Positions 1 to 64,000 of a DNA stretch of 64,000 nucleotides are shown piece by piece. The stretch comes from Gammaproteobacteria bacterium (lineage in GTDB: Bacteria; Pseudomonadota; Gammaproteobacteria; Eutrophobiales; Eutrophobiaceae), in the NCBI GenBank assembly GCA_965222155.1, contig CBDCTH010000012.1:2592001-2656000 (forward strand), read 5' to 3'. A program made the position numbers and the translations under genes. Position 1 is the first letter of the stretch, and every line of letters begins with the position of its first letter. The notes beneath the pieces were generated by a model that did not search any database, had not been told where the DNA came from, and saw nothing but the letters and a program-made list of their open reading frames with translations.

Positions 1-323
1 GGCTGGCCGGAATATCGAACGGTGCGGTTAAGAATATCCATATCATGGTTGGCGCCCAGGGCCGTGACCGGCATGAAATAAATCGGATTGAACTTCTTTT
101 GCGGCACGTCGTCAGCCGTCAGAATCGCCTTGACCCCCGGCAATTTTTCCGCCTTGGACGTATCGATAGAGATGATTTTGGCATGCGCATAAAAACTGCG
201 CAGTAACTTTCCGTGCAACATCCCCGGGAGTGAGACATTGACCGGATAGCCCCGGCCACCCACTACTTTGTCATAAGCGTCAATATTTGGGATTTCCGCT
301 CCGATGTAGCTTGATTCCGGCAT
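1..323 (-). CDS. Xanthine dehydrogenase/CoxL-family molybdopterin-binding subunit, N-terminal part (runs off the window start)
   Basis: Manual translation from ATG at 323: MPESSYIGAEIPNIDAYDKVVGGRGYPVNVSLPGMLHGKLLRSFYAHAKIISIDTSKAEKLPGVKAILTADDVP, a typical Ald_Xan_dh_C start; directly downstream of the 2Fe-2S subunit. Confidence 0.85.
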   Translation of the reverse strand, partial: MPESSYIGAEIPNIDAYDKVVGGRGYPVNVSLPGMLHGKLLRSFYAHAKIISIDTSKAEKLPGVKAILTADDVPQKKFNPIYFMPVTALGANHDMDILNRTVRYSGQ

Positions 324-340
324 GAGTTTCCTGGTTCCGG

Positions 341-912
341 TTATGAATTAGCCGTGGCGGCAGCTACAATGGCGTCAACGATCTTTATATAACCCGTGCA
401 GCGACAAAGGTTTCCGGCAATTGCCTGCCTGATTTCCGCTCTGGTCGGACGTTGATTGCTATCGAGCAGTTCTTTAGCTGCCATGATAAAACCGCAACTA
501 CAGTAGCCGCACTGCACCGCGCCGTGCTCGACAAAGGCCTGCTGGATAGGGTGAGGTCTCCCGCCTGAGACCAATCCCTCAACGGTGGTGATCTCCTTAT
601 TCTGCGCAGATAAAGCATAAGGGAACCTCTAATAATTGACAGTTTTTGATACACAGGGTCGCTAACTTATTGAAATCATTGACCGCTAATATATCAATTT
701 GTGAATAAATAGAGGTTCCCATAAGTCATACAGGAATAATGTGATTTACCGTTGATCAGCACAGTGCAACAACCGCACCCCCCTGAATCACAACCGCGTT
801 TGGGTCCCATAATACCCAGTTGCTCGCGCAAAACATCAAGCAGCATTGCGTATGGCTCTATGGCTATCTGGTGTGTCTCTTCATTAACATGCAGTTCAAT
901 GAGTTGTTTCAC
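341..912 (-). pseudogene. CoxS/XdhC-type (2Fe-2S)-binding small subunit interrupted by a 100-bp MITE
   Basis: N-half has GCDSGGCGCCTV and C-half has QCGYC...GNLCRCTGY. Removing 621-720 plus one ATAA restores the frame ...SCMTYALSAQNKEITTVEGLVSGGRPHPIQQAF. Confidence 0.92.
621..720. mobile_element. 100-bp MITE with terminal inverted repeats and 4-bp target duplication (IS5-like)
   Basis: Ends GGGAACCTCTA...TAGAGGTTCCC (11 bp perfect, imperfect to ~21 bp); ATAA direct repeat at 617-620 and 721-724. Confidence 0.9.
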
Positions 913-930
913 AATTATTACCCGTAACTC

Positions 931-1452
931 TCAGGCCGATGCAGAATTTACCCGCATATCATCAGCAGACAAGAATATTTCAAACGGTGGGTCAATATCC
1001 ATGATTTCCTCGTCGTCACTGCCGTCGCCACACCACATCAATATTGCCATTTCGGCGGTTTCATCAAGCACGGTCATATCGTGATGCCAGACACCACGGC
1101 GATAAGTGATACCCTGTTTGCCATCTGCCAGGAAACATTTGACCCGGTTCAGGTCCGGACTTCCGTCAGGATTGTCTGGTGCCACGGTAACCAGGTATCT
1201 GGCCACCTTGATCGGTATGAACGTCTGGCTGGTATAGGGGTGTCTTTCCAATTCTGTCGCGCGCATCGGCAGTCTGTCGAGCGGACTGATAGTGATGATT
1301 GATAAATCAACACCGGCATTTTTTCGGGAGTTTTCCAGAATATCATTGAAGAATTTACGCCCCGGCTCGGCCGGACTTTCCAACACCTGCCCAAATGGGT
1401 AAAACGCCTCGGGATTCAAGGGTTCGGCAGTGATTTGCGGACGTTTTGTCAA
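931..1452 (-). CDS. Ureidoglycolate lyase (AllA-like)
   Basis: Motifs LERHPYTSQTFIP and GITYRRGVWHH; AEPLNPEAFYPFGQV N-terminus. Confidence 0.85.
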   Translation of the reverse strand: MTKRPQITAEPLNPEAFYPFGQVLESPAEPGRKFFNDILENSRKNAGVDLSIITISPLDRLPMRATELERHPYTSQTFIPIKVARYLVTVAPDNPDGSPDLNRVKCFLADGKQGITYRRGVWHHDMTVLDETAEMAILMWCGDGSDDEEIMDIDPPFEIFLSADDMRVNSASA

Positions 1453-1486
1453 GCAGATTTACCGACTGGTTAACTCCATTGATGTA

Positions 1487-1807
1487 TCAATACTGCGATT
1501 CCGGCGTATGTACAACCAGGCCGTCCAGTTGCGCGGTTACCTTTATCTGGCAACTCAAGCGGCTGGTCGGCTGCGGACTCATGACAAAGTCGAGCATCTC
1601 CTTTTCCATGTTCTGCGCTTCAGGCAGTTTGTCGAACCACTCCTCCTCCACGTGCATGTGACAGGTGGCGCAACTGCACGCACCGCCGCATTCGGCAACG
1701 ATTCCGTCAACCCCGTTATTCACGGCGGTTTGCATGACACTCATACCTTCTTTGGCATCTACGACGGTTTCTGTGCCATCGAATGCGATATAGGTGATTT
1801 TCGGCAT
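1487..1807 (-). CDS. 2Fe-2S ferredoxin (adrenodoxin/putidaredoxin type)
   Basis: CGGACSCATCH ... SRLSCQ. Confidence 0.93.
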   Translation of the reverse strand: MPKITYIAFDGTETVVDAKEGMSVMQTAVNNGVDGIVAECGGACSCATCHMHVEEEWFDKLPEAQNMEKEMLDFVMSPQPTSRLSCQIKVTAQLDGLVVHTPESQY

Positions 1808-1910
1808 TTCCTGAACTCCAAAAAAGCTGTTGTTTCGTATTATTGTCCAGACTTCAGGTAGAGATTATAAAGAAATCAGGGGAAAAGGGGGCAGATTTAT
1901 TATTCAGGAT

Positions 1911-3243
1911 CACTAGTGTCCGGAATATTAATCGAATAAATTCAATTGGTTAGAGAACGTGTCATAATTCATGTCAGTCTCATAATCGCTAAGTAGTTGA
2001 TTTAGGGGCATTCTTTCGAACAGTGTCACACTTAAAATTTGTAGAATTGTGTACAGGCTGCGCTCGCAGTTCAGACGCTTCTTGATGATCGCAACCAACA
2101 CGTAGATGGAGACAGCTATCCAGATCTGCGTTTTCACAGCATTCTCTGAGGTGCCGAAGAACGTTTTGATGCGCAAGTGTTGTTTGATCCATTTGAAAAA
2201 CAATTCGACCTGCCACCGGCACCGATATAAGTCGGCGATAGTGGCGGCCGGTAAGGTAAAGTTGTTGGTGAGAAACACCAGTGTTTTGTGGGTGTTCACA
2301 TCGTGATACTTGATGCGGCGCAGTGTGTCGGGATAGCGCTGAGCGGAGTGGCGGTCGGTCAGCACACCGGTTTGGTCGTAACGTAGTCCGGTGGTCTTGT
2401 CGACCTGATGGGAGTAGCGGCGGCGAAACTTGAGGTTGGATTTGGCCCGGATAACGAAGAAGGCCGAGGCCATGGTCAATCCATGCAGTCGCTCGAAGTC
2501 GAGGTAGGCGCGGTCCATGATATAGAAGGCGCCGGGCGCCGGCAGCAAGGTATCGAGCACCTTGACATCGTGCAGTTTGCCCGGTGAGACATGGATAAAC
2601 GTGGGAATATTGCCACGCAGGTCCAGTAATGTATGCACTTTTACCGCGGCCTTGGTACGCCGAAAGTGCGCCCAGGGGAACACGGAGAGACACAGGTCGA
2701 TGGGGGTAGAATCGAGCGCATAGACCGTGTTGTCGAGTTCGACGCCGAACTGGTCGTTGAGATACAGGTGTCGTGCGGTGTGTATCAAGGCGTGGGCAAA
2801 CTCGGCGTAGATGCGCCAGTCGCGTGTCTCGTTGGCGTCGGCCAAGGTGCTGCGGGACACTGTGCTGCGCAGGCCCATATGATAGAGTTTGTTGCGCTGG
2901 GCGCGCAGGCAGGCTTCGATATCGCGCAGACTTTCGCGATGGGTGAGTTGCGCAAAGGCCATACATCGATACTGGTCCTGACAACTGAACCGCTTGACGT
3001 GACGATGGCCATGGTAGCGTTGAATACAGCGACGCAAGGTATGGTGTGGCAGGTGTTCGAGTGTTTGTGCAAAGACCAATTTGCCGTTGTACATGTGCGT
3101 GTGCTCCCATCTTGTTACTTGATGGAAGAGCTTGAAACAAACGGGGCAGGCAGTTCAAGTCGGTGACACCCATAATGAGAGGATTTTATAATGAATGACA
3201 GTAAGTTAGCTTTTATCTTCGTCGAATATTCCGGACACTAGTG
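1911..3243. mobile_element. IS4-family insertion sequence, complete (1333 bp)
   Basis: 19-bp perfect TIR CACTAGTGTCCGGAATATT; 9-bp TSD ATTCAGGAT at 1902-1910 and 3244-3252. Confidence 0.95.
1928..3094 (-). CDS. IS4-family DDE transposase
   Basis: YALDST, MDRAY, YRCRWQVELFFKWIKQ (YREK signature). Confidence 0.95.
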   Translation of the reverse strand: MYNGKLVFAQTLEHLPHHTLRRCIQRYHGHRHVKRFSCQDQYRCMAFAQLTHRESLRDIEACLRAQRNKLYHMGLRSTVSRSTLADANETRDWRIYAEFAHALIHTARHLYLNDQFGVELDNTVYALDSTPIDLCLSVFPWAHFRRTKAAVKVHTLLDLRGNIPTFIHVSPGKLHDVKVLDTLLPAPGAFYIMDRAYLDFERLHGLTMASAFFVIRAKSNLKFRRRYSHQVDKTTGLRYDQTGVLTDRHSAQRYPDTLRRIKYHDVNTHKTLVFLTNNFTLPAATIADLYRCRWQVELFFKWIKQHLRIKTFFGTSENAVKTQIWIAVSIYVLVAIIKKRLNCERSLYTILQILSVTLFERMPLNQLLSDYETDMNYDTFSNQLNLFD

Positions 3244-3305
3244 ATTCAGGATAACGAAGTATGCCTTGCGACTATGTAACAAAAATAAATCTGTCCCCTT
3301 TTCTG

Positions 3306-4301
3306 TTAATCAGCGACCTGCAACATGATTTTTCCGATATGCCGGCTCGACTCCATCAATCGATGGCCTTCATTGGCCTTGCTCAACGGCAACACCGTAT
3401 GAATGATCGGTTTAACCTGACCTGACTCCAGCAGGGGCCAGACCTGTTTTCTCAATCCGGCTGCTATAGCTGCCTTGAACGCAACCGGTCTGGGACGTAA
3501 CGTCGAGCCGGTTATCACCAGACGCTTCAACATGATGGAGCGGATGGATACCTCTGCCGAAAACCCTCTCAGACCCGCGATGATGACGTAACGGCCTTCC
3601 ACTGCAGCCGCGGCAATATTACGGTTGGTATAATCTCCCGCCACCATATCGAGTATGACCTCAACACCCTTACCATCGGTGGCGTTCCTGCATGCTTCGA
3701 CAAAATCCTCTTCGTTGTAATTGATCACAAGGTCCGCTCCCAGTTCACGGCATACCTTGCATTTCTCCTCATTCCCCGCCGTGGTAAACACAGTTGCGCC
3801 AAATGCTTTTGCCAACTGTATGGCCGTCGTGCCGATGCCGCTGCTGCCGCCATGGATTAATACCGATTCCCCCGCCTTGAGCCCGGCGCGATCAAACAGG
3901 TTGCTCCAGACGGTGAAAAAGGTTTCCGGCAGGGCAGCAGCTTCAATAGGCGTCAGCCCTGCGGGAACGGGTAAACACAAGGGTGCATCTGCAACGGCAA
4001 ATTCGGCATAGCCGCCGCCGGTTACCAGCGCGCAGACTTGATCGCCCGGATGCGGCCAGGTCACATCCGCACCGGTTTCAATGACTTCACCTGCAATCTC
4101 CAGGCCGGGAATAGCCGACGCGCCCCGGGGCGGTGGATATTTTCCCTGCCGTTGCATTATGTCGGGACGATTGATACCGGCTGCCTCGACTCTTATCAAT
4201 ACCTGATTTTCACCAGGGACCGGTGCGTCACCCTCGGTGATTTGCAGGACGTCGGGACCGCCGAATTCTGTAATTTCAATATGTCTCATAGAGTCTTTCA
4301 A
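3306..4301 (-). CDS. NAD(P)H-quinone oxidoreductase, PIG3/zeta-crystallin family
   Basis: GINRPD...QGKYPPP, HGGSSGIGT, GSTLRPR, HIGKI. Confidence 0.92.
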   Translation of the reverse strand: MKDSMRHIEITEFGGPDVLQITEGDAPVPGENQVLIRVEAAGINRPDIMQRQGKYPPPRGASAIPGLEIAGEVIETGADVTWPHPGDQVCALVTGGGYAEFAVADAPLCLPVPAGLTPIEAAALPETFFTVWSNLFDRAGLKAGESVLIHGGSSGIGTTAIQLAKAFGATVFTTAGNEEKCKVCRELGADLVINYNEEDFVEACRNATDGKGVEVILDMVAGDYTNRNIAAAAVEGRYVIIAGLRGFSAEVSIRSIMLKRLVITGSTLRPRPVAFKAAIAAGLRKQVWPLLESGQVKPIIHTVLPLSKANEGHRLMESSRHIGKIMLQVAD

Positions 4302-4341
4302 TCAGTAAGCCTTTGCTGGACTGTAACACCCTGAGTGCCGA

Positions 4342-4710
4342 TCAATTTGTCGGGGGTAACAATGCCAATTCAGCGGCTATCCTCCCAAGCCGCTTATCAC
4401 GGGTCAGTAATGACCCTGATTTAGCCAGAGACATGGATGCCAGCAAATGGACATCAATATAGCCAATACCTTTCCCCATCAGCCTATGCTGTTCAATGAA
4501 AAATAATACTTCGGCTTCGGTGGCAACCGGGGCTGCCGGCAAATTGCCGAGTAGAGCCAGCACCTCGGTGCGTCGGTCCAGGTTGCCACAGGCTAATTCT
4601 CCCAGCACAAAAGGATGAAGCAGTACCTGGTTGTTGTTGAGCAATAGCTCCAGATTCCGGCTTCCGGATCGCAGGTGATCAATCCATATCGATGTATCAA
4701 CCAGTATCAT
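4342..4710 (-). CDS. vapC: VapC PIN-domain toxin
   Basis: MILVDTSIWIDHL, GELACG, IDVHLLAS, TRDKRL; overlaps the antitoxin stop. Confidence 0.9.
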   Translation of the reverse strand: MILVDTSIWIDHLRSGSRNLELLLNNNQVLLHPFVLGELACGNLDRRTEVLALLGNLPAAPVATEAEVLFFIEQHRLMGKGIGYIDVHLLASMSLAKSGSLLTRDKRLGRIAAELALLPPTN

Positions 4711-4904
4711 TCAACCCTGCTACGGCGCCGGGGAATAACTTGAAGGCCAGGCTGGCTGCCTCCCAGTCGAGCCAGCCGCTGTGCGCTCTCACGCTCGATA
4801 AGGGCTTTAAGCCCCTCACGAACCAGCACTGACTTGCCAGTTACACCTGTGATTTGCTGGGCTTTTGCCAACAGTTGGTCGTCGATTGTTAAAGTTGTTC
4901 GCAT
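4707..4904 (-). CDS. vapB: VapB antitoxin (ribbon-helix-helix)
   Basis: MRTTLTIDDQLL...LVREGLKALIERESAQRLARLGGS; coupled to vapC. Confidence 0.88.
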   Translation of the reverse strand: MRTTLTIDDQLLAKAQQITGVTGKSVLVREGLKALIERESAQRLARLGGSQPGLQVIPRRRSRVE

Positions 4905-5060
4905 GATTCAACCTCTGAGCTATGGCCAGGAAGCATCATATTATACATAAATTGATGTCGTTTACTATGCACCAGTAGACTGAAAGAGTCAGAACGCTCG
5001 TTGAAGAAGCCAGTCTACCGTGCACTCCGGCCGCGCGGGCAGAATTTAGTTTATCTCTTA

Positions 5061-5452
5061 GCCCGGATTTCTCACCAGGTGATGCGATGATCACGCAGGA
5101 TTTTTTGCGCCAGCGGGTGCCGGAGCCTGCCCCGTACTTGATACGGGGACCGAAAGCATAGCCGTAGCTATGGTTGAGGGACAAATTGTCAGGACAGACA
5201 ATTTGCACGGCGACAGCCGCCCGCAGGGTTGCGCCCAGAGCCTGCCCCCCTGCTTACAACCGCAGGGGCAAGCTCTGTATGGAGTTGAGCAGGGGGATGG
5301 GCGCAATGAACACGTGCCCGCTGGCGCAAAAAAGACAAGTGAGGGCGCATCAAGCGCAGTGTGTAATGTCGTCATACTGAGGAGATGATCATAACTTATT
5401 GACAATAAATATGTTTCCGATGGCGACAAGCGACCTGGTGAGAAATCCGGGC
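5061..5452. mobile_element. 392-bp non-autonomous element (MITE) containing nested palindromic repeats
   Basis: 20-bp perfect TIR GCCCGGATTTCTCACCAGGT / ACCTGGTGAGAAATCCGGGC, flanked by TA on both sides; no credible ORF. Confidence 0.8.
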
Positions 5453-7563
5453 TAGTAATTCAACCGGACCGACAAGCCGCCGTAGACATTCAGCGTAGGC
5501 GCCGGTTCAAACACCCTGCCGCCAAAACCGTTGAGGCGCAGGTTGGACATGTATTTCTGGTCAAACAGGTTGTTGACGCCGATGAACGGCGACAGTTCAA
5601 AGCCTGCGAGTTGCAGGCGGTGTCCCGCTCTCAGGTTCGATACTTCATAAGAATCGGATATAACGCTATTGGTGTTATTCACCGCCAGGTCGTCAACCGC
5701 GAGGATATCCCAGCTCAGGTAGAAACCGGAATCATGGTTATACGCCAGTTCCGCGTAAAACTGGTTCTCCGGCAGACCAGGCAGCATCTTGCCTTCTGCC
5801 GCCATGTTCGTGGGGAAGCGGTCAAACTCGAAGTCTGAATAAGTGTAGGACGCGGTAAGCTGCAATCCGGCCATGAGGTCTACGACGACGGATGCCTCGA
5901 TGCCGTTGCGGTCGGTATCGGCATTTTCAAAAAATGAACGGTTGCCAATATTGGTCACGCTGACTACCTCATCCTCCACGTCCATGATGAAGCCGGCAAT
6001 ATCGAAGTACGCACGGCCGCCAATGATGCCTCGGGCGCCGATCTCGAGACTCTGCGCATTCTGGGCGTCCACGGAGGCAAACCCACCAAGGTTCACATTG
6101 AGATTGCGCGCCGGGTTGGCCAGTTCCGTAAAAGTGGGCGTCTCGAACGCGGTCGCGTAGTTGAAATAGAGACTGACCGAATCTGTCGCTGCCCAGGTCA
6201 ACCCGACACTTGGGCTGAATTCATCAAAATCCAAATCGCCGGACTGATCAGCGTTGGACAGGAACCGGTCCTCGACGGAGAGGTCCACAATGTCGTAACG
6301 ACCGCCTATGGTCAGTTGCAGGGAGTCGGTCACTGCCAGGCTGTTGCGGACGTAAAATCCATAAGCTTCCGCTTCTTCCAACTGGTCGAAGGCCAAAGCG
6401 CCTTTAATCCCGGCGTCATTGAAATAACGCTGCCGATCATCTTCCTGGATATCGAGATCAAAGCCCGCGCTGAATTGATTGGGACGACCAAACAATTCCC
6501 CCGTATAGGAGTATTGAGCGCCCCCGCCGAAAAAGAACCGGTCGAATTCAACCACCCCGTCATCCGCTACAAACCGGATATGGGAGCCAATGGGCAAAAA
6601 GGCCTGAAAATCCCGCCACAGGTAGTAATTGCGCACCCTGATCTCATGTTGCTCACCGAACTGGTGACGATAGATCCAGCCGAACTTCTGTTGTGACAAT
6701 TCCTCGCCGGCATTGGAACTGAGGTTTCTTGACTGTGCTTGACGCCGGTCTGCTTCCACATCCGCCGTATTGATTCCACCCGAATCATCCGCCTGCGGGG
6801 AATCCACCAGGTTGAAGATGACGGTCAGGTCTGAGTCCGCGTCAAATTCATAGCGGAACTTGCTGTTCACCAGTCCATGTTCCACCCTTGAGTTGGCGCG
6901 ATATCCGTCACTCTCCAGGTAGGAACCATTCACCAGGTAATTCAGCTTGCCCGTTTGTCCGCCGAGCTTGAGTTGATATTTCTGGTGGTCGTACTCACCG
7001 ACCGTGACCCTGGCCTCAGCAAACGGTGTATCAGTGCCGTCCTCCGTATAAAGGCTCATGACACCGCCGGACGAGCTGCCATACAAAGCGGAAGATGGCC
7101 CGCGTATAATTTCGATGCGTCCTACAGAACCGATATCAATATCGTCGACCCCGCTCTGGCCGTCAGCCAGAGTTGCCGGAAGGTCGTCCACGAATACCTT
7201 GATACCGCGAATGCCGAAGTTTGCCCGGGAACCGAAGCCCCGGATTGCAACACGCAGGTCCTGGCTGAAGTTGTAGCGATTCTGAAAGAAGATGCCCGGC
7301 ACCCGGTTCAGCGATTCGTCCAGCCCCAACTGCTGGCGACCCACCTGAATGGCGTCTTTCTCCACGACGCTGACCGCACTTGAGACATCCGCCAGCGTCT
7401 GGTCTTGTCGTGTTGCGGTGACGATTATTTCATCGAGTTCGGTAACACCGTAACTGGCTGTTGCTGAGATCATAATACCTGCGACAAGTGCCCACCTGCC
7501 GAAGTAAAAATTCTCCATCGTATCTTCCCCCGGAGTAATACTTGTTTGGTTTGAATTAAACAA
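5452..7563 (-). CDS. TonB-dependent receptor, YncD/PqqU-like (likely start at 7518, MENFYF)
   Basis: TonB box ELDEIIVTAT; plug ESLNRVPG..QNRYNFSQDLRVAIRGFGSRANFGIRG..VDDLPATLADGQ resembles E. coli YncD as recalled; C-terminal GRVFEPAP and aromatic last residue. Confidence 0.85.
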   Translation of the reverse strand: MFNSNQTSITPGEDTMENFYFGRWALVAGIMISATASYGVTELDEIIVTATRQDQTLADVSSAVSVVEKDAIQVGRQQLGLDESLNRVPGIFFQNRYNFSQDLRVAIRGFGSRANFGIRGIKVFVDDLPATLADGQSGVDDIDIGSVGRIEIIRGPSSALYGSSSGGVMSLYTEDGTDTPFAEARVTVGEYDHQKYQLKLGGQTGKLNYLVNGSYLESDGYRANSRVEHGLVNSKFRYEFDADSDLTVIFNLVDSPQADDSGGINTADVEADRRQAQSRNLSSNAGEELSQQKFGWIYRHQFGEQHEIRVRNYYLWRDFQAFLPIGSHIRFVADDGVVEFDRFFFGGGAQYSYTGELFGRPNQFSAGFDLDIQEDDRQRYFNDAGIKGALAFDQLEEAEAYGFYVRNSLAVTDSLQLTIGGRYDIVDLSVEDRFLSNADQSGDLDFDEFSPSVGLTWAATDSVSLYFNYATAFETPTFTELANPARNLNVNLGGFASVDAQNAQSLEIGARGIIGGRAYFDIAGFIMDVEDEVVSVTNIGNRSFFENADTDRNGIEASVVVDLMAGLQLTASYTYSDFEFDRFPTNMAAEGKMLPGLPENQFYAELAYNHDSGFYLSWDILAVDDLAVNNTNSVISDSYEVSNLRAGHRLQLAGFELSPFIGVNNLFDQKYMSNLRLNGFGGRVFEPAPTLNVYGGLSVRLNY

Positions 7564-7576
7564 TTACATCGAATAC

Positions 7577-7987
7577 CTACGACGGCATCATTTTCGGGTG
7601 AGATTCCATCTTCACTTGCTCACGGGTCCATTGCTGGGCACTGTCGCAGTAAATTTCCATGACGGGTCTGACCCAGGAGGTGTCATCCAGGGTGCCTGCC
7701 TTGAGTACGGTGATGGTATCCATAGTCGAGGGTTCGCTGCTGATGGGCGACCCGCAACGCGCGCAGAAATTGCGGTCCAGGGTCTGTCCGCTGTCTCCCG
7801 TATCCACGTAGGTGGTCATTTCACCCTGGATATCCAATGAGCCTTTCGGCAGAACAACATTTAACGAATAAGCCCCACCGCTTTGTTTCTGGCAGTTAAT
7901 GCAATTACAAAGCACCGTAACCAGGGGATCAGCTTCACTCTTGTAGCGTATGTTGCCGCACAGACAACCACCTTCAATCTTTGCCAT
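7577..7987 (-). CDS. GFA (glutathione-dependent formaldehyde-activating/Mss4-like) family protein
   Basis: GGCLCG, CNCINCQK, FCARCGS Zn motifs. Confidence 0.9.
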   Translation of the reverse strand: MAKIEGGCLCGNIRYKSEADPLVTVLCNCINCQKQSGGAYSLNVVLPKGSLDIQGEMTTYVDTGDSGQTLDRNFCARCGSPISSEPSTMDTITVLKAGTLDDTSWVRPVMEIYCDSAQQWTREQVKMESHPKMMPS

Positions 7988-8548
7988 GTTATGCTCCGGA
8001 TAGTAATATGAATTTTATTTCAGCATCCGCTGGGCCGGATGCCGCATACAGGTCAATTATAACAGGATCGGCCTGCACCTGCAGGGGATGCCGCGATCTA
8101 TGTCGCCCCGTCCCCGGGCACGCCCCTTTGTGCGCCTTGGTCCGGTCCGCGCTCCTGCCTGCTTGTCCTGCGTTGCGACACTGTGGGCCTTTGCGGCTCT
8201 GCCGTTCTCAGCCCGCTTTTACTGCCCTGCCAGTCGGCATCAGCCACACTGTTGTCCAGAAATCACATAGTGCCAAGAGGGGGTCAAGGGGGAGATCCCC
8301 CCTTGCCCGACCTTTTGAGCGAAGCGATAAAGGTTTACCGGGCTTTGGCGGGGCGAACGGAGTGAGGCACGGCGGTGATAAGATTTCATGTCATCGGGAC
8401 TGGGGAGATGGATAAGCGAAAAAGACAGGCTGAGAGTCTGCGGGCCATGAGGGCCTTAACGGCAGAATACAGGGGGCTGAGGTGTGGTGCGTTTTCCTGA
8501 GGGAAGGATTATAGCGTCTCTGGGCAGCACTATTGCAATCAGGTCAGT

Positions 8549-8590
8549 ATCGTGCCAGAATCGTGCCAATATCGTGCCAGAATCGTGCCA
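8549..8590. repeat. Four ATCGTGCCA direct repeats at 11-bp period upstream of the Fic gene
   Basis: Copies start at 8549, 8560, 8571 and 8582. Confidence 0.8.
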
Positions 8591-8620
8591 ATGATACGCC
8601 TTGCCAGGCAGGGACGGAGA

Positions 8621-10048
8621 ATGAAAAAGAATGATTTAACAGTGATATCAGAGATTGTTAACGCGGCTGATGAGGGCCTCAGCAGCGCTGATATCTATGC
8701 TGCCTTAAAGAAAAGGATGCAGGATGAAGCAGGCAGCCACAGATCGTTCTTGCGCAAACTGGCATCTCTCGTTGATGAAGGGAAAATCATTCGGACCGGG
8801 CGCGCGCGCGCCGTGCAATATAGGAAACCCGCCAGCGCACCGGCAGTTTCCGCAACGCCAGACGTTGCGCCGTATATCCCCGTGTCGGACGAGAGCAAGG
8901 AGATCATGGATTATGTGCGCAGGCCCGTCCAAGGCAGGGTCCCCGTCGGCTACCAGAGAGAATATCCAGAGAGTTACGAGCCAAACCGGACGTACTACCT
9001 GCCGGCTGACATCAGAACGCATTTACACAACATCGGGCAACTTGGAGATCGGGGACAGGTAGTCGGCGGTACCTACCCAACGTACCTGGTAAACAGGTTG
9101 TTAATAGATCTGTCCTGGGCGTCAAGCCGACTTGAAGGCAATACCTATTCGCTCCTGGACACCCAGAACCTGATTGAAGCCGGGCAGGTCAGCCAAGGGA
9201 AAGACCTCGCCGAAGCGACGATGATCCTGAATCACAAACGCGCCATAGAGATGTTAATCGAGGCAGCACGGGATATAGACTTCAACATGTACACTTTTCT
9301 GAACCTGCACGGCATATTGTCAGTCAATCTGCTGGGTAACCCGAATGACAGCGGGCGTTTGCGGGACAAGATCGTCGAGATAGGCGGCTCTGTATACATG
9401 CCGCTGGGGATCCCCCAACAGGTAGAGCAGTATTTCAGATTGATTCTGGACAAGGCCAGGGAAATAGGCGACCCGTTTGAGCAATCTTTCTTCGTGATGG
9501 TGCACATACCGTACCTGCAGCCCTTTACCGACGTCAACAAGCGGGTGTCAAGACTGGGCGCCAATATCCCGCTTATAAAAAACAGACTGTGTCCGTTGTC
9601 ATTCATCGACGTCCCTGAGAAATTCTATATTGAAGGGACATTGGGTGTATACGAATTAAACCAAATCAGCCTGCTGAGGGATGTGTTCGTCTGGGCCTAT
9701 GAGCGGTCATGCCAGCGTTACAACCTGTCAAAGGACTATGCTGCCGAACCTGATCCGTTTCTACATAAATACAGGCAAATGCTTGATTCAGTAATAGGCC
9801 GTATCGTCAGGAACCAACTTGCATCCACTGCACAATCCATTGCAGGCATGACAGAAGGACGTATCCCTGACGAAGATGCCGACAAGTTCATTACGATGGT
9901 TGACGATGAATTGCAGAATCTTCATGAAGGCAAGCTGAGCCGGTATCGTATACGCTTGCCAGAGTTTATCGAATGGAAACAACTGCAATCGGCGTCTCAC
10001 CCTGATGGCACGTCATCCCGTCCGCCCGGTCCGCCCACGGGGGGGTGA
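8621..10048 (+). CDS. Fic-domain protein with N-terminal winged-helix-like region (ORF track start 8552; likely start 8621)
   Basis: SWASSRLEGN inhibitory-helix motif and QPFTDVNKRVSR Fic-like motif. Confidence 0.88.
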   Translation: MKKNDLTVISEIVNAADEGLSSADIYAALKKRMQDEAGSHRSFLRKLASLVDEGKIIRTGRARAVQYRKPASAPAVSATPDVAPYIPVSDESKEIMDYVRRPVQGRVPVGYQREYPESYEPNRTYYLPADIRTHLHNIGQLGDRGQVVGGTYPTYLVNRLLIDLSWASSRLEGNTYSLLDTQNLIEAGQVSQGKDLAEATMILNHKRAIEMLIEAARDIDFNMYTFLNLHGILSVNLLGNPNDSGRLRDKIVEIGGSVYMPLGIPQQVEQYFRLILDKAREIGDPFEQSFFVMVHIPYLQPFTDVNKRVSRLGANIPLIKNRLCPLSFIDVPEKFYIEGTLGVYELNQISLLRDVFVWAYERSCQRYNLSKDYAAEPDPFLHKYRQMLDSVIGRIVRNQLASTAQSIAGMTEGRIPDEDADKFITMVDDELQNLHEGKLSRYRIRLPEFIEWKQLQSASHPDGTSSRPPGPPTGG

Positions 10049-10125
10049 ATTCGCGGTTCGACGAGCGCAGCCTGACACGGACAGCGGTTTTTCGGCAGGA
10101 CGAAGCAGGCATTGATACCTTGCTT

Positions 10126-10316
10126 TGACGGGGCGAACGCATACTTTAGAATCCGGGTTATCGTCATTCCGGCGCAGGCCGGAATCCAGTCGAAAAAGAC
10201 GGTTCCTTATGGTAAAAGGTTGGTTTGTTAACTGGATTCCGGCCTGCGCCGGAATGACGAACTGAGTTATACAGCTGGTTTTCTATTCTTGACGGCCGGC
10301 GCCGGAATGACGAACT
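10126..10316. repeat. REP/REPIN cluster (GTCATTCCGGCGCAGGCCGGAATCCAG family) preceded by an ISAs1-like end
   Basis: Inverted REP pair at 10162-10259; arm plus spacer repeated at ~14402-14478; 10126-10167 is inverted-repeated at 14676-14717. Confidence 0.8.
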
Positions 10317-10430
10317 CAGGGCAACCGCATACTTTTTTATATCTATTATAAGGACTGTCCAAATAGAATCTCCGCCTGTCTCGTATCACTCCACCCGGCC
10401 TGCTTGAGCTTCCCCCGCATACTGTTCTTG
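10317..10430 (-). mobile_element. Fragment: right end and C-terminal codons of an ISAs1-family element
   Basis: Reverse strand encodes KNSMRGKLKQAGWSDTRQAEILFGQS and ends in GTATGCGGTTGCCCTG, matching ~14300-14394. Confidence 0.85.
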
Positions 10431-10436
10431 TATGGA

Positions 10437-10460
10437 GGGGACAGATTTAAATCTGTCCCC
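10437..10460. repeat. Perfect palindrome GGGGACAGATTTAAATCTGTCCCC (REP-like)
   Basis: Copy at 28211-28236, with ~40 bp of adjacent shared sequence in inverted orientation; variants at 20887-20911 and 1885/3284. Confidence 0.85.
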
Positions 10461-10645
10461 GCTGTCTTCGAATCCGGCAAGAATCACTGTGTTGACTTCG
10501 AGTTAGCGGGAGCACCTGCTGGCAAGTTGACTAACCGATTGATACAAACAGACATGGACATCCTTAAAATGATAAAGTTTTATGTATCGGCATCAATGGG
10601 TTTCGGTTAACATCGTTTCCAGGTCTGCCGGACAGTTCAACTGCC

Positions 10646-12664
10646 ATGAGATCAAGTTCATTAATTCGACGTTATATTGTCTTTCTGGGCGTATGTTTCC
10701 TCTGTGCCTGTACAGGGGAACACACGCCGGACGAAACCGCGGTTCCTGCACCGGTGATCCAAAAGACGATGCTGGAAGCGGGTACCGATACGGATGTCGC
10801 TTATTACGGTTTAAGCCAGGACCTGAAACGAAATTCCGATCTCAGTCAGATCAATACCGAGACGGTGCAAAGACTGGCGCCGTTGTGGACGCTCTCGCTC
10901 GGTGAAAATCACGGCCTTCAAACCCAGCCATTGGTCATTGACGGGGTGATGTACGTCACAACCCATGATTCGACCCATGCTATTGACGCCAGGACCGGCC
11001 GGCAAATCTGGAAAACCTTATCGGAATATTCACAGAAAACAGTGAACTGTTGCGGTTTCGCCAATCGCGGTCTGGCATTCCATAACGGCAAACTGTACAG
11101 GACCAATATCGATAATCGCATCCTGGCGATTGACCCTGTCAATGGCGCTATCCTCTGGGAGAAAAACGTGATCGATCCATCGCTCGGATACAGTATGACC
11201 AGCGCGCCGTTGATTGCAAACGACGTGCTGATTACCGGAATCGGCGGGGCGGAGTTCGGCGCGCCCGGGTTCCTGGATGGCTGGGACACGGAGACAGGGG
11301 AACACCTGTGGCGTTTTAATACGATCCCCGAACCCGGCGAACCGGGCAGTGAAACCTGGCCCGGCGAGACCTGGCGCCAAGGCGGTGGTGGTACCTGGCT
11401 GATCGGTTCCTATGATGCGGAACTTGACCTGGTCTACTGGGGAGTAGGCAATCCGGCGCCCTGGAGCGCACAAAACCGTCGCGGAGATAACCTCTACACC
11501 AGTAGTATGCTGGCTATAAGGCCGAAATCCGGGGAGCTGGTCTGGTATTTTCAATTCACCCCTAATGACACGGTGGATTATGACGGAAACAATGAACCCA
11601 TACTGACTGAACTCCAGGTTGATGGAGAATTAAGGAAAGTACTCATTCAGGCCAACCGTAACGGTTTCTTCTATGTACTGGACAGGACTAACGGAGAATT
11701 CATCGGCGCCAATCCTTTTGTGGAAAAGGTCACCTGGACAGATGGCCTGGATAGCGAAACCGGCAGGCCATCCCGATCCAATTCCATTGAACATATGCTG
11801 GAGACGGGAGAGCCTACCGAAATCTGGCCCACAGCGATGGGCGCGAAAAATCTGGCGCCTATGTCATACAGTCCTGACACGGGACTGGCTTATCTAAACG
11901 CGATTAATATGGGCTGGATATATACACCTGTCCAACAGGAATTCAAGCTCGGCGCCCCCTACTATTCCATTGAATTTGAATGGATAGATACCGATGGCGC
12001 AAAAGGGGAATTAAAAGCCATCGAGCCTTTGTCCGGCAAAACGGTATGGAGTTTTCCGACACAGGTTCCCATGAACGGCGGCACCCTGGTCACGGCAGGT
12101 GATCTCGTTTTTTCCGGTGCCCAGACCGGTGAGTTTTATGCTTTCCATGCGCAGACCGGCGAGAAACTCTGGGAGTATCGCACCGGTTCAGGGATTATTG
12201 CGCCACCGGTTACCTACCGGCTTGACGGCAAGCAGTACGTAGCGATTGCCAGCGGCCTCGGTGGTGTTTACGCGGCGGTATCCGGGGACCCTTATTTAAA
12301 AAATATCAATCCGGGGGGTGCAATCTGGGTGTTTGCATTGAATGATTCCCCGGCGGCGCGGACGCCTGAAGCAACATCCCTGTTGCCTCCGCCCGTTCAT
12401 GATGTTGCAAATCTAATAGCCTCGGCCCAGGTCTCAGAAGGCAGGGTTTTGTACAACCGAAATTGCGCACACTGCCACGGTGTCGATATGGTCACTGCCG
12501 GCAACAATTATGATTTGATCCAATTCCCCAAAAATAGTGAACAACGGTTTATTTCAGCCATCGTCGACGGCAAAGGCAATATGCCGGCCTGGGGGAATAA
12601 GTTGAATCAAACCGAATTGAAAACAATTTATGCTTATGTGAATGCCAAATGTTGCGGGGGATAA
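10646..12664 (+). CDS. PQQ-dependent alcohol dehydrogenase with C-terminal cytochrome c (quinohemoprotein), probable lipoprotein
   Basis: Vicinal CC (VNCCG), GGAEFG, WGVGNPAPW, DYDG, QANRNGFFY, heme motif CAHCH; signal FLCAC. Confidence 0.92.
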   Translation: MRSSSLIRRYIVFLGVCFLCACTGEHTPDETAVPAPVIQKTMLEAGTDTDVAYYGLSQDLKRNSDLSQINTETVQRLAPLWTLSLGENHGLQTQPLVIDGVMYVTTHDSTHAIDARTGRQIWKTLSEYSQKTVNCCGFANRGLAFHNGKLYRTNIDNRILAIDPVNGAILWEKNVIDPSLGYSMTSAPLIANDVLITGIGGAEFGAPGFLDGWDTETGEHLWRFNTIPEPGEPGSETWPGETWRQGGGGTWLIGSYDAELDLVYWGVGNPAPWSAQNRRGDNLYTSSMLAIRPKSGELVWYFQFTPNDTVDYDGNNEPILTELQVDGELRKVLIQANRNGFFYVLDRTNGEFIGANPFVEKVTWTDGLDSETGRPSRSNSIEHMLETGEPTEIWPTAMGAKNLAPMSYSPDTGLAYLNAINMGWIYTPVQQEFKLGAPYYSIEFEWIDTDGAKGELKAIEPLSGKTVWSFPTQVPMNGGTLVTAGDLVFSGAQTGEFYAFHAQTGEKLWEYRTGSGIIAPPVTYRLDGKQYVAIASGLGGVYAAVSGDPYLKNINPGGAIWVFALNDSPAARTPEATSLLPPPVHDVANLIASAQVSEGRVLYNRNCAHCHGVDMVTAGNNYDLIQFPKNSEQRFISAIVDGKGNMPAWGNKLNQTELKTIYAYVNAKCCGG

Positions 12665-12676
12665 TAGGGTTACAGT

Positions 12677-13111
12677 ATGTCAGTTGAAGAGAATAAAGAA
12701 ATCGTAAGGGGCTATTTCGCAGAAGTTGTTGATAAACTCAACATCGACCTCTTGGATCAATACTATACCGATGCTTGTATTATCCATCGCCCGGAAGTAT
12801 CGAAACCCATAATTGGTATCGAAAATTTCAAGGTCGGCCTTTCAAGGGTTATTGACAGCTACAGTTCAATAAAAACGACTATTTACGAGATGTTCGGCTC
12901 AGATGATCGCATCTCCTGCCGGTTGAGCCACTTGGCTGTTCACCGCGATAACTGGAAAAGCCGGATCGGTTATCACGAGGTGGCCGGGAAAACGGTGGGT
13001 TGGTGCGCCATCACAAACTTCAGAATCGAAGGGAATAAAATCGCAGAAGAATGGGTCTGTCGCGATGAACTGGGCATGTTGATCGAACTGGGCGTTATAG
13101 ACGTAGAATAA
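12677..13111 (+). CDS. SnoaL-like/ester cyclase (NTF2-fold) protein
   Basis: MSVEENKEIVR...FRIEGNKIAEEW...DELGML pattern; 12 bp after the dehydrogenase. Confidence 0.8.
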   Translation: MSVEENKEIVRGYFAEVVDKLNIDLLDQYYTDACIIHRPEVSKPIIGIENFKVGLSRVIDSYSSIKTTIYEMFGSDDRISCRLSHLAVHRDNWKSRIGYHEVAGKTVGWCAITNFRIEGNKIAEEWVCRDELGMLIELGVIDVE

Positions 13112-13112
13112 T

Positions 13113-14394
13113 CAGTGAACCTAAGGATGTTGTGGGGATCATAGCAGTATTCACCCCAAACAGAGGAGAAAACCATGAGTTTACTTGCATGTGGCCACGA
13201 TTGATGACCCGCGTCGTGATATCAATGTGAACCATCCGTTGTTGGACAGTCTGTTTTTGACAGTGAGTGCGGTGCTGTCGGGGGCGGCGGGCTGGAAAGA
13301 CATCAAGGATTTTGGTGATGAGAAGCTGGCTTGGTTGCGCCGCTACCGGCCATTTGCTAACGGGATACCGGTGGATGATACAATTGCGCGGGGGGTACGG
13401 GCGCTGGACCCGGTGCAGTTCAACCGGGCGTTTTTGAATTGGGTGAATGCGGTCCGGCGTGAGCAGGGCCAGGCGCAGATTGCCCTGGCTGGGAAGACCT
13501 CAGCAAAGTTCCCATGACGGGGAAAGGCAGGCGGCCTTGCACCGCATCACGGCCTGGGGTCATGCGTGCGGGCTGGTGCTGGCACAGATGACGTCGAAGG
13601 GGAAGAAGAACGAGCAGGCATCGGTGTTGGAGCTGTTGGATAGGTTGCACGTCAAGGGAGCGCATAGTACTGCGGATGCGATGAACACGCAGAAGAAGAT
13701 TGCCCGGAAGATACACGAGAAGGGGGGCGATTACACGTTGTGTCTGAAGGCTAATCATGGGCTATTGCATGAGGAAATAAAGGCGTACTTTCATAGCGTC
13801 CATCCCCCTGCTCAACTCCATACAGGGGCAGGCTCTGGACGCTACCCGATGGGCGGCTGGCGCCGTGCAAATCGTCTGTCCTGACGATTTGTCATAAGGT
13901 TACGCGCGCTGAGCCGGCGACATTGGCGGTGTAGAGGTAAGTCGATGGGGGGCATGGCCGGGTGGCGCGGCGTGTCTGTCGGCAACTGCGGGTGACGGCA
14001 TGGAGTAGTGAGGCAACCAAGTGGCCGGGATTGCAAACGGTGATTGAGAGGGCGCGGGAACGACACCTGCCGGGGAAAGACATGGAGACCGAGACGCAGT
14101 ACTCTATCAGTTCCCTGCCGGTGGCTGCGGTGCGGGTGGCGCGCGGGATACGTCAGCATTGGGAGGTAGAGAACAAGGCGCATTGGGTGTTGGACGTGGC
14201 GTTCAAGGAAGATGACTGTCGGCTACGACGGGGCAATGGGGCGGAGAACGTGGGGATAATCCGGCGCTTCTGCTTGAACCTGGCGCGGCGGTATCCGCAG
14301 AAGAACAGTATGCGGGGGAAACTCAAGCAGGCCGGGTGGAGATTCTATTTGGGCAGTCCTCATAATAGATATAAAAAAGTATGCGGTTGCCCTG
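13113..14394 (+). pseudogene. Degraded ISAs1-family element (frameshifted transposase, ATG at 13175, with internal repeat insertion)
   Basis: Three ORF pieces: DPRRDINVNHPL/GIPVDDTIAR, TADAMNTQKKIA/LKANH, IRQHWEVENKAHWVLDVAFKED; right end GTATGCGGTTGCCCTG. Confidence 0.9.
13796..13891. repeat. ~96-bp palindromic repeat unit inserted in the ISAs1 transposase
   Basis: TCATA direct repeats at 13791-13795 and 13892-13896; homologous (inverted) to ~5181-5305. Confidence 0.8.
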
Positions 14395-14717
14395 CTCAGT
14401 TCGTCATTCCGGCGCAGGCCGGAATCCAGTCGAAAAAGACAGTTCCTTATGGTAAAAGGTTGGTTTGTTAACTGGATTTCCATCCTTGGTTCCGTTGACG
14501 GTTATACCTTCGTCGTCATACCGGGCTTGTCCACTGTCGTCATACCGGGCTTGTCCCGGTATCCAGTGTGATGCTGTGTCGCCGGAGGCGACTCATTGTC
14601 ATACTGGATACCGGCATTCGCCGGAATGACGGCCGGGGGCAGGCGCCGGAATGACGGCCGGGGGCAGGCGTCGGTATGACGATAGCCCGGATTCTAAAGT
14701 ATGCGTTCGCCCTGTCA
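14395..14717. repeat. REP cluster
   Basis: GTCATTCCGGCGCAGGCCGGAATCCAG; GTCATACCGGGCTTGTCC x2; CCGGAATGACGGCCGGGGGCAGGCG x2. Confidence 0.8.
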
Positions 14718-15066
14718 TAGGTACTGAACCCGGACAAAGAGATTGACTTTGCATGAAGCAGCAGGATAGAGTATGCCGACTATGATTAGGGGATGGACAG
14801 CCGCATGGCAATAGACCTGAACGGTCGCGTGATGCGCCGTGGCCTGCCTGACGGGGCAGAGTTCGGCACGGCCAACGCTGCCGGTTGCAGTGCTGACTCA
14901 CTGAGGCGGCCGCTGCGCGGCGTCCCGCGCCCAGCCTCCTTTACCCCCCCCCCATGAGATAACAGGTCGCCGGCGCGGCGCTGCCGCTTCTCCGCGCGCG
15001 CAGGTAGCGGGCGCCGGGAGGGCGTCGGCCAGGACGGGGCTATCCAACCGGTTACGGCGCGGGGTC

Positions 15067-18000
15067 TTGTGCGCCCTGGCGTTCATGACGCTGATGTGCG
15101 GGCCGACCGTGCCGGCCTGGGCGCAGTCGGTACTTCCCGCTCCGACCCTCACGCCCGGCAATCGGCAGATCACGGTGGAGTGGACTGAACCCAGCGACAG
15201 CGCGGGCCTCAACCGAGAGACTGAAATAGGCTACCAAATCACATACCGCCCCGGCACGACCGGCAATTGGTTGGTCGCCTACAAAGAGGGCACCACCACC
15301 AGCACGACCCTCACGGGCTTGACCAACGGCCAGAGCTACCAGGTGGGAGTGATAGTCATCTATGCCCTTGGGACAGGGCGAAGCCCAGCTGCCTATCCAA
15401 TCGTCAGCGCCACACCCCGGGCGCCCCGGAAGCCCGACGCGCCGGACGCCCCGAGGCTGACGCCCGGCAACGAGCAGCTGACGGTGTCGTGGACCGCCCC
15501 GTCCGACAACGGCGCGGCCATCAGCGACTACGACGTGCAGTACAAGCTGAGCAGCGTCACCGGCTGGACGGATGCCAACTACGACGGCACCGGCACCAGC
15601 ACAACCATCTCCAGCCTGACCAACGGCCAGAGCTACGACGTGCAGGTGCGCGCCACCAACTCTGTGGACTCGAGTGACTGGTCGACCTCCACCACGGACA
15701 CGCCGACGGACGTGGCGCCCGGCAAACCGGCGACCCCGACGGTCACCGTGCTGGGCGCCACCTCGCTGCGGGTAAGCTGGGCGGCGCCGGCCAACACAGG
15801 CAGTGCCCTCACCGGCTACACGCTGCAACAGAGCGCAAACAGCGGCGTCAACTGGAGTACGGTATCGGGCGTGAGCGGGACGAGCCACGACGTGACGAGC
15901 CTGACGCCGGGGACGTCGTATGTGTTCCGGGTACGGGCAACCAACGGTGCGGGGGCCGGAGACTGGTCGGATGCGTCATCGCCGGCCACCCCCGCGGCGG
16001 CACCGGCGGCGCCCGCCATCCCCAACCTCGCGCCCGGCGACGGGCAGCTGACGGTGTCGTGGAGCACGCCGGCCGCCAACGGCGCCGCCATCTCGGACTA
16101 CGACGTGCAGTACAAGCTGGGCAGCGTCACCGGCTGGACGGATGCCAACTACGACGGCACCGGCACCAGCACGACCCTCTCCAGCCTGACCAACGGCCAG
16201 CCCTACGACGTGCAGGTGCGGGCGAAGAACAGCGTGGGCTGGGGCGGCTGGTCACCCAGTGCCAGCGCCACGCCGGCCACCACTGCTACGGTGCCCGCCG
16301 CGCCGGCGCCGGCACCAGCACAACCCTCCCCAACCTCACCAACGGCCAGCGCTACGACGTGCAGGTGCGGGCCAAAAACGCCGTGGGCTGGAGTGACTGG
16401 TCGACCGCCGCCGCGGCGACGCCGGATGCGAAGCCGGGCAAACCGGCGGCCCCGACGGTCACCGTGCAGAGCGCCACCTCGCTACGGGTGAACTGGGCGA
16501 CACCGACCAACACGGGCACTGTCATCACCGGCTACACGCTGCAACAGAGCGCAAACAACGGGACAGACTGGAGTCCGGTGTCGGGCGTAAGCGGGACGAG
16601 TCACGACGTGACGGGCCTGACACCGGGGGTCGCGTATGTGTTCCGGGTACTGGCAACCAATGCGGCGGGGGCCGGGGCCTGGTCGGATTCGTCATCGCCA
16701 GCCACCCCCGCGGCGGCACCGACGGCGCCCGCCATCCCCAACCTCGCGCCCGGCGACGGGCAGCTGACGGTGTCGTGGAGCGCGCCGGCCGCCAACGGCG
16801 CGGACATCTCGGACTACGACGTGCAGTACCGCGCCGGCAACAGTGGCCCGTGGACGAACGCCCACTATGACGGCACCGGCACCAGCACGACCCTCGACGG
16901 TCTGACCAACGGCCAGCGCTACGACGTGCAGGTGCGGGCCAAAAACGCCGTGGGCTGGAGTGACTGGTCGACCGCCGCCGCGGCGACGCCGGATGCGAAG
17001 CCGGGCAAACCGGCTGCCCCGACGGTCACCGTGCTGGGCGCCACCTCGCTGCGGGTGAACTGGACGGCGCCGGCCAACACGGGCAGCGCCCTCACCGGCT
17101 ACACGCTGCAACAGCGCGCGAACAACGGGACAGACTGGAGTCCGGTGTCGGGAGTAAGCGGGACGAGTCACGACGTGACGGGCCTGACACCGGGGACCGC
17201 CCATGTGTTCCGGGTACTGGCCACCAATGCGGCGGGGGACGGGGCCTGGTCGGATTCGTCATCGCCGGTCACCCCCTCGGCTGCGCCGGCGGCGCCCGCC
17301 GCCCCCGCGATCCCGACCCTGAGGCCCGGCGACCGGCAGCTCGAGGTGTCATGGCACGCGCCCGGCAGCGACGGCGGCTCGACCATCACGGGCTACAATA
17401 TCCAGTACCGCGCCGGCGCGAGCGGCGCCTGGACCCGCCACGGCGCCACTGATGCTGGCAGCACCACCACAACCATTTCCGGCCTGACCAACGGCCAGGA
17501 CTACCAGGTGCAGGTGCGGGCGGTGAACGCGCAGGGCGCGGGCCCCTGGTCAGCCAGCGCCACGGCCACGCCTGCGTCCGCAACGACGCCCCCTGAGCCT
17601 GTCACCCCCCCTGGACCCGGCACCAGCACCAGCACCCCCGAAATCACCCGCTTCGAGGCCACGCCACTCAGGGACGGCAAGTCAACCCTGAGTTGGGCGG
17701 TGAGCAAGAACACGGACGTGCTGAGCCTGGTCGATGACCAGGGCACCATCCTGATAGACCCGGGCGATGGGCTGCCCGCCGGCAACCAGCTGGCGGTCGA
17801 GACCCGTGTGGGCACCGTCTATACCCTGATTGCCGTCAACAGCGAGAGTGGCCTCAGCAGCAAGCCCCGTACCGTCACGGTCAGGGCACCGGCGCCGGTC
17901 AGGCCCACCGTCAGGCCCCCGCCTGAGCCCGTCAATGCTGCGCCCACCGGGGTGATTGTCAGTTGGGTCCCCCCGGCCACGGACGGCATGATTGCCGAGG

Positions 18001-20729
18001 ACGTGGACACAAGCACCGGCCGGGTGAAGCTGGCGAACCTGTCCGCCACCGATCCGGACGACAGTCGCCATACCTTCAGCGTCGTCGGCGCGGACATCTT
18101 CGAGATTACCGGCGCCGCGCTCTACCTGAAGCAGGGTGTAGTGCTGGATTACGAGACACAACCACGCCATGGCTTCACGCTCACTGCAACGGATGGCGGC
18201 GGCCTCAGCGTCACCGGCGCTGAGCAGACCCTTGCCGTGACCTATGCCAACGAGGCGCCGACCGAAGTGATTGTCACCTGGGTGCCCCCGGCCACGGACG
18301 GCGCCATCGCCGAGGACGTGGACACGAGCGCCGGGCCGGTGAAGATTGCCGAGCTGTCCGCGGTCGACCCGGATGCCGACGACAGCCACGTCTTCAGCCT
18401 CAGTGATACGACACTCTTCGAGATTGCCGGCACGGCGCTCTACCTGAAGCAGGGTGTGGGGCTGGATTACGAGACGCAGCCACGCCATGGCGTCACACTC
18501 ACTGCAACGGATGGCGGCGGCCTCAGCGTCACCGGCGCTGCGCAGACCCTTGCCGTGACCGATGCCAACGAGGCGCCGACCGAAGTGATTATCGCCTGGG
18601 TGCCCCCGGCCACAGACGGCGCCATCGCCGAGGACGTGGACACAAGTGCCGGGCCGGTGCAGCTGGCCGAGCTGTCCGCGGTCGACCCCGATGCCGACGA
18701 CAGCCACGTCTTCAGCCTCAGTGGCGCGGACATCTTCGAGATTACCGGCGCCGCGCTCTACCTGAAGCAGGGTGTGGGGCTGGATTACGAGACACAGTCA
18801 AGCTATGGTTTCACGCTCACTGCAACGGATGGCGGCGGTCTCAGCGTCACCGGCACTGAGCAGACCCTTGCCGTGACCAATGCCAACGAGGCGCCGACCG
18901 AAGTGATTGTCGCCTGGGTAGCCCCGGTCACGGACGGCGCCATTGCCGAGAACCTCGACACCCGCGCCGGCCCGGTGCAGGTGGCAACGCTGTCCGCCAC
19001 TGATCCGGACGCCGGGGACCAACACCGCTTCACCCTGGAGGGTGAGCAGGCGGCAGTGTTCGAGGTGGCCGGCAGCGACCTGTCTCTCAGGCAGGGCGTG
19101 GTGCTGGACCGTGAGACCCACCCGGCCTACCCCTTTACGGTCGTGGCCCGTGACACAGCGGGGCTGCGCGTCAGTACGGCAGTCGTCCTAGAAGTATCCG
19201 CTGAGACCGATACGCGGGCCCGGGCGCGGCTTAAGCGGGTCAACCGGGCCATTCTCCCGGCATTGTCCCGGGCCCTGGTGGCCGGTACCCTGGACGCCGT
19301 AGAGCGGCGCATTGACAGTGCCGGCGCGGCGCCGGGCGCGGCCACGCCGGCCGAGACTCTGGCGGGGCTGCTGTGGGGGCAGGCTGAGTCCCTGCGTGCG
19401 GGGCGCTGGGCAGAGGTGCTGGGGCGCTCGTCCTTTGCCCTGCGCCTGGACGAGGGGCCCCGCCGCCGGGGGGCTGAACACTATCACCCTGTGGGGCGGG
19501 GGCGATTACCGGCGCCTGTCCGGGGGGGCTGACGACCGGGCAGGGGCCGCTGACCCGGTGCACTGGGACGGCGCCGTGCTGAGCGCCCGCCTGGGGCTGG
19601 ACGCCCGGCTCCGGGACGACCTGCTGGCGGGTCTGGCGCTGTCCTGGGCCAAGGGCGAGTTTGACTACACCGACCGGGGTGCGGCCGGCTACCTGCCCAT
19701 AGAGGGCGCCCATGAAAGCCGGCTGCTGAGTGTCTACCCCTACGTGGGCTGGCACCCCCGGGCCGAGTTAGGTCTGTGGGGCATGGCGTAGGCGAGGTGC
19801 GGCTCCGGGACGCTGAGGCCGGCCGGCAGGCCGCGGACAGTGAGCAGGCCACGGCGGCGCTGGGTGGTCGGGTGCGGCTGTTTGCAGGCAACAGTCTGGT
19901 TGCCGGCGGGGCGACGGTGTTGAATCTCAAGGGTGCGTGGTGGGGCTCGCGCTATGAGGTGGCGGCGGCGGGGTTGATTGAGGGGCTGGCGACGGACGTG
20001 TGGCGGCTGCGCCTGGCGCTGGAGGGCTCGCATGCGCAGCGCCTGGCCGGGGGCGGGACCGTGACGCCTTCGGTGGCGTTGGGGCTGCGCCATGACGGCG
20101 GCGATGGCGTGACCGGCGGCGGGCTGGAGTGGGGCGGCGGGCTGGTCTGGTTTGATCCGGCCCGGGGGCTGCGGGTAGAAGGCTATGGCCGGGCGCTGCT
20201 GGCGCACGCGGGGGACATCGAGGAATGGGGCGTCGGGGGACTGGTGGTGCTGACGCCGGGGACGGACGGGCGCGGGCTGTCGTTCCGTGTGCGCCCGGGT
20301 TGGGGCGTGGTGGACGGCCTGGCTGCCGGGCAGGCCGGGGCCGGCGCTGTTGAGCGGCTCTGGGCGCGGAGCTCGGACGTTGGGGGCAGTGGGCCTGGGT
20401 CACCGTCCCGCGGGGTGCGGTGGGAGACCGAGTTGGGTTATGGGCTGGCGACCGGGGGCGGTCTGCTCACGCCTTATGGGGGCATGGTAGTGGACGGGGG
20501 CGGGCGGCGTTACCGGTTGGGCGGGGTGTTCGAGCTGGGCCGCGCACTGACGCTGAGTCTGGAGAGTGCGCGCCGGGAGGGTGTGTTCGAGTCCCCGGAC
20601 CATGGCCTCATGCTGAGGCTGCGCTACGGGCTGGGGGGTGCGGGGTTGGCGACCCCGGCGCGTGGGTTACACGGGCCGCATACCCTGGGACGCGGCCCCG
20701 GTTGGGAACAGGACAGCAGTGCCCGCTAA
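15067..20729 (+). pseudogene. Large fibronectin type III repeat + cadherin-like repeat autotransporter, frameshifted into four ORFs
   Basis: Repeated LTVSW..P..NG..ISDYDVQY..LTNGQ.YDVQVRA.N..G..W; cadherin-like LSATDPD/LDYET units; C-terminal barrel LSARLGLDARL...GLRHDGGDG...WETELGYG; breaks near 16305, 19460 and 19788. Confidence 0.85.
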
Positions 20730-21087
20730 CCCGTATATCTCACCAATTGATGCGCTGACAAATCGTCAGGACAGCCGATTTACAAAGTATATCCTGTACT
20801 TTGCCTGCCCCGTCGGGGCCAGGCTCGCGCGGCGCGACTGTTCAACAGCTCCCGGCAGATTTGTGATGTGCGCCTTACATCTCTCCGGGGACGGATTTCA
20901 AATCCGTCCCCTTGTGCGTCCCCTTATGCACTCACGTGCCCGCTGGCGGCACAAAAAGCAACTGACACCTCAGCGCGCCGGATAAGCGTATGCGGTTGCC
21001 CTGCCTGATTGTAGAGTCTGTGATTGTAGAGTCTTGCATTTTATTGAATAACTGATTTAATATATCAAAGGAAATAGGGTAAACGTA

Positions 21088-23529
21088 ATGTCGAACATAA
21101 CAAAAACGTCTCAGCGACCGCCGGTACGGAAAAAGACTCTTGCCATTGCGATGTCGGCCCTGCTCGGCGGCGCCCAAGCTGCGGATGCGCAACAGGTGCT
21201 GGAGGAAATCGTCGTTACCGCCACCAAGCGGGAAGCCAACCTGCAGGACATTCCGGTATCAATCACTGCCTTCACTACCGATGATATTCAAAGGCGCGGC
21301 TTCAGGGGCTTGCAGGACTATGCCAGTTATATTCCGGGACTTGCACTCGGGCAGCGCGAACCAGGGGGGAATTCAGTCGTTTTCCGCGGCGTTGCCGCCT
21401 CGGGAATCCAGTTCGGCACCAACCCCTCCAGCGGCGTCTACCTGGATGAACAGCCCATCACCGCCGCCGGCATCAACCCGGACCCGCGCTTGATCGATAT
21501 TGAGCGGGTCGAAGCCCTGAGCGGTCCCCAGGGCACGCTGTTCGGCGACGCGTCACAATCGGGCACCCTGCGGATAATCACCAATAAGCCGGATGCAACC
21601 GAATTCGACAGTTGGATAGATGCCTCCGGTTCACAGGTCGACGGCGGCGACGCCGGCTATGACGTCAGCGCCATGGTCAACCTGCCCGTCAGTGAAAACC
21701 AGCTTGCCATTCGGTTGGTGGGTTTCCATGCGGAAGATGCCGGCTATATCGACAACGTGCTCGGCGCCAGCGCAGGAGGCACTTTTACCAACGCAGACCT
21801 GGTAGAGGATGACGTCAATACTACAGAAACCACCGGCGGCCGGGTCGCGGCGCGCTGGACACCGAATGATGACTGGACCCTGGATATTTCTGCGCTGTAC
21901 CAGGAGACCAATGCCGACGCTTTTGCCGATACCAACATCGAGGTGGGCGGCCTGGAGCAGGTACGCTTCGCCGAGGAAAAACTGAACGAGGAATGGTACC
22001 AGATCGGCCTGACCCTGCAGGGTAACCTGGGCTTTGCCGATGCCCTGGTGCATGCGTCCTATTTCAATCGCGACTTCCGTTATGACGCCGACGGCACCGA
22101 TTACCAGTTTGCATTCAACCAGTTGTTCGATGATGTATATTATGATGTCTACAATTTCGGCGGCGACCCGCAGAACGGATTTGCCATCAATGATATCAAC
22201 AATGACCGCTGGACCGTGGAGGCGCGTTTATCGACGCCTGTTGATTCCGGCAGCAAGTGGTTCGGACTGGTGGGGCTGTTCTACAATCACTCCGAGGAAA
22301 AATCACTGTTTGCTGCCGGGAACGACAGTTTCGCCGGTTCGCCGGGCTTTTACTACCTGGCCTATAACGTTGAATTCAACAACCCGGTCTATATAGATTA
22401 TGACGGGACCATCCCCAACCCGGATTTCGACCCGTATTCTGCTTCCCTGAACGGCCTGCCTCCCGGCAGCTGGGAGGCTAACAGCAACTGGTTTTTCGGC
22501 ACCTATGATGAGACTATCGAGCAGTTCGCCATTTTCGGGGAGATGAGTTTCGATTTTACCGAAAACTTTACAATCACCGCGGGGGGACGCTGGTTCCGGG
22601 TTGAACGTGATTTCCACCTGGTGCAGGGCGGCCTGCAACAGGACGGAATAGAGCCTGACTATGCTACTGATTTCATCGTCACCGATGAAATGGTCAGCGG
22701 ACTGGATCATGGTTTCGTACCCAAGGTAAACCTGACCTGGCGCTATAGTGATGACGACATGGTCTATTTTACCTATTCACACGGTTTCCGTAGCGGGGGC
22801 GGAAACGGGTCGAAGCGTATTTCGGGTATTCCGCGTTCGTACGATTCGGATACCTTGAAGAACCTGGAAGTCGGGGCAAAAACCACCTGGTTTGACGGGC
22901 GATTGCGGGCTAATTTCACCGCTTACATGATGAATTGGGAGGACATACAGGTACAGGTTGAAGATCCCAACCCGCTGGTATTCTCCCTGGGGATTGTCAA
23001 TTTCCCGGCAGCAGAGGTGGACGGCTTCGAGTTTGACTTTGCCTGGCTGCCCGCCGAAGGCTGGGACCTGAGTGGCACCGTTGCCTATAATGATGCAAGG
23101 ATCTCTCAATCAGCCTCGCTGGATTTCCTGGGATTTACCCTTGACGCAGAGGAAGGAAGCAGGCTGCCAATTACCCCGGAATGGAAAGCCAGCCTGTCTG
23201 CAGAGTATACCTTCCCGCGCATGATGTTCGGCGCCGAACCCTACGTGCGGTTTGATTACGCTCACACCGGCGAGTCCATCAATGCCCTGGAAGGGCTTGA
23301 ACCCATCGTATCCCTGGAATCCGATCCGCCGACGACAATCCAGAAGGCTTTTAATGTAGGAAACTTCAGCATGGGGCTGGATAACGAATCCTGGAGTGCC
23401 TCTTTCTACATCAACAACGTCTGGGATGAGCGCGGGACCACATTCGTCAATAACCGCTGGGCCGAACGGCGCTTCGGCGTGAATCAGCCGCGCACCTTCG
23501 GCGTCACTTTCAGAAAAAACTTCAGGTAA
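21088..23529 (+). CDS. TonB-dependent receptor (upstream of the polyamine operon)
   Basis: LEEIVVTATKREANLQDIPVSITA, GPQGTLFG, C-terminal PRTFGVTFRKNF. Confidence 0.93.
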   Translation: MSNITKTSQRPPVRKKTLAIAMSALLGGAQAADAQQVLEEIVVTATKREANLQDIPVSITAFTTDDIQRRGFRGLQDYASYIPGLALGQREPGGNSVVFRGVAASGIQFGTNPSSGVYLDEQPITAAGINPDPRLIDIERVEALSGPQGTLFGDASQSGTLRIITNKPDATEFDSWIDASGSQVDGGDAGYDVSAMVNLPVSENQLAIRLVGFHAEDAGYIDNVLGASAGGTFTNADLVEDDVNTTETTGGRVAARWTPNDDWTLDISALYQETNADAFADTNIEVGGLEQVRFAEEKLNEEWYQIGLTLQGNLGFADALVHASYFNRDFRYDADGTDYQFAFNQLFDDVYYDVYNFGGDPQNGFAINDINNDRWTVEARLSTPVDSGSKWFGLVGLFYNHSEEKSLFAAGNDSFAGSPGFYYLAYNVEFNNPVYIDYDGTIPNPDFDPYSASLNGLPPGSWEANSNWFFGTYDETIEQFAIFGEMSFDFTENFTITAGGRWFRVERDFHLVQGGLQQDGIEPDYATDFIVTDEMVSGLDHGFVPKVNLTWRYSDDDMVYFTYSHGFRSGGGNGSKRISGIPRSYDSDTLKNLEVGAKTTWFDGRLRANFTAYMMNWEDIQVQVEDPNPLVFSLGIVNFPAAEVDGFEFDFAWLPAEGWDLSGTVAYNDARISQSASLDFLGFTLDAEEGSRLPITPEWKASLSAEYTFPRMMFGAEPYVRFDYAHTGESINALEGLEPIVSLESDPPTTIQKAFNVGNFSMGLDNESWSASFYINNVWDERGTTFVNNRWAERRFGVNQPRTFGVTFRKNFR

Positions 23530-23566
23530 GGTCTTTTCGTCAAAATGCCGGCCAGCTGTCGTTCAT

Positions 23567-24916
23567 GTGCAGGCTAATGGTATGACCATGTTCAAAAAAT
23601 GGTTCCAGGATAATGCCATCGAAGAGGTGGAAGTGCTGATCCCGGATATTGCCGGGATGGCCAGGGGAAAGTTTGTGCCGGCGGAACGTTATCTGGCGGA
23701 TAACGGCATCCGTATTGCCAAAGGGCTGTTTACCCAGACCATTACCGGAGATTACATCGAACTGGTTGAGATCATCAATCCTGCCGATATCGATATGGAA
23801 GCCAGGCCGGTAGCGGAAACAAAACGTAAAGTTCCCTGGGCGCCTTACCCGACGGCTCAAATCATCCATGATTGCTATCATCTTGACGGAACCCCCGTGG
23901 AAATTGCCCCCAGGCAGGTATTGAAACGCATACTCGACCTGTATGAGAAACAGGGCTGGCAGGCCGTTGTTGCGCCGGAGATTGAATTTTACCTGGTCAA
24001 GACCAATACCAATGCGGATTTGCCGCTGGAACCCCCAACCGGCCGCTCCGGCCGGCAGGAGCAGGCCCGGCGCACCTTCAGTATCGACGCCTTGAATGAA
24101 TTCGAGAACGTGGTTGAGGATATCTACGATTTTTCAGAACAACAGGAACTCGATATTGAGACGCTCTCCCATGAAGACGGTATTGCCCAGTTGGAGGTCA
24201 ATTTCCTGCATGGCGACCCGATGAGGCTGGCCGACCAGGTGTTTACCTTCAAAAGAACGGTGCGCGAGGCGGCATTCAAGCAAGATATGTATGCCACTTT
24301 CATGGCCAAACCACACCAGCATCAGCCGGGCAGTTCAATGCACCTGCACCAAAGCATTGTAGATAAAAAAACCGGTAAAAACATTTTCGCAAGCAAGAGC
24401 GGCAGGCCCAACAAGCTGTTCAGGAGTTATATTGCCGGCTTACAGAAATACCTGCCCGCAACCATGCCCCTGTTTGCGCCCAACGTGAATTCCTACCGGC
24501 GGATCACCCGTTACTATGCGTCCCCCATCAACACCCACTGGGGTTTCGATAACCGTACCGTCGGCCTGCGTGTGCCGCTGGCGCCGGCCGAGGCCACCCG
24601 GGTTGAAAACAGGGTGCCCGGTTCCGACACCAATCCGTATCTTGCCATCGCCGCGTCACTGGCCGCAGGTTACCTGGGGATGGAAGAAAAACTCGAACCC
24701 ACCAAACCGCTGGAGAGTAGCGCCCATGAACGGGCCATCACCCTGCCCAGGGACATGCATTCGGCATTGAAACTCATGCGGAGATGCGCGCCCGTACGCC
24801 GCCTGCTCGGTGAAGAATTTATCCAGGTCTACAATGCTGTCAAGGAACTTGAATACGAAACCTTTTTCCAGGTTATCAGTTCCTGGGAACGGGAACACCT
24901 GTTGTTGAATGTGTAA
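23567..24916 (+). CDS. Glutamine synthetase-like gamma-glutamylpolyamine synthetase (PuuA/SpuB-like)
   Basis: VAPEIEFYL, HEDGIAQLE, FMAKP...PGSSMHLHQS, RVENRVPG, ISSWEREHLLLNV. Confidence 0.88.
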   Translation: MQANGMTMFKKWFQDNAIEEVEVLIPDIAGMARGKFVPAERYLADNGIRIAKGLFTQTITGDYIELVEIINPADIDMEARPVAETKRKVPWAPYPTAQIIHDCYHLDGTPVEIAPRQVLKRILDLYEKQGWQAVVAPEIEFYLVKTNTNADLPLEPPTGRSGRQEQARRTFSIDALNEFENVVEDIYDFSEQQELDIETLSHEDGIAQLEVNFLHGDPMRLADQVFTFKRTVREAAFKQDMYATFMAKPHQHQPGSSMHLHQSIVDKKTGKNIFASKSGRPNKLFRSYIAGLQKYLPATMPLFAPNVNSYRRITRYYASPINTHWGFDNRTVGLRVPLAPAEATRVENRVPGSDTNPYLAIAASLAAGYLGMEEKLEPTKPLESSAHERAITLPRDMHSALKLMRRCAPVRRLLGEEFIQVYNAVKELEYETFFQVISSWEREHLLLNV

Positions 24917-24938
24917 TATATTTGTATATTTTTAATTA

Positions 24939-26306
24939 ATGGATAATTACACTACAAACAGGACCTCAGACTGGCAGGCGGTTGATCGCGCTCACTACCT
25001 GCATTCTTTTACCGATACAAAAGCATTGGCCGAAGAAGGCTGCCGGGTGATCACCCGCGCAGACGGGGTTTATATCTGGGACTCGGACGGGAACCGCCTG
25101 CTGGACGGCATGGCCGGTTTGTGGTGTGTCAACGTGGGTTACGGCCGTAAGGAGCTGGCGGAAGCGGCGTATAGACAACTGCTGGAGTTGCCCTATTACA
25201 ATAATTTCTTCAAGACTTCCCCGCCAACGGCAATTGAATTGGCAGGAGTGCTGGCGCAGGTCACGGCGCCGCATTTAAATCATGTTTTTTTTACGAATTC
25301 AGGTTCTGAGGCTAACGATACCGCATTCAGACTGGTGCGACGCTACTGGGACCTGGCGGGCAAACCCGGAAAAGAGGTGATTATCAGCCGTGACCTCGCC
25401 TACCACGGCAGCACGGTCGCGGCGGCCAGCCTGGGCGGACAGAAACTGATGCATGAACAAGGTCACTTGCCGATACCCGGCATCAGGCATATCGCGCCCC
25501 CGTACTGGTACCGGGACGGAGGTGATTTGTCCCCGGAGGAATTCGGTAAGGCTGCCGCCCGACTGCTGGAACAGGAAATCATCTCATTGGGCGCGGAGCG
25601 GGTTGCCGCTTTCATTGGCGAACCGATTCAATGTGCCGGCGGGGTGATTATCCCGCCGGAAAGCTATTGGCCGGAAATTCAACGCATCTGCAATGAATAC
25701 GACGTCCTGCTGGTCGCGGACGAGGTAATCTGCGGTTTCGGCCGTCTTGGCACCTGGTTTGGTTCCGACTACTACCGGTTGCAACCTGACCTGATGCCGA
25801 TAGCCAAGGGATTATCGTCCGGCTACCTGCCTGTCGGTGGCGTGATGGTGGCGGATCGAATCACTGATTTGTTTATCGCAGAAGGTGAGGAATTCGCCCA
25901 CGGCTTCACCTACTCCGGCCACCCCGCTGCGTGTGCGGTAGCCCTGGCTAATATTGCCATCTTGCGGGATGAGAAAATCGTGGAAAACGTAAGAGATAAC
26001 ACTGGGCCCTATCTTGAACAGCGCTGGAACGAACTCGCGCAACACCCTCTGGTGGGTGAGACGAGAGGCGTCGGTTTCCTCCGTGCATTGGAACTGGTAA
26101 AGAATAAACAATCCCGGGAGTTTTTCGATCCCGTAGGCAAAATCGGACAGATCTGTCGTGATATTTGTTTTAACAACGGCCTGGTCATGCGTGCAATACG
26201 TGACACCATGGTCGTCTCCCCACCCCTGATATTGACGAGAGAACAGATTGACGAACTCGTCGAATTGGTCAACAAGTGCCTGGACTTGACCGCAAGAGAA
26301 CTGTGA
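24939..26306 (+). CDS. spuC: Putrescine:pyruvate aminotransferase (class III PLP), SpuC-like
   Basis: DGMAGLWCVNVGYGR, SGSEANDT, DEVICGFGRLG, AKGLSSGYLP, HGFTYSGHP. Confidence 0.85.
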   Translation: MDNYTTNRTSDWQAVDRAHYLHSFTDTKALAEEGCRVITRADGVYIWDSDGNRLLDGMAGLWCVNVGYGRKELAEAAYRQLLELPYYNNFFKTSPPTAIELAGVLAQVTAPHLNHVFFTNSGSEANDTAFRLVRRYWDLAGKPGKEVIISRDLAYHGSTVAAASLGGQKLMHEQGHLPIPGIRHIAPPYWYRDGGDLSPEEFGKAAARLLEQEIISLGAERVAAFIGEPIQCAGGVIIPPESYWPEIQRICNEYDVLLVADEVICGFGRLGTWFGSDYYRLQPDLMPIAKGLSSGYLPVGGVMVADRITDLFIAEGEEFAHGFTYSGHPAACAVALANIAILRDEKIVENVRDNTGPYLEQRWNELAQHPLVGETRGVGFLRALELVKNKQSREFFDPVGKIGQICRDICFNNGLVMRAIRDTMVVSPPLILTREQIDELVELVNKCLDLTAREL

Positions 26307-26321
26307 ACAGGAGAGAATAAC

Positions 26322-28145
26322 ATGAGCTGGCAACATCAAATATTACGGGTCAACCTGACCGATCTGAACTGTACAATAGAACCGCTAAACGAGGAATGGG
26401 CGCAATCCTACCTCGGACAACGGGGACTGGGCACCAAGTACCTGTATGAAGAGATAGACCCCAGAGTCGATCCGGTATCTCCTGAAAATAAGTTAATCTT
26501 TGCAACCGGCCCGTTGACCGGCACCATGGCCTCAACCGGGGGGCGCTATTCCGTCATTACCAAAGGCGCATTGACCAATGCCATCGCCTGCTCCAATTCC
26601 GGCGGCCAGTTCGGCGCCGAACTGAAGCTGGCCGGGTATGACCTGCTTATCCTGGAGGGCAAGGCGCCGGAACCCGTTTACCTTTATATCGAAAACGACC
26701 GTGTGCGCCTGCTCCCTGCCGACCACCTGTGGGGCCGGACCGTCTGGGAAACGGAAACGACCATCAAGCAGGCCCACAGCGACCCGCTTATCCACGTCGC
26801 CTCGGTCGGTCCCAGCGCTGAGTATGGCTGCCGTTATGCCTGCGTTGTCAATGATATGCACCGGGCGGCCGGACGTTCGGGTGTAGGCACGGTAATGGGA
26901 TCAAAACACCTGAAAGCAGTTGCCGTCAGGGGCACGAAAGGTCTCAGCGTGTCGGACCCGGAAGCATTTATGCAGGTAGTAAGGAGCACCGCACAAGCTA
27001 TGCGGGAAGACGACGGGCGCAAAGCCTTGACCAAGGATGGCACCATCAGCATGATGGATACGACCAACGTCTACGGCACACTGCCCACCCGGAATTTCCG
27101 CGACGTCCAGTTCGAAGGCGCCGACAAGATAGGCCTGGGCGCGATGAAGGCAGTGAATGAAAACGGCCACTCCAACCTGGTGACAAACAGCGCCTGCTTC
27201 GGCTGCACTATCGGCTGTGGCAGAGTCTGCCGCATCGACCCGGAGCATTTTTCCGTCAAGGACAAGCCGCAATACCACGGCGCCTCCGGTGGACTCGAAT
27301 ACGAAACGGCCTACGCCCTGGGCTCCGGCGTGGGGGTAAGCGACATCGACGCCGCCACCTATTGCGGTTTCCTCTGCAATGAATACGGTATGGACCCCAT
27401 CTCTCTGGGCGGCTCCATCTCCGCGGCCATGGAATTATTTGACATCGGCGCGCTTGATGAATCGGTGACCGGCGGCATCAAACTGGAATTTGGTTCAGCC
27501 GAGGCCTTATGCGCAATGACGGAGGCCGTTGCCAGGGGAGAAGGGTTCGGCCGGGATATCGGCATGGGCTCGAAGTTGTTGTGTGAAAAGTATGGCCATC
27601 CCGAACTTTCCATGTCAGTCAAGGGCCAGGAATTTGCCGCCTATGACGGGCGCAGCATGCAGGGTATGGGCCTGGGATACGCCACCAGCAACCGCGGCGC
27701 CTGTCACTTGCGCGCCGCTCCTTATGAGGATGATTTCACTACCCTGGAACCCGCCGGCAAGGCGCAGGTGGTCAAGGAGACACAGGACTTCATCGCCGCA
27801 GTCGATTCCAGCGGGTTATGCCTTTTCTCAGGCTTCGGCGGCTTTTCCAATGAACTGGTTGCAGGACACATCAACGCCGCCTGTACGGGGGGATGGGACC
27901 TGGAACGTTTGCAGGAAACCGGGGAACGCATCTGGAACCTGGAACGGCAATTCAACCTGGCTGCCGGGTTGACCGCCAGTGACGATACCCTGCCGCCCAG
28001 AATTCTTACCGAGCCGGCTCCCAGCGGCGTGGCAAAGGGATGGGTGTGCAAGCTGGACGAGATGCTGCCGAAATATTACCGGCTGCGCGGCTGGGATGAA
28101 GCCGGCGCACCATCTCCCGAAACCCTGGCGCGGCTCGGACTTTAG
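26322..28145 (+). CDS. Aldehyde:ferredoxin oxidoreductase (AOR family, tungstopterin)
   Basis: SNSGGQFG, RAAGRSGVGTVMGSK, CFGCTIGC, LEYET, RGACHL, YYRLRGWD. Confidence 0.92.
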   Translation: MSWQHQILRVNLTDLNCTIEPLNEEWAQSYLGQRGLGTKYLYEEIDPRVDPVSPENKLIFATGPLTGTMASTGGRYSVITKGALTNAIACSNSGGQFGAELKLAGYDLLILEGKAPEPVYLYIENDRVRLLPADHLWGRTVWETETTIKQAHSDPLIHVASVGPSAEYGCRYACVVNDMHRAAGRSGVGTVMGSKHLKAVAVRGTKGLSVSDPEAFMQVVRSTAQAMREDDGRKALTKDGTISMMDTTNVYGTLPTRNFRDVQFEGADKIGLGAMKAVNENGHSNLVTNSACFGCTIGCGRVCRIDPEHFSVKDKPQYHGASGGLEYETAYALGSGVGVSDIDAATYCGFLCNEYGMDPISLGGSISAAMELFDIGALDESVTGGIKLEFGSAEALCAMTEAVARGEGFGRDIGMGSKLLCEKYGHPELSMSVKGQEFAAYDGRSMQGMGLGYATSNRGACHLRAAPYEDDFTTLEPAGKAQVVKETQDFIAAVDSSGLCLFSGFGGFSNELVAGHINAACTGGWDLERLQETGERIWNLERQFNLAAGLTASDDTLPPRILTEPAPSGVAKGWVCKLDEMLPKYYRLRGWDEAGAPSPETLARLGL

Positions 28146-28273
28146 ACAAGGGGCATGCCAAGGATAATCAGCAGGTGCTCCCGCTAAATCGAGGTCAATA
28201 CAGAAGACGGGGGGGACAGATTTAAATCTGTCCCCCAGGAGTCGAAAAATCCCTATACGATGAGGAAAGTTGC

Positions 28274-29557
28274 TTGACTGGCTTCCCCCAACCCCACTGC
28301 GGTTCCTATTACGCGGCAACTGCGAACGTTACCACTGATTACCCACAGCTTACAGGCGCAAGCAGTTGTGATGTCTGTATCATCGGCGCCGGGTTTACCG
28401 GCATTTCCGCGGCGCTCCAGCTGGCCGAGCGCGGCTATAAGGTCAGTGTCCTTGAGGCGAACCGGGTAAGCTGGGGGGCCTCGGGACGTAACGGCGGCCA
28501 ACTGATAGGCGGCATCAGTGGTGAAGAACGCCTGAAAAAATTCGTGGGCAAGGACGACCCCGAGCTTTTATGGAAGATGCGCTGGGCAGGTCATGAGATT
28601 ATCAGGCAACGTGTGGAGAAATATGCGATCGACTGCGACCTGAAGTTCGGTTACATGGATGTGGCTATCAAAACCCGCCACTGGCGCGCCCTGGAGGAAG
28701 AATACGAGTCCCTGCAACGACCTGATTTCCCCTATGAAACCAGGCTGGTGTCGAAACAGGAAATAACAGGCGTGATAGGCACGGATGCCTATATCGGCGG
28801 CCTGGTCAACATGGCCAACGGCCACCTGCACCCCCTGAACCTGTGCCTCGGTGAGGCGGCGGCGGCAACGCAACAGGGCGCCGTCATATATGAGCAGTCT
28901 CCGGTAGTCCGGTTTGAACATGGCAGCAAACCCCGGGTTCATACCAGAGAAGGCAGCATCACCTGTGATTTCGTCATCCTCGCCGGTAACGCCTATCACC
29001 ACCTGGAAGCACGCCGTCTGAGCGGGGTTGTTTTTCCTGCCGGCAGTTTTATTATCGCTACCGAACCCCTGACGGATGATCAGGTCAATGATATCAATCC
29101 CCTGGACCTGGCCGTATGTGACCCGAATCACGTACTTGATTACTTCAGGCTCAGCGCGGACAAGCGATTATTATTCGGCGGTCGCTGCAACTATTCCGGG
29201 CGGGAGCCGCGCAGCATCCGGAAATCCATTCTCCCGAGAATGCTCAAGATATTCCCGCAATTGAAAGACGTGCGCATTGACTACGAATGGGGTGGTAAGA
29301 TAGGCATTGTGATCAACCGTGTCCCACATGTCGGCAGGCTGGATAAAAACATCTACTACTCCCAGGGCTATTCCGGCCACGGCGTCAACGTCACCCACCT
29401 GGCCGGCCAGGTGGTGGCCGATGCTATCGCCGGCACTTATGAACGGTTCGACGTATTCGAGAAGGTGAAACACTACCGCATCCCCGGCGGCCAATGGGTC
29501 GGCAATCAACTACTCGCCCTGGGGATGATCTACTTTCGGCTGCTGGATCTCCTTTAA
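28274..29557 (+). CDS. puuB: Gamma-glutamylputrescine oxidase (PuuB-like FAD oxidoreductase)
   Basis: SYYAAT, GAGFTG, WGASGRNGGQ, HLHPLNL, GYSGHGV. Confidence 0.85.
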   Translation: MTGFPQPHCGSYYAATANVTTDYPQLTGASSCDVCIIGAGFTGISAALQLAERGYKVSVLEANRVSWGASGRNGGQLIGGISGEERLKKFVGKDDPELLWKMRWAGHEIIRQRVEKYAIDCDLKFGYMDVAIKTRHWRALEEEYESLQRPDFPYETRLVSKQEITGVIGTDAYIGGLVNMANGHLHPLNLCLGEAAAATQQGAVIYEQSPVVRFEHGSKPRVHTREGSITCDFVILAGNAYHHLEARRLSGVVFPAGSFIIATEPLTDDQVNDINPLDLAVCDPNHVLDYFRLSADKRLLFGGRCNYSGREPRSIRKSILPRMLKIFPQLKDVRIDYEWGGKIGIVINRVPHVGRLDKNIYYSQGYSGHGVNVTHLAGQVVADAIAGTYERFDVFEKVKHYRIPGGQWVGNQLLALGMIYFRLLDLL

Positions 29558-29574
29558 GGGACCACCCAGCCCTA

Positions 29575-29700
29575 TCATTCCGGCGCATGCCAGCCATTGC
29601 CGTCGTCATTCTGGCGCATGCCAGAATCCAGTAGAAAAAAATTCCTTATAATGATAAGCAAGGTTGTAATCCAAGGCTGGCATTAGCCGGCATGACGGGA
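29575..29700. repeat. Degenerate REP cluster after puuB
   Basis: TCATTCCGGCGCATGCCAG and GTCATTCTGGCGCATGCCAGAATCCAG arms. Confidence 0.65.
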
Positions 29701-29810
29701 CTGTGATTTCGTGGGAATATGTTCCCCATTTGTGCTTGTAAGCATAAATATAGAGCATTTATGGTTGAATTTGCTTGTCATATCGTCACTTTTCGGGTAT
29801 TTTTGACGAC

Positions 29811-30959
29811 ATGGTGTACCAACGAATCACTCGACTATCAAGCCGCAGTTTCTTCCTGTTCGGTGTGCGAGGCGTTGGCAAGAGCTCATGGGTGCGTGTA
29901 ACGCTTCCAAACGCGCTACGCTTTGACCTGTTGGATGAAGCGCTATATCACGATCTCCTGGCTGACCCGTCGCTGTTTCGAGAATTGGTTTCCACCGTTT
30001 CACAAGGTGATTGGGTTGTCATCGATGAGGTACAGCGCATTCCTACGCTGCTGAATGAGGTGCATCGACTGATAGAGGAACGCGGCCTGCGTTTTGCCCT
30101 GCTCGGCTCCAGCGCACGAAAACTCAAAACCGCGGGCACAAACCTGCTGGCCGGGCGGGCAAATCGTAAGGCCATGTACCCACTGGTTCCGCAAGAACTT
30201 GGCGCCGATTTCATCCTGGAGGATGTGCTCAGGTACGGCAGCATCCCCCTGGTCTGGACTGCGGACGACCGTCGTGAAGTTCTCGAAAGCTATACTCAAC
30301 TGTACTTGAGGGAAGAAATTCGCGCGGAAGCCGTAGTCCGCAACCTGTCCGGTTTCGTTCGTTTCCTTCCCATTGCCGCGTTGCTTCACGGGCAGACCTT
30401 GAATGTAACGGGCATCGCCCGGGATGCCGGGGTAGCGCGCACTACCGTTACCGGCTACCTGGATGTTCTTGAAGACACCCTGCTCACTTGGCGTCTGCCC
30501 GCTTTCGAAGCCAAACTGCGGGTGCGTGAACGACGACGCCCAAAACTCTACTGGGTCGACTCCGGCCTGGTGCGCGCCGTGAAACGCCAGTTCGGGCCCG
30601 TATCAGTGGAGGAACGCGGCGCCCTGTTCGAGGGCTGGGTTCTCAGCCTGTTGCGCGCCCACGCTGAAGAACAATCGGTATTTGACACCATTCATTACTG
30701 GGCGCCGGCAGAATCGAATACTGAGGTCGATTTTCTGCTCAGCCGGGATACCGAATACCTCGCCATTGAGGTCAAAGCAGCAACACGGTATAACACTGTC
30801 TTACTCAAGGGGTTACGCGCCATTAACGACCTGCCACATCTGGTCCGCCGCATTCTCATCTACAACGGCGCGCGCGCCTTCCATACCGAAGACGGTATTG
30901 ACGTGTGGCCGGTGAAACAATTGCTCGAAGCGTTGCAAACAGATGAGCTTTGGCCCTGA
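29811..30959 (+). CDS. AAA_14 ATPase + DUF4143 protein
   Basis: GVRGVGKS, IDEVQR, LGSSA, KLYWVDSG, EVDF..IEVK. Confidence 0.9.
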   Translation: MVYQRITRLSSRSFFLFGVRGVGKSSWVRVTLPNALRFDLLDEALYHDLLADPSLFRELVSTVSQGDWVVIDEVQRIPTLLNEVHRLIEERGLRFALLGSSARKLKTAGTNLLAGRANRKAMYPLVPQELGADFILEDVLRYGSIPLVWTADDRREVLESYTQLYLREEIRAEAVVRNLSGFVRFLPIAALLHGQTLNVTGIARDAGVARTTVTGYLDVLEDTLLTWRLPAFEAKLRVRERRRPKLYWVDSGLVRAVKRQFGPVSVEERGALFEGWVLSLLRAHAEEQSVFDTIHYWAPAESNTEVDFLLSRDTEYLAIEVKAATRYNTVLLKGLRAINDLPHLVRRILIYNGARAFHTEDGIDVWPVKQLLEALQTDELWP

Positions 30960-31266
30960 AGCCGGAAACAGTCAGGGAGATTATTTGTCACAGATGCGGA
31001 CATTATAGTTGTTCCTGACAATCTTGCTAACACTGACCGGCTTGCCGGAGGCGGGGGATTTTTTGGTATAGTGACTACGGTAGCGCCCGAGGTGGTAGCC
31101 GTGTTGGCATCGCGTCAGACGCTGGATGTCTTTCCGGTGGCCTTAAATGCATGCCGTGTGTACGCGTTTCAATTACACCCTCCAGCCAAAAATTCGCCAA
31201 AATACGGGGGTGAGTGCTAAACTTGGGCTAAGGGTACAGAGGTTTAAATTCACAGGGGCTACGACT

Positions 31267-31752
31267 ATGACTACGACTATTGATTATAACAGCATACGTT
31301 TCGGGACTTTGACGCTGTTGGCGCTGGTGGTCTTGACGACTTCCATCAGTACACAGGCCTGGACAAGGACATCGCCCTACGAGCTCTGTCCGGATGCCGA
31401 GCGCACAAGGCCGCCTGCTTGCGTGACGGTGCAGGAATCGGAAACCCGCATTGTAGCTACGAGCGCCTGTAAAAAACTTGTTGCCGTTACGGCGGACGTC
31501 GTGAGCCGGGAGTCCGGGGTAAGCACCCAGGAGCATAGTGCCCACATATTCCTTTATAGCGGCGAGACCGCGACGGTGGAGCTGACAGATATTGTGACAG
31601 GTATGGCGGTTGTGATCCCCGACATCACCGACAAAAGACTGGGGTTTACGAAAGTGAAATGCTGCCCCAGCTTCAGGGCAACGGCTAATAATCCGAGCGG
31701 GGTAGAGGCTTGCCCAGGGGACGATAATGAAATCCTGTTCCTTCCCGAGTAA
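31267..31752 (+). CDS. Hypothetical Cys-rich secreted protein (ORF track start 31147)
   Basis: Signal-like LTLLALVVLTTSISTQA; six Cys; no recognised family. Confidence 0.55.
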   Translation: MTTTIDYNSIRFGTLTLLALVVLTTSISTQAWTRTSPYELCPDAERTRPPACVTVQESETRIVATSACKKLVAVTADVVSRESGVSTQEHSAHIFLYSGETATVELTDIVTGMAVVIPDITDKRLGFTKVKCCPSFRATANNPSGVEACPGDDNEILFLPE

Positions 31753-31761
31753 TAAAAATTA

Positions 31762-31822
31762 AAATAAAAGGGGTCGGTGACAAATGATATTCATTCTCAT
31801 TTGTCACCGACCCCTTTTATTT
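31762..31822. repeat. 26-bp perfect inverted repeat (REP-like/terminator)
   Basis: AAATAAAAGGGGTCGGTGACAAATGA ... TCATTTGTCACCGACCCCTTTTATTT. Confidence 0.85.
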
Positions 31823-31896
31823 ACCGCATCCCCGGCGACCAGTGGGTTGGCAATTAGTTCTGGGGACACAATACTTAATTCTGGCATACTGTCAAT

Positions 31897-32565
31897 ATGG
31901 CAAGGCTGGCAAGGATCGTTCTACCTGGGTATCCTCACCACGTGACGCAACGGGGGAACCGTCGTCAGGACGTGTTCTTTTGTGAAGGCGATTTTCAGGC
32001 TTATCTAAACCTGCTCAAGCAATGGTGTTCACGGGAGTCGGTAAAGATATGGGCATACTGCCTGATGACTAACCACGTCCACCTGATTGTCAAACCGGAA
32101 GAAGGGTCCAATCTCAGCCGGGCAATCGGGGAGACGCACCGGCGTTACACACGGATGATTAATTTTCGGGAACAATGGCGCGGCTATTTGTGGCAAGGTC
32201 GGTTTGCCTCCTTTCCGATGGATGAACCGTGGTTGTTACAAGCAGTTGCGTATGTGGAATATAATCCGGTGGCGGCGGGCATGGTTACGCAGCCCTGGGA
32301 TTATCCTTGGAGTAGCGTTCATGCCCATTTGGCCGGGAGGGACCCGCAAGGGATAGTCGAGGTGGTTCCTTTACTTGATTTAGTTGGGGGAGACTGGCAG
32401 ACATACTTGAGTGCCTGCCAGGCGGGTAAGAACGGGAACTTTGCAGCCCATGAGCGCACGGGCAGACCCTTGGGGGATGAGGGATTTATTGGAAGGATTG
32501 AGAGGGCGTTAGGCCGGCCGCTGAAAAAGAAAAAACCGGGGCCAAAAGCACGACAGGATAATTAA
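31897..32565 (+). CDS. REP-associated tyrosine transposase (RAYT, Y1/HUH)
   Basis: PHHVTQRGNRR, AYCLMTNHVHL, LWQGRF, YVEYNPV, YPWSS; flanked by 19-bp IR GGGGACACAATACTTAATT (31862-31880 / 32560-32578). Confidence 0.92.
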   Translation: MARLARIVLPGYPHHVTQRGNRRQDVFFCEGDFQAYLNLLKQWCSRESVKIWAYCLMTNHVHLIVKPEEGSNLSRAIGETHRRYTRMINFREQWRGYLWQGRFASFPMDEPWLLQAVAYVEYNPVAAGMVTQPWDYPWSSVHAHLAGRDPQGIVEVVPLLDLVGGDWQTYLSACQAGKNGNFAAHERTGRPLGDEGFIGRIERALGRPLKKKKPGPKARQDN

Positions 32566-32723
32566 GTATTGTGTCCCCTTAATTGCCATGAGCGCACGGG
32601 CAGACCCTTGGGGGATGAGGGATTTATTGGAAGGATTGAGAGGACGTTGGGCCGGTCGCTGAAAAAGAAAAAACCGGGGCCAAAACAACGACAGGATAAT
32701 TAAGTATTGTGTCCCCTTAATTG
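32448..32723. repeat. 138-bp tandem duplication of the RAYT 3' end including the right REP
   Basis: 32448-32585 vs 32586-32723, a few substitutions. Confidence 0.9.
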
Positions 32724-33279
32724 ATATAGATGGGACACCGAGATGCCGGCCAGGCGTTCATATTCGGCCTGGCCGAACACCGCATAAGCCCGTTCACAGA
32801 GCTTCTTCAGGGTCAAGCCGTTGGGCGTATTGTGGCGTTCGTCCATGGCCGCCAGCAGGCGCATATCCACCTTTGTATAGCGCCGGGTAAATCCCCGTAC
32901 CGTGCGCTGCCGCGGCGTCAGCCGTCCGGTCTCCCGGTAGCGTTTAATCAACCGCTTCACCTGCGCCCGAGAGTAACTGCTTACCTTCATCAGGTACGAA
33001 ATGAGTACCCCCCGGTCCGCTTTGCCACAGCCTGAATAATCGAATTTGACCAAGGTACGCCGCACCCGGTCATAGCGCCCCTGCTTGTCGCCGGCGACCT
33101 CAAAGGCCACCCGCTGTGTCCCCGATAAAAAGCCACGCACCTGGTCAATCGTCGTTAAGTCGTTTGCATTCATGATCGTTTTCATCCTCCTATCATGAAC
33201 AGAAACGCAGACTGTTTCAGGCTCATTTCATATTGGAATCACGTCCCGCCTTCAGGCTCATTTCATATTGGAAAATACT
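32724..33279 (-). pseudogene. Truncated copy (left end + N-terminal ~155 codons) of the ISNCY-like element at 58162-59563
   Basis: MKTIMNANDLTT... aligns with the 58256 protein; end AGTATTTTCCAATATGAAATGAGCCTGA. Confidence 0.9.
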
Positions 33280-33799
33280 AGGGCTAGACAACCCCTTGAA
33301 GAATATTTATTATCTGAACTCCATTGCCGACATAAGAAATTACCTGGAGGTATGCCGGACAGCCCGGAAATAAAGGAATGACGACCGCAAACCAAAATCA
33401 GGAAAAATTCCAGAACCTTCTTCGCGAGTTGTTCCAGTTTGATTGCGCCGACCTGGATTTCGGTATCTACCGCATCATGAATCACAAACGGGATGTGATC
33501 GAAAAATTTATCTCTGTAGACCTTATTCAGGCTGTCAGCAAGGAACTTGACCAAGGTGTCCTGCACGATCAGGAACTGGCTGTCAGTGAGTTACAGGAAA
33601 CAGCCCAATTAATCAGAGAAACTCTGGGTAATAATGCCTTGGATGCTGCCGGCAGTCTGAATGAAATATACCGGAATAGTCCAATCGGAGATAAATTGCG
33701 TATTTCACTGAATCCTGCCACCCGTTTCACGTGAAGGCTGCCACCCGGAACGCAGCAAAGCTGCCACCCCCAGGCGCGTGATGACGTGGGTGTTGGTCA

Positions 33800-34618
33800 T
33801 TATGACTCTGTTGGGGTCATCGTCGTCAATGTTTTTTTCTGTTTTCGCATGGATTCACCCTTGAGTTGTATTTTGTAAGCATTGTGCACCAGGCGGTCAA
33901 GGATGGCATCGGCGAGGGTGGGGTCGCCGATGCTGTGATGCCATTTTTCGGCCGGTAATTGACTGGTAGCGAGGGTGGAGCGTGCGCCGTGGCGGTCTTC
34001 CAGGATTTCCAGCAGGTCACGGCGCTGCTCTGCGTTCAATTTGACCAGGCCCCAGTCATCGAGGATGAGGGCCTGGGTTTTTGCCAGGGTGGTGAGGAGC
34101 TTGGGATAGCGTCCATCGCCCTTGGCGATGGACAGGTCCTGGAGGAGTCTGGGCAGGCGCAGGTAGAGGGCGGTGTAGCCGTGCCGGCAGGCGTTGTGTG
34201 CCAGGGCACAGGCGAGCCAGGTTTTGCCGACGCCGGTGGGGCCGGTGATGAGGATATTGAGGTGTTCGCGGACCCACTGGCAGGTGGCCAGTGATTGCAT
34301 CAGGGATTTATCCAGTCCGCGCGGGTGGCGATAGTCGATATCCTCCAGGGTGGCATTGTGTTTGAGGCGGGCGCATCGCAGCCGGTTGGACAGGCGTCGG
34401 TTGTCCCGTTCGGTTATCTCCCGGTCGACGAGCAGGCCGAGGCGTTCCTCGAAGCTGAGGGTATCGATATCGGGCACGGACATCTGCTCGGTGAGGGCGG
34501 CAGCCATACCGGTGCATTTCAAGGTCTGGAGTTTGTCCAGGGTGGGATGTATCAACATAGCAGTCTCCTGTCGTGGGTCAGTGGTAGTAGGATGGGCCAC
34601 GGATATTGTCGTGGTCAT
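33800..34618 (-). CDS. istB: IS21 helper ATPase IstB (likely start MLIHPT at 34558)
   Basis: [31 protein letters not shown]. Confidence 0.95.
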
Positions 34619-36119
34619 CAGGTAAGGCCGCCTCGGTCTGCTCGGCGAGGGGTTGCCGGTCCAGGCCGTGGCGGAGGATGGATTCGATACTTTTGTAACT
34701 GTGGCTGCCCAGGGTGAGGGCGCGTTGGCAGGCGGCCTCCAGCCGGTCGTCGCCGTAGGTTTTAGCCAGGCGCAGGATCCCTAAGCAACTGCGGTAGGCC
34801 TGCTGGGGGTGCTTGCGGGCAGACAGGACACGGAGGATAAGGGTTTCTGTGGCCGGCCCGACCTGCGCGGCCCAGCGGCCCAGGCGTTGCGGGGACCACT
34901 CGCCGGCCTGGCGGTGCGCCTCGGGCATGTGGGCCGGGACGGTGGTATGACGTGCCTTATGATACGAGCGTCGATGGCTGGCGATGCGCTGGCCGCGATG
35001 AAAGCATTCAATGGTGTTGGCGGTGATGCGCACGTCCAGTTGTTTTTTGATGAGCGCGTGGGGCACGGAGTAGTAATGGCCATGGACCTCGATGTGATAG
35101 TCGATATGGACCCGCGCCTGCTTCCACTCGGCGTATTCGTACGCTTCGACGGGCAGGGGGCGCAGGGCCGGTTTATCCAGTTGCTCAAACAGCGCGCGCC
35201 GGGTGCCCGGCAGTTTCTTGAAGGGCCGGTTGTTGAGCGTCTCCAGCAACGCCCGGATGGCGCGGTTCAACTCGGCCAGGGAGAAGCACTGACGCTGGCG
35301 CAGGGCGGCGAGGATCCAGCGCTCTACCACCTGTACCGCGACCTCGGCTTTCGCTTTGTCACGGGGACGACGCACCCGTGCCGGGACAATGGCGACCCCG
35401 TAATGGGTGGCCAGGTCCTGGTAGGTGGGGTTGATGTCCGGCTCATAGCGATGCGCCTTGCTGACCCCGGCGCGTAAATTATCCGGCACCACCACTTCAG
35501 GCACACCGCCCAGGTAGGTAAAACAGCGCACGTGGGCGCCGATCCAATCTTCCAGGCCCTGGCTCCAGGTGGCCTCGGCATAGGTGTAGTTCGACGCGCC
35601 CAGCGCTGCCACAAACACCTCTGCCTCACGGACTTCCCCGGTTGCCGGGTTGATGACCTGAGCACGCATACCGGCATAATCCACGAACAGCTTCTCACCG
35701 GCCCGGTGCTCCTGGCGCATGACCAGATCCAGCTTGCCACGCCACGTCCGATAATGCTGGCAGAACCAGGTGTACTGATAGCCTTGCGGGTGAGTCTGGC
35801 GATACTCATGCCATAACAACTGCAAGGTGACGCCCGGGCGTTTCAACTCCCGATGAATGTGTGACCAATCGGGCACGCCGCGGGCCGCGGCGGGTACAGC
35901 TGGGGCGGGCGGAAACAGCAGACGCTCCAGCGCCCCGTCATCCAGCGCCGCAGGCAGCGGCCAACCCAGCCCGGCCGCCTCGGCCCGGCGCAGGTACTCA
36001 TCCACCGCCGGACGGGAAATGCCACAACTCCTGGCTGTCTGGCGTTTGCTCAGGCCCTGGCTCCAGCACAGGCGTAATACGTCTTTTATCTTTCTCATGG
36101 ACAACCTCTTTGCAGGCAT
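34578..36119 (-). CDS. istA: IS21 transposase IstA
   Basis: [38 protein letters not shown]. Confidence 0.95.
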
Positions 36120-39100
36120 CTGTGTCTCCTCCTTTCAGTAGAAATAAGGACACAGGATACCCTTGGTTATCCACGTCAAACGCGCCGGTTATCTACCTCC
36201 TTGGGGGTGGCAGCTTTGCCGTGTAATGGGTGGCAGCTTTGCTGTGAAATACGCAATAAATACGAGAAACTACAAAGACGGTCTCGCGGCGCACGCAGCC
36301 GGGCAGCTCAGGAAGCAGATATATTCAACCACCTGTTCGCTTTCTTCAGTCGCTATTACCAGGAAGGTGATTTTATCTCGAAACGCCGCTACTCCAAGCA
36401 ACAACGTTATGCCATTCCTTACAACGGAGAAGAGGTGTATTTGCACTGGGCAAACGCAGACCAGTACTACATCAAGACTGCCGAGCACTTTCACGACTAT
36501 TCCTATAGCGCGCATGGCGCCACCATACATTTCAAACTCAGTAACGCCGATGTTGAGCAAAACAATGTTAAAGGTGATCGGCGGTTCTTTCTACCTTGTA
36601 TTCATGGAATTACTCCAGACGAAAATACCAAAGAACTTACTATCCCATTTGAATATCGGCCGTTGGATGAACAGGAAGAAGCTCATTATGGCAGAGCTAA
36701 TCAACAGGATACCATTATCGCCGGGTTCGTTACGGAAATACAGGGACGTTCGGGCCTATCGAATGAAATCCTGCTTGCGCTGACTACTGAACGCCATCGC
36801 AATGTGGACAACAAACCGGTCACGTTTCTGGAACACCATCTGAGGCAATACACTCGCCGAAATACCTCCGATTTTTTTATTCATAAAAACCTGAAAGCAT
36901 TTTTATCCCAGGAGTTAGACTTCTACATCAAAAGCGAAGTGTTGAACCTGGATGACTTGGAGATTGCCGGCGAGGGGTTCGCCGAAGGCTGGTTTCAGGT
37001 TATCCGGGTTATCAGGACGATAGGTAGTCATATCATTGACTTTCTCGATCAGATCGAGGGATTTCAAAAGATGCTATGGGAGAAGCGCAAATTCATTACC
37101 GAGACACAGTATTGCATCACTATCGGCACTATTGATGAACGCTTTTATCCTGCCATTACCGACTGTGAACCGCAATGGGAGGAATGGAAAGTCCTGTTCC
37201 ATATTGACGAGAATAAGACCGACCTTTTCAATTCCGGCGAAAACACGAAGGACAGACGCATAATCTTTATGAAAGATCATCCAACCCTGGTTCTGGATAC
37301 CAAGCACATCGATGAGGACTTCAAGGATGAACTGCTCTCATCTATCGAAGACATTGATGAGCTATGTGACGGGTTGTTGATTCAGTCGGAGAATTTTCAG
37401 GCTTTGGGCTTCATACAAGAGCAGTACAGGGAGAAAGTGAAGTGTATGTATATAGATCCGCCATATAATACGGACGCATCTACGATCCTGTACAAAAATG
37501 ACTATAAGGATTCGTCCTGGCTTTCCCTGATGGACAACCGCTTGTCTCTTTCAAGAGATCTGCTGTCAAAAGACGGCATCTTGTGTTGCGCAATTGATGA
37601 TGAAGAAATGTCGCTAATACGACTGGTCATGCAAACGATGTTTGAAAAAGAATTAGGCATCGTTCCTGTACGTTCTAATCCCGCCGGACGTAAATCAAGC
37701 GGACAGTTTTCTCCCGCCCATGAGTATGCACTTTTTTACGGCAATGCCGATGCTATTCCTGGAACCCTGCCTAAAACGGAAAGTGAGCTTGCGCGTTTCC
37801 CGCTTCAAGATAATCGGGGTAGATATGCCTGGGCAAACTTGATACGAAGTGGTTCGAACGATAGGAGAGAAGACAGACCAAAGATGTTCTACCCAATTTA
37901 CGTCACAAAGAATAACACAATTCGCATTCCCGAAATAAAATGGAACGAGGATAAACGAGAGTACAGTGTTCTGGAACAACCTGGGGAGGATGAAACCGTA
38001 GCGTGGCCGATCAAGATACAGAATGGAACAAGTGTTGAGAAAAATTGGCATCGTGGCTGGAAATTGGTCAAGAGTGATTTGTCTGAATACAGAATTCGTC
38101 GTGATGAAGGAGGTACTGTCAGCATTGACTTCAAAACACGCATGGATACTGATTCAATGCCCAGGACTTGGTGGGATGACAAGAGATATGCTTCAGCAAA
38201 TCTAGGGCCAAAGGCGCTTAAGGATCTTTTTAGCAACAAAGACTTCGACTTTGCAAAAGCGACTGGCTTAGTTGAAGATTGTTTACGCTCTTCACTTTGC
38301 GAATTAAACTCAACAGTTCTCGACTATTTCGCGGGCTCCGGTACTACCGGCCACGCAGTCATCAATCTTAATCGCAAAGACGGCGGTAAGCGAAAATTTA
38401 TCTTAGTTGAAATGGGACAGTATTTCGATACAGTTCTGTTGCCGCGTATGAAGAAGGTAACATTTTCCCCTGAATGGAAAGACGGAAAACCGAAGCATAT
38501 GACCACCAGGGAGGAGGCTAAGCGTAGCCCGCGTATCATCAAGTGCCTGCGCCTGGAAAGCTACGAAGATTCGTTGAATAACATCGGTTTTGATGACTCG
38601 GCGGGACAACAGGCCATGAAATTCGACGACTACCTGCTCAACTACATGCTCCAATGGGAAACCAGGAATAGTTCAACACTTCTGAATATTGAGAAACTGG
38701 CCCGACCCTTTGATTACAAGCTACGAATCCGAATCAATGGCGAGACTAATGAAAAGGTAGTGGATATTCCAGAAACCTTCAACTATCTGCTTGGACTACA
38801 GTTACAGACGCGTCGTATCTATAACGATGAGGAAAGACGCTATCTAGTCTATCGCGGACTGATTGACCAGCGACAGGTTGTCGTCATTTGGCGGGAAACC
38901 AAGAGTTGGCAGAAAGAAGAACTGGAACGGGACAAACAGTTCATCTCTGAATTGAAAATAACCGAAGACGCAGATGAAGTTTTCGTCAATGGCGATTCTT
39001 TCATCCCGAACGCCAAATCCCTGGATCCGATCTTCAAAACCCGTATATTTGCGCCGATGTCGGTATAAAAGTTAAATCCAGGAAACTGGAGGACAAACCT

Positions 39101-39130
39101 GGAATTTCAGGAAAGTTAGGAGTAAACAGG

Positions 39131-41155
39131 ATGACAGTAATAGTTACTAAATTGACCTCCGCCGATCTTGATGCGGTTGATGAACTAATGAAGCGTCATA
39201 GCAGGACGCTAGGCTTTCTGCCCAAAGAAGCCCTTCGTAATTATCTCGAAAAAGAAAATACGATAGGCGCAAAAACTAATGATGGCAAACTGATTGGTTA
39301 TCTTCTCCAAGCGGCTAATCCAAACCACTTCCGTATTACTCAACTTTGCGTGGCGGAAGATTTCAATGGACAAGGTATCGCAAGACGGCTTATTACTGAA
39401 CTAAAAAATTCTGCCACATCACAGAAGGTCATTAAACTTCGTTGTCGTAATGATTTTCCTGCCCACCAAATGTGGCCCAGATTAGGATTCTCTGCTATAG
39501 ATGAACTGCCCAGTCGCTCCAAGGATAAGCTCCCTTTGACACTCTGGTGCCTTACTCTCGCCCCGGATGATCAGCTTGGACTTTTTCAGGTAAAAACATC
39601 AGATGAATCCCTTGACGTGGTTATTGACGCGCAAATATTTTTCGATTTTGATGAAGCAGACAGTGATAAATCAGGACCGTCGAAGGCTCTGCTCTCAGAC
39701 TTTTTGGTAGACGATCTTAGACTCTTAATCACCGATGATCTTTTCAATGAAATTGCTCGGGAGAAAGATACCAGGCAGCGTGAAAAATCCCGAAACAAAG
39801 CACATGAATTTCCGAAAATAGAGTACGACTCTAAATTAGCAGAACATTTTGAAGGGGTTATAAAGACATTTCTTCCAAGCGATAGTCGAAGCCGCCAATC
39901 CGATATAAGACAATTAGCAAAGACCTCTGCTTCCGAAGTGAATATTTTTGTTACCCAAGACCAAATGCTCTTGAAAAACTCAGTGGAAATTGCAGCGCGA
40001 GTATCTGTCCAAGTGGTATCCCCGATAGAGTTGATTATTGGATTACACGAACTTTCCGAAAAACAATCCTATGCGCCAACGCGTATTGCCGGCTTTGATC
40101 TTCACTGGCGGCGATTATCTTCTGAGGAAGTTGCTCGCTTCCCATATAATTCTTTTCTTAGTCAGGGTGAAAGGCAAGGTGTTTTCAGGGAAAGATTGGG
40201 TGCATTACTTGTCCGTCCATATCATAACGAAGCTGAATATCTTCAATCAAAGGATGATACTGCCGCTATCCGGGTTCTCACAAAAGAAACCAATAAGACA
40301 CTCACTATATCTCTGATGAGAGTGGCGAAATTTGTAGATGACCGACCCCTACTTGGACGCTTTGTTATCGCGGACACTATTGCCAAGGCTGTTGAACAAA
40401 ACCTAGACATGGTAAAGATCGATATAACTGACCTAACGCCTGATTTAGAGCCGGATCTTTTGGAGATGGGCTTTATAAAAGGTAACGACAGTTACATGAG
40501 ATTTTGCTTTTCCCGTTGTCTTACTCGCACAGAGGTATTAGCCAAGATTCACGAACTAATACCTGGACTCGTAAACAATTATCAAAATATGTCAGAGCTA
40601 GGGCTTCAAAGATGTTGTTCCCCCCTTAATCTGAAAGATGCCGTTCAAAACTACTTTTTAATTCCGATTCGTCCTGGCTATGCAAAGAGCCTAATTGATA
40701 GACAGCAAGCAGCTATTGATATGTTTGTGCAGAATCCCGGAGTATTACTGCGGTGGGATAACGTATATTACAGGGCAAAAACCCACCATCACATACTCAA
40801 GTCCCCAGGCCGAATTTTATGGTATGAAAGCGGAGATGAGGCTAGACAAATCGTGGCCATATCCTGTCTTGACGTCGTTGAGATAGGCACTGCCAAAGCA
40901 CTTTTCAAGAAATTTAAAAAATTTGGAATCTTAGAGTGGAAAGACATATTTGATATGTGTGATGGGGACCCCTCCAAAGAGATCATGGCGTTGAGATTTT
41001 CGCATACATTCCAATTTAGAAAGCTTGTATCACTGGATGCGTTGCGAAAGGTCTTTGATGAACATGGAGCTAACTTGGTATTGCAATCTCCATCCAAGAT
41101 ACCAACTGAAATTTTTTGTAAACTATTTCAACTGGGATATCCGGACCAATTATGA
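39131..41155 (+). CDS. GNAT acetyltransferase - PIN - degenerate GNAT-like - EVE/PUA-like multidomain protein
   Basis: GNAT motif A QLCVAEDFNGQGIARRL; PIN acidic set VVIDAQ / NEI / SDIRQL / FVTQD; C-terminal LIPIRPGYA..NVYY..PGRILWYES..LQSP. Confidence 0.78.
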   Translation: MTVIVTKLTSADLDAVDELMKRHSRTLGFLPKEALRNYLEKENTIGAKTNDGKLIGYLLQAANPNHFRITQLCVAEDFNGQGIARRLITELKNSATSQKVIKLRCRNDFPAHQMWPRLGFSAIDELPSRSKDKLPLTLWCLTLAPDDQLGLFQVKTSDESLDVVIDAQIFFDFDEADSDKSGPSKALLSDFLVDDLRLLITDDLFNEIAREKDTRQREKSRNKAHEFPKIEYDSKLAEHFEGVIKTFLPSDSRSRQSDIRQLAKTSASEVNIFVTQDQMLLKNSVEIAARVSVQVVSPIELIIGLHELSEKQSYAPTRIAGFDLHWRRLSSEEVARFPYNSFLSQGERQGVFRERLGALLVRPYHNEAEYLQSKDDTAAIRVLTKETNKTLTISLMRVAKFVDDRPLLGRFVIADTIAKAVEQNLDMVKIDITDLTPDLEPDLLEMGFIKGNDSYMRFCFSRCLTRTEVLAKIHELIPGLVNNYQNMSELGLQRCCSPLNLKDAVQNYFLIPIRPGYAKSLIDRQQAAIDMFVQNPGVLLRWDNVYYRAKTHHHILKSPGRILWYESGDEARQIVAISCLDVVEIGTAKALFKKFKKFGILEWKDIFDMCDGDPSKEIMALRFSHTFQFRKLVSLDALRKVFDEHGANLVLQSPSKIPTEIFCKLFQLGYPDQL

Positions 41156-41640
41156 ACGTGACCACTCCGCTGCTTATTTCCTTGAAGCCCCACTATGCTG
41201 ACTTGGTTTTCGAAGGTTTAAAACAGGCAGAGCTACGTCGCCGCATAACACCTTTCATAGAAAATCGCGATGTATATATCTATGTTTCCAGCCCAGTTCA
41301 GCACCTGCGCGGAGGCTTTCGCGTGGGACATGTGTGGAGAGGATCACCGGATGAAATTTGGAACGAGGTATCAGAACTTGCAAGCATCGATAAGCGGGAT
41401 TTTGATGCCTACTACGCAGGAAGAACTATAGCTTATGCTTTGAAAATCACGGATGTTTGGGAGTACGTGTACCCTATCGACCTGACCACTTTGAGAAAAC
41501 GCTTTCCTCGTTTTGTAGTCCCACAATCCTGGCGTTATGTGAGGCCTGAAGAACATCGGTCTTTTCGCAGGATGAAACGTAAAAATGATGAAATTCAGCC
41601 TGCTTTGGTTTTGAAAACCACCTCACGTTCAAAAGTGTGA
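41152..41640 (+). CDS. ASCH-domain protein
   Basis: LLISLKPHYADLVFEGLKQAELRR (GxKxxExR), YIYVSSP, PQSWRY; ATGA overlap with the upstream gene. Confidence 0.88.
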   Translation: MNVTTPLLISLKPHYADLVFEGLKQAELRRRITPFIENRDVYIYVSSPVQHLRGGFRVGHVWRGSPDEIWNEVSELASIDKRDFDAYYAGRTIAYALKITDVWEYVYPIDLTTLRKRFPRFVVPQSWRYVRPEEHRSFRRMKRKNDEIQPALVLKTTSRSKV

Positions 41641-41659
41641 CTGAACAATTATTATAAGG

Positions 41660-44600
41660 ATGCAACCAACTCAATATATCAAACTCGAGCAGCGTCTCAT
41701 CCTGCTTGCCTGGCTGAATGACCTGTTCGGTTATAAAAACAACCAGGAGATTCTGCAGGATATCAGGGAATCAGATGAAGGTTTTGACGCTGAAGGTCGA
41801 ACTCATATCTACCGCCGACTGATGTCTAGGGGCGGGAGAGTTCGTATCCCGCGAGATGACCTGGAGCGTTACGACCACAACCTGCGCGTCCACCTGCGAG
41901 CTATCAGCACACGACGACCGGGGCTTAAACTCAAATACTTTCAATACCTCGCCGCACTTTATACTGAGATTTTCCTGGATGGCTATTTCAGTAACCGGGC
42001 GAACATGCTCCTATTGTTAAATGATTTCCTGGTTCGTTATAACGCCAGCGCAGGCGTACTTTCAGAGGAAAAATTTGTCGAAACCGACCTGAAAAAACTG
42101 GCCTTCTGGATGGCAACGGGCAGCGGTAAGACCTTGATCATGCATCTGAACTATCATCAGTTCCTGCACTACAACTACGCAGCACTGGATAACATCCTGT
42201 TGATCACCCCAAATGAAGGACTAAGCGAACAACACCTCATTGAGATGGAGTTGTCGGGTATTCCGGTGAGACGCTTTGACCTGAATGAGAGTGGCCTGCT
42301 GATGACCAAGAAGGATACAGTCCGGGTCCTTGAAATTACCAAGCTGGTCCAGGAGAAACGCGGTGGCGGAGAACGCGTGCCCGTGGAAGCGTTTACGGGT
42401 AACAACCTGATATTTGTGGACGAGGGGCATAAAGGTTCCGGCGGAGAAGCGTGGCTTAAGTTGCGCAATGCCTTGGGTGAGACAGGGTTTACCTTTGAAT
42501 ACAGCGCCACTTTCGGCCAGGCTTTGACGGCAACGCGTAACGACCCACTGACGAAGGAATACGGCAAGGCTATTGTCTTCGACTATTCCTATCGTTATTT
42601 CTACGGTGATGGCTACGGCAAGGACTTTCGCATCCTTAACCTGGTAGAAGAAACCTCTGAGGAGACAACAAATATTCTGCTCCTAGGTAACCTGTTGTCA
42701 TTTTATCAGCAAAAAAGCCTGTTTACGGAGCGAAAGCAAGACTTGCGGCCCTATAACCTGGAGAAACCGCTATGGGTGTTTGTGGGCAGCACGGTAAACG
42801 CGGTTTATACCAAGGACAAACAGACACGCAGTGATGTTCTAACGACAGCCAGATTTTTACATCATGTATTAAAGAATAAAATCTGGACGGTTCAGGCCAT
42901 CAACAAACTATTAAATGGAAACAGCGGCCTGGTGACGCCCGATGGGGAAGATGTATTCAAGGACAAATTCGGCTACTTGAAGAGCAGTGGTATGAATTCC
43001 GCGCAGATCTACGCTGATATCCTCGCCAAAGTGTTTCATGCGCCTGCTGGCGGTGGACTTCACCTATGCAGTATCCGCAAGAGTAAGGGAGAAATAGGAT
43101 TGAAGGCGGGGAATGCCGAGGTGTACTTCGGATTGATCTATATCGGAGACGTCGCTAAATTCAAAAAACTGGTAGAACAGGATGATGCCGGCATAATACT
43201 TGAAGAAGACGCAGTGGCTGATTCTCTGTTCGGTGGCATCGGCGCGCCAGAGACGAGTATTGACATTCTGATCGGCGCAAAAAAATTCATGGAAGGCTGG
43301 AATTCCTGGAGAGTATCCAACATGGGGCTGTTGAATATCGGCCAAAGGGAAGGTTCCGAGATCATTCAATTGTTTGGGCGCGGTGTAAGACTTCAAGGCC
43401 GGGGATACAGTCTTAAGCGTAGCGCTGCACTGGACGGTGAACATCCCACATATCTGGATTTGCTGGAAACGCTGAACATCTTCGCAGTTCGCGCCAATTA
43501 TATGGCGCAGTTTCGTACTTACCTGGAGCGGGAAGGCGTTGATACCGGTGGACATAAGGAATTACATCTAGCTATTCGCGCTGATGAGCGCTTCCTTGGT
43601 AGTGGGTTGGTCGTTCCGCGTACCCCGGAGGGTCAAAGTTTCTTTGAGCAGGAGAATGTCTTTCTCAATAAGGATGAAGCCGCAAAGGTCTCCCTGGACC
43701 TTTCAACGAAAGTCCGCGTCATGGAAAGCGTGCAGGACGGTGTGAGAGAAGCCGAATTTCAGGCCGGACAGCACCGACCCATACCGGATGAAAGCCTCGA
43801 TCTCGTAGACTGGCACAAGGTATACCTGGAACTAATGGAATATAAGGAAAATAAGGGTTGGATTAATTTTGCCCTGACACCGGCAGCGGCCAGAGAAATA
43901 ATGGAGACGAAAGAACCCGTCAGACTATACAGCCTGATAGCCGACGACTCGGTTATCAAACCAAATTCTTATGCCGCCGTTACCCGCCTGCACGAGGTGG
44001 TGGTTTCAATCCTGAGAAAATATATGGACAAGTTTTACCGCGTGCAGCGAGAACGCTGGGAGTCAGAGAATATGCGCTACGAAAAACTCGGGATGGAGGA
44101 CGCAAATTTTCAGGACTATACGTTGCGGATAGCCAGTGATGAGAACGAACTGATAAAAGCCATTGAAGACTTGCTGCGAGAGGGCGAGCGTATCTATAGA
44201 GAAGAAACCAGTGAGTTACCGAATGTTTACTTCGATCGGCACCTCTATCAGCCACTGCTAATTGAGAGGGGAGGAAAGGTAAAGAGCACACCGCCGGGAT
44301 TGAATATAAACGAACAACGATTCGTCAAGGATTTGCGCGATTATTGTCTATTGCATAAAGACAATTTTTTAACTGACAAGGAAATTTACCTCCTGCGCAA
44401 CTTGAGCCGGGGCAAGGGGATAGGCTTTTTTGAGACTTCGGGCTTTTACCCTGATTTTATCCTGTGGATCAAAGACGCCCAAGGCCAGCGCATCGTGTTC
44501 ATTGAACCTCACGGCATGTTAAATGCACGTTCATACGAGTATGACGACAAGGCGCAGTTACACGAACGCCTGCCGGAATTTGCCAAAAAAATAGGCAAGC

Positions 44601-44791
44601 GAAGTGGATATCAGGATGTAAAATTGGACTCGTTCATTGTCTCAAGTACACCCTACCAGGCATTATGGGACAGGTACGGTGATGCTTCCTGGGGCCTGGA
44701 GCGGTTTGCTCAAGCCCATATTTTCTTCCCGGAACAGGGAGAGAATTACGATTACATCGCAGCCATTATGCAATCAGGAAAAGCAAACTAG
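41660..44791 (+). CDS. res: Type III-like restriction subunit Res (SF2 helicase + PD-(D/E)xK-type nuclease)
   Basis: MATGSGKT, VDEGH, YSATF, QLFGRGVRL, FYPDFILW..FIEPHG. Confidence 0.9.
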   Translation: MQPTQYIKLEQRLILLAWLNDLFGYKNNQEILQDIRESDEGFDAEGRTHIYRRLMSRGGRVRIPRDDLERYDHNLRVHLRAISTRRPGLKLKYFQYLAALYTEIFLDGYFSNRANMLLLLNDFLVRYNASAGVLSEEKFVETDLKKLAFWMATGSGKTLIMHLNYHQFLHYNYAALDNILLITPNEGLSEQHLIEMELSGIPVRRFDLNESGLLMTKKDTVRVLEITKLVQEKRGGGERVPVEAFTGNNLIFVDEGHKGSGGEAWLKLRNALGETGFTFEYSATFGQALTATRNDPLTKEYGKAIVFDYSYRYFYGDGYGKDFRILNLVEETSEETTNILLLGNLLSFYQQKSLFTERKQDLRPYNLEKPLWVFVGSTVNAVYTKDKQTRSDVLTTARFLHHVLKNKIWTVQAINKLLNGNSGLVTPDGEDVFKDKFGYLKSSGMNSAQIYADILAKVFHAPAGGGLHLCSIRKSKGEIGLKAGNAEVYFGLIYIGDVAKFKKLVEQDDAGIILEEDAVADSLFGGIGAPETSIDILIGAKKFMEGWNSWRVSNMGLLNIGQREGSEIIQLFGRGVRLQGRGYSLKRSAALDGEHPTYLDLLETLNIFAVRANYMAQFRTYLEREGVDTGGHKELHLAIRADERFLGSGLVVPRTPEGQSFFEQENVFLNKDEAAKVSLDLSTKVRVMESVQDGVREAEFQAGQHRPIPDESLDLVDWHKVYLELMEYKENKGWINFALTPAAAREIMETKEPVRLYSLIADDSVIKPNSYAAVTRLHEVVVSILRKYMDKFYRVQRERWESENMRYEKLGMEDANFQDYTLRIASDENELIKAIEDLLREGERIYREETSELPNVYFDRHLYQPLLIERGGKVKSTPPGLNINEQRFVKDLRDYCLLHKDNFLTDKEIYLLRNLSRGKGIGFFETSGFYPDFILWIKDAQGQRIVFIEPHGMLNARSYEYDDKAQLHERLPEFAKKIGKRSGYQDVKLDSFIVSSTPYQALWDRYGDASWGLERFAQAHIFFPEQGENYDYIAAIMQSGKAN

Positions 44792-44795
44792 CCGT

Positions 44796-45731
44796 TTATT
44801 TGGAAGCATAGAGATACAGCATTTCCAGTGCCAGGCTGGCGCCGGCGAGTGAGGTGATCTCCCCCACGTCATAATCCGGGGCAACCTCGACCAGGTCCAT
44901 GCCGACCAGGTTGATGCCGGCGAGGCCGCGCAGGATCTGCTGGGCCTGGTGCGTGGACAGGCCGCCGATAACCGGTGTGCCTGTACCCGGGGCATAGCTG
45001 GGGTCCAGACAGTCTATATCGAAGGTGAGGTAACAGGCGTCATCACCGACGACCCGCCTTATCTCATCCACCACGGCGTCACAGCCGTGTTCATGCACCC
45101 ACGGCGCTTTCAACTGGTTGAATCCCCACGAATCCTTGTTGAAGGTACGCAATCCTACCTGTATGGACCGCGCGGGATCGATCACCCCCTGTTTTGCGGC
45201 ATGATAAAACATGGTGCCGTGATCAACCCGGTCTTCCTCATCCTCCCAGGTATCCGAATGGGCGTCGAAATGGATTAAAGACAGCGGTCCGTATTTTTCT
45301 GCATGGGCCTGGAGAATGGGGTAAGTAATAAAATGATCGCCTCCCAGTGACAACAATCCGACGTCCTGGGAGATGATTTCGGTCGTATGCTCCCTGATAT
45401 CCGACGGGATGGTCTCCGGGAAACCGAAGTCGAATTCGCAATCGCCGTAATCGATCACCGCCAGTCTATCGAAGGCATCGAAACCCCAGTCATCCAGCCT
45501 GGCCCAGCTCAATTGGCTGGAAGCCTGGCGTATGGCGCGCGGGCCAAACCTTGCGCCGGGCCGGTTTGACGTGGCCGTATCCAGCGGTATCCCTGTGACT
45601 GCCACGTCGACACCCTCAAGGTTCCGGGTGTATTTGCGCCGCATGAAGCTGAGGACGCCGCTATAGGTCGGCTCGGCCCGGGTGCCGCGCAGGTCATCCC
45701 GGTGGATTGCCTGGTCGATGTTAACCCGCAT
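44796..45731 (-). CDS. speB: Agmatinase
   Basis: GGDHF, HFDAHSDT, TFDIDCLDP..APGTGTP. Confidence 0.92.
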   Translation of the reverse strand: MRVNIDQAIHRDDLRGTRAEPTYSGVLSFMRRKYTRNLEGVDVAVTGIPLDTATSNRPGARFGPRAIRQASSQLSWARLDDWGFDAFDRLAVIDYGDCEFDFGFPETIPSDIREHTTEIISQDVGLLSLGGDHFITYPILQAHAEKYGPLSLIHFDAHSDTWEDEEDRVDHGTMFYHAAKQGVIDPARSIQVGLRTFNKDSWGFNQLKAPWVHEHGCDAVVDEIRRVVGDDACYLTFDIDCLDPSYAPGTGTPVIGGLSTHQAQQILRGLAGINLVGMDLVEVAPDYDVGEITSLAGASLALEMLYLYASK

Positions 45732-45790
45732 ATACGGTCTGCCCCTTATTTACCCGTTTTAGTGACGACGGGTACATACTTCCTACTTTA

Positions 45791-46180
45791 TCAACACGAA
45801 TCAATTATCAGGTCCGCATGCCGTGCCAGCACGTCGAAATCAATGCCGTTATGAAGGATGGGCACGTCGGCGCGAAGGGCGATGGAACTAATAAGACAAT
45901 CGATCAGCTTGCGAACGGTCTCTCCCTCTCGGCGACAGAGCCGATAAAGCGTAGCCGCATCGTCGTAGTCCGCCGGCTGTGTAGGAATCACGGTAGCCCG
46001 CGCCAGCAACCGGCGAAGGTTGTGCAGGTGTCGTTCGTCGCGCGCGCCAGCAAGCACCTCCATCCGAACCGCATCGCAGGTCGCAATCTCGCCTTCAAGC
46101 AGGACCTCGACGCGATTACAGGTTGCAGACCCGGTGTCCCGAAGAAACTCAACCCACGCGGACGTATCGACCAGAATCAC
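45791..46180 (-). CDS. vapC: VapC PIN toxin
   Basis: [24 protein letters not shown]. Confidence 0.9.
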
Positions 46181-46380
46181 ATCAGACGACTGGACCGCAA
46201 CTCGTCAAGGTTGCCCTCCCAACCCGACCCGCGAAGCCGCCGCGCTTCATTGACATCAAGAGGCTCCGCCGCAAGGGTTCGCAGCGCGAAGTTGACCGCC
46301 TCGCGCTTCGTCGTCAGACGGTAACGACGCATGACTTCCGCGCATGCCGTATCGTCGATATCCACATTGGTGCGTGACAT
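46177..46380 (-). CDS. vapB: VapB antitoxin (true start ATG 46380, [10 protein letters not shown])
   Basis: RTNVDIDD...[11 protein letters not shown]...[10 protein letters not shown]; overlaps the vapC start. Confidence 0.85.
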
Positions 46381-46714
46381 ACACACAGCATACACCACGA
46401 TCGGATAGTAGTCAAAAAAATTTGAATATTTGCTGTGTAACTCATTAGGGAGATAGGCGATGCCAGCGCGCAGAACCCCCACCCCGTCCGAAAGAGGGCG
46501 GGTTGACCATGATAACACGGTGTTGTGGCGAAACTCCCTGTGCCATGATAGCTGCCCCGCGATTATGGCTTCATGTCGGATCAGGTTTGCGCCACGGCAC
46601 CTGTGATAGCAGCATATTGCCACAGCTCTGCGTGTGAACCAACCAACGCCGGCATTTCTGCCCGCAGTTACATACCGGCGGGGTGTGCAATGCACTGATC
46701 ATGAACGTTTGGGG

Positions 46715-47365
46715 TCAGTATAAAAACTCGGTAAGTTTTTCCACTGAACAATGCCGGCAATAGCTGTCATTAGCACACTGTTCCTTGGCGTGCCTGACGA
46801 TCAATGCATGATACTCATTATACAGTGTATGGTCAGCAGACAGACAGGACTCGAATAGTTGTCGTAGGACCTCATAATCTTCGTTACCCTGAATCAGGCT
46901 CAGTTTCTTTAACAGGCGGCGGGTGTAGTTATCTATGACAAACACCGGGTGCCCAAAGGCATAGAGCAAAATATCATCAGCGGTTTCAGGGCCGATACCG
47001 TTGATTGACAGTAATGCCCGCCTGAGCTTGTCTGTGTTCCATTGTGCTACTGCGTTCAGTCCGCCCTGCAACTGCAACCAACCGCACAGGTTTTTTAACC
47101 TTTGTGCCTTCACGTTGAAGAAACCGGAAGATTTGATCAACCCGGCCAATTCATCGCGAGGCAGTGCGACAATATGATCCAACTCAAGCTGATCGGCATT
47201 TTGCAACCTGGTTATTGCCTTTTCAACGTTCTTCCAACTGGTGTTCTGGGTCAGCACGGCACCGACGATCACTTCGAAGGATGATTTTGCCGGCCACCAA
47301 TGCTGTGGACCATAGGCGTCCAACAGCCGATCGTACAGCGCCGACAATTTATCGCAGTTACCCAT
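46715..47365 (-). CDS. Endonuclease III-related HhH-GPD protein
   Basis: GPQHWWP, GAVLTQNTSW, GIGPETADDILLY, EYHALIV. Confidence 0.88.
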   Translation of the reverse strand: MGNCDKLSALYDRLLDAYGPQHWWPAKSSFEVIVGAVLTQNTSWKNVEKAITRLQNADQLELDHIVALPRDELAGLIKSSGFFNVKAQRLKNLCGWLQLQGGLNAVAQWNTDKLRRALLSINGIGPETADDILLYAFGHPVFVIDNYTRRLLKKLSLIQGNEDYEVLRQLFESCLSADHTLYNEYHALIVRHAKEQCANDSYCRHCSVEKLTEFLY

Positions 47366-47516
47366 AATGTTATATTTTTGCTGTCATAATGGTTCCGGGA
47401 CCAGTATACAGTCATTCCTGACAAGGAATGTCTATTCACTGGATTTCCATCCTTTGGTTCGTTGACGGCACATCCATGTGCCACTACTCTGCTTGCGCTG
47501 GAATGGCGAGGTTGCA

Positions 47517-48395
47517 ATGAATAATAAAGACGACATCTATATCGGGCGCTTTGCCCCTACTCCCAGCGGACCCCTGCACTTCGGGTCCATCGTTGCGGCG
47601 CTGGCAAGCTATCTTGATGCCAGGCATAACGCCGGCAAGTGGTTGTTGAGGATTGAGGACATTGATGCGCCGCGGGTAAGAATCGGAGCAGACCGGCAGA
47701 TCATCGATACTCTGGAGATCCTCGGTCTGGAATGGGACGGCGCAATCGTTTACCAGAGTGAGCGCCTGGAACGATATGAACAGGCCTTGGCGCTGCTGGC
47801 CGATAGTGACCTGTTGTACCGCTGCTATTGCCCCAGGAAGATCACCAAGGGAAAACCTTATCCGGGCACGTGCAGGGTGCGCACAAGTCAGGATCAAAAG
47901 CCCCATTCCCTGCGAGTGAAAACGCCGGATAGATCAATTACCTATGATGACGCAATTCAAGGTCGCCTGGCAGGACGGTTGAAAGAACTGACCGGAGATT
48001 TCATACTGCGCCGTTCGGACGGGTTGATTGCCTATAACCTGGCAGTGATCATTGACGACGCCGGCCAGGATATTACCCGCGTAGTGCGCGGCGCCGATCT
48101 GGTCGATACCACTTTCAACCAGATCTACTTGCAATCCACCCTCAACCTCCCTACGCCGAGCTATGCTCATCACCCACTTGTGGTTGATGGCACGAGGAAG
48201 AAAATCAGCAAACAGGATAGCGCGACGGATGTACTGACGGGAGTCTCTCCGGAGGCGGTTCTGCTGCGTGCGTTACGCTTCCTGGGCCAAGCGCCCGACC
48301 CAAAACTGGCCCATGCCAACAAGCGGGAAATCCTGGCCTGGGCAGTCACCTACTGGAAAATCGACATGGTTTCCAGCCGGTCGCCTACGGGCTAA
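47517..48395 (+). CDS. gluQ: Glutamyl-Q tRNA(Asp) synthetase GluQRS
   Basis: GRFAPTPSGPLHFGS, LRIEDID, VVRGADL, KISKQ; lacks the anticodon domain. Confidence 0.92.
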   Translation: MNNKDDIYIGRFAPTPSGPLHFGSIVAALASYLDARHNAGKWLLRIEDIDAPRVRIGADRQIIDTLEILGLEWDGAIVYQSERLERYEQALALLADSDLLYRCYCPRKITKGKPYPGTCRVRTSQDQKPHSLRVKTPDRSITYDDAIQGRLAGRLKELTGDFILRRSDGLIAYNLAVIIDDAGQDITRVVRGADLVDTTFNQIYLQSTLNLPTPSYAHHPLVVDGTRKKISKQDSATDVLTGVSPEAVLLRALRFLGQAPDPKLAHANKREILAWAVTYWKIDMVSSRSPTG

Positions 48396-49632
48396 GCGCG
48401 CCTATTGGTATAACTGCAATGCCATCCTCCCGCCGGTATCCATAGCCGGAACTTACAATCACACCCAGGATTCCCGGGTTACCGCATTTGCCCAGGTTGA
48501 GGCGATCGCGAAACTTGAGCAGAGCGGCGGCGGCTTCGTCTACCTGACTAACCCCTAGTTTGACCTCGAATGCACACCAGTCTCCGTTCCTGCGTTGTAC
48601 GATTGCGTCAACTTCAAGACCGGTGTTGTCGCGGTAATGATAGACATCGGCGTCGGCAACGCGCCCATAAATGTTGAGTTCCCTGAAGACCAGGGATTTA
48701 AACAACAGACCCAGCAGGTTCAGGTCCTGTAGCAGGCGCTCCGGATTTGCCCGAAGCGCGGCAACGGCCAGGGACGGGTCCACGAAATGTCGTTTCACTG
48801 ATGTGCGCTGGAAGGCCTTTGAGCGCAAGTGAGTCGGCCATGCCGGTTGTTCCTCGCAAATCATGAGTCGGACCAGAGCCGACAGGTAGTCTCGAACGGT
48901 GTCATTGTTGAGTGGCCCATCCGCGCCGCCCGCGTCGACGGCTATCGTTCGGGCGCTGACCTCTGTGGCTGTATTACGCGCCAATGAGCGAATAACCCTG
49001 GTCACCTTATCCGGATCTCGCCGGACTCCATCCAACCGCCTGATATCAAGTCGTTGTATTTCCTCCAGGTAGTCCCGTTGCGCCCTCAGACTCGCGTTAA
49101 GTTGCAGGTTCAGGCTGCCCGGCCAACCGCCCCGGCACAACTGCTCGGTAATGTCACCCAGTTTATGTCCGGGATCTCCGCTGCCGGAAAAGTGTCCGTC
49201 AAACAAATCACGAAGGGATACTTCGGCGGAGGAAAAACCGGTTTCCACCAAGCTCATGGTGCGTAATCGGAGGCGGGAAATCCTGCCCGCACCAGTATGA
49301 CGGGTAATGTCATCGGTAGGTACGGCTGAGCCGGTAAGTATGAATTGTCCGGTTCCCTGACGTTGATCGGCCATCCGCCGAACATGATTCCAAATTACAG
49401 GTTCGACCTGCCATTCATCAATCAGCCTGGGTGTTTCCCCGGTAAGTACCAGCGTGGGGTCCACCGCTATGGCGCGACGTGCATTCTCATCAACGTCCAG
49501 CAGGACTTCACTTTTCGCGACTTGTCTTGCCATAGCCGTCTTGCCGCAGGCTTTGGGACCCTCAATTACAACAACGCCGGCAGAACCTAACCGGTCGGCG
49601 AGTTCTTTATCTGCTATTCTGGGGCGGTACAC
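48385..49632 (-). CDS. AAA_14 ATPase + DUF4143 protein
   Basis: GPKACGKT, IDEWQ, LTGSA, HFVDPS, EVDA..FEVK. Confidence 0.9.
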   Translation of the reverse strand: MYRPRIADKELADRLGSAGVVVIEGPKACGKTAMARQVAKSEVLLDVDENARRAIAVDPTLVLTGETPRLIDEWQVEPVIWNHVRRMADQRQGTGQFILTGSAVPTDDITRHTGAGRISRLRLRTMSLVETGFSSAEVSLRDLFDGHFSGSGDPGHKLGDITEQLCRGGWPGSLNLQLNASLRAQRDYLEEIQRLDIRRLDGVRRDPDKVTRVIRSLARNTATEVSARTIAVDAGGADGPLNNDTVRDYLSALVRLMICEEQPAWPTHLRSKAFQRTSVKRHFVDPSLAVAALRANPERLLQDLNLLGLLFKSLVFRELNIYGRVADADVYHYRDNTGLEVDAIVQRRNGDWCAFEVKLGVSQVDEAAAALLKFRDRLNLGKCGNPGILGVIVSSGYGYRREDGIAVIPIGALSP

Positions 49633-49652
49633 GTTGTTTCACCTGACAGGTA

Positions 49653-49773
49653 AACCTGGTTGTTACTGCATTCATAATATACAACATAGAATCATTTAAA
49701 CCTGGTATATTTAATGCTTTTATCCCGGTATATGTAACGATTTCAACCCGGTATATGTAATATGTTTATCCTG
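49653..49773. repeat. Imperfect 23-bp-period direct repeats upstream of the DUF4143 ATPase
   Basis: AACCTGGTATATTTAA / ATCCCGGTATATGTAA / AACCCGGTATATGTAA at 49699, 49722, 49745; in-phase AACCTGG at 49653. Confidence 0.75.
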
Positions 49774-49900
49774 TGACTCACAACATTTTATTTCGTTAAT
49801 TTCTTGAAATTGCTAATATAATACAGGGGGTTCAACGCAAACATTTTATGCCATCCACGGCATAGAAAAAGTCAAGGGTTTCGCTATATATCGGATTAAT

Positions 49901-51166
49901 ATGCAAGTCATCATTATCGGGAGCGGTGTAACGGGGATAACAACGGCGTATTACCTGCGGCAATACGGGGCTGACGTAACAGTCCTGGAACGGACTCAGG
50001 GAGCTGGTCTGGAAACCAGTTTTGGCAACGGCGGCGGTTTGACAGCAGGCGTTGTCGAGCCGTGGAATTCGCCGGGGATACACAAAGTGCTGCTGCAATC
50101 CCTGGGCCATAAAGACGCACCCATACTGTTACGAGCCATGGCAATCCCCGGAATGATGTCCTGGGGTATCCGGTTTTTGTGGGCGTCACGGCAAGACGCA
50201 TATATTGAAAATATCAGACGTAATTCCGTTCTGGCCAGGTACTCTCTTGCTCTCATGAAGCAAATCCGGGAAGAGACCGGGATCGAGTATCGACTTTCCG
50301 ATACAGGCACGCTGCTTGTGTTTCGCGACCAGGATTCCCTGGATAGCCACGTTGAACATGCCAGTTTTCTGGGCGAAGAGTGCGCTGTGAATCACAAGGT
50401 ATTGGATACCCGTGAACTGACCGCACTGGAACCCTCCTTGCAGCCGGTTCAGGCTCGACTCTCGGGAGGGATACACTTTCCCGATGATGAAGGCGGTGAT
50501 TGCCATATTTTTTGCAGGAAACTTGCTGACATACTGGCGAGCCGAAATGTACGGTTTCGCTACGGCGCCATTGTCACGAAAATAATTCAACAAGACGCAT
50601 TATTTAAAGTTGAACTGGCGGGAGGCGAAATTATAAAGGCTGATACGGTAGTCATTGCGGCTGGCACCTACAGTCCAATCATCGTGCGTCCGCTGGGTAT
50701 CCGGATTCCCATCTACCCGGTAAAAGGCTATTCCCTGACGATACCCATGGAAGGCTGGGCGAACAGGCCGCGACACCTGGTCGGCGACATGGGCGTACAT
50801 GCCGTGGCCAATCCGCTGGGAGGCGAGGTTTTGCGGGTTGCAGGGACTGCGGAGTTCACGGGTTACGACAGGACAATCCCCGCTGAACGGGTAGCTAACC
50901 TGATTCGGCTTGTGGAAGCCATATTTCCTGAATTTGCCGGGATCATGGACCGGGACGCACTCAACCCATGGACAGGATTACGACCGATGAGCAGCGACGG
51001 CGTGCCGATACTCGGGAAAACCTCGATTAGGGGCCTTTACCTGAACACCGGCCACGGTCATCTCGGCTGGACGTCGGCGGCGGCATCGGGCCGGGTTCTG
51101 GCGGATACCATCATGGGGCAACCGCCGGAAGTGGACATGAGTCTTTATTCAATAGACAGGTTCTGA
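49901..51166 (+). CDS. D-amino acid dehydrogenase (DadA-like)
   Basis: IIGSGVTG, ETSFGNGG, YPVKGYS, WTGLRP, NTGHGHLGWT. Confidence 0.88.
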   Translation: MQVIIIGSGVTGITTAYYLRQYGADVTVLERTQGAGLETSFGNGGGLTAGVVEPWNSPGIHKVLLQSLGHKDAPILLRAMAIPGMMSWGIRFLWASRQDAYIENIRRNSVLARYSLALMKQIREETGIEYRLSDTGTLLVFRDQDSLDSHVEHASFLGEECAVNHKVLDTRELTALEPSLQPVQARLSGGIHFPDDEGGDCHIFCRKLADILASRNVRFRYGAIVTKIIQQDALFKVELAGGEIIKADTVVIAAGTYSPIIVRPLGIRIPIYPVKGYSLTIPMEGWANRPRHLVGDMGVHAVANPLGGEVLRVAGTAEFTGYDRTIPAERVANLIRLVEAIFPEFAGIMDRDALNPWTGLRPMSSDGVPILGKTSIRGLYLNTGHGHLGWTSAAASGRVLADTIMGQPPEVDMSLYSIDRF

Positions 51167-51192
51167 TAGCGGGGCTATTAGAACTCAGATAC

Positions 51193-51269
51193 TTGGGGTC
51201 AGAGTAAAAATACGGTCAGTCTGGCAAGAAGTGGTGGTATAGGATTATGTTTTTTTACTCTGACCCCAA
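51193..51269. repeat. REPIN-like inverted repeat TTGGGGTCAGAGTAAAAA
   Basis: 18-bp IR arms at 51193-51210 / 51252-51269; degenerate copy at 55607-55680. Confidence 0.8.
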
Positions 51270-51317
51270 ATATGCGACAGGTATTGATAGGAGCGTTATT
51301 AGAACTTATACGCTGAT

Positions 51318-53714
51318 TTGTGTATAGTAAATCGCATCACCCGATTTCAACAGAATTACGTGCATGCACAAGCTGAACAACAGTATAAACTGGTCCCGGT
51401 GAGTTCCCATTGGGGGAATTACCTGGCCGAGGTCGCTGCCGGCAAACTGGTTGCGATCCACCCTTACGAGTCTGACCCTGACCCGACCCCTATCGGTCAA
51501 TCGCTGTTGAATGCCCAGGATGAGAACGTTCGCATCCCCCGGCCGATGATTCGGCAGGGTTACCTGGAAAAACAGCACAACAGCGATGGCGCCCAACGCG
51601 GTATTGAACCCTTTATACCGGTGTCATGGGACGCGGCGCTTGATTTGGCAGCCGCCGCCCTGCAACGCGTGAGAGAAGAGTTCGGCAATGAAGCGATCTA
51701 CGGCGGCTCATACGGTTGGGCCAGCGCCGGCCGTTTTCACCATGCCACCAGCCAGGTGCATCGGTTTCTTAACACTGTCGGTGGTTATACCTACTCCGTA
51801 AACAGCTACTCTGCCGCTGCTGCCGAGGTGATCATGCCCCATGTGCTGGGCATGAATTTTTTTGATTTGATGTTGCAGGCGCCCACCGTTGCGGACATCG
51901 CAAAACACACCAGGCTGGTCGTGTGTTTCGGCGGTATTGCCATGAAGAACACCCAGATCATGGCCGGCGGTCTGGGGGCGCATACGGCCAGGGACCAGTT
52001 GCACCACTTGCGCCAGACCGGGGTCAGGTTCGTGAACGTCAGTCCGGTAAAGGACGACATGGCGGATTATCTCGACGCAGAGTGGTGGCCGTGCCGGCCC
52101 AACAGCGACGTTGCCGTCATGCTGGGCATAGCCCATACCCTGGTGGCGAACAACCTCCATGACCGGCAATTCCTGGACACTTACTGCACGGGGTTTGAGC
52201 GCTTTCTCCCCTACCTGATGGGCGAGGAGGACGGGATTATCAAGGATGCCCGCTGGGCCGCACAGTCAGCAGAGATACCTACGCAAAGAATCGAGGAAAC
52301 CGCAAAACAAATGGCTGCCGAACGCTGCCTGATCGGTATCAGCTGGTCACTGCAACGGAGTGAGTTCGGCGAGCAATCCTACTGGATGGCGACTTTATTG
52401 AGCGCCATGCTGGGCTACGTGGGTTTGCCCGGCGCTGGCGTCGCTTATGGCTACGGCTCCGTGCATAACATCGGTTTTGCCGGACGGCGCTTGCCCAATT
52501 ACCACACGGCCGCATTGCCGCAGGGAAAGAATGCGGTGAAGACATTTATTCCGGTGGCCAGGATAGCCGATATGCTGTTGAACCCGGGCGGGCAGTTTGA
52601 CTATAACGGGCAGTCCCTGACCTATCCCGAAATTCGACTTGTCTACTGGGCGGGCGGCAACCCCTTCCATCACCACCAGGACTTGAACCGTTTGCGCCGT
52701 GCCTGGGCAAAGCCGGAGACCATCATCGTCAATGAGCCATTCTGGACGGCTAGCGCCCGTCATGCCGACATCGTGTTTCCGTCAACCACATCATTGGAAC
52801 GCAATGATGCCAGTCTCAACTCCTACGATTGCCACCTCGCCCCTATGCCTTGCGCGGTACCGCCCTTCGGACAATCGAGAAATGACTATGACATTTTTTC
52901 CGGCCTGGCAACGCGGCTCGGCGTTGAACCGGAGTTTACCGATGGCAAGGATGAGATGGACTGGGTGAAGCATCTCTATAACACTACGCGGGAAGCGGCG
53001 GCCGGCGTCAACGTTTCATTGCCGGAATTTGATGAATTCTGGAATGGTCGGCATATATCGGTATATGACCAGACCCCGGACCGCGTTTTTACACTGGAGA
53101 AATTCCGTTCCGACCCGGAGGCAAACCCGCTGCACACTCCCTCGGGCCGGATTGAACTGTATTCGGAAAAGATTGCCGGGTTCAACTACGCTGACTGTGC
53201 CGGCCACCCCAGGTGGTACGGCAAACAGGAGTGGCTAGGCGCCGAGCGGGCCGCGGATTACCCGCTGCATTTGATCTCCAATCAGCCGAAAACCAGGTTG
53301 CACAGCCAATATGATCACGGCGTCACCAGCCGCAATGCCAAGCTCAACGGCCGGGCGCCGGCAAGGATGAACCCGCTGGATGCGGCAAAGCGAGATATCA
53401 CACAGGGCGACGTCATCCGCCTGTTCAATGATCGGGGCGCCTGCCTGGCCGGGGTCACCCTCACGGAGAATATCCGCCCGGGCGTGGTCGAACTGGAAAC
53501 CGGCGCCTGGTATGACCCACAGGATGCTGCCGACCCCATGTCCCTTGAGATACATGGAAACCCCAACACATTGACGCGCGACGCCGGCACTTCGAAATTG
53601 GCCCAGGGGCCGACTGCTCACAGTTGCCTGGTGGAGGTGGAGAAATACACCGGCAAGCTGTATCCAATCCGGGTTTTTTCGCAACCGCCTACGGCAAACA
53701 TTGAGCCGTCCTGA
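51318..53714 (+). CDS. DMSO reductase family molybdoenzyme, biotin sulfoxide reductase (BisC)-like; start uncertain
   Basis: SSHWG, GGSYGWASAGRFHHA, YWAGGNPFHHHQD, RLHSQ; no Tat signal. Confidence 0.88.
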   Translation: MCIVNRITRFQQNYVHAQAEQQYKLVPVSSHWGNYLAEVAAGKLVAIHPYESDPDPTPIGQSLLNAQDENVRIPRPMIRQGYLEKQHNSDGAQRGIEPFIPVSWDAALDLAAAALQRVREEFGNEAIYGGSYGWASAGRFHHATSQVHRFLNTVGGYTYSVNSYSAAAAEVIMPHVLGMNFFDLMLQAPTVADIAKHTRLVVCFGGIAMKNTQIMAGGLGAHTARDQLHHLRQTGVRFVNVSPVKDDMADYLDAEWWPCRPNSDVAVMLGIAHTLVANNLHDRQFLDTYCTGFERFLPYLMGEEDGIIKDARWAAQSAEIPTQRIEETAKQMAAERCLIGISWSLQRSEFGEQSYWMATLLSAMLGYVGLPGAGVAYGYGSVHNIGFAGRRLPNYHTAALPQGKNAVKTFIPVARIADMLLNPGGQFDYNGQSLTYPEIRLVYWAGGNPFHHHQDLNRLRRAWAKPETIIVNEPFWTASARHADIVFPSTTSLERNDASLNSYDCHLAPMPCAVPPFGQSRNDYDIFSGLATRLGVEPEFTDGKDEMDWVKHLYNTTREAAAGVNVSLPEFDEFWNGRHISVYDQTPDRVFTLEKFRSDPEANPLHTPSGRIELYSEKIAGFNYADCAGHPRWYGKQEWLGAERAADYPLHLISNQPKTRLHSQYDHGVTSRNAKLNGRAPARMNPLDAAKRDITQGDVIRLFNDRGACLAGVTLTENIRPGVVELETGAWYDPQDAADPMSLEIHGNPNTLTRDAGTSKLAQGPTAHSCLVEVEKYTGKLYPIRVFSQPPTANIEPS

Positions 53715-53777
53715 CCTCTTTATGCCAAAAACAAGTCCGGCAACGGCCCTGTGTAGAAAAAACAGTATCGCCAGATT

Positions 53778-54261
53778 ACTGGATTCCTGCCAGCGCAGGA
53801 GTGACGGTTGCTGCCTCCGTCGTCGTTCCGGCGCAGGAGTGACGGTTGCTGCCTCCGTCGTCGTTCCGGCGCAGGCCGGAACCCAGTCTGTTATTGTGTC
53901 GCCGGAGGCGACTCTTTGTTCCACTGGATTCCGGCATTCGCCGGAACGACGGCAGGGGGCATTCGCCGGAACGACGGCAGGGGGCATTCGCCGGAACGAC
54001 GGCAGGGGCATTCGCCGGAATGACGGCAGGGGCATTCGCCGGAACGACGACAGGGGCATTCGCCGGAATGACGGCAGGGGCATTCGCCGGAACGACGGCA
54101 GGGGCATTCGCCGGAACGACGGCAGGGGCATTCGCCGGAACGACGGCAGGGGCATTCGCCGGAACGACGGCAGGGGCATTCGCCGGAACGACGGCAGGGG
54201 CATTCGCTGGAACGACGGCAGGGGCATTCGCCGGAACGACGGCAGGGGCATTCGCCGGAAT
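53778..54261. repeat. REP cluster with 38-bp duplication and a tandem array of a 24-bp REP half-unit (13 full + 1 partial)
   Basis: Unit GGCATTCGCCGGAACGACGGCAGG from 53933 to 54261; 38-bp duplicate at 53793-53868. Confidence 0.95.
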
Positions 54262-54327
54262 GGCTACTGGTCAGTTTTAAACTGACCTTCTACCCAGGTT
54301 GGAATGAAAAAGTTCAGGAGTTAGTAC

Positions 54328-55512
54328 ATGAATGATCAAATCGTCATCGCGGGTATGGCCCGTACCCCCCAGGGGGGATTACAGGGAAACCTGTCAGCCA
54401 TGCCGGCCCCGCAGTTGGGTGCCATTGCCGTCAAGGCTGCATTGGACAGGGCGAATATAAATCCGGCAGAAGTGGATGAGACCATCATGGGCTGTGTGCT
54501 GCCCGCAGGTCTGCGTCAGGCGCCGGCGCGCCAGGCGTCCATCGGCGCCGGTATACCGGTCAACACGGGCTGCACGACCGTCAATAAGATGTGCGGCTCG
54601 GCCATGAAGGCTGTGATGCTGGGTTTTGACGCCATCCGGGCAGGATCAGCTGATTGTATTGTCGCGGGAGGGATGGAGAGCATGAGCAATGCACCGTACC
54701 TGGTGCTCAAAGCCCGCAGCGGTCTGCGCCTGGGACATGGGGAAATGGTGGATCACATGTTCTTTGACGGCCTGGAAGACGCGTATGATCAAGGCAAGTT
54801 AATGGGGTCGTTTGCGGAAGACTGTGCGAGTAAATACGGTTTTACCCGGGAGATGCAGGATGCCTATGCCATAGAGTCACTGACGCGCGCCCAACGCGCC
54901 ATCAGGGAAGGAAAGTTCAAAGATGAAATCGTCCCGGTTGTGGTTAAAACACGTAAAGGTGAATTCACCGTGGACACCGATGAGCAGCCGGGCAAAGCTA
55001 ATTTACAAAAAATCCCCACGCTGAAACCCGCGTTCGCCAAAGACGGCACTGTGACACCGGCCAATTCCAGTTCCATCTCCGACGGTGCAGCGGCGCTCGT
55101 ATTACTCAGGGAGAATGATGCCCGTTCCCGTGGTTTAAAACCGCTGGCGCGACTGCACGCACACTCAAGCCATGCCCAGGAACCGGGCTGGTTTATCACC
55201 GCGCCGGTGAGGGCGATCAAAAAAGTATTGGAAAAAACCGGCTGGACCGTGGCTGACGTGGACCTGTTTGAAGTGAACGAGGCTTTTGCCGTCGTCGCCA
55301 TGGCGGCCATGCATGAACTGCAGATTCCCCACGACAAACTGAACGTGAACGGCGGCGCCTGCGCTTTGGGGCATCCCATCGGCGCCTCGGGCGCAAGAAT
55401 CATGGTGACATTAATCGCCGCCCTGAAAGACCGCGGATTGAAACGCGGCGTGGCCAGCCTGTGCATAGGCGGTGGTGAAGCGACGGCAGTCGCCCTGGAA
55501 TTAATTCCATAG
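54328..55512 (+). CDS. Acetyl-CoA C-acyltransferase (thiolase)
   Basis: NKMCGS, NEAF, GHPIGASG, CIGGG. Confidence 0.95.
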   Translation: MNDQIVIAGMARTPQGGLQGNLSAMPAPQLGAIAVKAALDRANINPAEVDETIMGCVLPAGLRQAPARQASIGAGIPVNTGCTTVNKMCGSAMKAVMLGFDAIRAGSADCIVAGGMESMSNAPYLVLKARSGLRLGHGEMVDHMFFDGLEDAYDQGKLMGSFAEDCASKYGFTREMQDAYAIESLTRAQRAIREGKFKDEIVPVVVKTRKGEFTVDTDEQPGKANLQKIPTLKPAFAKDGTVTPANSSSISDGAAALVLLRENDARSRGLKPLARLHAHSSHAQEPGWFITAPVRAIKKVLEKTGWTVADVDLFEVNEAFAVVAMAAMHELQIPHDKLNVNGGACALGHPIGASGARIMVTLIAALKDRGLKRGVASLCIGGGEATAVALELIP

Positions 55513-55550
55513 ACAGAGATTTGACATGGATGGACAGGATATACAGGATT

Positions 55551-55789
55551 TATCTGCAGATAACACAGATTACCGCAGATTTTTTTTGTTATAAGAATAT
55601 CTCATCGGGTTAGAGTAATAATACTGCCAGTGTGGCAGATTGAGACGGTTTACGGGCAGGTATTTTTACTCTGACTCCAAATATCGCACTCTGTGGTTAC
55701 ACAAGCTACAATCAAGTCTGGTAACGCATAATCTGCGTTCATCTGCGTAATCTGCGGATTAATCTTTCATCTGCGTAATCTGCGGATTG
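55551..55789. repeat. ATCTGCGTAATCTGCGGATT-type short repeat cluster, partly overlapping the DMT 3' end
   Basis: CAGATAACACAGATTACCGCAGATT (~55557) inverted relative to CATCTGCGTAATCTGCGGATT x2 (55740, 55768). Confidence 0.7.
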
Positions 55790-56661
55790 AAATGCTGCAA
55801 CAGTAACCCTGCAACGATCAACGCTAATCCCATAATCGTTGTTACGGCAATCACTTCACCGAGAATCCGGCTTATGAAGATGAGTGAGATAAACGGCGAG
55901 AGGAAAATGAGCGTACTGACTTTTGCCATGGCCTCCGACAAGCGCAACGCGGTTAGCCAGAGGATATAGGTAAAGCCCATTTCAAACAATCCCACGTAAA
56001 TACCGGCCAGGATACCTGTCGTGCCCAGGGAAGACACATCGGACTGAAGCCAGCAGGCAGCCACTATGAACGGGATGCTGAACAGGAAACTGACGAACAG
56101 GCCCAGTATAGGGTCGATGTGGTCTTTTGTTTTTAGCAACCAGTAAAACGCCCAGATTACGGTGCTGCCAAGGGCCAGAAAAATTCCTGCTGTGCTTAAT
56201 TCTCCTGTCTGAAACTGACCGCCGCTGAAGCAGATGATCATGACACCGGAATAACAGATAACGGTGGCGCCGTAATCAAACCGGGTGATCCTGTGCTTCA
56301 GTATGGGCACGGACAGCAGCATCAGCGTAATCGCCCAGGTATAGTTCAATGCCTGGGCAACCTGTGCCGGCAACAGGTCATAGGCCTTGAACAGGATCAG
56401 GTAATAACAGAACGGGTTCAGTATGCCCAGACAGGCCAGCCTTAGATAATCCCGTGTACCCGTGTGGGCCAGCAGAGTTATCCTGCCTGTCGCCAGGACA
56501 ATCACCAGCAGACACAATGTCGCCGTCACGCTTGCGACCAGCAATAACTGGAACACGTCAAGGTAACGCAGCGAGATTTTAAATGCGGTCGCGACAGTGG
56601 ACCATAGCAACACCGCGCTCAGAGCGAACAGGTACGCCTTATGTTGACGGGTCAGGGTCAT
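55759..56661 (-). CDS. DMT/EamA family transporter
   Basis: About 10 hydrophobic segments; LWSTVATAFK, LNYTW, FEMG. Confidence 0.88.
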   Translation of the reverse strand: MTLTRQHKAYLFALSAVLLWSTVATAFKISLRYLDVFQLLLVASVTATLCLLVIVLATGRITLLAHTGTRDYLRLACLGILNPFCYYLILFKAYDLLPAQVAQALNYTWAITLMLLSVPILKHRITRFDYGATVICYSGVMIICFSGGQFQTGELSTAGIFLALGSTVIWAFYWLLKTKDHIDPILGLFVSFLFSIPFIVAACWLQSDVSSLGTTGILAGIYVGLFEMGFTYILWLTALRLSEAMAKVSTLIFLSPFISLIFISRILGEVIAVTTIMGLALIVAGLLLQHFNPQITQMKD

Positions 56662-56759
56662 TGAACTCCATGCACGGATTAACCAGGTAAAGTTAAATTA
56701 ATAGAACATATCGAATGATTCGTTTATACTGAACGAAATGAATGATATGAGGTGTTGAC

Positions 56760-57020
56760 ATGAAAGCAGTAACCGCGAATGAAGCAAAAACCCAGTTTGG
56801 CGATATGTTGATGAGCGTACAACGGGCGCCTGTTCAAATCAACAAAAACGGTAAACCAGTTGCCGTGATGGTATCAATGGACGATTACGAAAAGATGGAA
56901 GAACTGAAAATTCAGATGCTGAAAGAACGGGTACAACGTGCAAAAACAGAGATTGAAGCCGGGGCAACAACTGAGGGTGACGCTTTTTTCGATGAACTGT
57001 TAGCGAAAAATAACGAGTAG
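56760..57020 (+). CDS. Phd/YefM-family antitoxin
   Basis: TANEAKTQFG..PVQINKNGKPVAVMVS. Confidence 0.88.
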   Translation: MKAVTANEAKTQFGDMLMSVQRAPVQINKNGKPVAVMVSMDDYEKMEELKIQMLKERVQRAKTEIEAGATTEGDAFFDELLAKNNE

Positions 57021-57021
57021 T

Positions 57022-57330
57022 ATGGGTACGTACCGTCTCACCACGGATGCCGGACGGGATTTATCTGGGATACGCGAATTTACGAAAAATCGGTGGGGAA
57101 ATGAACAATCAAGAAAATACCTTGTTGAATTACGCAAAACCCTCACCGTGCTATCTGATAATCCTCTGATAGGAATCCGCCGGAGTGATATTGATGAAGG
57201 CACTTACAGTTTTTCCCACGCAAGTCATGTTATCTATTACTTGCTCGAGAAAAATCATCTTATCGTGACAGGTATTTTACACAGCAGTATGGTGCCGGCA
57301 AATCATTTGAAAGATCGAACGCTGATATAA
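57022..57330 (+). CDS. parE: ParE/RelE-family toxin
   Basis: YRLTTDAGRDL..WGNEQ..HVIYY..ILHSSM. Confidence 0.85.
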   Translation: MGTYRLTTDAGRDLSGIREFTKNRWGNEQSRKYLVELRKTLTVLSDNPLIGIRRSDIDEGTYSFSHASHVIYYLLEKNHLIVTGILHSSMVPANHLKDRTLI

Positions 57331-57334
57331 CGGG

Positions 57335-58099
57335 TCAGCGCGGCGGCATTCTGATCCCCCCATCAATACGAATAGTTTCCGCATTGATATAGTCGTTTTC
57401 AATAATGAATACGGCGAGGCGGGCAACCTCGTCGGGACTGCCCAGGCGCTTCGGGTAGAGGACAGAAGCCTCCAGTGACTGGATGACCTCGTCACCCAGG
57501 CCGTCGAAAATGGGCGTGTGAATTATTCCCGGCGCGATGGTATTAACCCTGATGCCCAGACCGGCCAGGTCTCGGGCGACAGGGACCGTCATGCCGGCTA
57601 TCCCGCCTTTGCTGGCGCTGTATGCCGCCTGGCCGATCTGCCCTTCAAAAGCGGCAACGGATGCGGTATTGATGATCACGCCGCGCCCGCCGTGCTCGTC
57701 CAAAGGTTCGTTTTCGGCCATTTGTGCGGCGGCCAGGCGCAGGACGTTGAAGGTACCGCTCAGGTTGATCCGGATTACCTTGTTGTATAACTCCAGTGAA
57801 TGCGGACCGTCTCTCCCGAGGGTCCTGGCGGCCACTGCAATCCCGGCAAAGTTGCAGCATATATGCAGCGCCCCGAACCTGGCTACCGTGTTGCCGATAG
57901 CGGCGCTCACTGCGTCCTCATCCGCCACGTCAACACGCTGGAACAAAACCCGGTCATGCCCGGCAATCCCGGCATCCTGAACGTCATTCAAATCGAATAC
58001 AGCGACATTGGCGCCGGCATCAACAAGCCGTTTTACCGTTGCCAGACCCAACCCGGATGCACCACCGGTTACTATCGCTGTTTTGCCCGAAATATCCAT
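57335..58099 (-). CDS. SDR, 3-hydroxyacyl-CoA dehydrogenase type-2 like (true start MDISGK at 58099)
   Basis: TGGASGLG, NTASVAAFEGQIGQAAYSASKGG, IRIDGGIRM. Confidence 0.92.
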   Translation of the reverse strand: MDISGKTAIVTGGASGLGLATVKRLVDAGANVAVFDLNDVQDAGIAGHDRVLFQRVDVADEDAVSAAIGNTVARFGALHICCNFAGIAVAARTLGRDGPHSLELYNKVIRINLSGTFNVLRLAAAQMAENEPLDEHGGRGVIINTASVAAFEGQIGQAAYSASKGGIAGMTVPVARDLAGLGIRVNTIAPGIIHTPIFDGLGDEVIQSLEASVLYPKRLGSPDEVARLAVFIIENDYINAETIRIDGGIRMPPR

Positions 58100-58161
58100 G
58101 CTGTCCTCCAGGAAGAATTCGGCCGGTAGTGTACCAGTTGTTGCCGATGGCGGACAGTTCG

Positions 58162-59563
58162 AGTATTTTCCAATATGAAATGAGCCTGAAGGGGGTGCGT
58201 GATTCCAACATGAAATGAGCCTGAAATAGTCTGTGTTTCCGTTCATGATAGGAGGATGAAAACGATCATGAATGCAAACGAGTTAACGAGTATTAACCAG
58301 GTACGTGCTTTTTTGTCAGGCACCCAACGGGTGGTTTTTGAGGTGGCCAGTGACAAGCAGAGCCGTTATGACTGGGTACGGCGGACACTGGTGAGGTTCA
58401 ACTACCTGGGCTGTAACAAATCGGACAAGGGGGTACTCATGGGTTACCTGATGAAGGTGAGCGGGTATTCCCTGGCCCAGGTGAAGCGGTTGATTAAGCG
58501 ATACCGGGAGACCGGGAAGCTGGCGCCACGGCAACGCACGGTACGGGGGTTTGCCCGGCGCTATAGCAAGGCGGACATTCGCCTGCTGGCGGCCATGGAC
58601 GAACGCCACAACACCCCCAACGGGCTGACCTTGAAGAAGCTCTGTGAGCGCGCCTATGAGGTGTTCGGCCAGGCCGAGTATGCGCGCCTGGCCGGTATCT
58701 CGGTGTCCCACCTGTACAACCTGCGCCAATCGCAGACCTACCGGCGCCAGCGCCACACGGTGGAGAAGACCCGCCCGGTGGTGCGTGACATCGGTGAGCG
58801 GCGCAAGCCGCAGAGTGACGGTCAACCGGGTTATATTCGCATCGATACCGTGCATCAGGGCGATTTAGACGGGGAAAAAGGCGTCTATCATATCAATGCG
58901 GTGGATGAGGTCACCCAGTTCGAGGTCGTGGTCAGTGTCGAGCGCATCAGCGAGGTGTATCTCATCCCGGCCCTGGAACACCTGCTGGAGGTCTTTCCGT
59001 TCGTGGTCCTGGGATTCCATGCCGATAACGGCTCGGAGTACATCAACCGCCAGGTCGCCCGGCTGCTGGAGAAACTGCGCATCGAGTTCACCAAGTCCCG
59101 CGCCCGGCACAGCAACGACAACGCCCTGGTGGAATGCAAGAACGGCCATGTCGTGCGCAAGCTCCTCGGCCATGCCCATATCCCGCAGCGCTGGGCCGGC
59201 CTGCTCAATGCCTTCCATCGCCAGCACCTCAACCCGTACGTCAACTATCACCGGCCCTGCCTGTTCCCGCACACCGTCACCGACAAGACCGGGAAACAAC
59301 GAAAACGCTATCCCTACCAGTCCCTGATGACCCCGTATGAGAAACTCAAATCCCTCACCGATGCAAAGACGTACTTGAAACCGGGGTTAAGCTTTGCGAT
59401 ACTGGACAGGATCGCTTACCAAATCAGCGACAACGCGGCGGCCGATGCCTTGCAACAGGCGCGCCGGGAACTCTTTACAACCATCCATGAACAGGAATAC
59501 AAACGGGCTTGAGATCGAGTCAGAATCTCTCTCTACAGGCTCATTTTAGAATTGGAAAATACT
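58162..59563. mobile_element. Complete IS (ISNCY-like, integrase-core DDE)
   Basis: Imperfect ~28-bp TIR AGTATTTTCCAAT...AATGAGCCTG; 5-bp TSD GTTCG (58157-58161 / 59564-59568). Confidence 0.9.
58256..59512 (+). CDS. DDE transposase (rve/integrase core)
   Basis: IRIDTVH, FHADNGSEYIN, NDNALVECKN. Confidence 0.92.
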   Translation: MKTIMNANELTSINQVRAFLSGTQRVVFEVASDKQSRYDWVRRTLVRFNYLGCNKSDKGVLMGYLMKVSGYSLAQVKRLIKRYRETGKLAPRQRTVRGFARRYSKADIRLLAAMDERHNTPNGLTLKKLCERAYEVFGQAEYARLAGISVSHLYNLRQSQTYRRQRHTVEKTRPVVRDIGERRKPQSDGQPGYIRIDTVHQGDLDGEKGVYHINAVDEVTQFEVVVSVERISEVYLIPALEHLLEVFPFVVLGFHADNGSEYINRQVARLLEKLRIEFTKSRARHSNDNALVECKNGHVVRKLLGHAHIPQRWAGLLNAFHRQHLNPYVNYHRPCLFPHTVTDKTGKQRKRYPYQSLMTPYEKLKSLTDAKTYLKPGLSFAILDRIAYQISDNAAADALQQARRELFTTIHEQEYKRA

Positions 59564-59699
59564 GTTCGGTCTACCCTGATCACCATACGCTGACGAGTGA
59601 TACTCGAAAGTTTACGTTTGCCCTGGCCGAAGAGACACGCACACATCTCTATGGCGCTTATAGTAAACTATGGATATTACTCAATGAGGAGAGACCGAT

Positions 59700-60503
59700 A
59701 TGGCAACGACTGCACGAGTGCTGGCACAAGATCCAATCCTGCTCACCGGGGTAAATGCCGGTATAGCGACCCTGACCTTGAACCGGCCCCGTCAATACAA
59801 TGCCTTGTCCGAAGACATGTTGATCGCGCTGCAAGAGGCCCTGGATGATATTGCCGGGGACGATACGATCCGTGTAGTGGTCATCGCGGCAAACGGCAAG
59901 GCCTTTTGTGCGGGACACGACCTCAAGGAAATGCGTTCCAGTGAAGACCGGGCATTTCACCAGGCATTGTTTGACCGCTGCGGGACGATGATGCAAACCA
60001 TCAATAATCTGCCGCAACCGGTCATCGCAAAGGTACAGGGTATTGCCACCGCCGCAGGCTGTCAGATGGTGGCGCAGTGTGACCTGGCGGTCGCCGCGGA
60101 GACTGCCCGCTTTGCCGTGTCCGGCATCAACGTGGGATTGTTCTGCTCCACGCCGGCGGTGCCGTTGAGCCGTAACATGCAGCGCAAGCAGGCCATGCAG
60201 ATGTTGCTGACGGGCGATTTTATTGATGCAGCGACCGCCAGGCAATTCGGCCTGGTCAACATGGTCGCGCCTGTGGAGGAACTGGATTCGGCAGTCTCTT
60301 CAATGGCGGAAAAAATCGCGGCCAAATCCGCATTGGCCGTCAATTTGGGCAAAAAAATGTTTTATCAGCAGGCGAACATGGATTTGAGCGCGGCCTATCA
60401 GTTTGCCGGCGAGCGCATGACCTGCAACATGGACAGCGAGGATGCCCGGGAAGGAATAGACGCCTTTATTGAAAAACGCAAACCGGTCTGGAAAGGCAGG
60501 TAA
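59700..60503 (+). CDS. Enoyl-CoA hydratase (ECHDC3-like)
   Basis: FCAGHDLKE, ATAAGCQ, GLFCSTP. Confidence 0.92.
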   Translation: MATTARVLAQDPILLTGVNAGIATLTLNRPRQYNALSEDMLIALQEALDDIAGDDTIRVVVIAANGKAFCAGHDLKEMRSSEDRAFHQALFDRCGTMMQTINNLPQPVIAKVQGIATAAGCQMVAQCDLAVAAETARFAVSGINVGLFCSTPAVPLSRNMQRKQAMQMLLTGDFIDAATARQFGLVNMVAPVEELDSAVSSMAEKIAAKSALAVNLGKKMFYQQANMDLSAAYQFAGERMTCNMDSEDAREGIDAFIEKRKPVWKGR

Positions 60504-60542
60504 TTTTTGCCTGTCGGGCGTCCTAATCTGCTCCGTACGGAT

Positions 60543-61724
60543 TTATGTGTTGATGATGTTCTCTTCGAGCAGATCGTTGATACGTTCTAGGGTATACCCC
60601 CAATCCAGCAATATCTCTTCTGTATGCTGTCCGGGTTGCGCTGGTGGTGACTGTATCTCCGAACCGGTACGGCTGAAACGGGGTGCCGGCGCAGGTTGTG
60701 AAATTCCATCGACACTGACATAAGCATTCCTTGCCTGTGCATGAGGGTGCCGGGTTGCCTCCGTCAACGTGAGTACCGGTGCGAAACAGGAATCAGTACC
60801 GGCGAATGCCTCACACCACTCATCCCGGGTTCTCGTCAAAAATTTTTTCTGGAGTCGATCGGCAAACTCCGGCCATCGATCCCGGTTGAATTGTTGTGTA
60901 TGCAAGTCCGGGTCAGCTATTTCAAGAATATCCAGCAGCTCCCGGTAAAATCGTCCTTCTATTGCAGCAACAACTACGTATTGATTATCCTTGGTCTGAT
61001 AAGTGTTTACAAAATGGGCGCCGCCATCAAGAATGTTGCTGCCACGCTGTTCTTTCCATATTCCGGCAGCGAGCATCCCGTAAAAAGTTGTCATCATGGA
61101 GGCCGCGCCGTCGACCATCGCTGCATCCACGATTTGCCCTTTACCCGATTTTACCGCCTCCAGCATGGCGGCCAGCAATCCCATTGCAAGATACAGGGCG
61201 CCCCCACCGAAATCGCCGATCAAATTCAGGGGATAGGCCGGCGTTTCATTTCTTTTCCCGATACTACCCAGCACACCGGCGATGCCGATATAGTTGGGAT
61301 CGTGTCCTGCTGTCTTTGCCAGAGGGCCATCCTGTCCCCAACCTGTCATGCGACCGTAGACCAGCCTTTGGTTTCGCCGCAAGCACTCATCAGGACCCAG
61401 TCCGAGGCGTTCCATTACCCCTGGCCGGAAACCTTCGAATAGTGCATCGGCGCGCTCACATAACTCAAGGACAATATCCCTTCCCTGCGGTTTTTTTAAG
61501 TCTATGGCAATTGAGCGCCTGCTCCTGTTCATCAGCTTGTACTCGTCTGGTATGGAAACACCCAGATCAACCGGACCGACGCGTACTACACGCACGATTT
61601 CGGCGCCCATATCCGCCAGTAACATCCCGGTCAGTTGGGTGGGGCCGATACCGGCAATTTCAATGAGCTTGTAACCGGATAACGGTCCCTTGGCAACGCG
61701 GTTGGTAATCGTTTTTTCAGACAT
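60543..61724 (-). CDS. CaiB/BaiF CoA-transferase family, alpha-methylacyl-CoA racemase-like
   Basis: EIAGIGP, FRPGVMERLGLG, AGHDPNY, GDFGGG, PAPAPRFS. Confidence 0.9.
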   Translation of the reverse strand: MSEKTITNRVAKGPLSGYKLIEIAGIGPTQLTGMLLADMGAEIVRVVRVGPVDLGVSIPDEYKLMNRSRRSIAIDLKKPQGRDIVLELCERADALFEGFRPGVMERLGLGPDECLRRNQRLVYGRMTGWGQDGPLAKTAGHDPNYIGIAGVLGSIGKRNETPAYPLNLIGDFGGGALYLAMGLLAAMLEAVKSGKGQIVDAAMVDGAASMMTTFYGMLAAGIWKEQRGSNILDGGAHFVNTYQTKDNQYVVVAAIEGRFYRELLDILEIADPDLHTQQFNRDRWPEFADRLQKKFLTRTRDEWCEAFAGTDSCFAPVLTLTEATRHPHAQARNAYVSVDGISQPAPAPRFSRTGSEIQSPPAQPGQHTEEILLDWGYTLERINDLLEENIINT

Positions 61725-61981
61725 GGTTGCTGTTCTTTAATATAGTCGGTCAATGTTGTGCCGGATATCACCAACAACGATATAACACAACCGGTATGTC
61801 GGCTATGATAAAAGATATGTACAAAGGCAGCTATACCCTTTTTTCTATAGTAAACTATACCCCTTACCAACTCGCTGATTTAACTATACCGGACTGAAAT
61901 GAAACAGCCTTTATGGAGGCCCAGGCCGGTTCGGAAAGGCAGCTGATTTGATCTGTTGATGGCATGTAACACAATCAAACC

Positions 61982-63616
61982 ATGAGCACTGAACACTTCT
62001 ATGAAGCCGGTCTGGGTAAAAACCCGGCGAACTACGTACCGTTATCTCCGTTGACGTTTATCGAACGGACGGCATCCGTCTACCCTGATTACACGTCGGT
62101 CGTCCATGGTGAGTTGCGTTATACCTGGGCTGAGACATATACGCGCTGCCGGCGTCTGGCCTCCGCATTGCGCAACAGGGGTATCGGTAAAAACGATACG
62201 GTGTCGGTGATGTTGCCGAACATAGCGGCCATGTATGAGGCCCACTTCGGCGTGGGCATGGCGGGCGCCGTGCTGAACGCGCTCAATTACCGGCTGGATG
62301 CCGACGCTATCGCGTTCATGCTGAAACATGGCGAAGCCAAGGCGTTGATTACCGACCGTGAGTTCTCCGCCGTCATCAAGGACGCCATCGCAAAATCAGG
62401 CCTGGACCTTATAGTGATTGACGTTGATGACCCGGCTTATGAAGGAGGCGAACTGGTCGGTGAGACCGATTACGAATCTTTCCTGCTGGAAGGCGACCCT
62501 GATTTTGACTGGAACCTGCCCGCGGATGAATGGGACGCGATCGCGCTGTGCTATACCTCAGGGACTACGGGTGATCCGAAAGGGGTGGTGACCCACCACC
62601 GCGGCGCCTACCTGAACGCGGTTTCCAACCTGCTGGTATGGAATACTACTGCCCATCCTGTCTACCTGTGGACTCTGCCCATGTTTCACTGCAACGGCTG
62701 GTGCTTTCCCTGGGGGATCGCTGCGGTGGCAGGAACAAATGTGTGTCTGAGGGCGGTAAGAGCCGACGCAATTTTCTCATTGATCAGGAAAGAGAATATA
62801 GACCACCTTTGCGGCGCGCCGGTAGTATTGAACCTGCTGGCCAACGCCCCCGCTGAATTGAAACAGGGCATAGAGCGCCAGGTTAAGGTCATGACCGCGG
62901 CATCGGCCCCGCCCCCCGCGGTGTTGCAGGCCATGGAAGAAATGAACTTCCCCGTCACCCACGTATACGGCCTGACCGAGATATACGGGCCAGCGGTAGT
63001 CTGTGCCTGGCGTGAGGAATGGAATGACCTGCCCATAGAGAAACAGGCCGAAATCAAGTCAAGGCAAGGGGTGCGCTACCCCTTGCAGGAAGCCGTAATG
63101 GTGGCGGACCCGGAGACCTTGGAACCGGTCCCGAGGGATGGTGAGACGGTCGGTGAGATATTTCACCGCGGTAATATCGTGATGAAAGGCTACCTGAAAA
63201 ATCCGGGCGCAACGGAGAATGCCTTTGCTGGAGGCTGGTTCCACAGCGGCGACCTGGCCGTCTGGCATGAGGACGGTTACATGGAGATCAAGGATCGCTC
63301 AAAAGATATTATTATCTCGGGCGGTGAAAACATTTCCAGTATAGAGGTGGAAAATATGCTTTACCGTCATCCGGCTGTGCTGGAGGCTGCGGTCGTCGCC
63401 AGACCGGATGACAAATGGGGCGAGACCCCTTGTGCATTCGTGACCCTGAAAGAGGGAGAGACCCTGACCGAGGAAGACGTAGTCGATTTCTGTCGCTCCA
63501 ACATGGCCCGGTTCAAGGTGCCCAAAACCGTTGTCTTCGGGCCGCTGCCCAAGACCTCCACCGGCAAGATTCAGAAATTCATCCTGCGTGCAACAGCGCA
63601 GGAGAGGAAAGGTTAA
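61982..63616 (+). CDS. Acyl-CoA synthetase (DmdB/AAE7-like)
   Basis: YTSGTTGDPKG, PMFHCNGW, YGLTE, DRSKDIIISGGENIS, TGKIQK. Confidence 0.92.
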   Translation: MSTEHFYEAGLGKNPANYVPLSPLTFIERTASVYPDYTSVVHGELRYTWAETYTRCRRLASALRNRGIGKNDTVSVMLPNIAAMYEAHFGVGMAGAVLNALNYRLDADAIAFMLKHGEAKALITDREFSAVIKDAIAKSGLDLIVIDVDDPAYEGGELVGETDYESFLLEGDPDFDWNLPADEWDAIALCYTSGTTGDPKGVVTHHRGAYLNAVSNLLVWNTTAHPVYLWTLPMFHCNGWCFPWGIAAVAGTNVCLRAVRADAIFSLIRKENIDHLCGAPVVLNLLANAPAELKQGIERQVKVMTAASAPPPAVLQAMEEMNFPVTHVYGLTEIYGPAVVCAWREEWNDLPIEKQAEIKSRQGVRYPLQEAVMVADPETLEPVPRDGETVGEIFHRGNIVMKGYLKNPGATENAFAGGWFHSGDLAVWHEDGYMEIKDRSKDIIISGGENISSIEVENMLYRHPAVLEAAVVARPDDKWGETPCAFVTLKEGETLTEEDVVDFCRSNMARFKVPKTVVFGPLPKTSTGKIQKFILRATAQERKG

Positions 63617-64000
63617 TGGCCAGGTTTGATATCACCAGCAATGAATTGAGGGAGATCCTGTCTACGAACAAGCGGGTTGCCCTGGTCGGCTTGTCGAATG
63701 ACCCGATGCGGCCCAGCTACTTTGCCGGCAAGTACCTGCAGCAACACGGGTTTGACATCATTCCCGTCAACCCGAACTACCAGGAAATTCTGGGAGAACC
63801 CTGTTACCCTGACCTGCTATCCATACCGGGGAAAGTGGACGTGGTTGACCTGTTTCAAAGACCGGACCGGGTCATGCCGTTTGTCCGGCAGGCCATCGAA
63901 ATCGGCGCCCGGGTCGTGTGGATGCAGCTCACCATCATCAATGAGGAGGCGGCGCAACTGGCAAGGAACGCCGGATTGAAAGTGGTCATGGACCGCTGCA
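63616..64000 (+). CDS. CoA-binding protein (YccU-like), runs off the window end
   Basis: Manual translation MARFDITSNELREILSTNKRVALVGLSNDPMRPSY...VNP...VWMQL...VMDRC; start overlaps the TAA of the synthetase. Confidence 0.88.
   Translation, partial: MARFDITSNELREILSTNKRVALVGLSNDPMRPSYFAGKYLQQHGFDIIPVNPNYQEILGEPCYPDLLSIPGKVDVVDLFQRPDRVMPFVRQAIEIGARVVWMQLTIINEEAAQLARNAGLKVVMDRC

Follow-up and report, generated by a model that had tools for sequence, protein, structure and literature searches.

A GNAT-PIN fusion and its ASCH partner in a type III-like restriction-modification operon: a possible toxin-antidote variant of the predicted PDC-M11 family

Operons that pair a (PIN)-GNAT-EVE protein with an ASCH protein form a class predicted by comparative genomics between 2013 and 2020. 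The sources available to us in part credit their first description to Iyer et al. 2013. Bell et al. 2020 (PMC7641849) state in the accessible text that no such module had been characterised, and in the searchable parts of the literature the term PIN-GNAT-EVE occurs only in that article and its preprint version. According to the accessible text of Matelska et al. 2017 (PMC5499597), the PIN_15 and PIN_17 groups contain a GNAT-like domain without motif A. The closest named candidate, PDC-M11, is one of 145 PADLOC PDC candidates. It was chosen by 'guilt-by-embedding' in defence systems and is called untested by its authors in the available portion of the preprint (bioRxiv 10.1101/2024.01.29.577857). 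The same searches returned no experimental test of PDC-M11, and the mentions found there are incidental. A sequence-only reading of the locus described here had correctly pointed to predictions of PIN/GNAT/EVE proteins with ASCH partners near restriction-modification (R-M) genes. It knew of no experimental characterisation, and the literature, seen in part, likewise yielded none for the class.

The window analysed here is a stretch of 64,000 nt from a Gammaproteobacteria bacterium (contig CBDCTH010000012.1, positions 2,592,001 to 2,656,000). It encodes a type III-like R-M operon in which two genes, here A and B, lie between mod and res. The features are as follows.

33285-33313, + strand: best promoter-like site, about 65 nt 5' of the true mod start (10/12 consensus matches, weak)
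33378-33696, + strand: mod 5' fragment, first 106 codons (81% identity to residues 1-106 of the intact L001 mod over 33378-33695)
33691-33696 and 36256-36261: 6-bp target duplication ATAAAT of the IS21-family element
33697-36255, - strand: IS21-family element of 2559 bp that splits mod (ends TG..CA, terminal inverted repeats)
33800-34618, - strand: istB of the element (IstB_IS21, 1.5e-78)
34578-36119, - strand: istA-like gene of the element (rve and Mu-transpos_C_2)
36262-39068, + strand: mod 3' part (L001 mod residues 103-1030 match 36249-39053)
39131-41155, + strand: gene A, ORF of 674 aa, four-domain fusion
39131-39565, + strand: A domain 1, canonical GNAT acetyltransferase, aa 1-145 (Pfam Acetyltransf_10)
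39593-40030, + strand: A domain 2, PIN-like nuclease, aa ~155-300 (PIN_3 in relatives, acidic residues)
40088-40537, + strand: A domain 3, a further GNAT fold whose AcCoA motif is degenerate, aa ~320-469 (AF2 model, Foldseek)
40643-41152, + strand: A domain 4, C-terminal and ASCH/PUA-like but lacking the Lys-Glu octapeptide, aa ~505-674 (structure comparison)
41152-41640, + strand: gene B, ORF of 162 aa, ASCH protein, pI 9.9
41660-44791, + strand: res, type III-like, 1043 aa, apparently intact (REase_III 1.6e-149; Pfam ResIII)

The stop codon of the mod frame (39066-39068) is followed by a 62-nt gap that contains AGGAG ahead of the gene A ATG. The TGA stop of gene A and the ATG of gene B share the tetranucleotide ATGA (41152-41155), indicating translational coupling, and 19 nt separate the gene B stop from the res ATG. 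The two co-oriented ORFs, their overlap and the flanking mod end and res start thus lie exactly where they had been placed. Gene A has a GC content of 0.421 and gene B of 0.460; the values for the mod 3' part and res are 0.456 and 0.488. The pair had been described as visibly AT-richer, but the difference is only modest, and the entire island is AT-rich relative to its flanks (GC 0.568 and 0.543).

The mod 3' part matches PADLOC MTase_III (4.3e-169, model positions 240-1029 of 1057) and Pfam N6_N4_Mtase, and res is 70% identical to the L001 res over residues 1-1038. The Mod and Res subunits of a type III system were therefore both found, and the co-oriented embedding of the pair between them stands, but mod is not intact. 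Removal of the IS21-family element and one duplication copy joins the two fragments in one frame, with the split at codon 106/107, and the TTG 'start' at 36201 of ORF 36201-39068 falls within the IS end. The methylase thus appears to have been inactivated already. The genome carries eight full-length copies of the element at 99-100% identity, and the perfect target duplication suggests that the insertion into mod is recent. It may silence the operon by polarity. Promoter-like sites in the region are not in excess (16, compared with 13.9 in shuffled sequences).

Protein A begins with a GNAT domain that matches Pfam Acetyltransf_10 over residues 29-125 (E 1.8e-10; 41.3 bits against a cut-off of 23.6), as the motif A noticed at its N-terminus had suggested. 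Motif A reads N79-G-Q-G82-I-A84, with G82 kept in 40 and A84 in 41 of 42 relatives. The first position of the AcCoA motif is R or Q in 37/42 relatives and N79 in the window copy; the strict R/Q-x-x-G-x-G/A motif occurs in 54 of 71 diverse relatives. The nearest solved sequences are of the Ard1/Naa/RimI and AAC acetyltransferase types. This proximity to protein N-alpha-acetyltransferases (Ard1/RimI type) does not favour an RNA-acetylating effector. The tRNA-acetylating toxins TacT, AtaT and KacT are absent from the 27 PDB sequences that match the domain at E<=0.01.

The PIN region of the window copy scores below the cut-off of Pfam PIN_3 (E 0.05; 14.9 bits, cut-off 27), and a PDB sequence-profile search with it returned no match. 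PIN_3 is matched in 45/71 diverse relatives (best 2.4e-9). The acidic residues D166, D258 and D277 are present in 42/42 relatives and E207 in 40/42, while position 203 is E in 41/42 and D in the window copy. D258, T275 and D277 are invariant across the 71 diverse relatives. The PIN assignment is thus based on the matches of relatives and on the conserved acidic residues, and the PIN-like acidic residues pointed out earlier belong to a conserved and complete catalytic set of the metal-binding kind (D166, D203, E207, D258, D277). At positions 79 and 203 the window copy has N and D, in contrast to the R/Q and E of nearly all relatives, substitutions that do not favour an effector role.

Domain 3 is a further GNAT fold. 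Residues 25-174 of its AF2 model (pLDDT 85.4) superimpose on GNAT structures with Z 12-14, Foldseek returns GNAT matches at about 1e-5, and a separate search gave 1yvk at E 0.043. KacT (5zgn) appears only here, among many generic GNAT fold matches. The R/Q-x-x-G-x-G/A motif is missing at its expected place. Structure prediction and Foldseek thus add a second GNAT fold, which the sequence-only reading had missed.

Domain 4 was expected to be PUA/EVE-like. It does belong to the PUA superfamily, but its closest structure is ZmASCH (5guq_A, Z 16.2, rmsd 2.6 over 142 residues), with the EVE protein THYN1 second (Z 11.9). It is supported by Foldseek (1.3e-8) and by an hhalign match to protein B (E 2.3e-4), and W564 and Y565 are conserved. 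Pfam EVE matches none of the 71 relatives and Pfam ASCH two. An EVE identity was rejected on these grounds, the PUA superfamily being common to both. The window's A lacks the GxKxxExR motif, and its ASCH/PUA domain is accordingly of the non-catalytic type. Pfam and PADLOC profiles detect no ABC-type ATPase, anticodon-nuclease domain or DNA nuclease domain in A or B.

Protein B carries the octapeptide G22-L-K24-Q-A-E27-L-R29, in which K24, E27 and R29 stay the same across 53 sequences; Y44, Q125 and S126 are invariant as well. This bears out the ASCH motif GxKxxExR reported for the partner. The strict motif occurs in 45/53 close partners, 72/80 distant partners and 5/5 canonical PDC-M11 partners. 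Pfam ASCH falls just under its cut-off (20.1 vs 21.2 bits). The AF2 model (pLDDT 91.8) superimposes on ZmASCH (5guq_A) with Z 20.7 and rmsd 2.1 over 143/143 residues at 25% identity, and the sequence profiles match at E 3.7e-21. Other structural neighbours include McrB N-terminal domains, VcaM4I and PD-T4-3. We conclude that B is a ZmASCH-type ASCH protein of the GKER subgroup (ZmASCH/TRIP4/TthASCH), as that subgroup is defined in a 2026 preprint. A YqfB-type ac4C amidohydrolase (GK[T/S]R, about 100 aa) was rejected, since B has Glu27 and 162 aa and aligns with YqfB (9kyf) only at Z 9.4.

ZmASCH (ZMO0922, Zymomonas mobilis, PDB 5GUQ) binds ssRNA and ssDNA and cleaves ssRNA but not DNA, according to the accessible part of its description (PMC5615036). 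In the 2026 preprint, 19 ASCH proteins including ZmASCH deacetylate ac4C in tRNA in vitro through a Lys-Glu dyad, and a general role in erasing ac4C from tRNA is proposed for ASCH proteins. B retains Y47, R32, Q127 and S128 of ZmASCH as Y44, R29, Q125 and S126, and the C-terminal domain of A has the same fold. ZmASCH K53 corresponds to Q50 of B, a variable position. Cleavage of ssRNA and removal of ac4C are activities of ZmASCH, a protein studied on its own, whereas B is described here from its sequence and model.

Both proteins match existing PADLOC models. A matches the PDC-M11A models PDLC04421 (1.1e-14) and PDLC04422 (1.5e-10), over residues 163-320 and 504-640 only, and B matches the PDC-M11B model (4.8e-30, residues 7-136). 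The sequence-only reading had proposed that the absence of a named system in PADLOC would support novelty; PADLOC does hold a named candidate. In a whole-genome search with PDLC04421, the window's own gene A was not among the matches at E<=1e-10, and A is for this reason placed as a distant relative of PDC-M11A. Canonical PDC-M11A proteins have the three domains PIN-GNAT-EVE and are about 490-530 aa long, and the five canonical members examined start with PIN, whereas the PIN-like domain of A is preceded by an extra GNAT. At the five canonical loci the partner is an upstream XRE-HTH-ASCH protein (two), an ASCH-AAA_17 fusion (one), a plain ASCH protein (one) or fused to A (one). The four unfused canonical A proteins lack GxKxxExR, and the fused protein (L230) has its sole match in the partner part. 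The AcCoA motif is never at its expected place in the five proteins and occurs elsewhere in one. Weak Pfam EVE matches occur in two of them, compared with none of the 71 relatives of A.

The shared features are a PIN-like domain, a degenerate GNAT fold, a C-terminal PUA-like domain, a GKER ASCH partner and embedding among R-M genes. The window protein differs by its added N-terminal canonical GNAT and by a C-terminal domain that is ASCH-like and not EVE by Pfam. The comparison with the modules of Bell et al. 2020 and Matelska et al. 2017, as far as their accessible text goes, is similar: the domain vocabulary, a GNAT-like domain without motif A, an obligatory second PUA/ASCH gene and frequent R-M or defence neighbours are shared. 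The published order, however, is PIN-GNAT-PUA, while the window has GNAT-PIN-GNAT*-ASCH (the asterisk marks the degenerate fold), the added domain having an intact AcCoA motif. These papers also stress type I R-M systems and AAA_17 partners, whereas the window clade lies mostly behind type IIG genes and has no ATPase. By sequence comparison, A and B are a distant relative of PDC-M11, a variant of the predicted family with an extra N-terminal GNAT.

The pairing is stable, with B directly 3' of A in 54/56 close and 78/79 distant loci. The module occurs in many phyla, on plasmids and beside integrases or transposases. Of the 107 genes immediately beside the pair in the close clade, 48 (at 34/56 loci) match PADLOC models at E<=1e-5; as a control, 5 of the 43 ORFs that the window holds beyond the island do so. 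An R-M gene or fragment lies directly upstream on the same strand in 18/56 close loci, with gaps of -4 to 240 nt. The genes in front of the pair vary between loci from type IIG to type I S and type III, some copies adjoining housekeeping genes instead, and the window's mod/res type accompanies the pair in only one of the 56 close loci. Restriction- or defence-like neighbours are found at about 29 of 79 distant loci, and many distant loci adjoin housekeeping genes, which sits less well with an effector role. The proposed linkage to R-M and defence genes is thus evident in the close clade but weaker in the distant set, and does not extend to this particular mod/res pair.

Sister R-M operons carry mod-res inserts of at least 420 nt in 33 of 68 cases, among them genes of toxin-antitoxin or abortive-infection type such as HepT-MNT, Fic, OLD and GmrSD_N, while the mod-res junction of the three nearest res relatives has no insert. 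The gene orders indicate that the mod-res junction is a cargo slot, into which A and B were apparently inserted as mobile cargo. HepT-MNT, Fic, OLD and GmrSD share slot, strand and R-M family with A and B, and several are RNA- or translation-directed toxins with an antidote. The proteins themselves are unrelated to A and B, and position is all they have in common.

Several explanations for the pair can be weighed against these observations. It could sense modified nucleic acid in the manner of type IV restriction, which we consider unlikely. Its PUA-superfamily domains would recognise or trim modified bases of incoming DNA before the PIN and GNAT domains act on it, and B would be a hydrolase of base modifications that extends the reach of neighbouring systems, as BapA does for Brig3. 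BapA, ZmASCH-like according to its authors, strips glucose from glc-5hmC phage DNA. PUA-family readers (EVE, ASCH, YTH, SRA) are, in sources available in part, the commonest sensors of modification-dependent nucleases, and the McrB, VcaM4I and PD-T4-3 neighbours of the B model agree with such a role. Mrr, GmrSD-type and type IIG genes often adjoin the pair. McrB-like AAA_5 genes follow it at six distant loci, all cyanobacterial, and an AAA ATPase and a McrC-like gene lie 3' of it on a Calothrix plasmid; these genes therefore point to DNA rather than RNA as the target. The McrBC-like neighbours are, however, limited to one sub-clade. The PIN domains of relatives fall by Pfam into VapC-type families (PIN_3, PIN), whose members are usually RNases, ZmASCH left DNA uncut in the accessible description, and neither A nor B has a DNA nuclease domain in the profiles searched. 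The pair may also serve no anti-phage purpose, as a selfish TA-like cassette that stabilises the island or as a host system for tRNA/rRNA modification turnover with an acetyl writer, reader and eraser. The housekeeping neighbours of many distant loci, the general eraser role proposed for ASCH proteins, the resemblance of XRE-HTH-ASCH partners to autoregulating antitoxins and a spread like that of mobile TA cassettes all fit this idea. Against it stand the choice of the related PDC-M11 for its embedding in defence systems, as stated in the available part of the PADLOC preprint, the marked surplus of neighbours matching defence models within the close clade and the HepT-MNT, Fic, OLD and GmrSD cargo that otherwise fills the slot, and we regard it as doubtful.

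PrrC is an anticodon nuclease within the EcoprrI type Ic R-M locus. On this precedent A had been proposed to fire when R-M is inhibited. In such a guard model, physical contact with Mod/Res would keep A latent until a phage anti-restriction protein disables the R-M enzyme. The position between mod and res mirrors that of PrrC in the prr locus, an RNA-directed toxin gene nested among R-M genes, and RNA targeting is predicted for A too. At three loci (L003, L047, L032) the upstream R-M gene overlaps the start of A by 1-4 nt, which implies co-expression. The proposal nevertheless fares poorly, and we consider it very improbable: the pair has no tie to a single R-M family, with this mod/res type at 1/56 close loci and other loci lacking R-M genes, the same slot in sister operons holds unrelated cargo, and mod is split while A and B are intact. 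Unlike PrrC, the pair has its own partner gene and neither an ABC ATPase nor an anticodon-nuclease domain. The broken mod gene also raises the improbable case that the pair is a silenced passenger in this genome, the IS21 insertion in the first gene having cut transcription so that A, B and res are unexpressed and decaying. The element lies between the best promoter-like site and A, its eight near-identical copies indicate activity, and N79 and D203 in the window's A are rare residues at otherwise conserved positions. Yet no frameshift or premature stop shortens A, B or res, the target duplication is still perfect, as expected of a recent insertion, and gene A is preceded by an AGGAG site of its own in a 62-nt gap with possible room for a promoter.

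In DarT-DarG, the toxin writes a mark on nucleic acid and the antitoxin, a hydrolase, removes it. The boldest reading of A and B follows the same logic, an RNA-acetylation writer/eraser immune switch in which the GKER ASCH protein would be a dedicated deacetylase-antitoxin. DarT-DarG has no sequence or fold relation to the pair, and its mark is ADP-ribose, compared with the acetyl group proposed here. The N-terminal GNAT would acetylate an RNA such as tRNA, with cytidine N4 or the aminoacyl group as conceivable sites, the PUA-like domain would read the target and the PIN domain would cut it. The usual position of the pair immediately after N6-adenine methylase genes (type I, IIG, III) would couple its expression to the R-M operon that it backs up. 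B is a GKER-type ASCH protein and ASCH proteins deacetylate ac4C in the 2026 preprint, and by analogy the writer/eraser idea of the sequence-only reading is plausible. The five canonical PDC-M11A proteins examined keep the same kind of partner but have no strict AcCoA motif at its canonical position, and acetyl writing therefore cannot be what the ancestral mechanism was built on. As a full account of the pair, the switch seems to us rather unlikely.

Our preferred reading, held tentatively as a good possibility short of probable, is that A and B make up a self-contained unit, A being a toxin-like effector directed at RNA and B its ASCH antidote. The PUA-like domain of A would dock on structured RNA, most likely tRNA, which would then be cut by the PIN domain and acetylated by the N-terminal GNAT. 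B may hold A in check, whether it occupies the same RNA, binds to A itself or hydrolyses the acetyl mark. With A so restrained, the cell would be harmed only when the balance between A and B is upset, for example by phage infection. The pair would act independently of the R-M system in which it sits, whose methylase is apparently lost, and could serve as a TA-like or abortive back-up layer carried in defence islands.

The pair lies, co-oriented, between the mod and res genes of a type III-like restriction-modification (R-M) operon.

39131-41155, plus strand: ORF A, 674 amino acids, GNAT-PIN-degenerate GNAT-ASCH/PUA protein
41152-41640, plus strand: ORF B, 162 amino acids, ASCH partner

The start ATG of B overlaps the stop TGA of A in an ATGA junction. 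Upstream of A, the ORF in the mod frame ends at 39068 and is followed by 62 nt that include an AGGAG. Downstream, 19 nt separate B from an intact-looking res (1043 AA). The pair had been called visibly AT-richer in the sequence-only reading, which applies slightly to A when compared with its neighbours (GC 0.421, versus 0.456 for the 3′ part of mod and 0.488 for res) and not to B (0.460); the whole island is AT-rich relative to its flanks (0.568 and 0.543). Just right of the island is a VapC (PIN, 1.6e-14) and VapB antitoxin pair (45791-46695, minus strand), with an arginase-family gene (44796-45731) in between. Two AAA_14 + DUF4143 ATPase genes bracket the region (29775-30956, plus strand; 48385-49629, minus strand) and both match the PADLOC candidate PDC-S01 (8e-52 and 4e-64). 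The window also encodes an IS200-like Y1 transposase (31897-32562) and a 498 AA Fic-domain protein (8552-10045, plus strand) with weak matches to PADLOC SoFic/PDC-S04.

The only domain that Pfam identifies in A is an N-terminal GNAT (residues 29-125, 1.8e-10), in line with the sequence-only reading, and its motif A is conserved. Of 42 relatives, 40 share G82 of the AcCoA motif and 41 share A84; the window itself carries N79, and the strict R/Q-x-x-G-x-G/A form occurs in 54 of 71 diverse relatives. By sequence, this domain is nearest to Ard1/Naa/RimI-type acetyltransferases, and tRNA-acetylating toxins did not come out near it in the comparison. The PIN-like acidic residues proposed earlier are borne out by the relatives, in which D166, E/D203, E207, D258 and D277 are conserved. 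Among the 71 diverse relatives (28-51% identity) the region matches PIN_3 in 45, PIN in 12 and PIN_12 in 6; the window's own PIN region reaches E 0.05 only. A sequence-profile search of the PDB with this region returned nothing meaningful (top match fibrinogen, E 0.27).

Residues 296-674 were folded from a 42-sequence alignment (pLDDT 85.4, pTM 0.85), and Foldseek and an all-against-representatives search divide the predicted model into two domains. Model residues 25-174 (protein 320-469) are predicted to form a second GNAT fold (Z 12-14; 8osp_C 14.0, RimI 5isv 13.6) that does not carry the R/Q-x-x-G-x-G/A motif. Such motif loss in the internal GNAT of the PIN-GNAT-PUA class is reported in passages of Matelska et al. 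2017 (PMC5499597). Model residues 210-379 (protein 505-674) align with the Zymomonas ASCH protein ZmASCH (PDB: 5guq_A, Z = 16.2, rmsd = 2.6, 142 residues). This refines the earlier label of PUA/EVE-like, as the closest structure is an ASCH protein and the EVE protein THYN1 ranks second (Z 11.9). The C-terminal domain is, from its hhalign match (E 2.3e-4), a putative distant paralogue of B; the motif Lys and Glu are absent from it.

B matches the model for the ASCH component of PADLOC candidate PDC-M11 (PDC-M11B, 4.8e-30), and its Pfam ASCH score is slightly below the cut-off. A 53-sequence B profile retrieves ZmASCH (3.7e-21). The AF2 model of B (pLDDT 91.8) superimposes on 5guq_A with 143/143 residues (Z 20.7), compared with a Z of only 9.4 for YqfB. 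As read previously from the sequence, B has the ASCH motif, G22-x-K24-x-x-E27-x-R29, and we find K24, E27 and R29 invariant; the octapeptide belongs to the GKER subgroup (G-x-K-x-x-E-x-R with a Lys-Glu dyad). According to a 2026 preprint, 19 ASCH proteins, ZmASCH included, remove ac4C from tRNA in vitro by means of a catalytic Lys-Glu dyad. ZmASCH is also described as binding ssRNA and ssDNA and cleaving ssRNA in the sections of PMC5615036 on its activity. Its Y47, R32, Q127 and S128 correspond to the invariant Y44, R29, Q125 and S126 of B. Since the Lys-Glu motif is present in B and absent from the domain of A, the partner looks catalytic and the fused C-terminal domain looks like a reader.

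Homologs of A are numerous. Searches returned 583 matches among 90% clusters, the best 120 of which are almost all ~670 AA long, and 2047 among 50% clusters at E<=1e-3 (1388 at <=1e-10, 847 at <=1e-30), mostly spanning A residues 5-670. A scan of species-representative genomes confirmed four-domain A at 276 loci. By these counts the predicted four-domain form is large and widespread, and all source names and annotations examined label it "GNAT family N-acetyltransferase" only. B is directly downstream of A in 54 of 56 close loci, the other two containing just remnants. Among 80 distant loci, A was found in 79 and is followed by B in 78, and the remaining contig ends too soon; 19 B genes missed by our own crude ORF caller were recovered by six-frame search. 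The distant loci come from cyanobacteria, Planctomycetota, Verrucomicrobiota, Nitrospira, a Thermoplasmata archaeon and others. The MAGs that carry the close clade belong to widely separated phyla (Poribacteria, Latescibacterota, Dehalococcoidia/Chloroflexota, Nitrospirales, Gammaproteobacteria, Verrucomicrobiales and Vicinamibacterales), with A-B identity at 41-73%, a pattern suggesting that the pair spread horizontally within one habitat. Marine sponge microbiomes typically contain such taxa. At two close loci the A match is in two pieces: in L043 (8001-12063) they are ~2 kb apart and may reflect another insertion, and in L041 (3211-4571) the full query range falls on only 1.36 kb, which may reflect an internal deletion.

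Searching 401 genomes with the PADLOC PDC-M11A model identified five canonical (PIN-first) members. Their partners are an XRE-HTH-ASCH protein (two), an ASCH-AAA_17 fusion, a plain ASCH protein and an ASCH domain fused to the end of A. The variant partners are located at L229:2952-3926, L231:714-1511 and L232:2978-4015, HTH-ASCH upstream and ASCH-AAA_17 downstream of A. The fused protein (L230:1234-3147, plus strand, 638 AA) joins a canonical PDC-M11A to a C-terminal ASCH partner, and its sole GKER match, at residue 520, is within the partner part. The motif occurs in 5/5 canonical partners and in 0/4 unfused canonical A proteins. Both the fusion and the HTH-bearing, antitoxin-like partners point to a joint function of A and B. 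We rejected the idea that absence of the N-terminal GNAT goes with an active internal GNAT: four of the five canonical members have no strict motif A, and in the fifth it is elsewhere.

The adjacent mod gene is interrupted by an insertion.

33697-36255, genes on the minus strand: IS21-family element with TG..CA ends, terminal inverted repeats and a 6-bp target duplication

Its genes encode an IstA-like transposase (rve + Mu-transpos_C_2) and IstB (IstB_IS21, 1.5e-78). The intact mod of L001, the sole other locus with the order mod-A-B-res, served as reference. Its residues 1-106 align to 33378-33695 (81% identity) and residues 103-1030 to 36249-39053, and the reading frame is restored when the element and one duplication copy are discounted. 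The 955 AA ORF previously taken for mod has its TTG "start" inside the IS end and covers only the 3′ part of the split gene. The 4.55-Mb genome carries eight full-length copies with 99-100% identity (L057-L064), plus diverged and partial copies, from which we infer that the element is active and the insertion probably recent. In three sequencing runs, the IS contig has ~10-12x the depth of its flanks. None of the contigs from these runs joins across the IS; those from the 5′ part of mod extend 26-30 nt into it, and the bridging threshold is 31 nt. Going by the sequence, an active IS has already disrupted the R-M system here.

The mod-res junction of this R-M family is itself a recurrent site for cargo. 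In 80 loci with relatives of res, mod is upstream in 68. The gap is <130 nt in 35 of these, including the three nearest res relatives (74-84% identity), and 420-4600 nt in the other 33. Of the 58 gap ORFs, 45 were scanned; the omitted 13 were the A and B genes of L165 and ORFs that cluster with a scanned one. The cargo includes MNT-HepT pairs, Fic, a HEPN protein, OLD-family nucleases, GmrSD_N and 23S-rRNA-IVP, as well as proteasome-like and metallo-beta-lactamase genes and several ORFs without a Pfam match. Among the sister operons surveyed, A-B occupies the slot only at L165, which is on the same contig as L001. The pair therefore counts, as far as gene content tells, among several toxin-like cargos that replace one another at a hot spot, and is no constant component of this R-M system.

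Neighbours elsewhere are often defence genes. PADLOC models (E<=1e-5) are hit by 48 of the 107 genes next to the pair in the close clade, at 34 of 56 loci, versus 5 of 43 ORFs outside the island in a control drawn from the window of this one genome; neighbour calls are all from our crude ORF caller. An R-M gene or fragment is directly upstream on the same strand in 18 of the 56 (gap to A -4 to 240 nt), comprising type IIG (11, plus 3 fragments), type I S (3) and type III (1). In the distant set, restriction- or defence-like genes adjoin the pair at ~29 of 79 loci, including McrB-like AAA_5, Mrr, HNH_5, type ISP/IIG, Uma2, AbiEii and STAND-WD40, and many other loci lie beside housekeeping genes. 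A co-oriented HNH_5 gene (~260-320 AA) precedes A in four distant loci (L071, L078, L107, L119), and a McrB-like AAA_5 ATPase (~520-540 AA) follows B in six mostly cyanobacterial ones (L093, L102, L116, L118, L126, L135); both are putative sub-clade-specific third genes. Three plasmid relatives were identified, and in one of them, from Calothrix, the pair is between a type II R-M system and an AAA ATPase with a McrC-like gene. A had no match in the phage collection.

A-B very probably belongs to the predicted (PIN)-GNAT-PUA + ASCH class. That class, named earlier as a comparative-genomic prediction not known to have been characterised experimentally, is indeed described in Matelska 2017 (PMC5499597) and Bell 2020 (PMC7641849). 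Predictions of it go back to 2013 and have recurred since; PADLOC also lists it, and the PADLOC embedding preprint (bioRxiv 10.1101/2024.01.29.577857) presents its 145 candidates as untested. Searches of the main-text literature on PDC-M11, PIN-GNAT-EVE, and ASCH with phage defence turned up no experiments on the pair.

The mechanism that fits best, and which we put forward tentatively, is that A would be an autonomous RNA-directed toxin-like effector and B its ASCH antidote, with the pair riding in defence islands. Its main rival, a modification-sensing, type IV-like role, has a precedent in BapA and seems rather unlikely. The distribution of A-B across varied loci sets aside the earlier proposal that the pair fires when R-M is inhibited. 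A PrrC-like guard of R-M finds no support, the distribution not being tied to this R-M, and is very improbable. The boldest open reading, an acetyl writer in A opposed by an eraser in B, is unlikely and is weakened by the five canonical PDC-M11A proteins examined, all of which retain the partner and have no AcCoA motif at the canonical position.

The class is now easier to test, since ZmASCH activities have been reported, an A-B fusion exists and the conserved residues are known. ZmASCH is the closest solved relative of B, and both RNase and in-vitro tRNA deacetylase activity are reported for it. In this genome the R-M system is broken by an IS split that annotation pipelines would overlook, and the recurrent mod-res slot of this R-M family provides a practical lead for cargo discovery.
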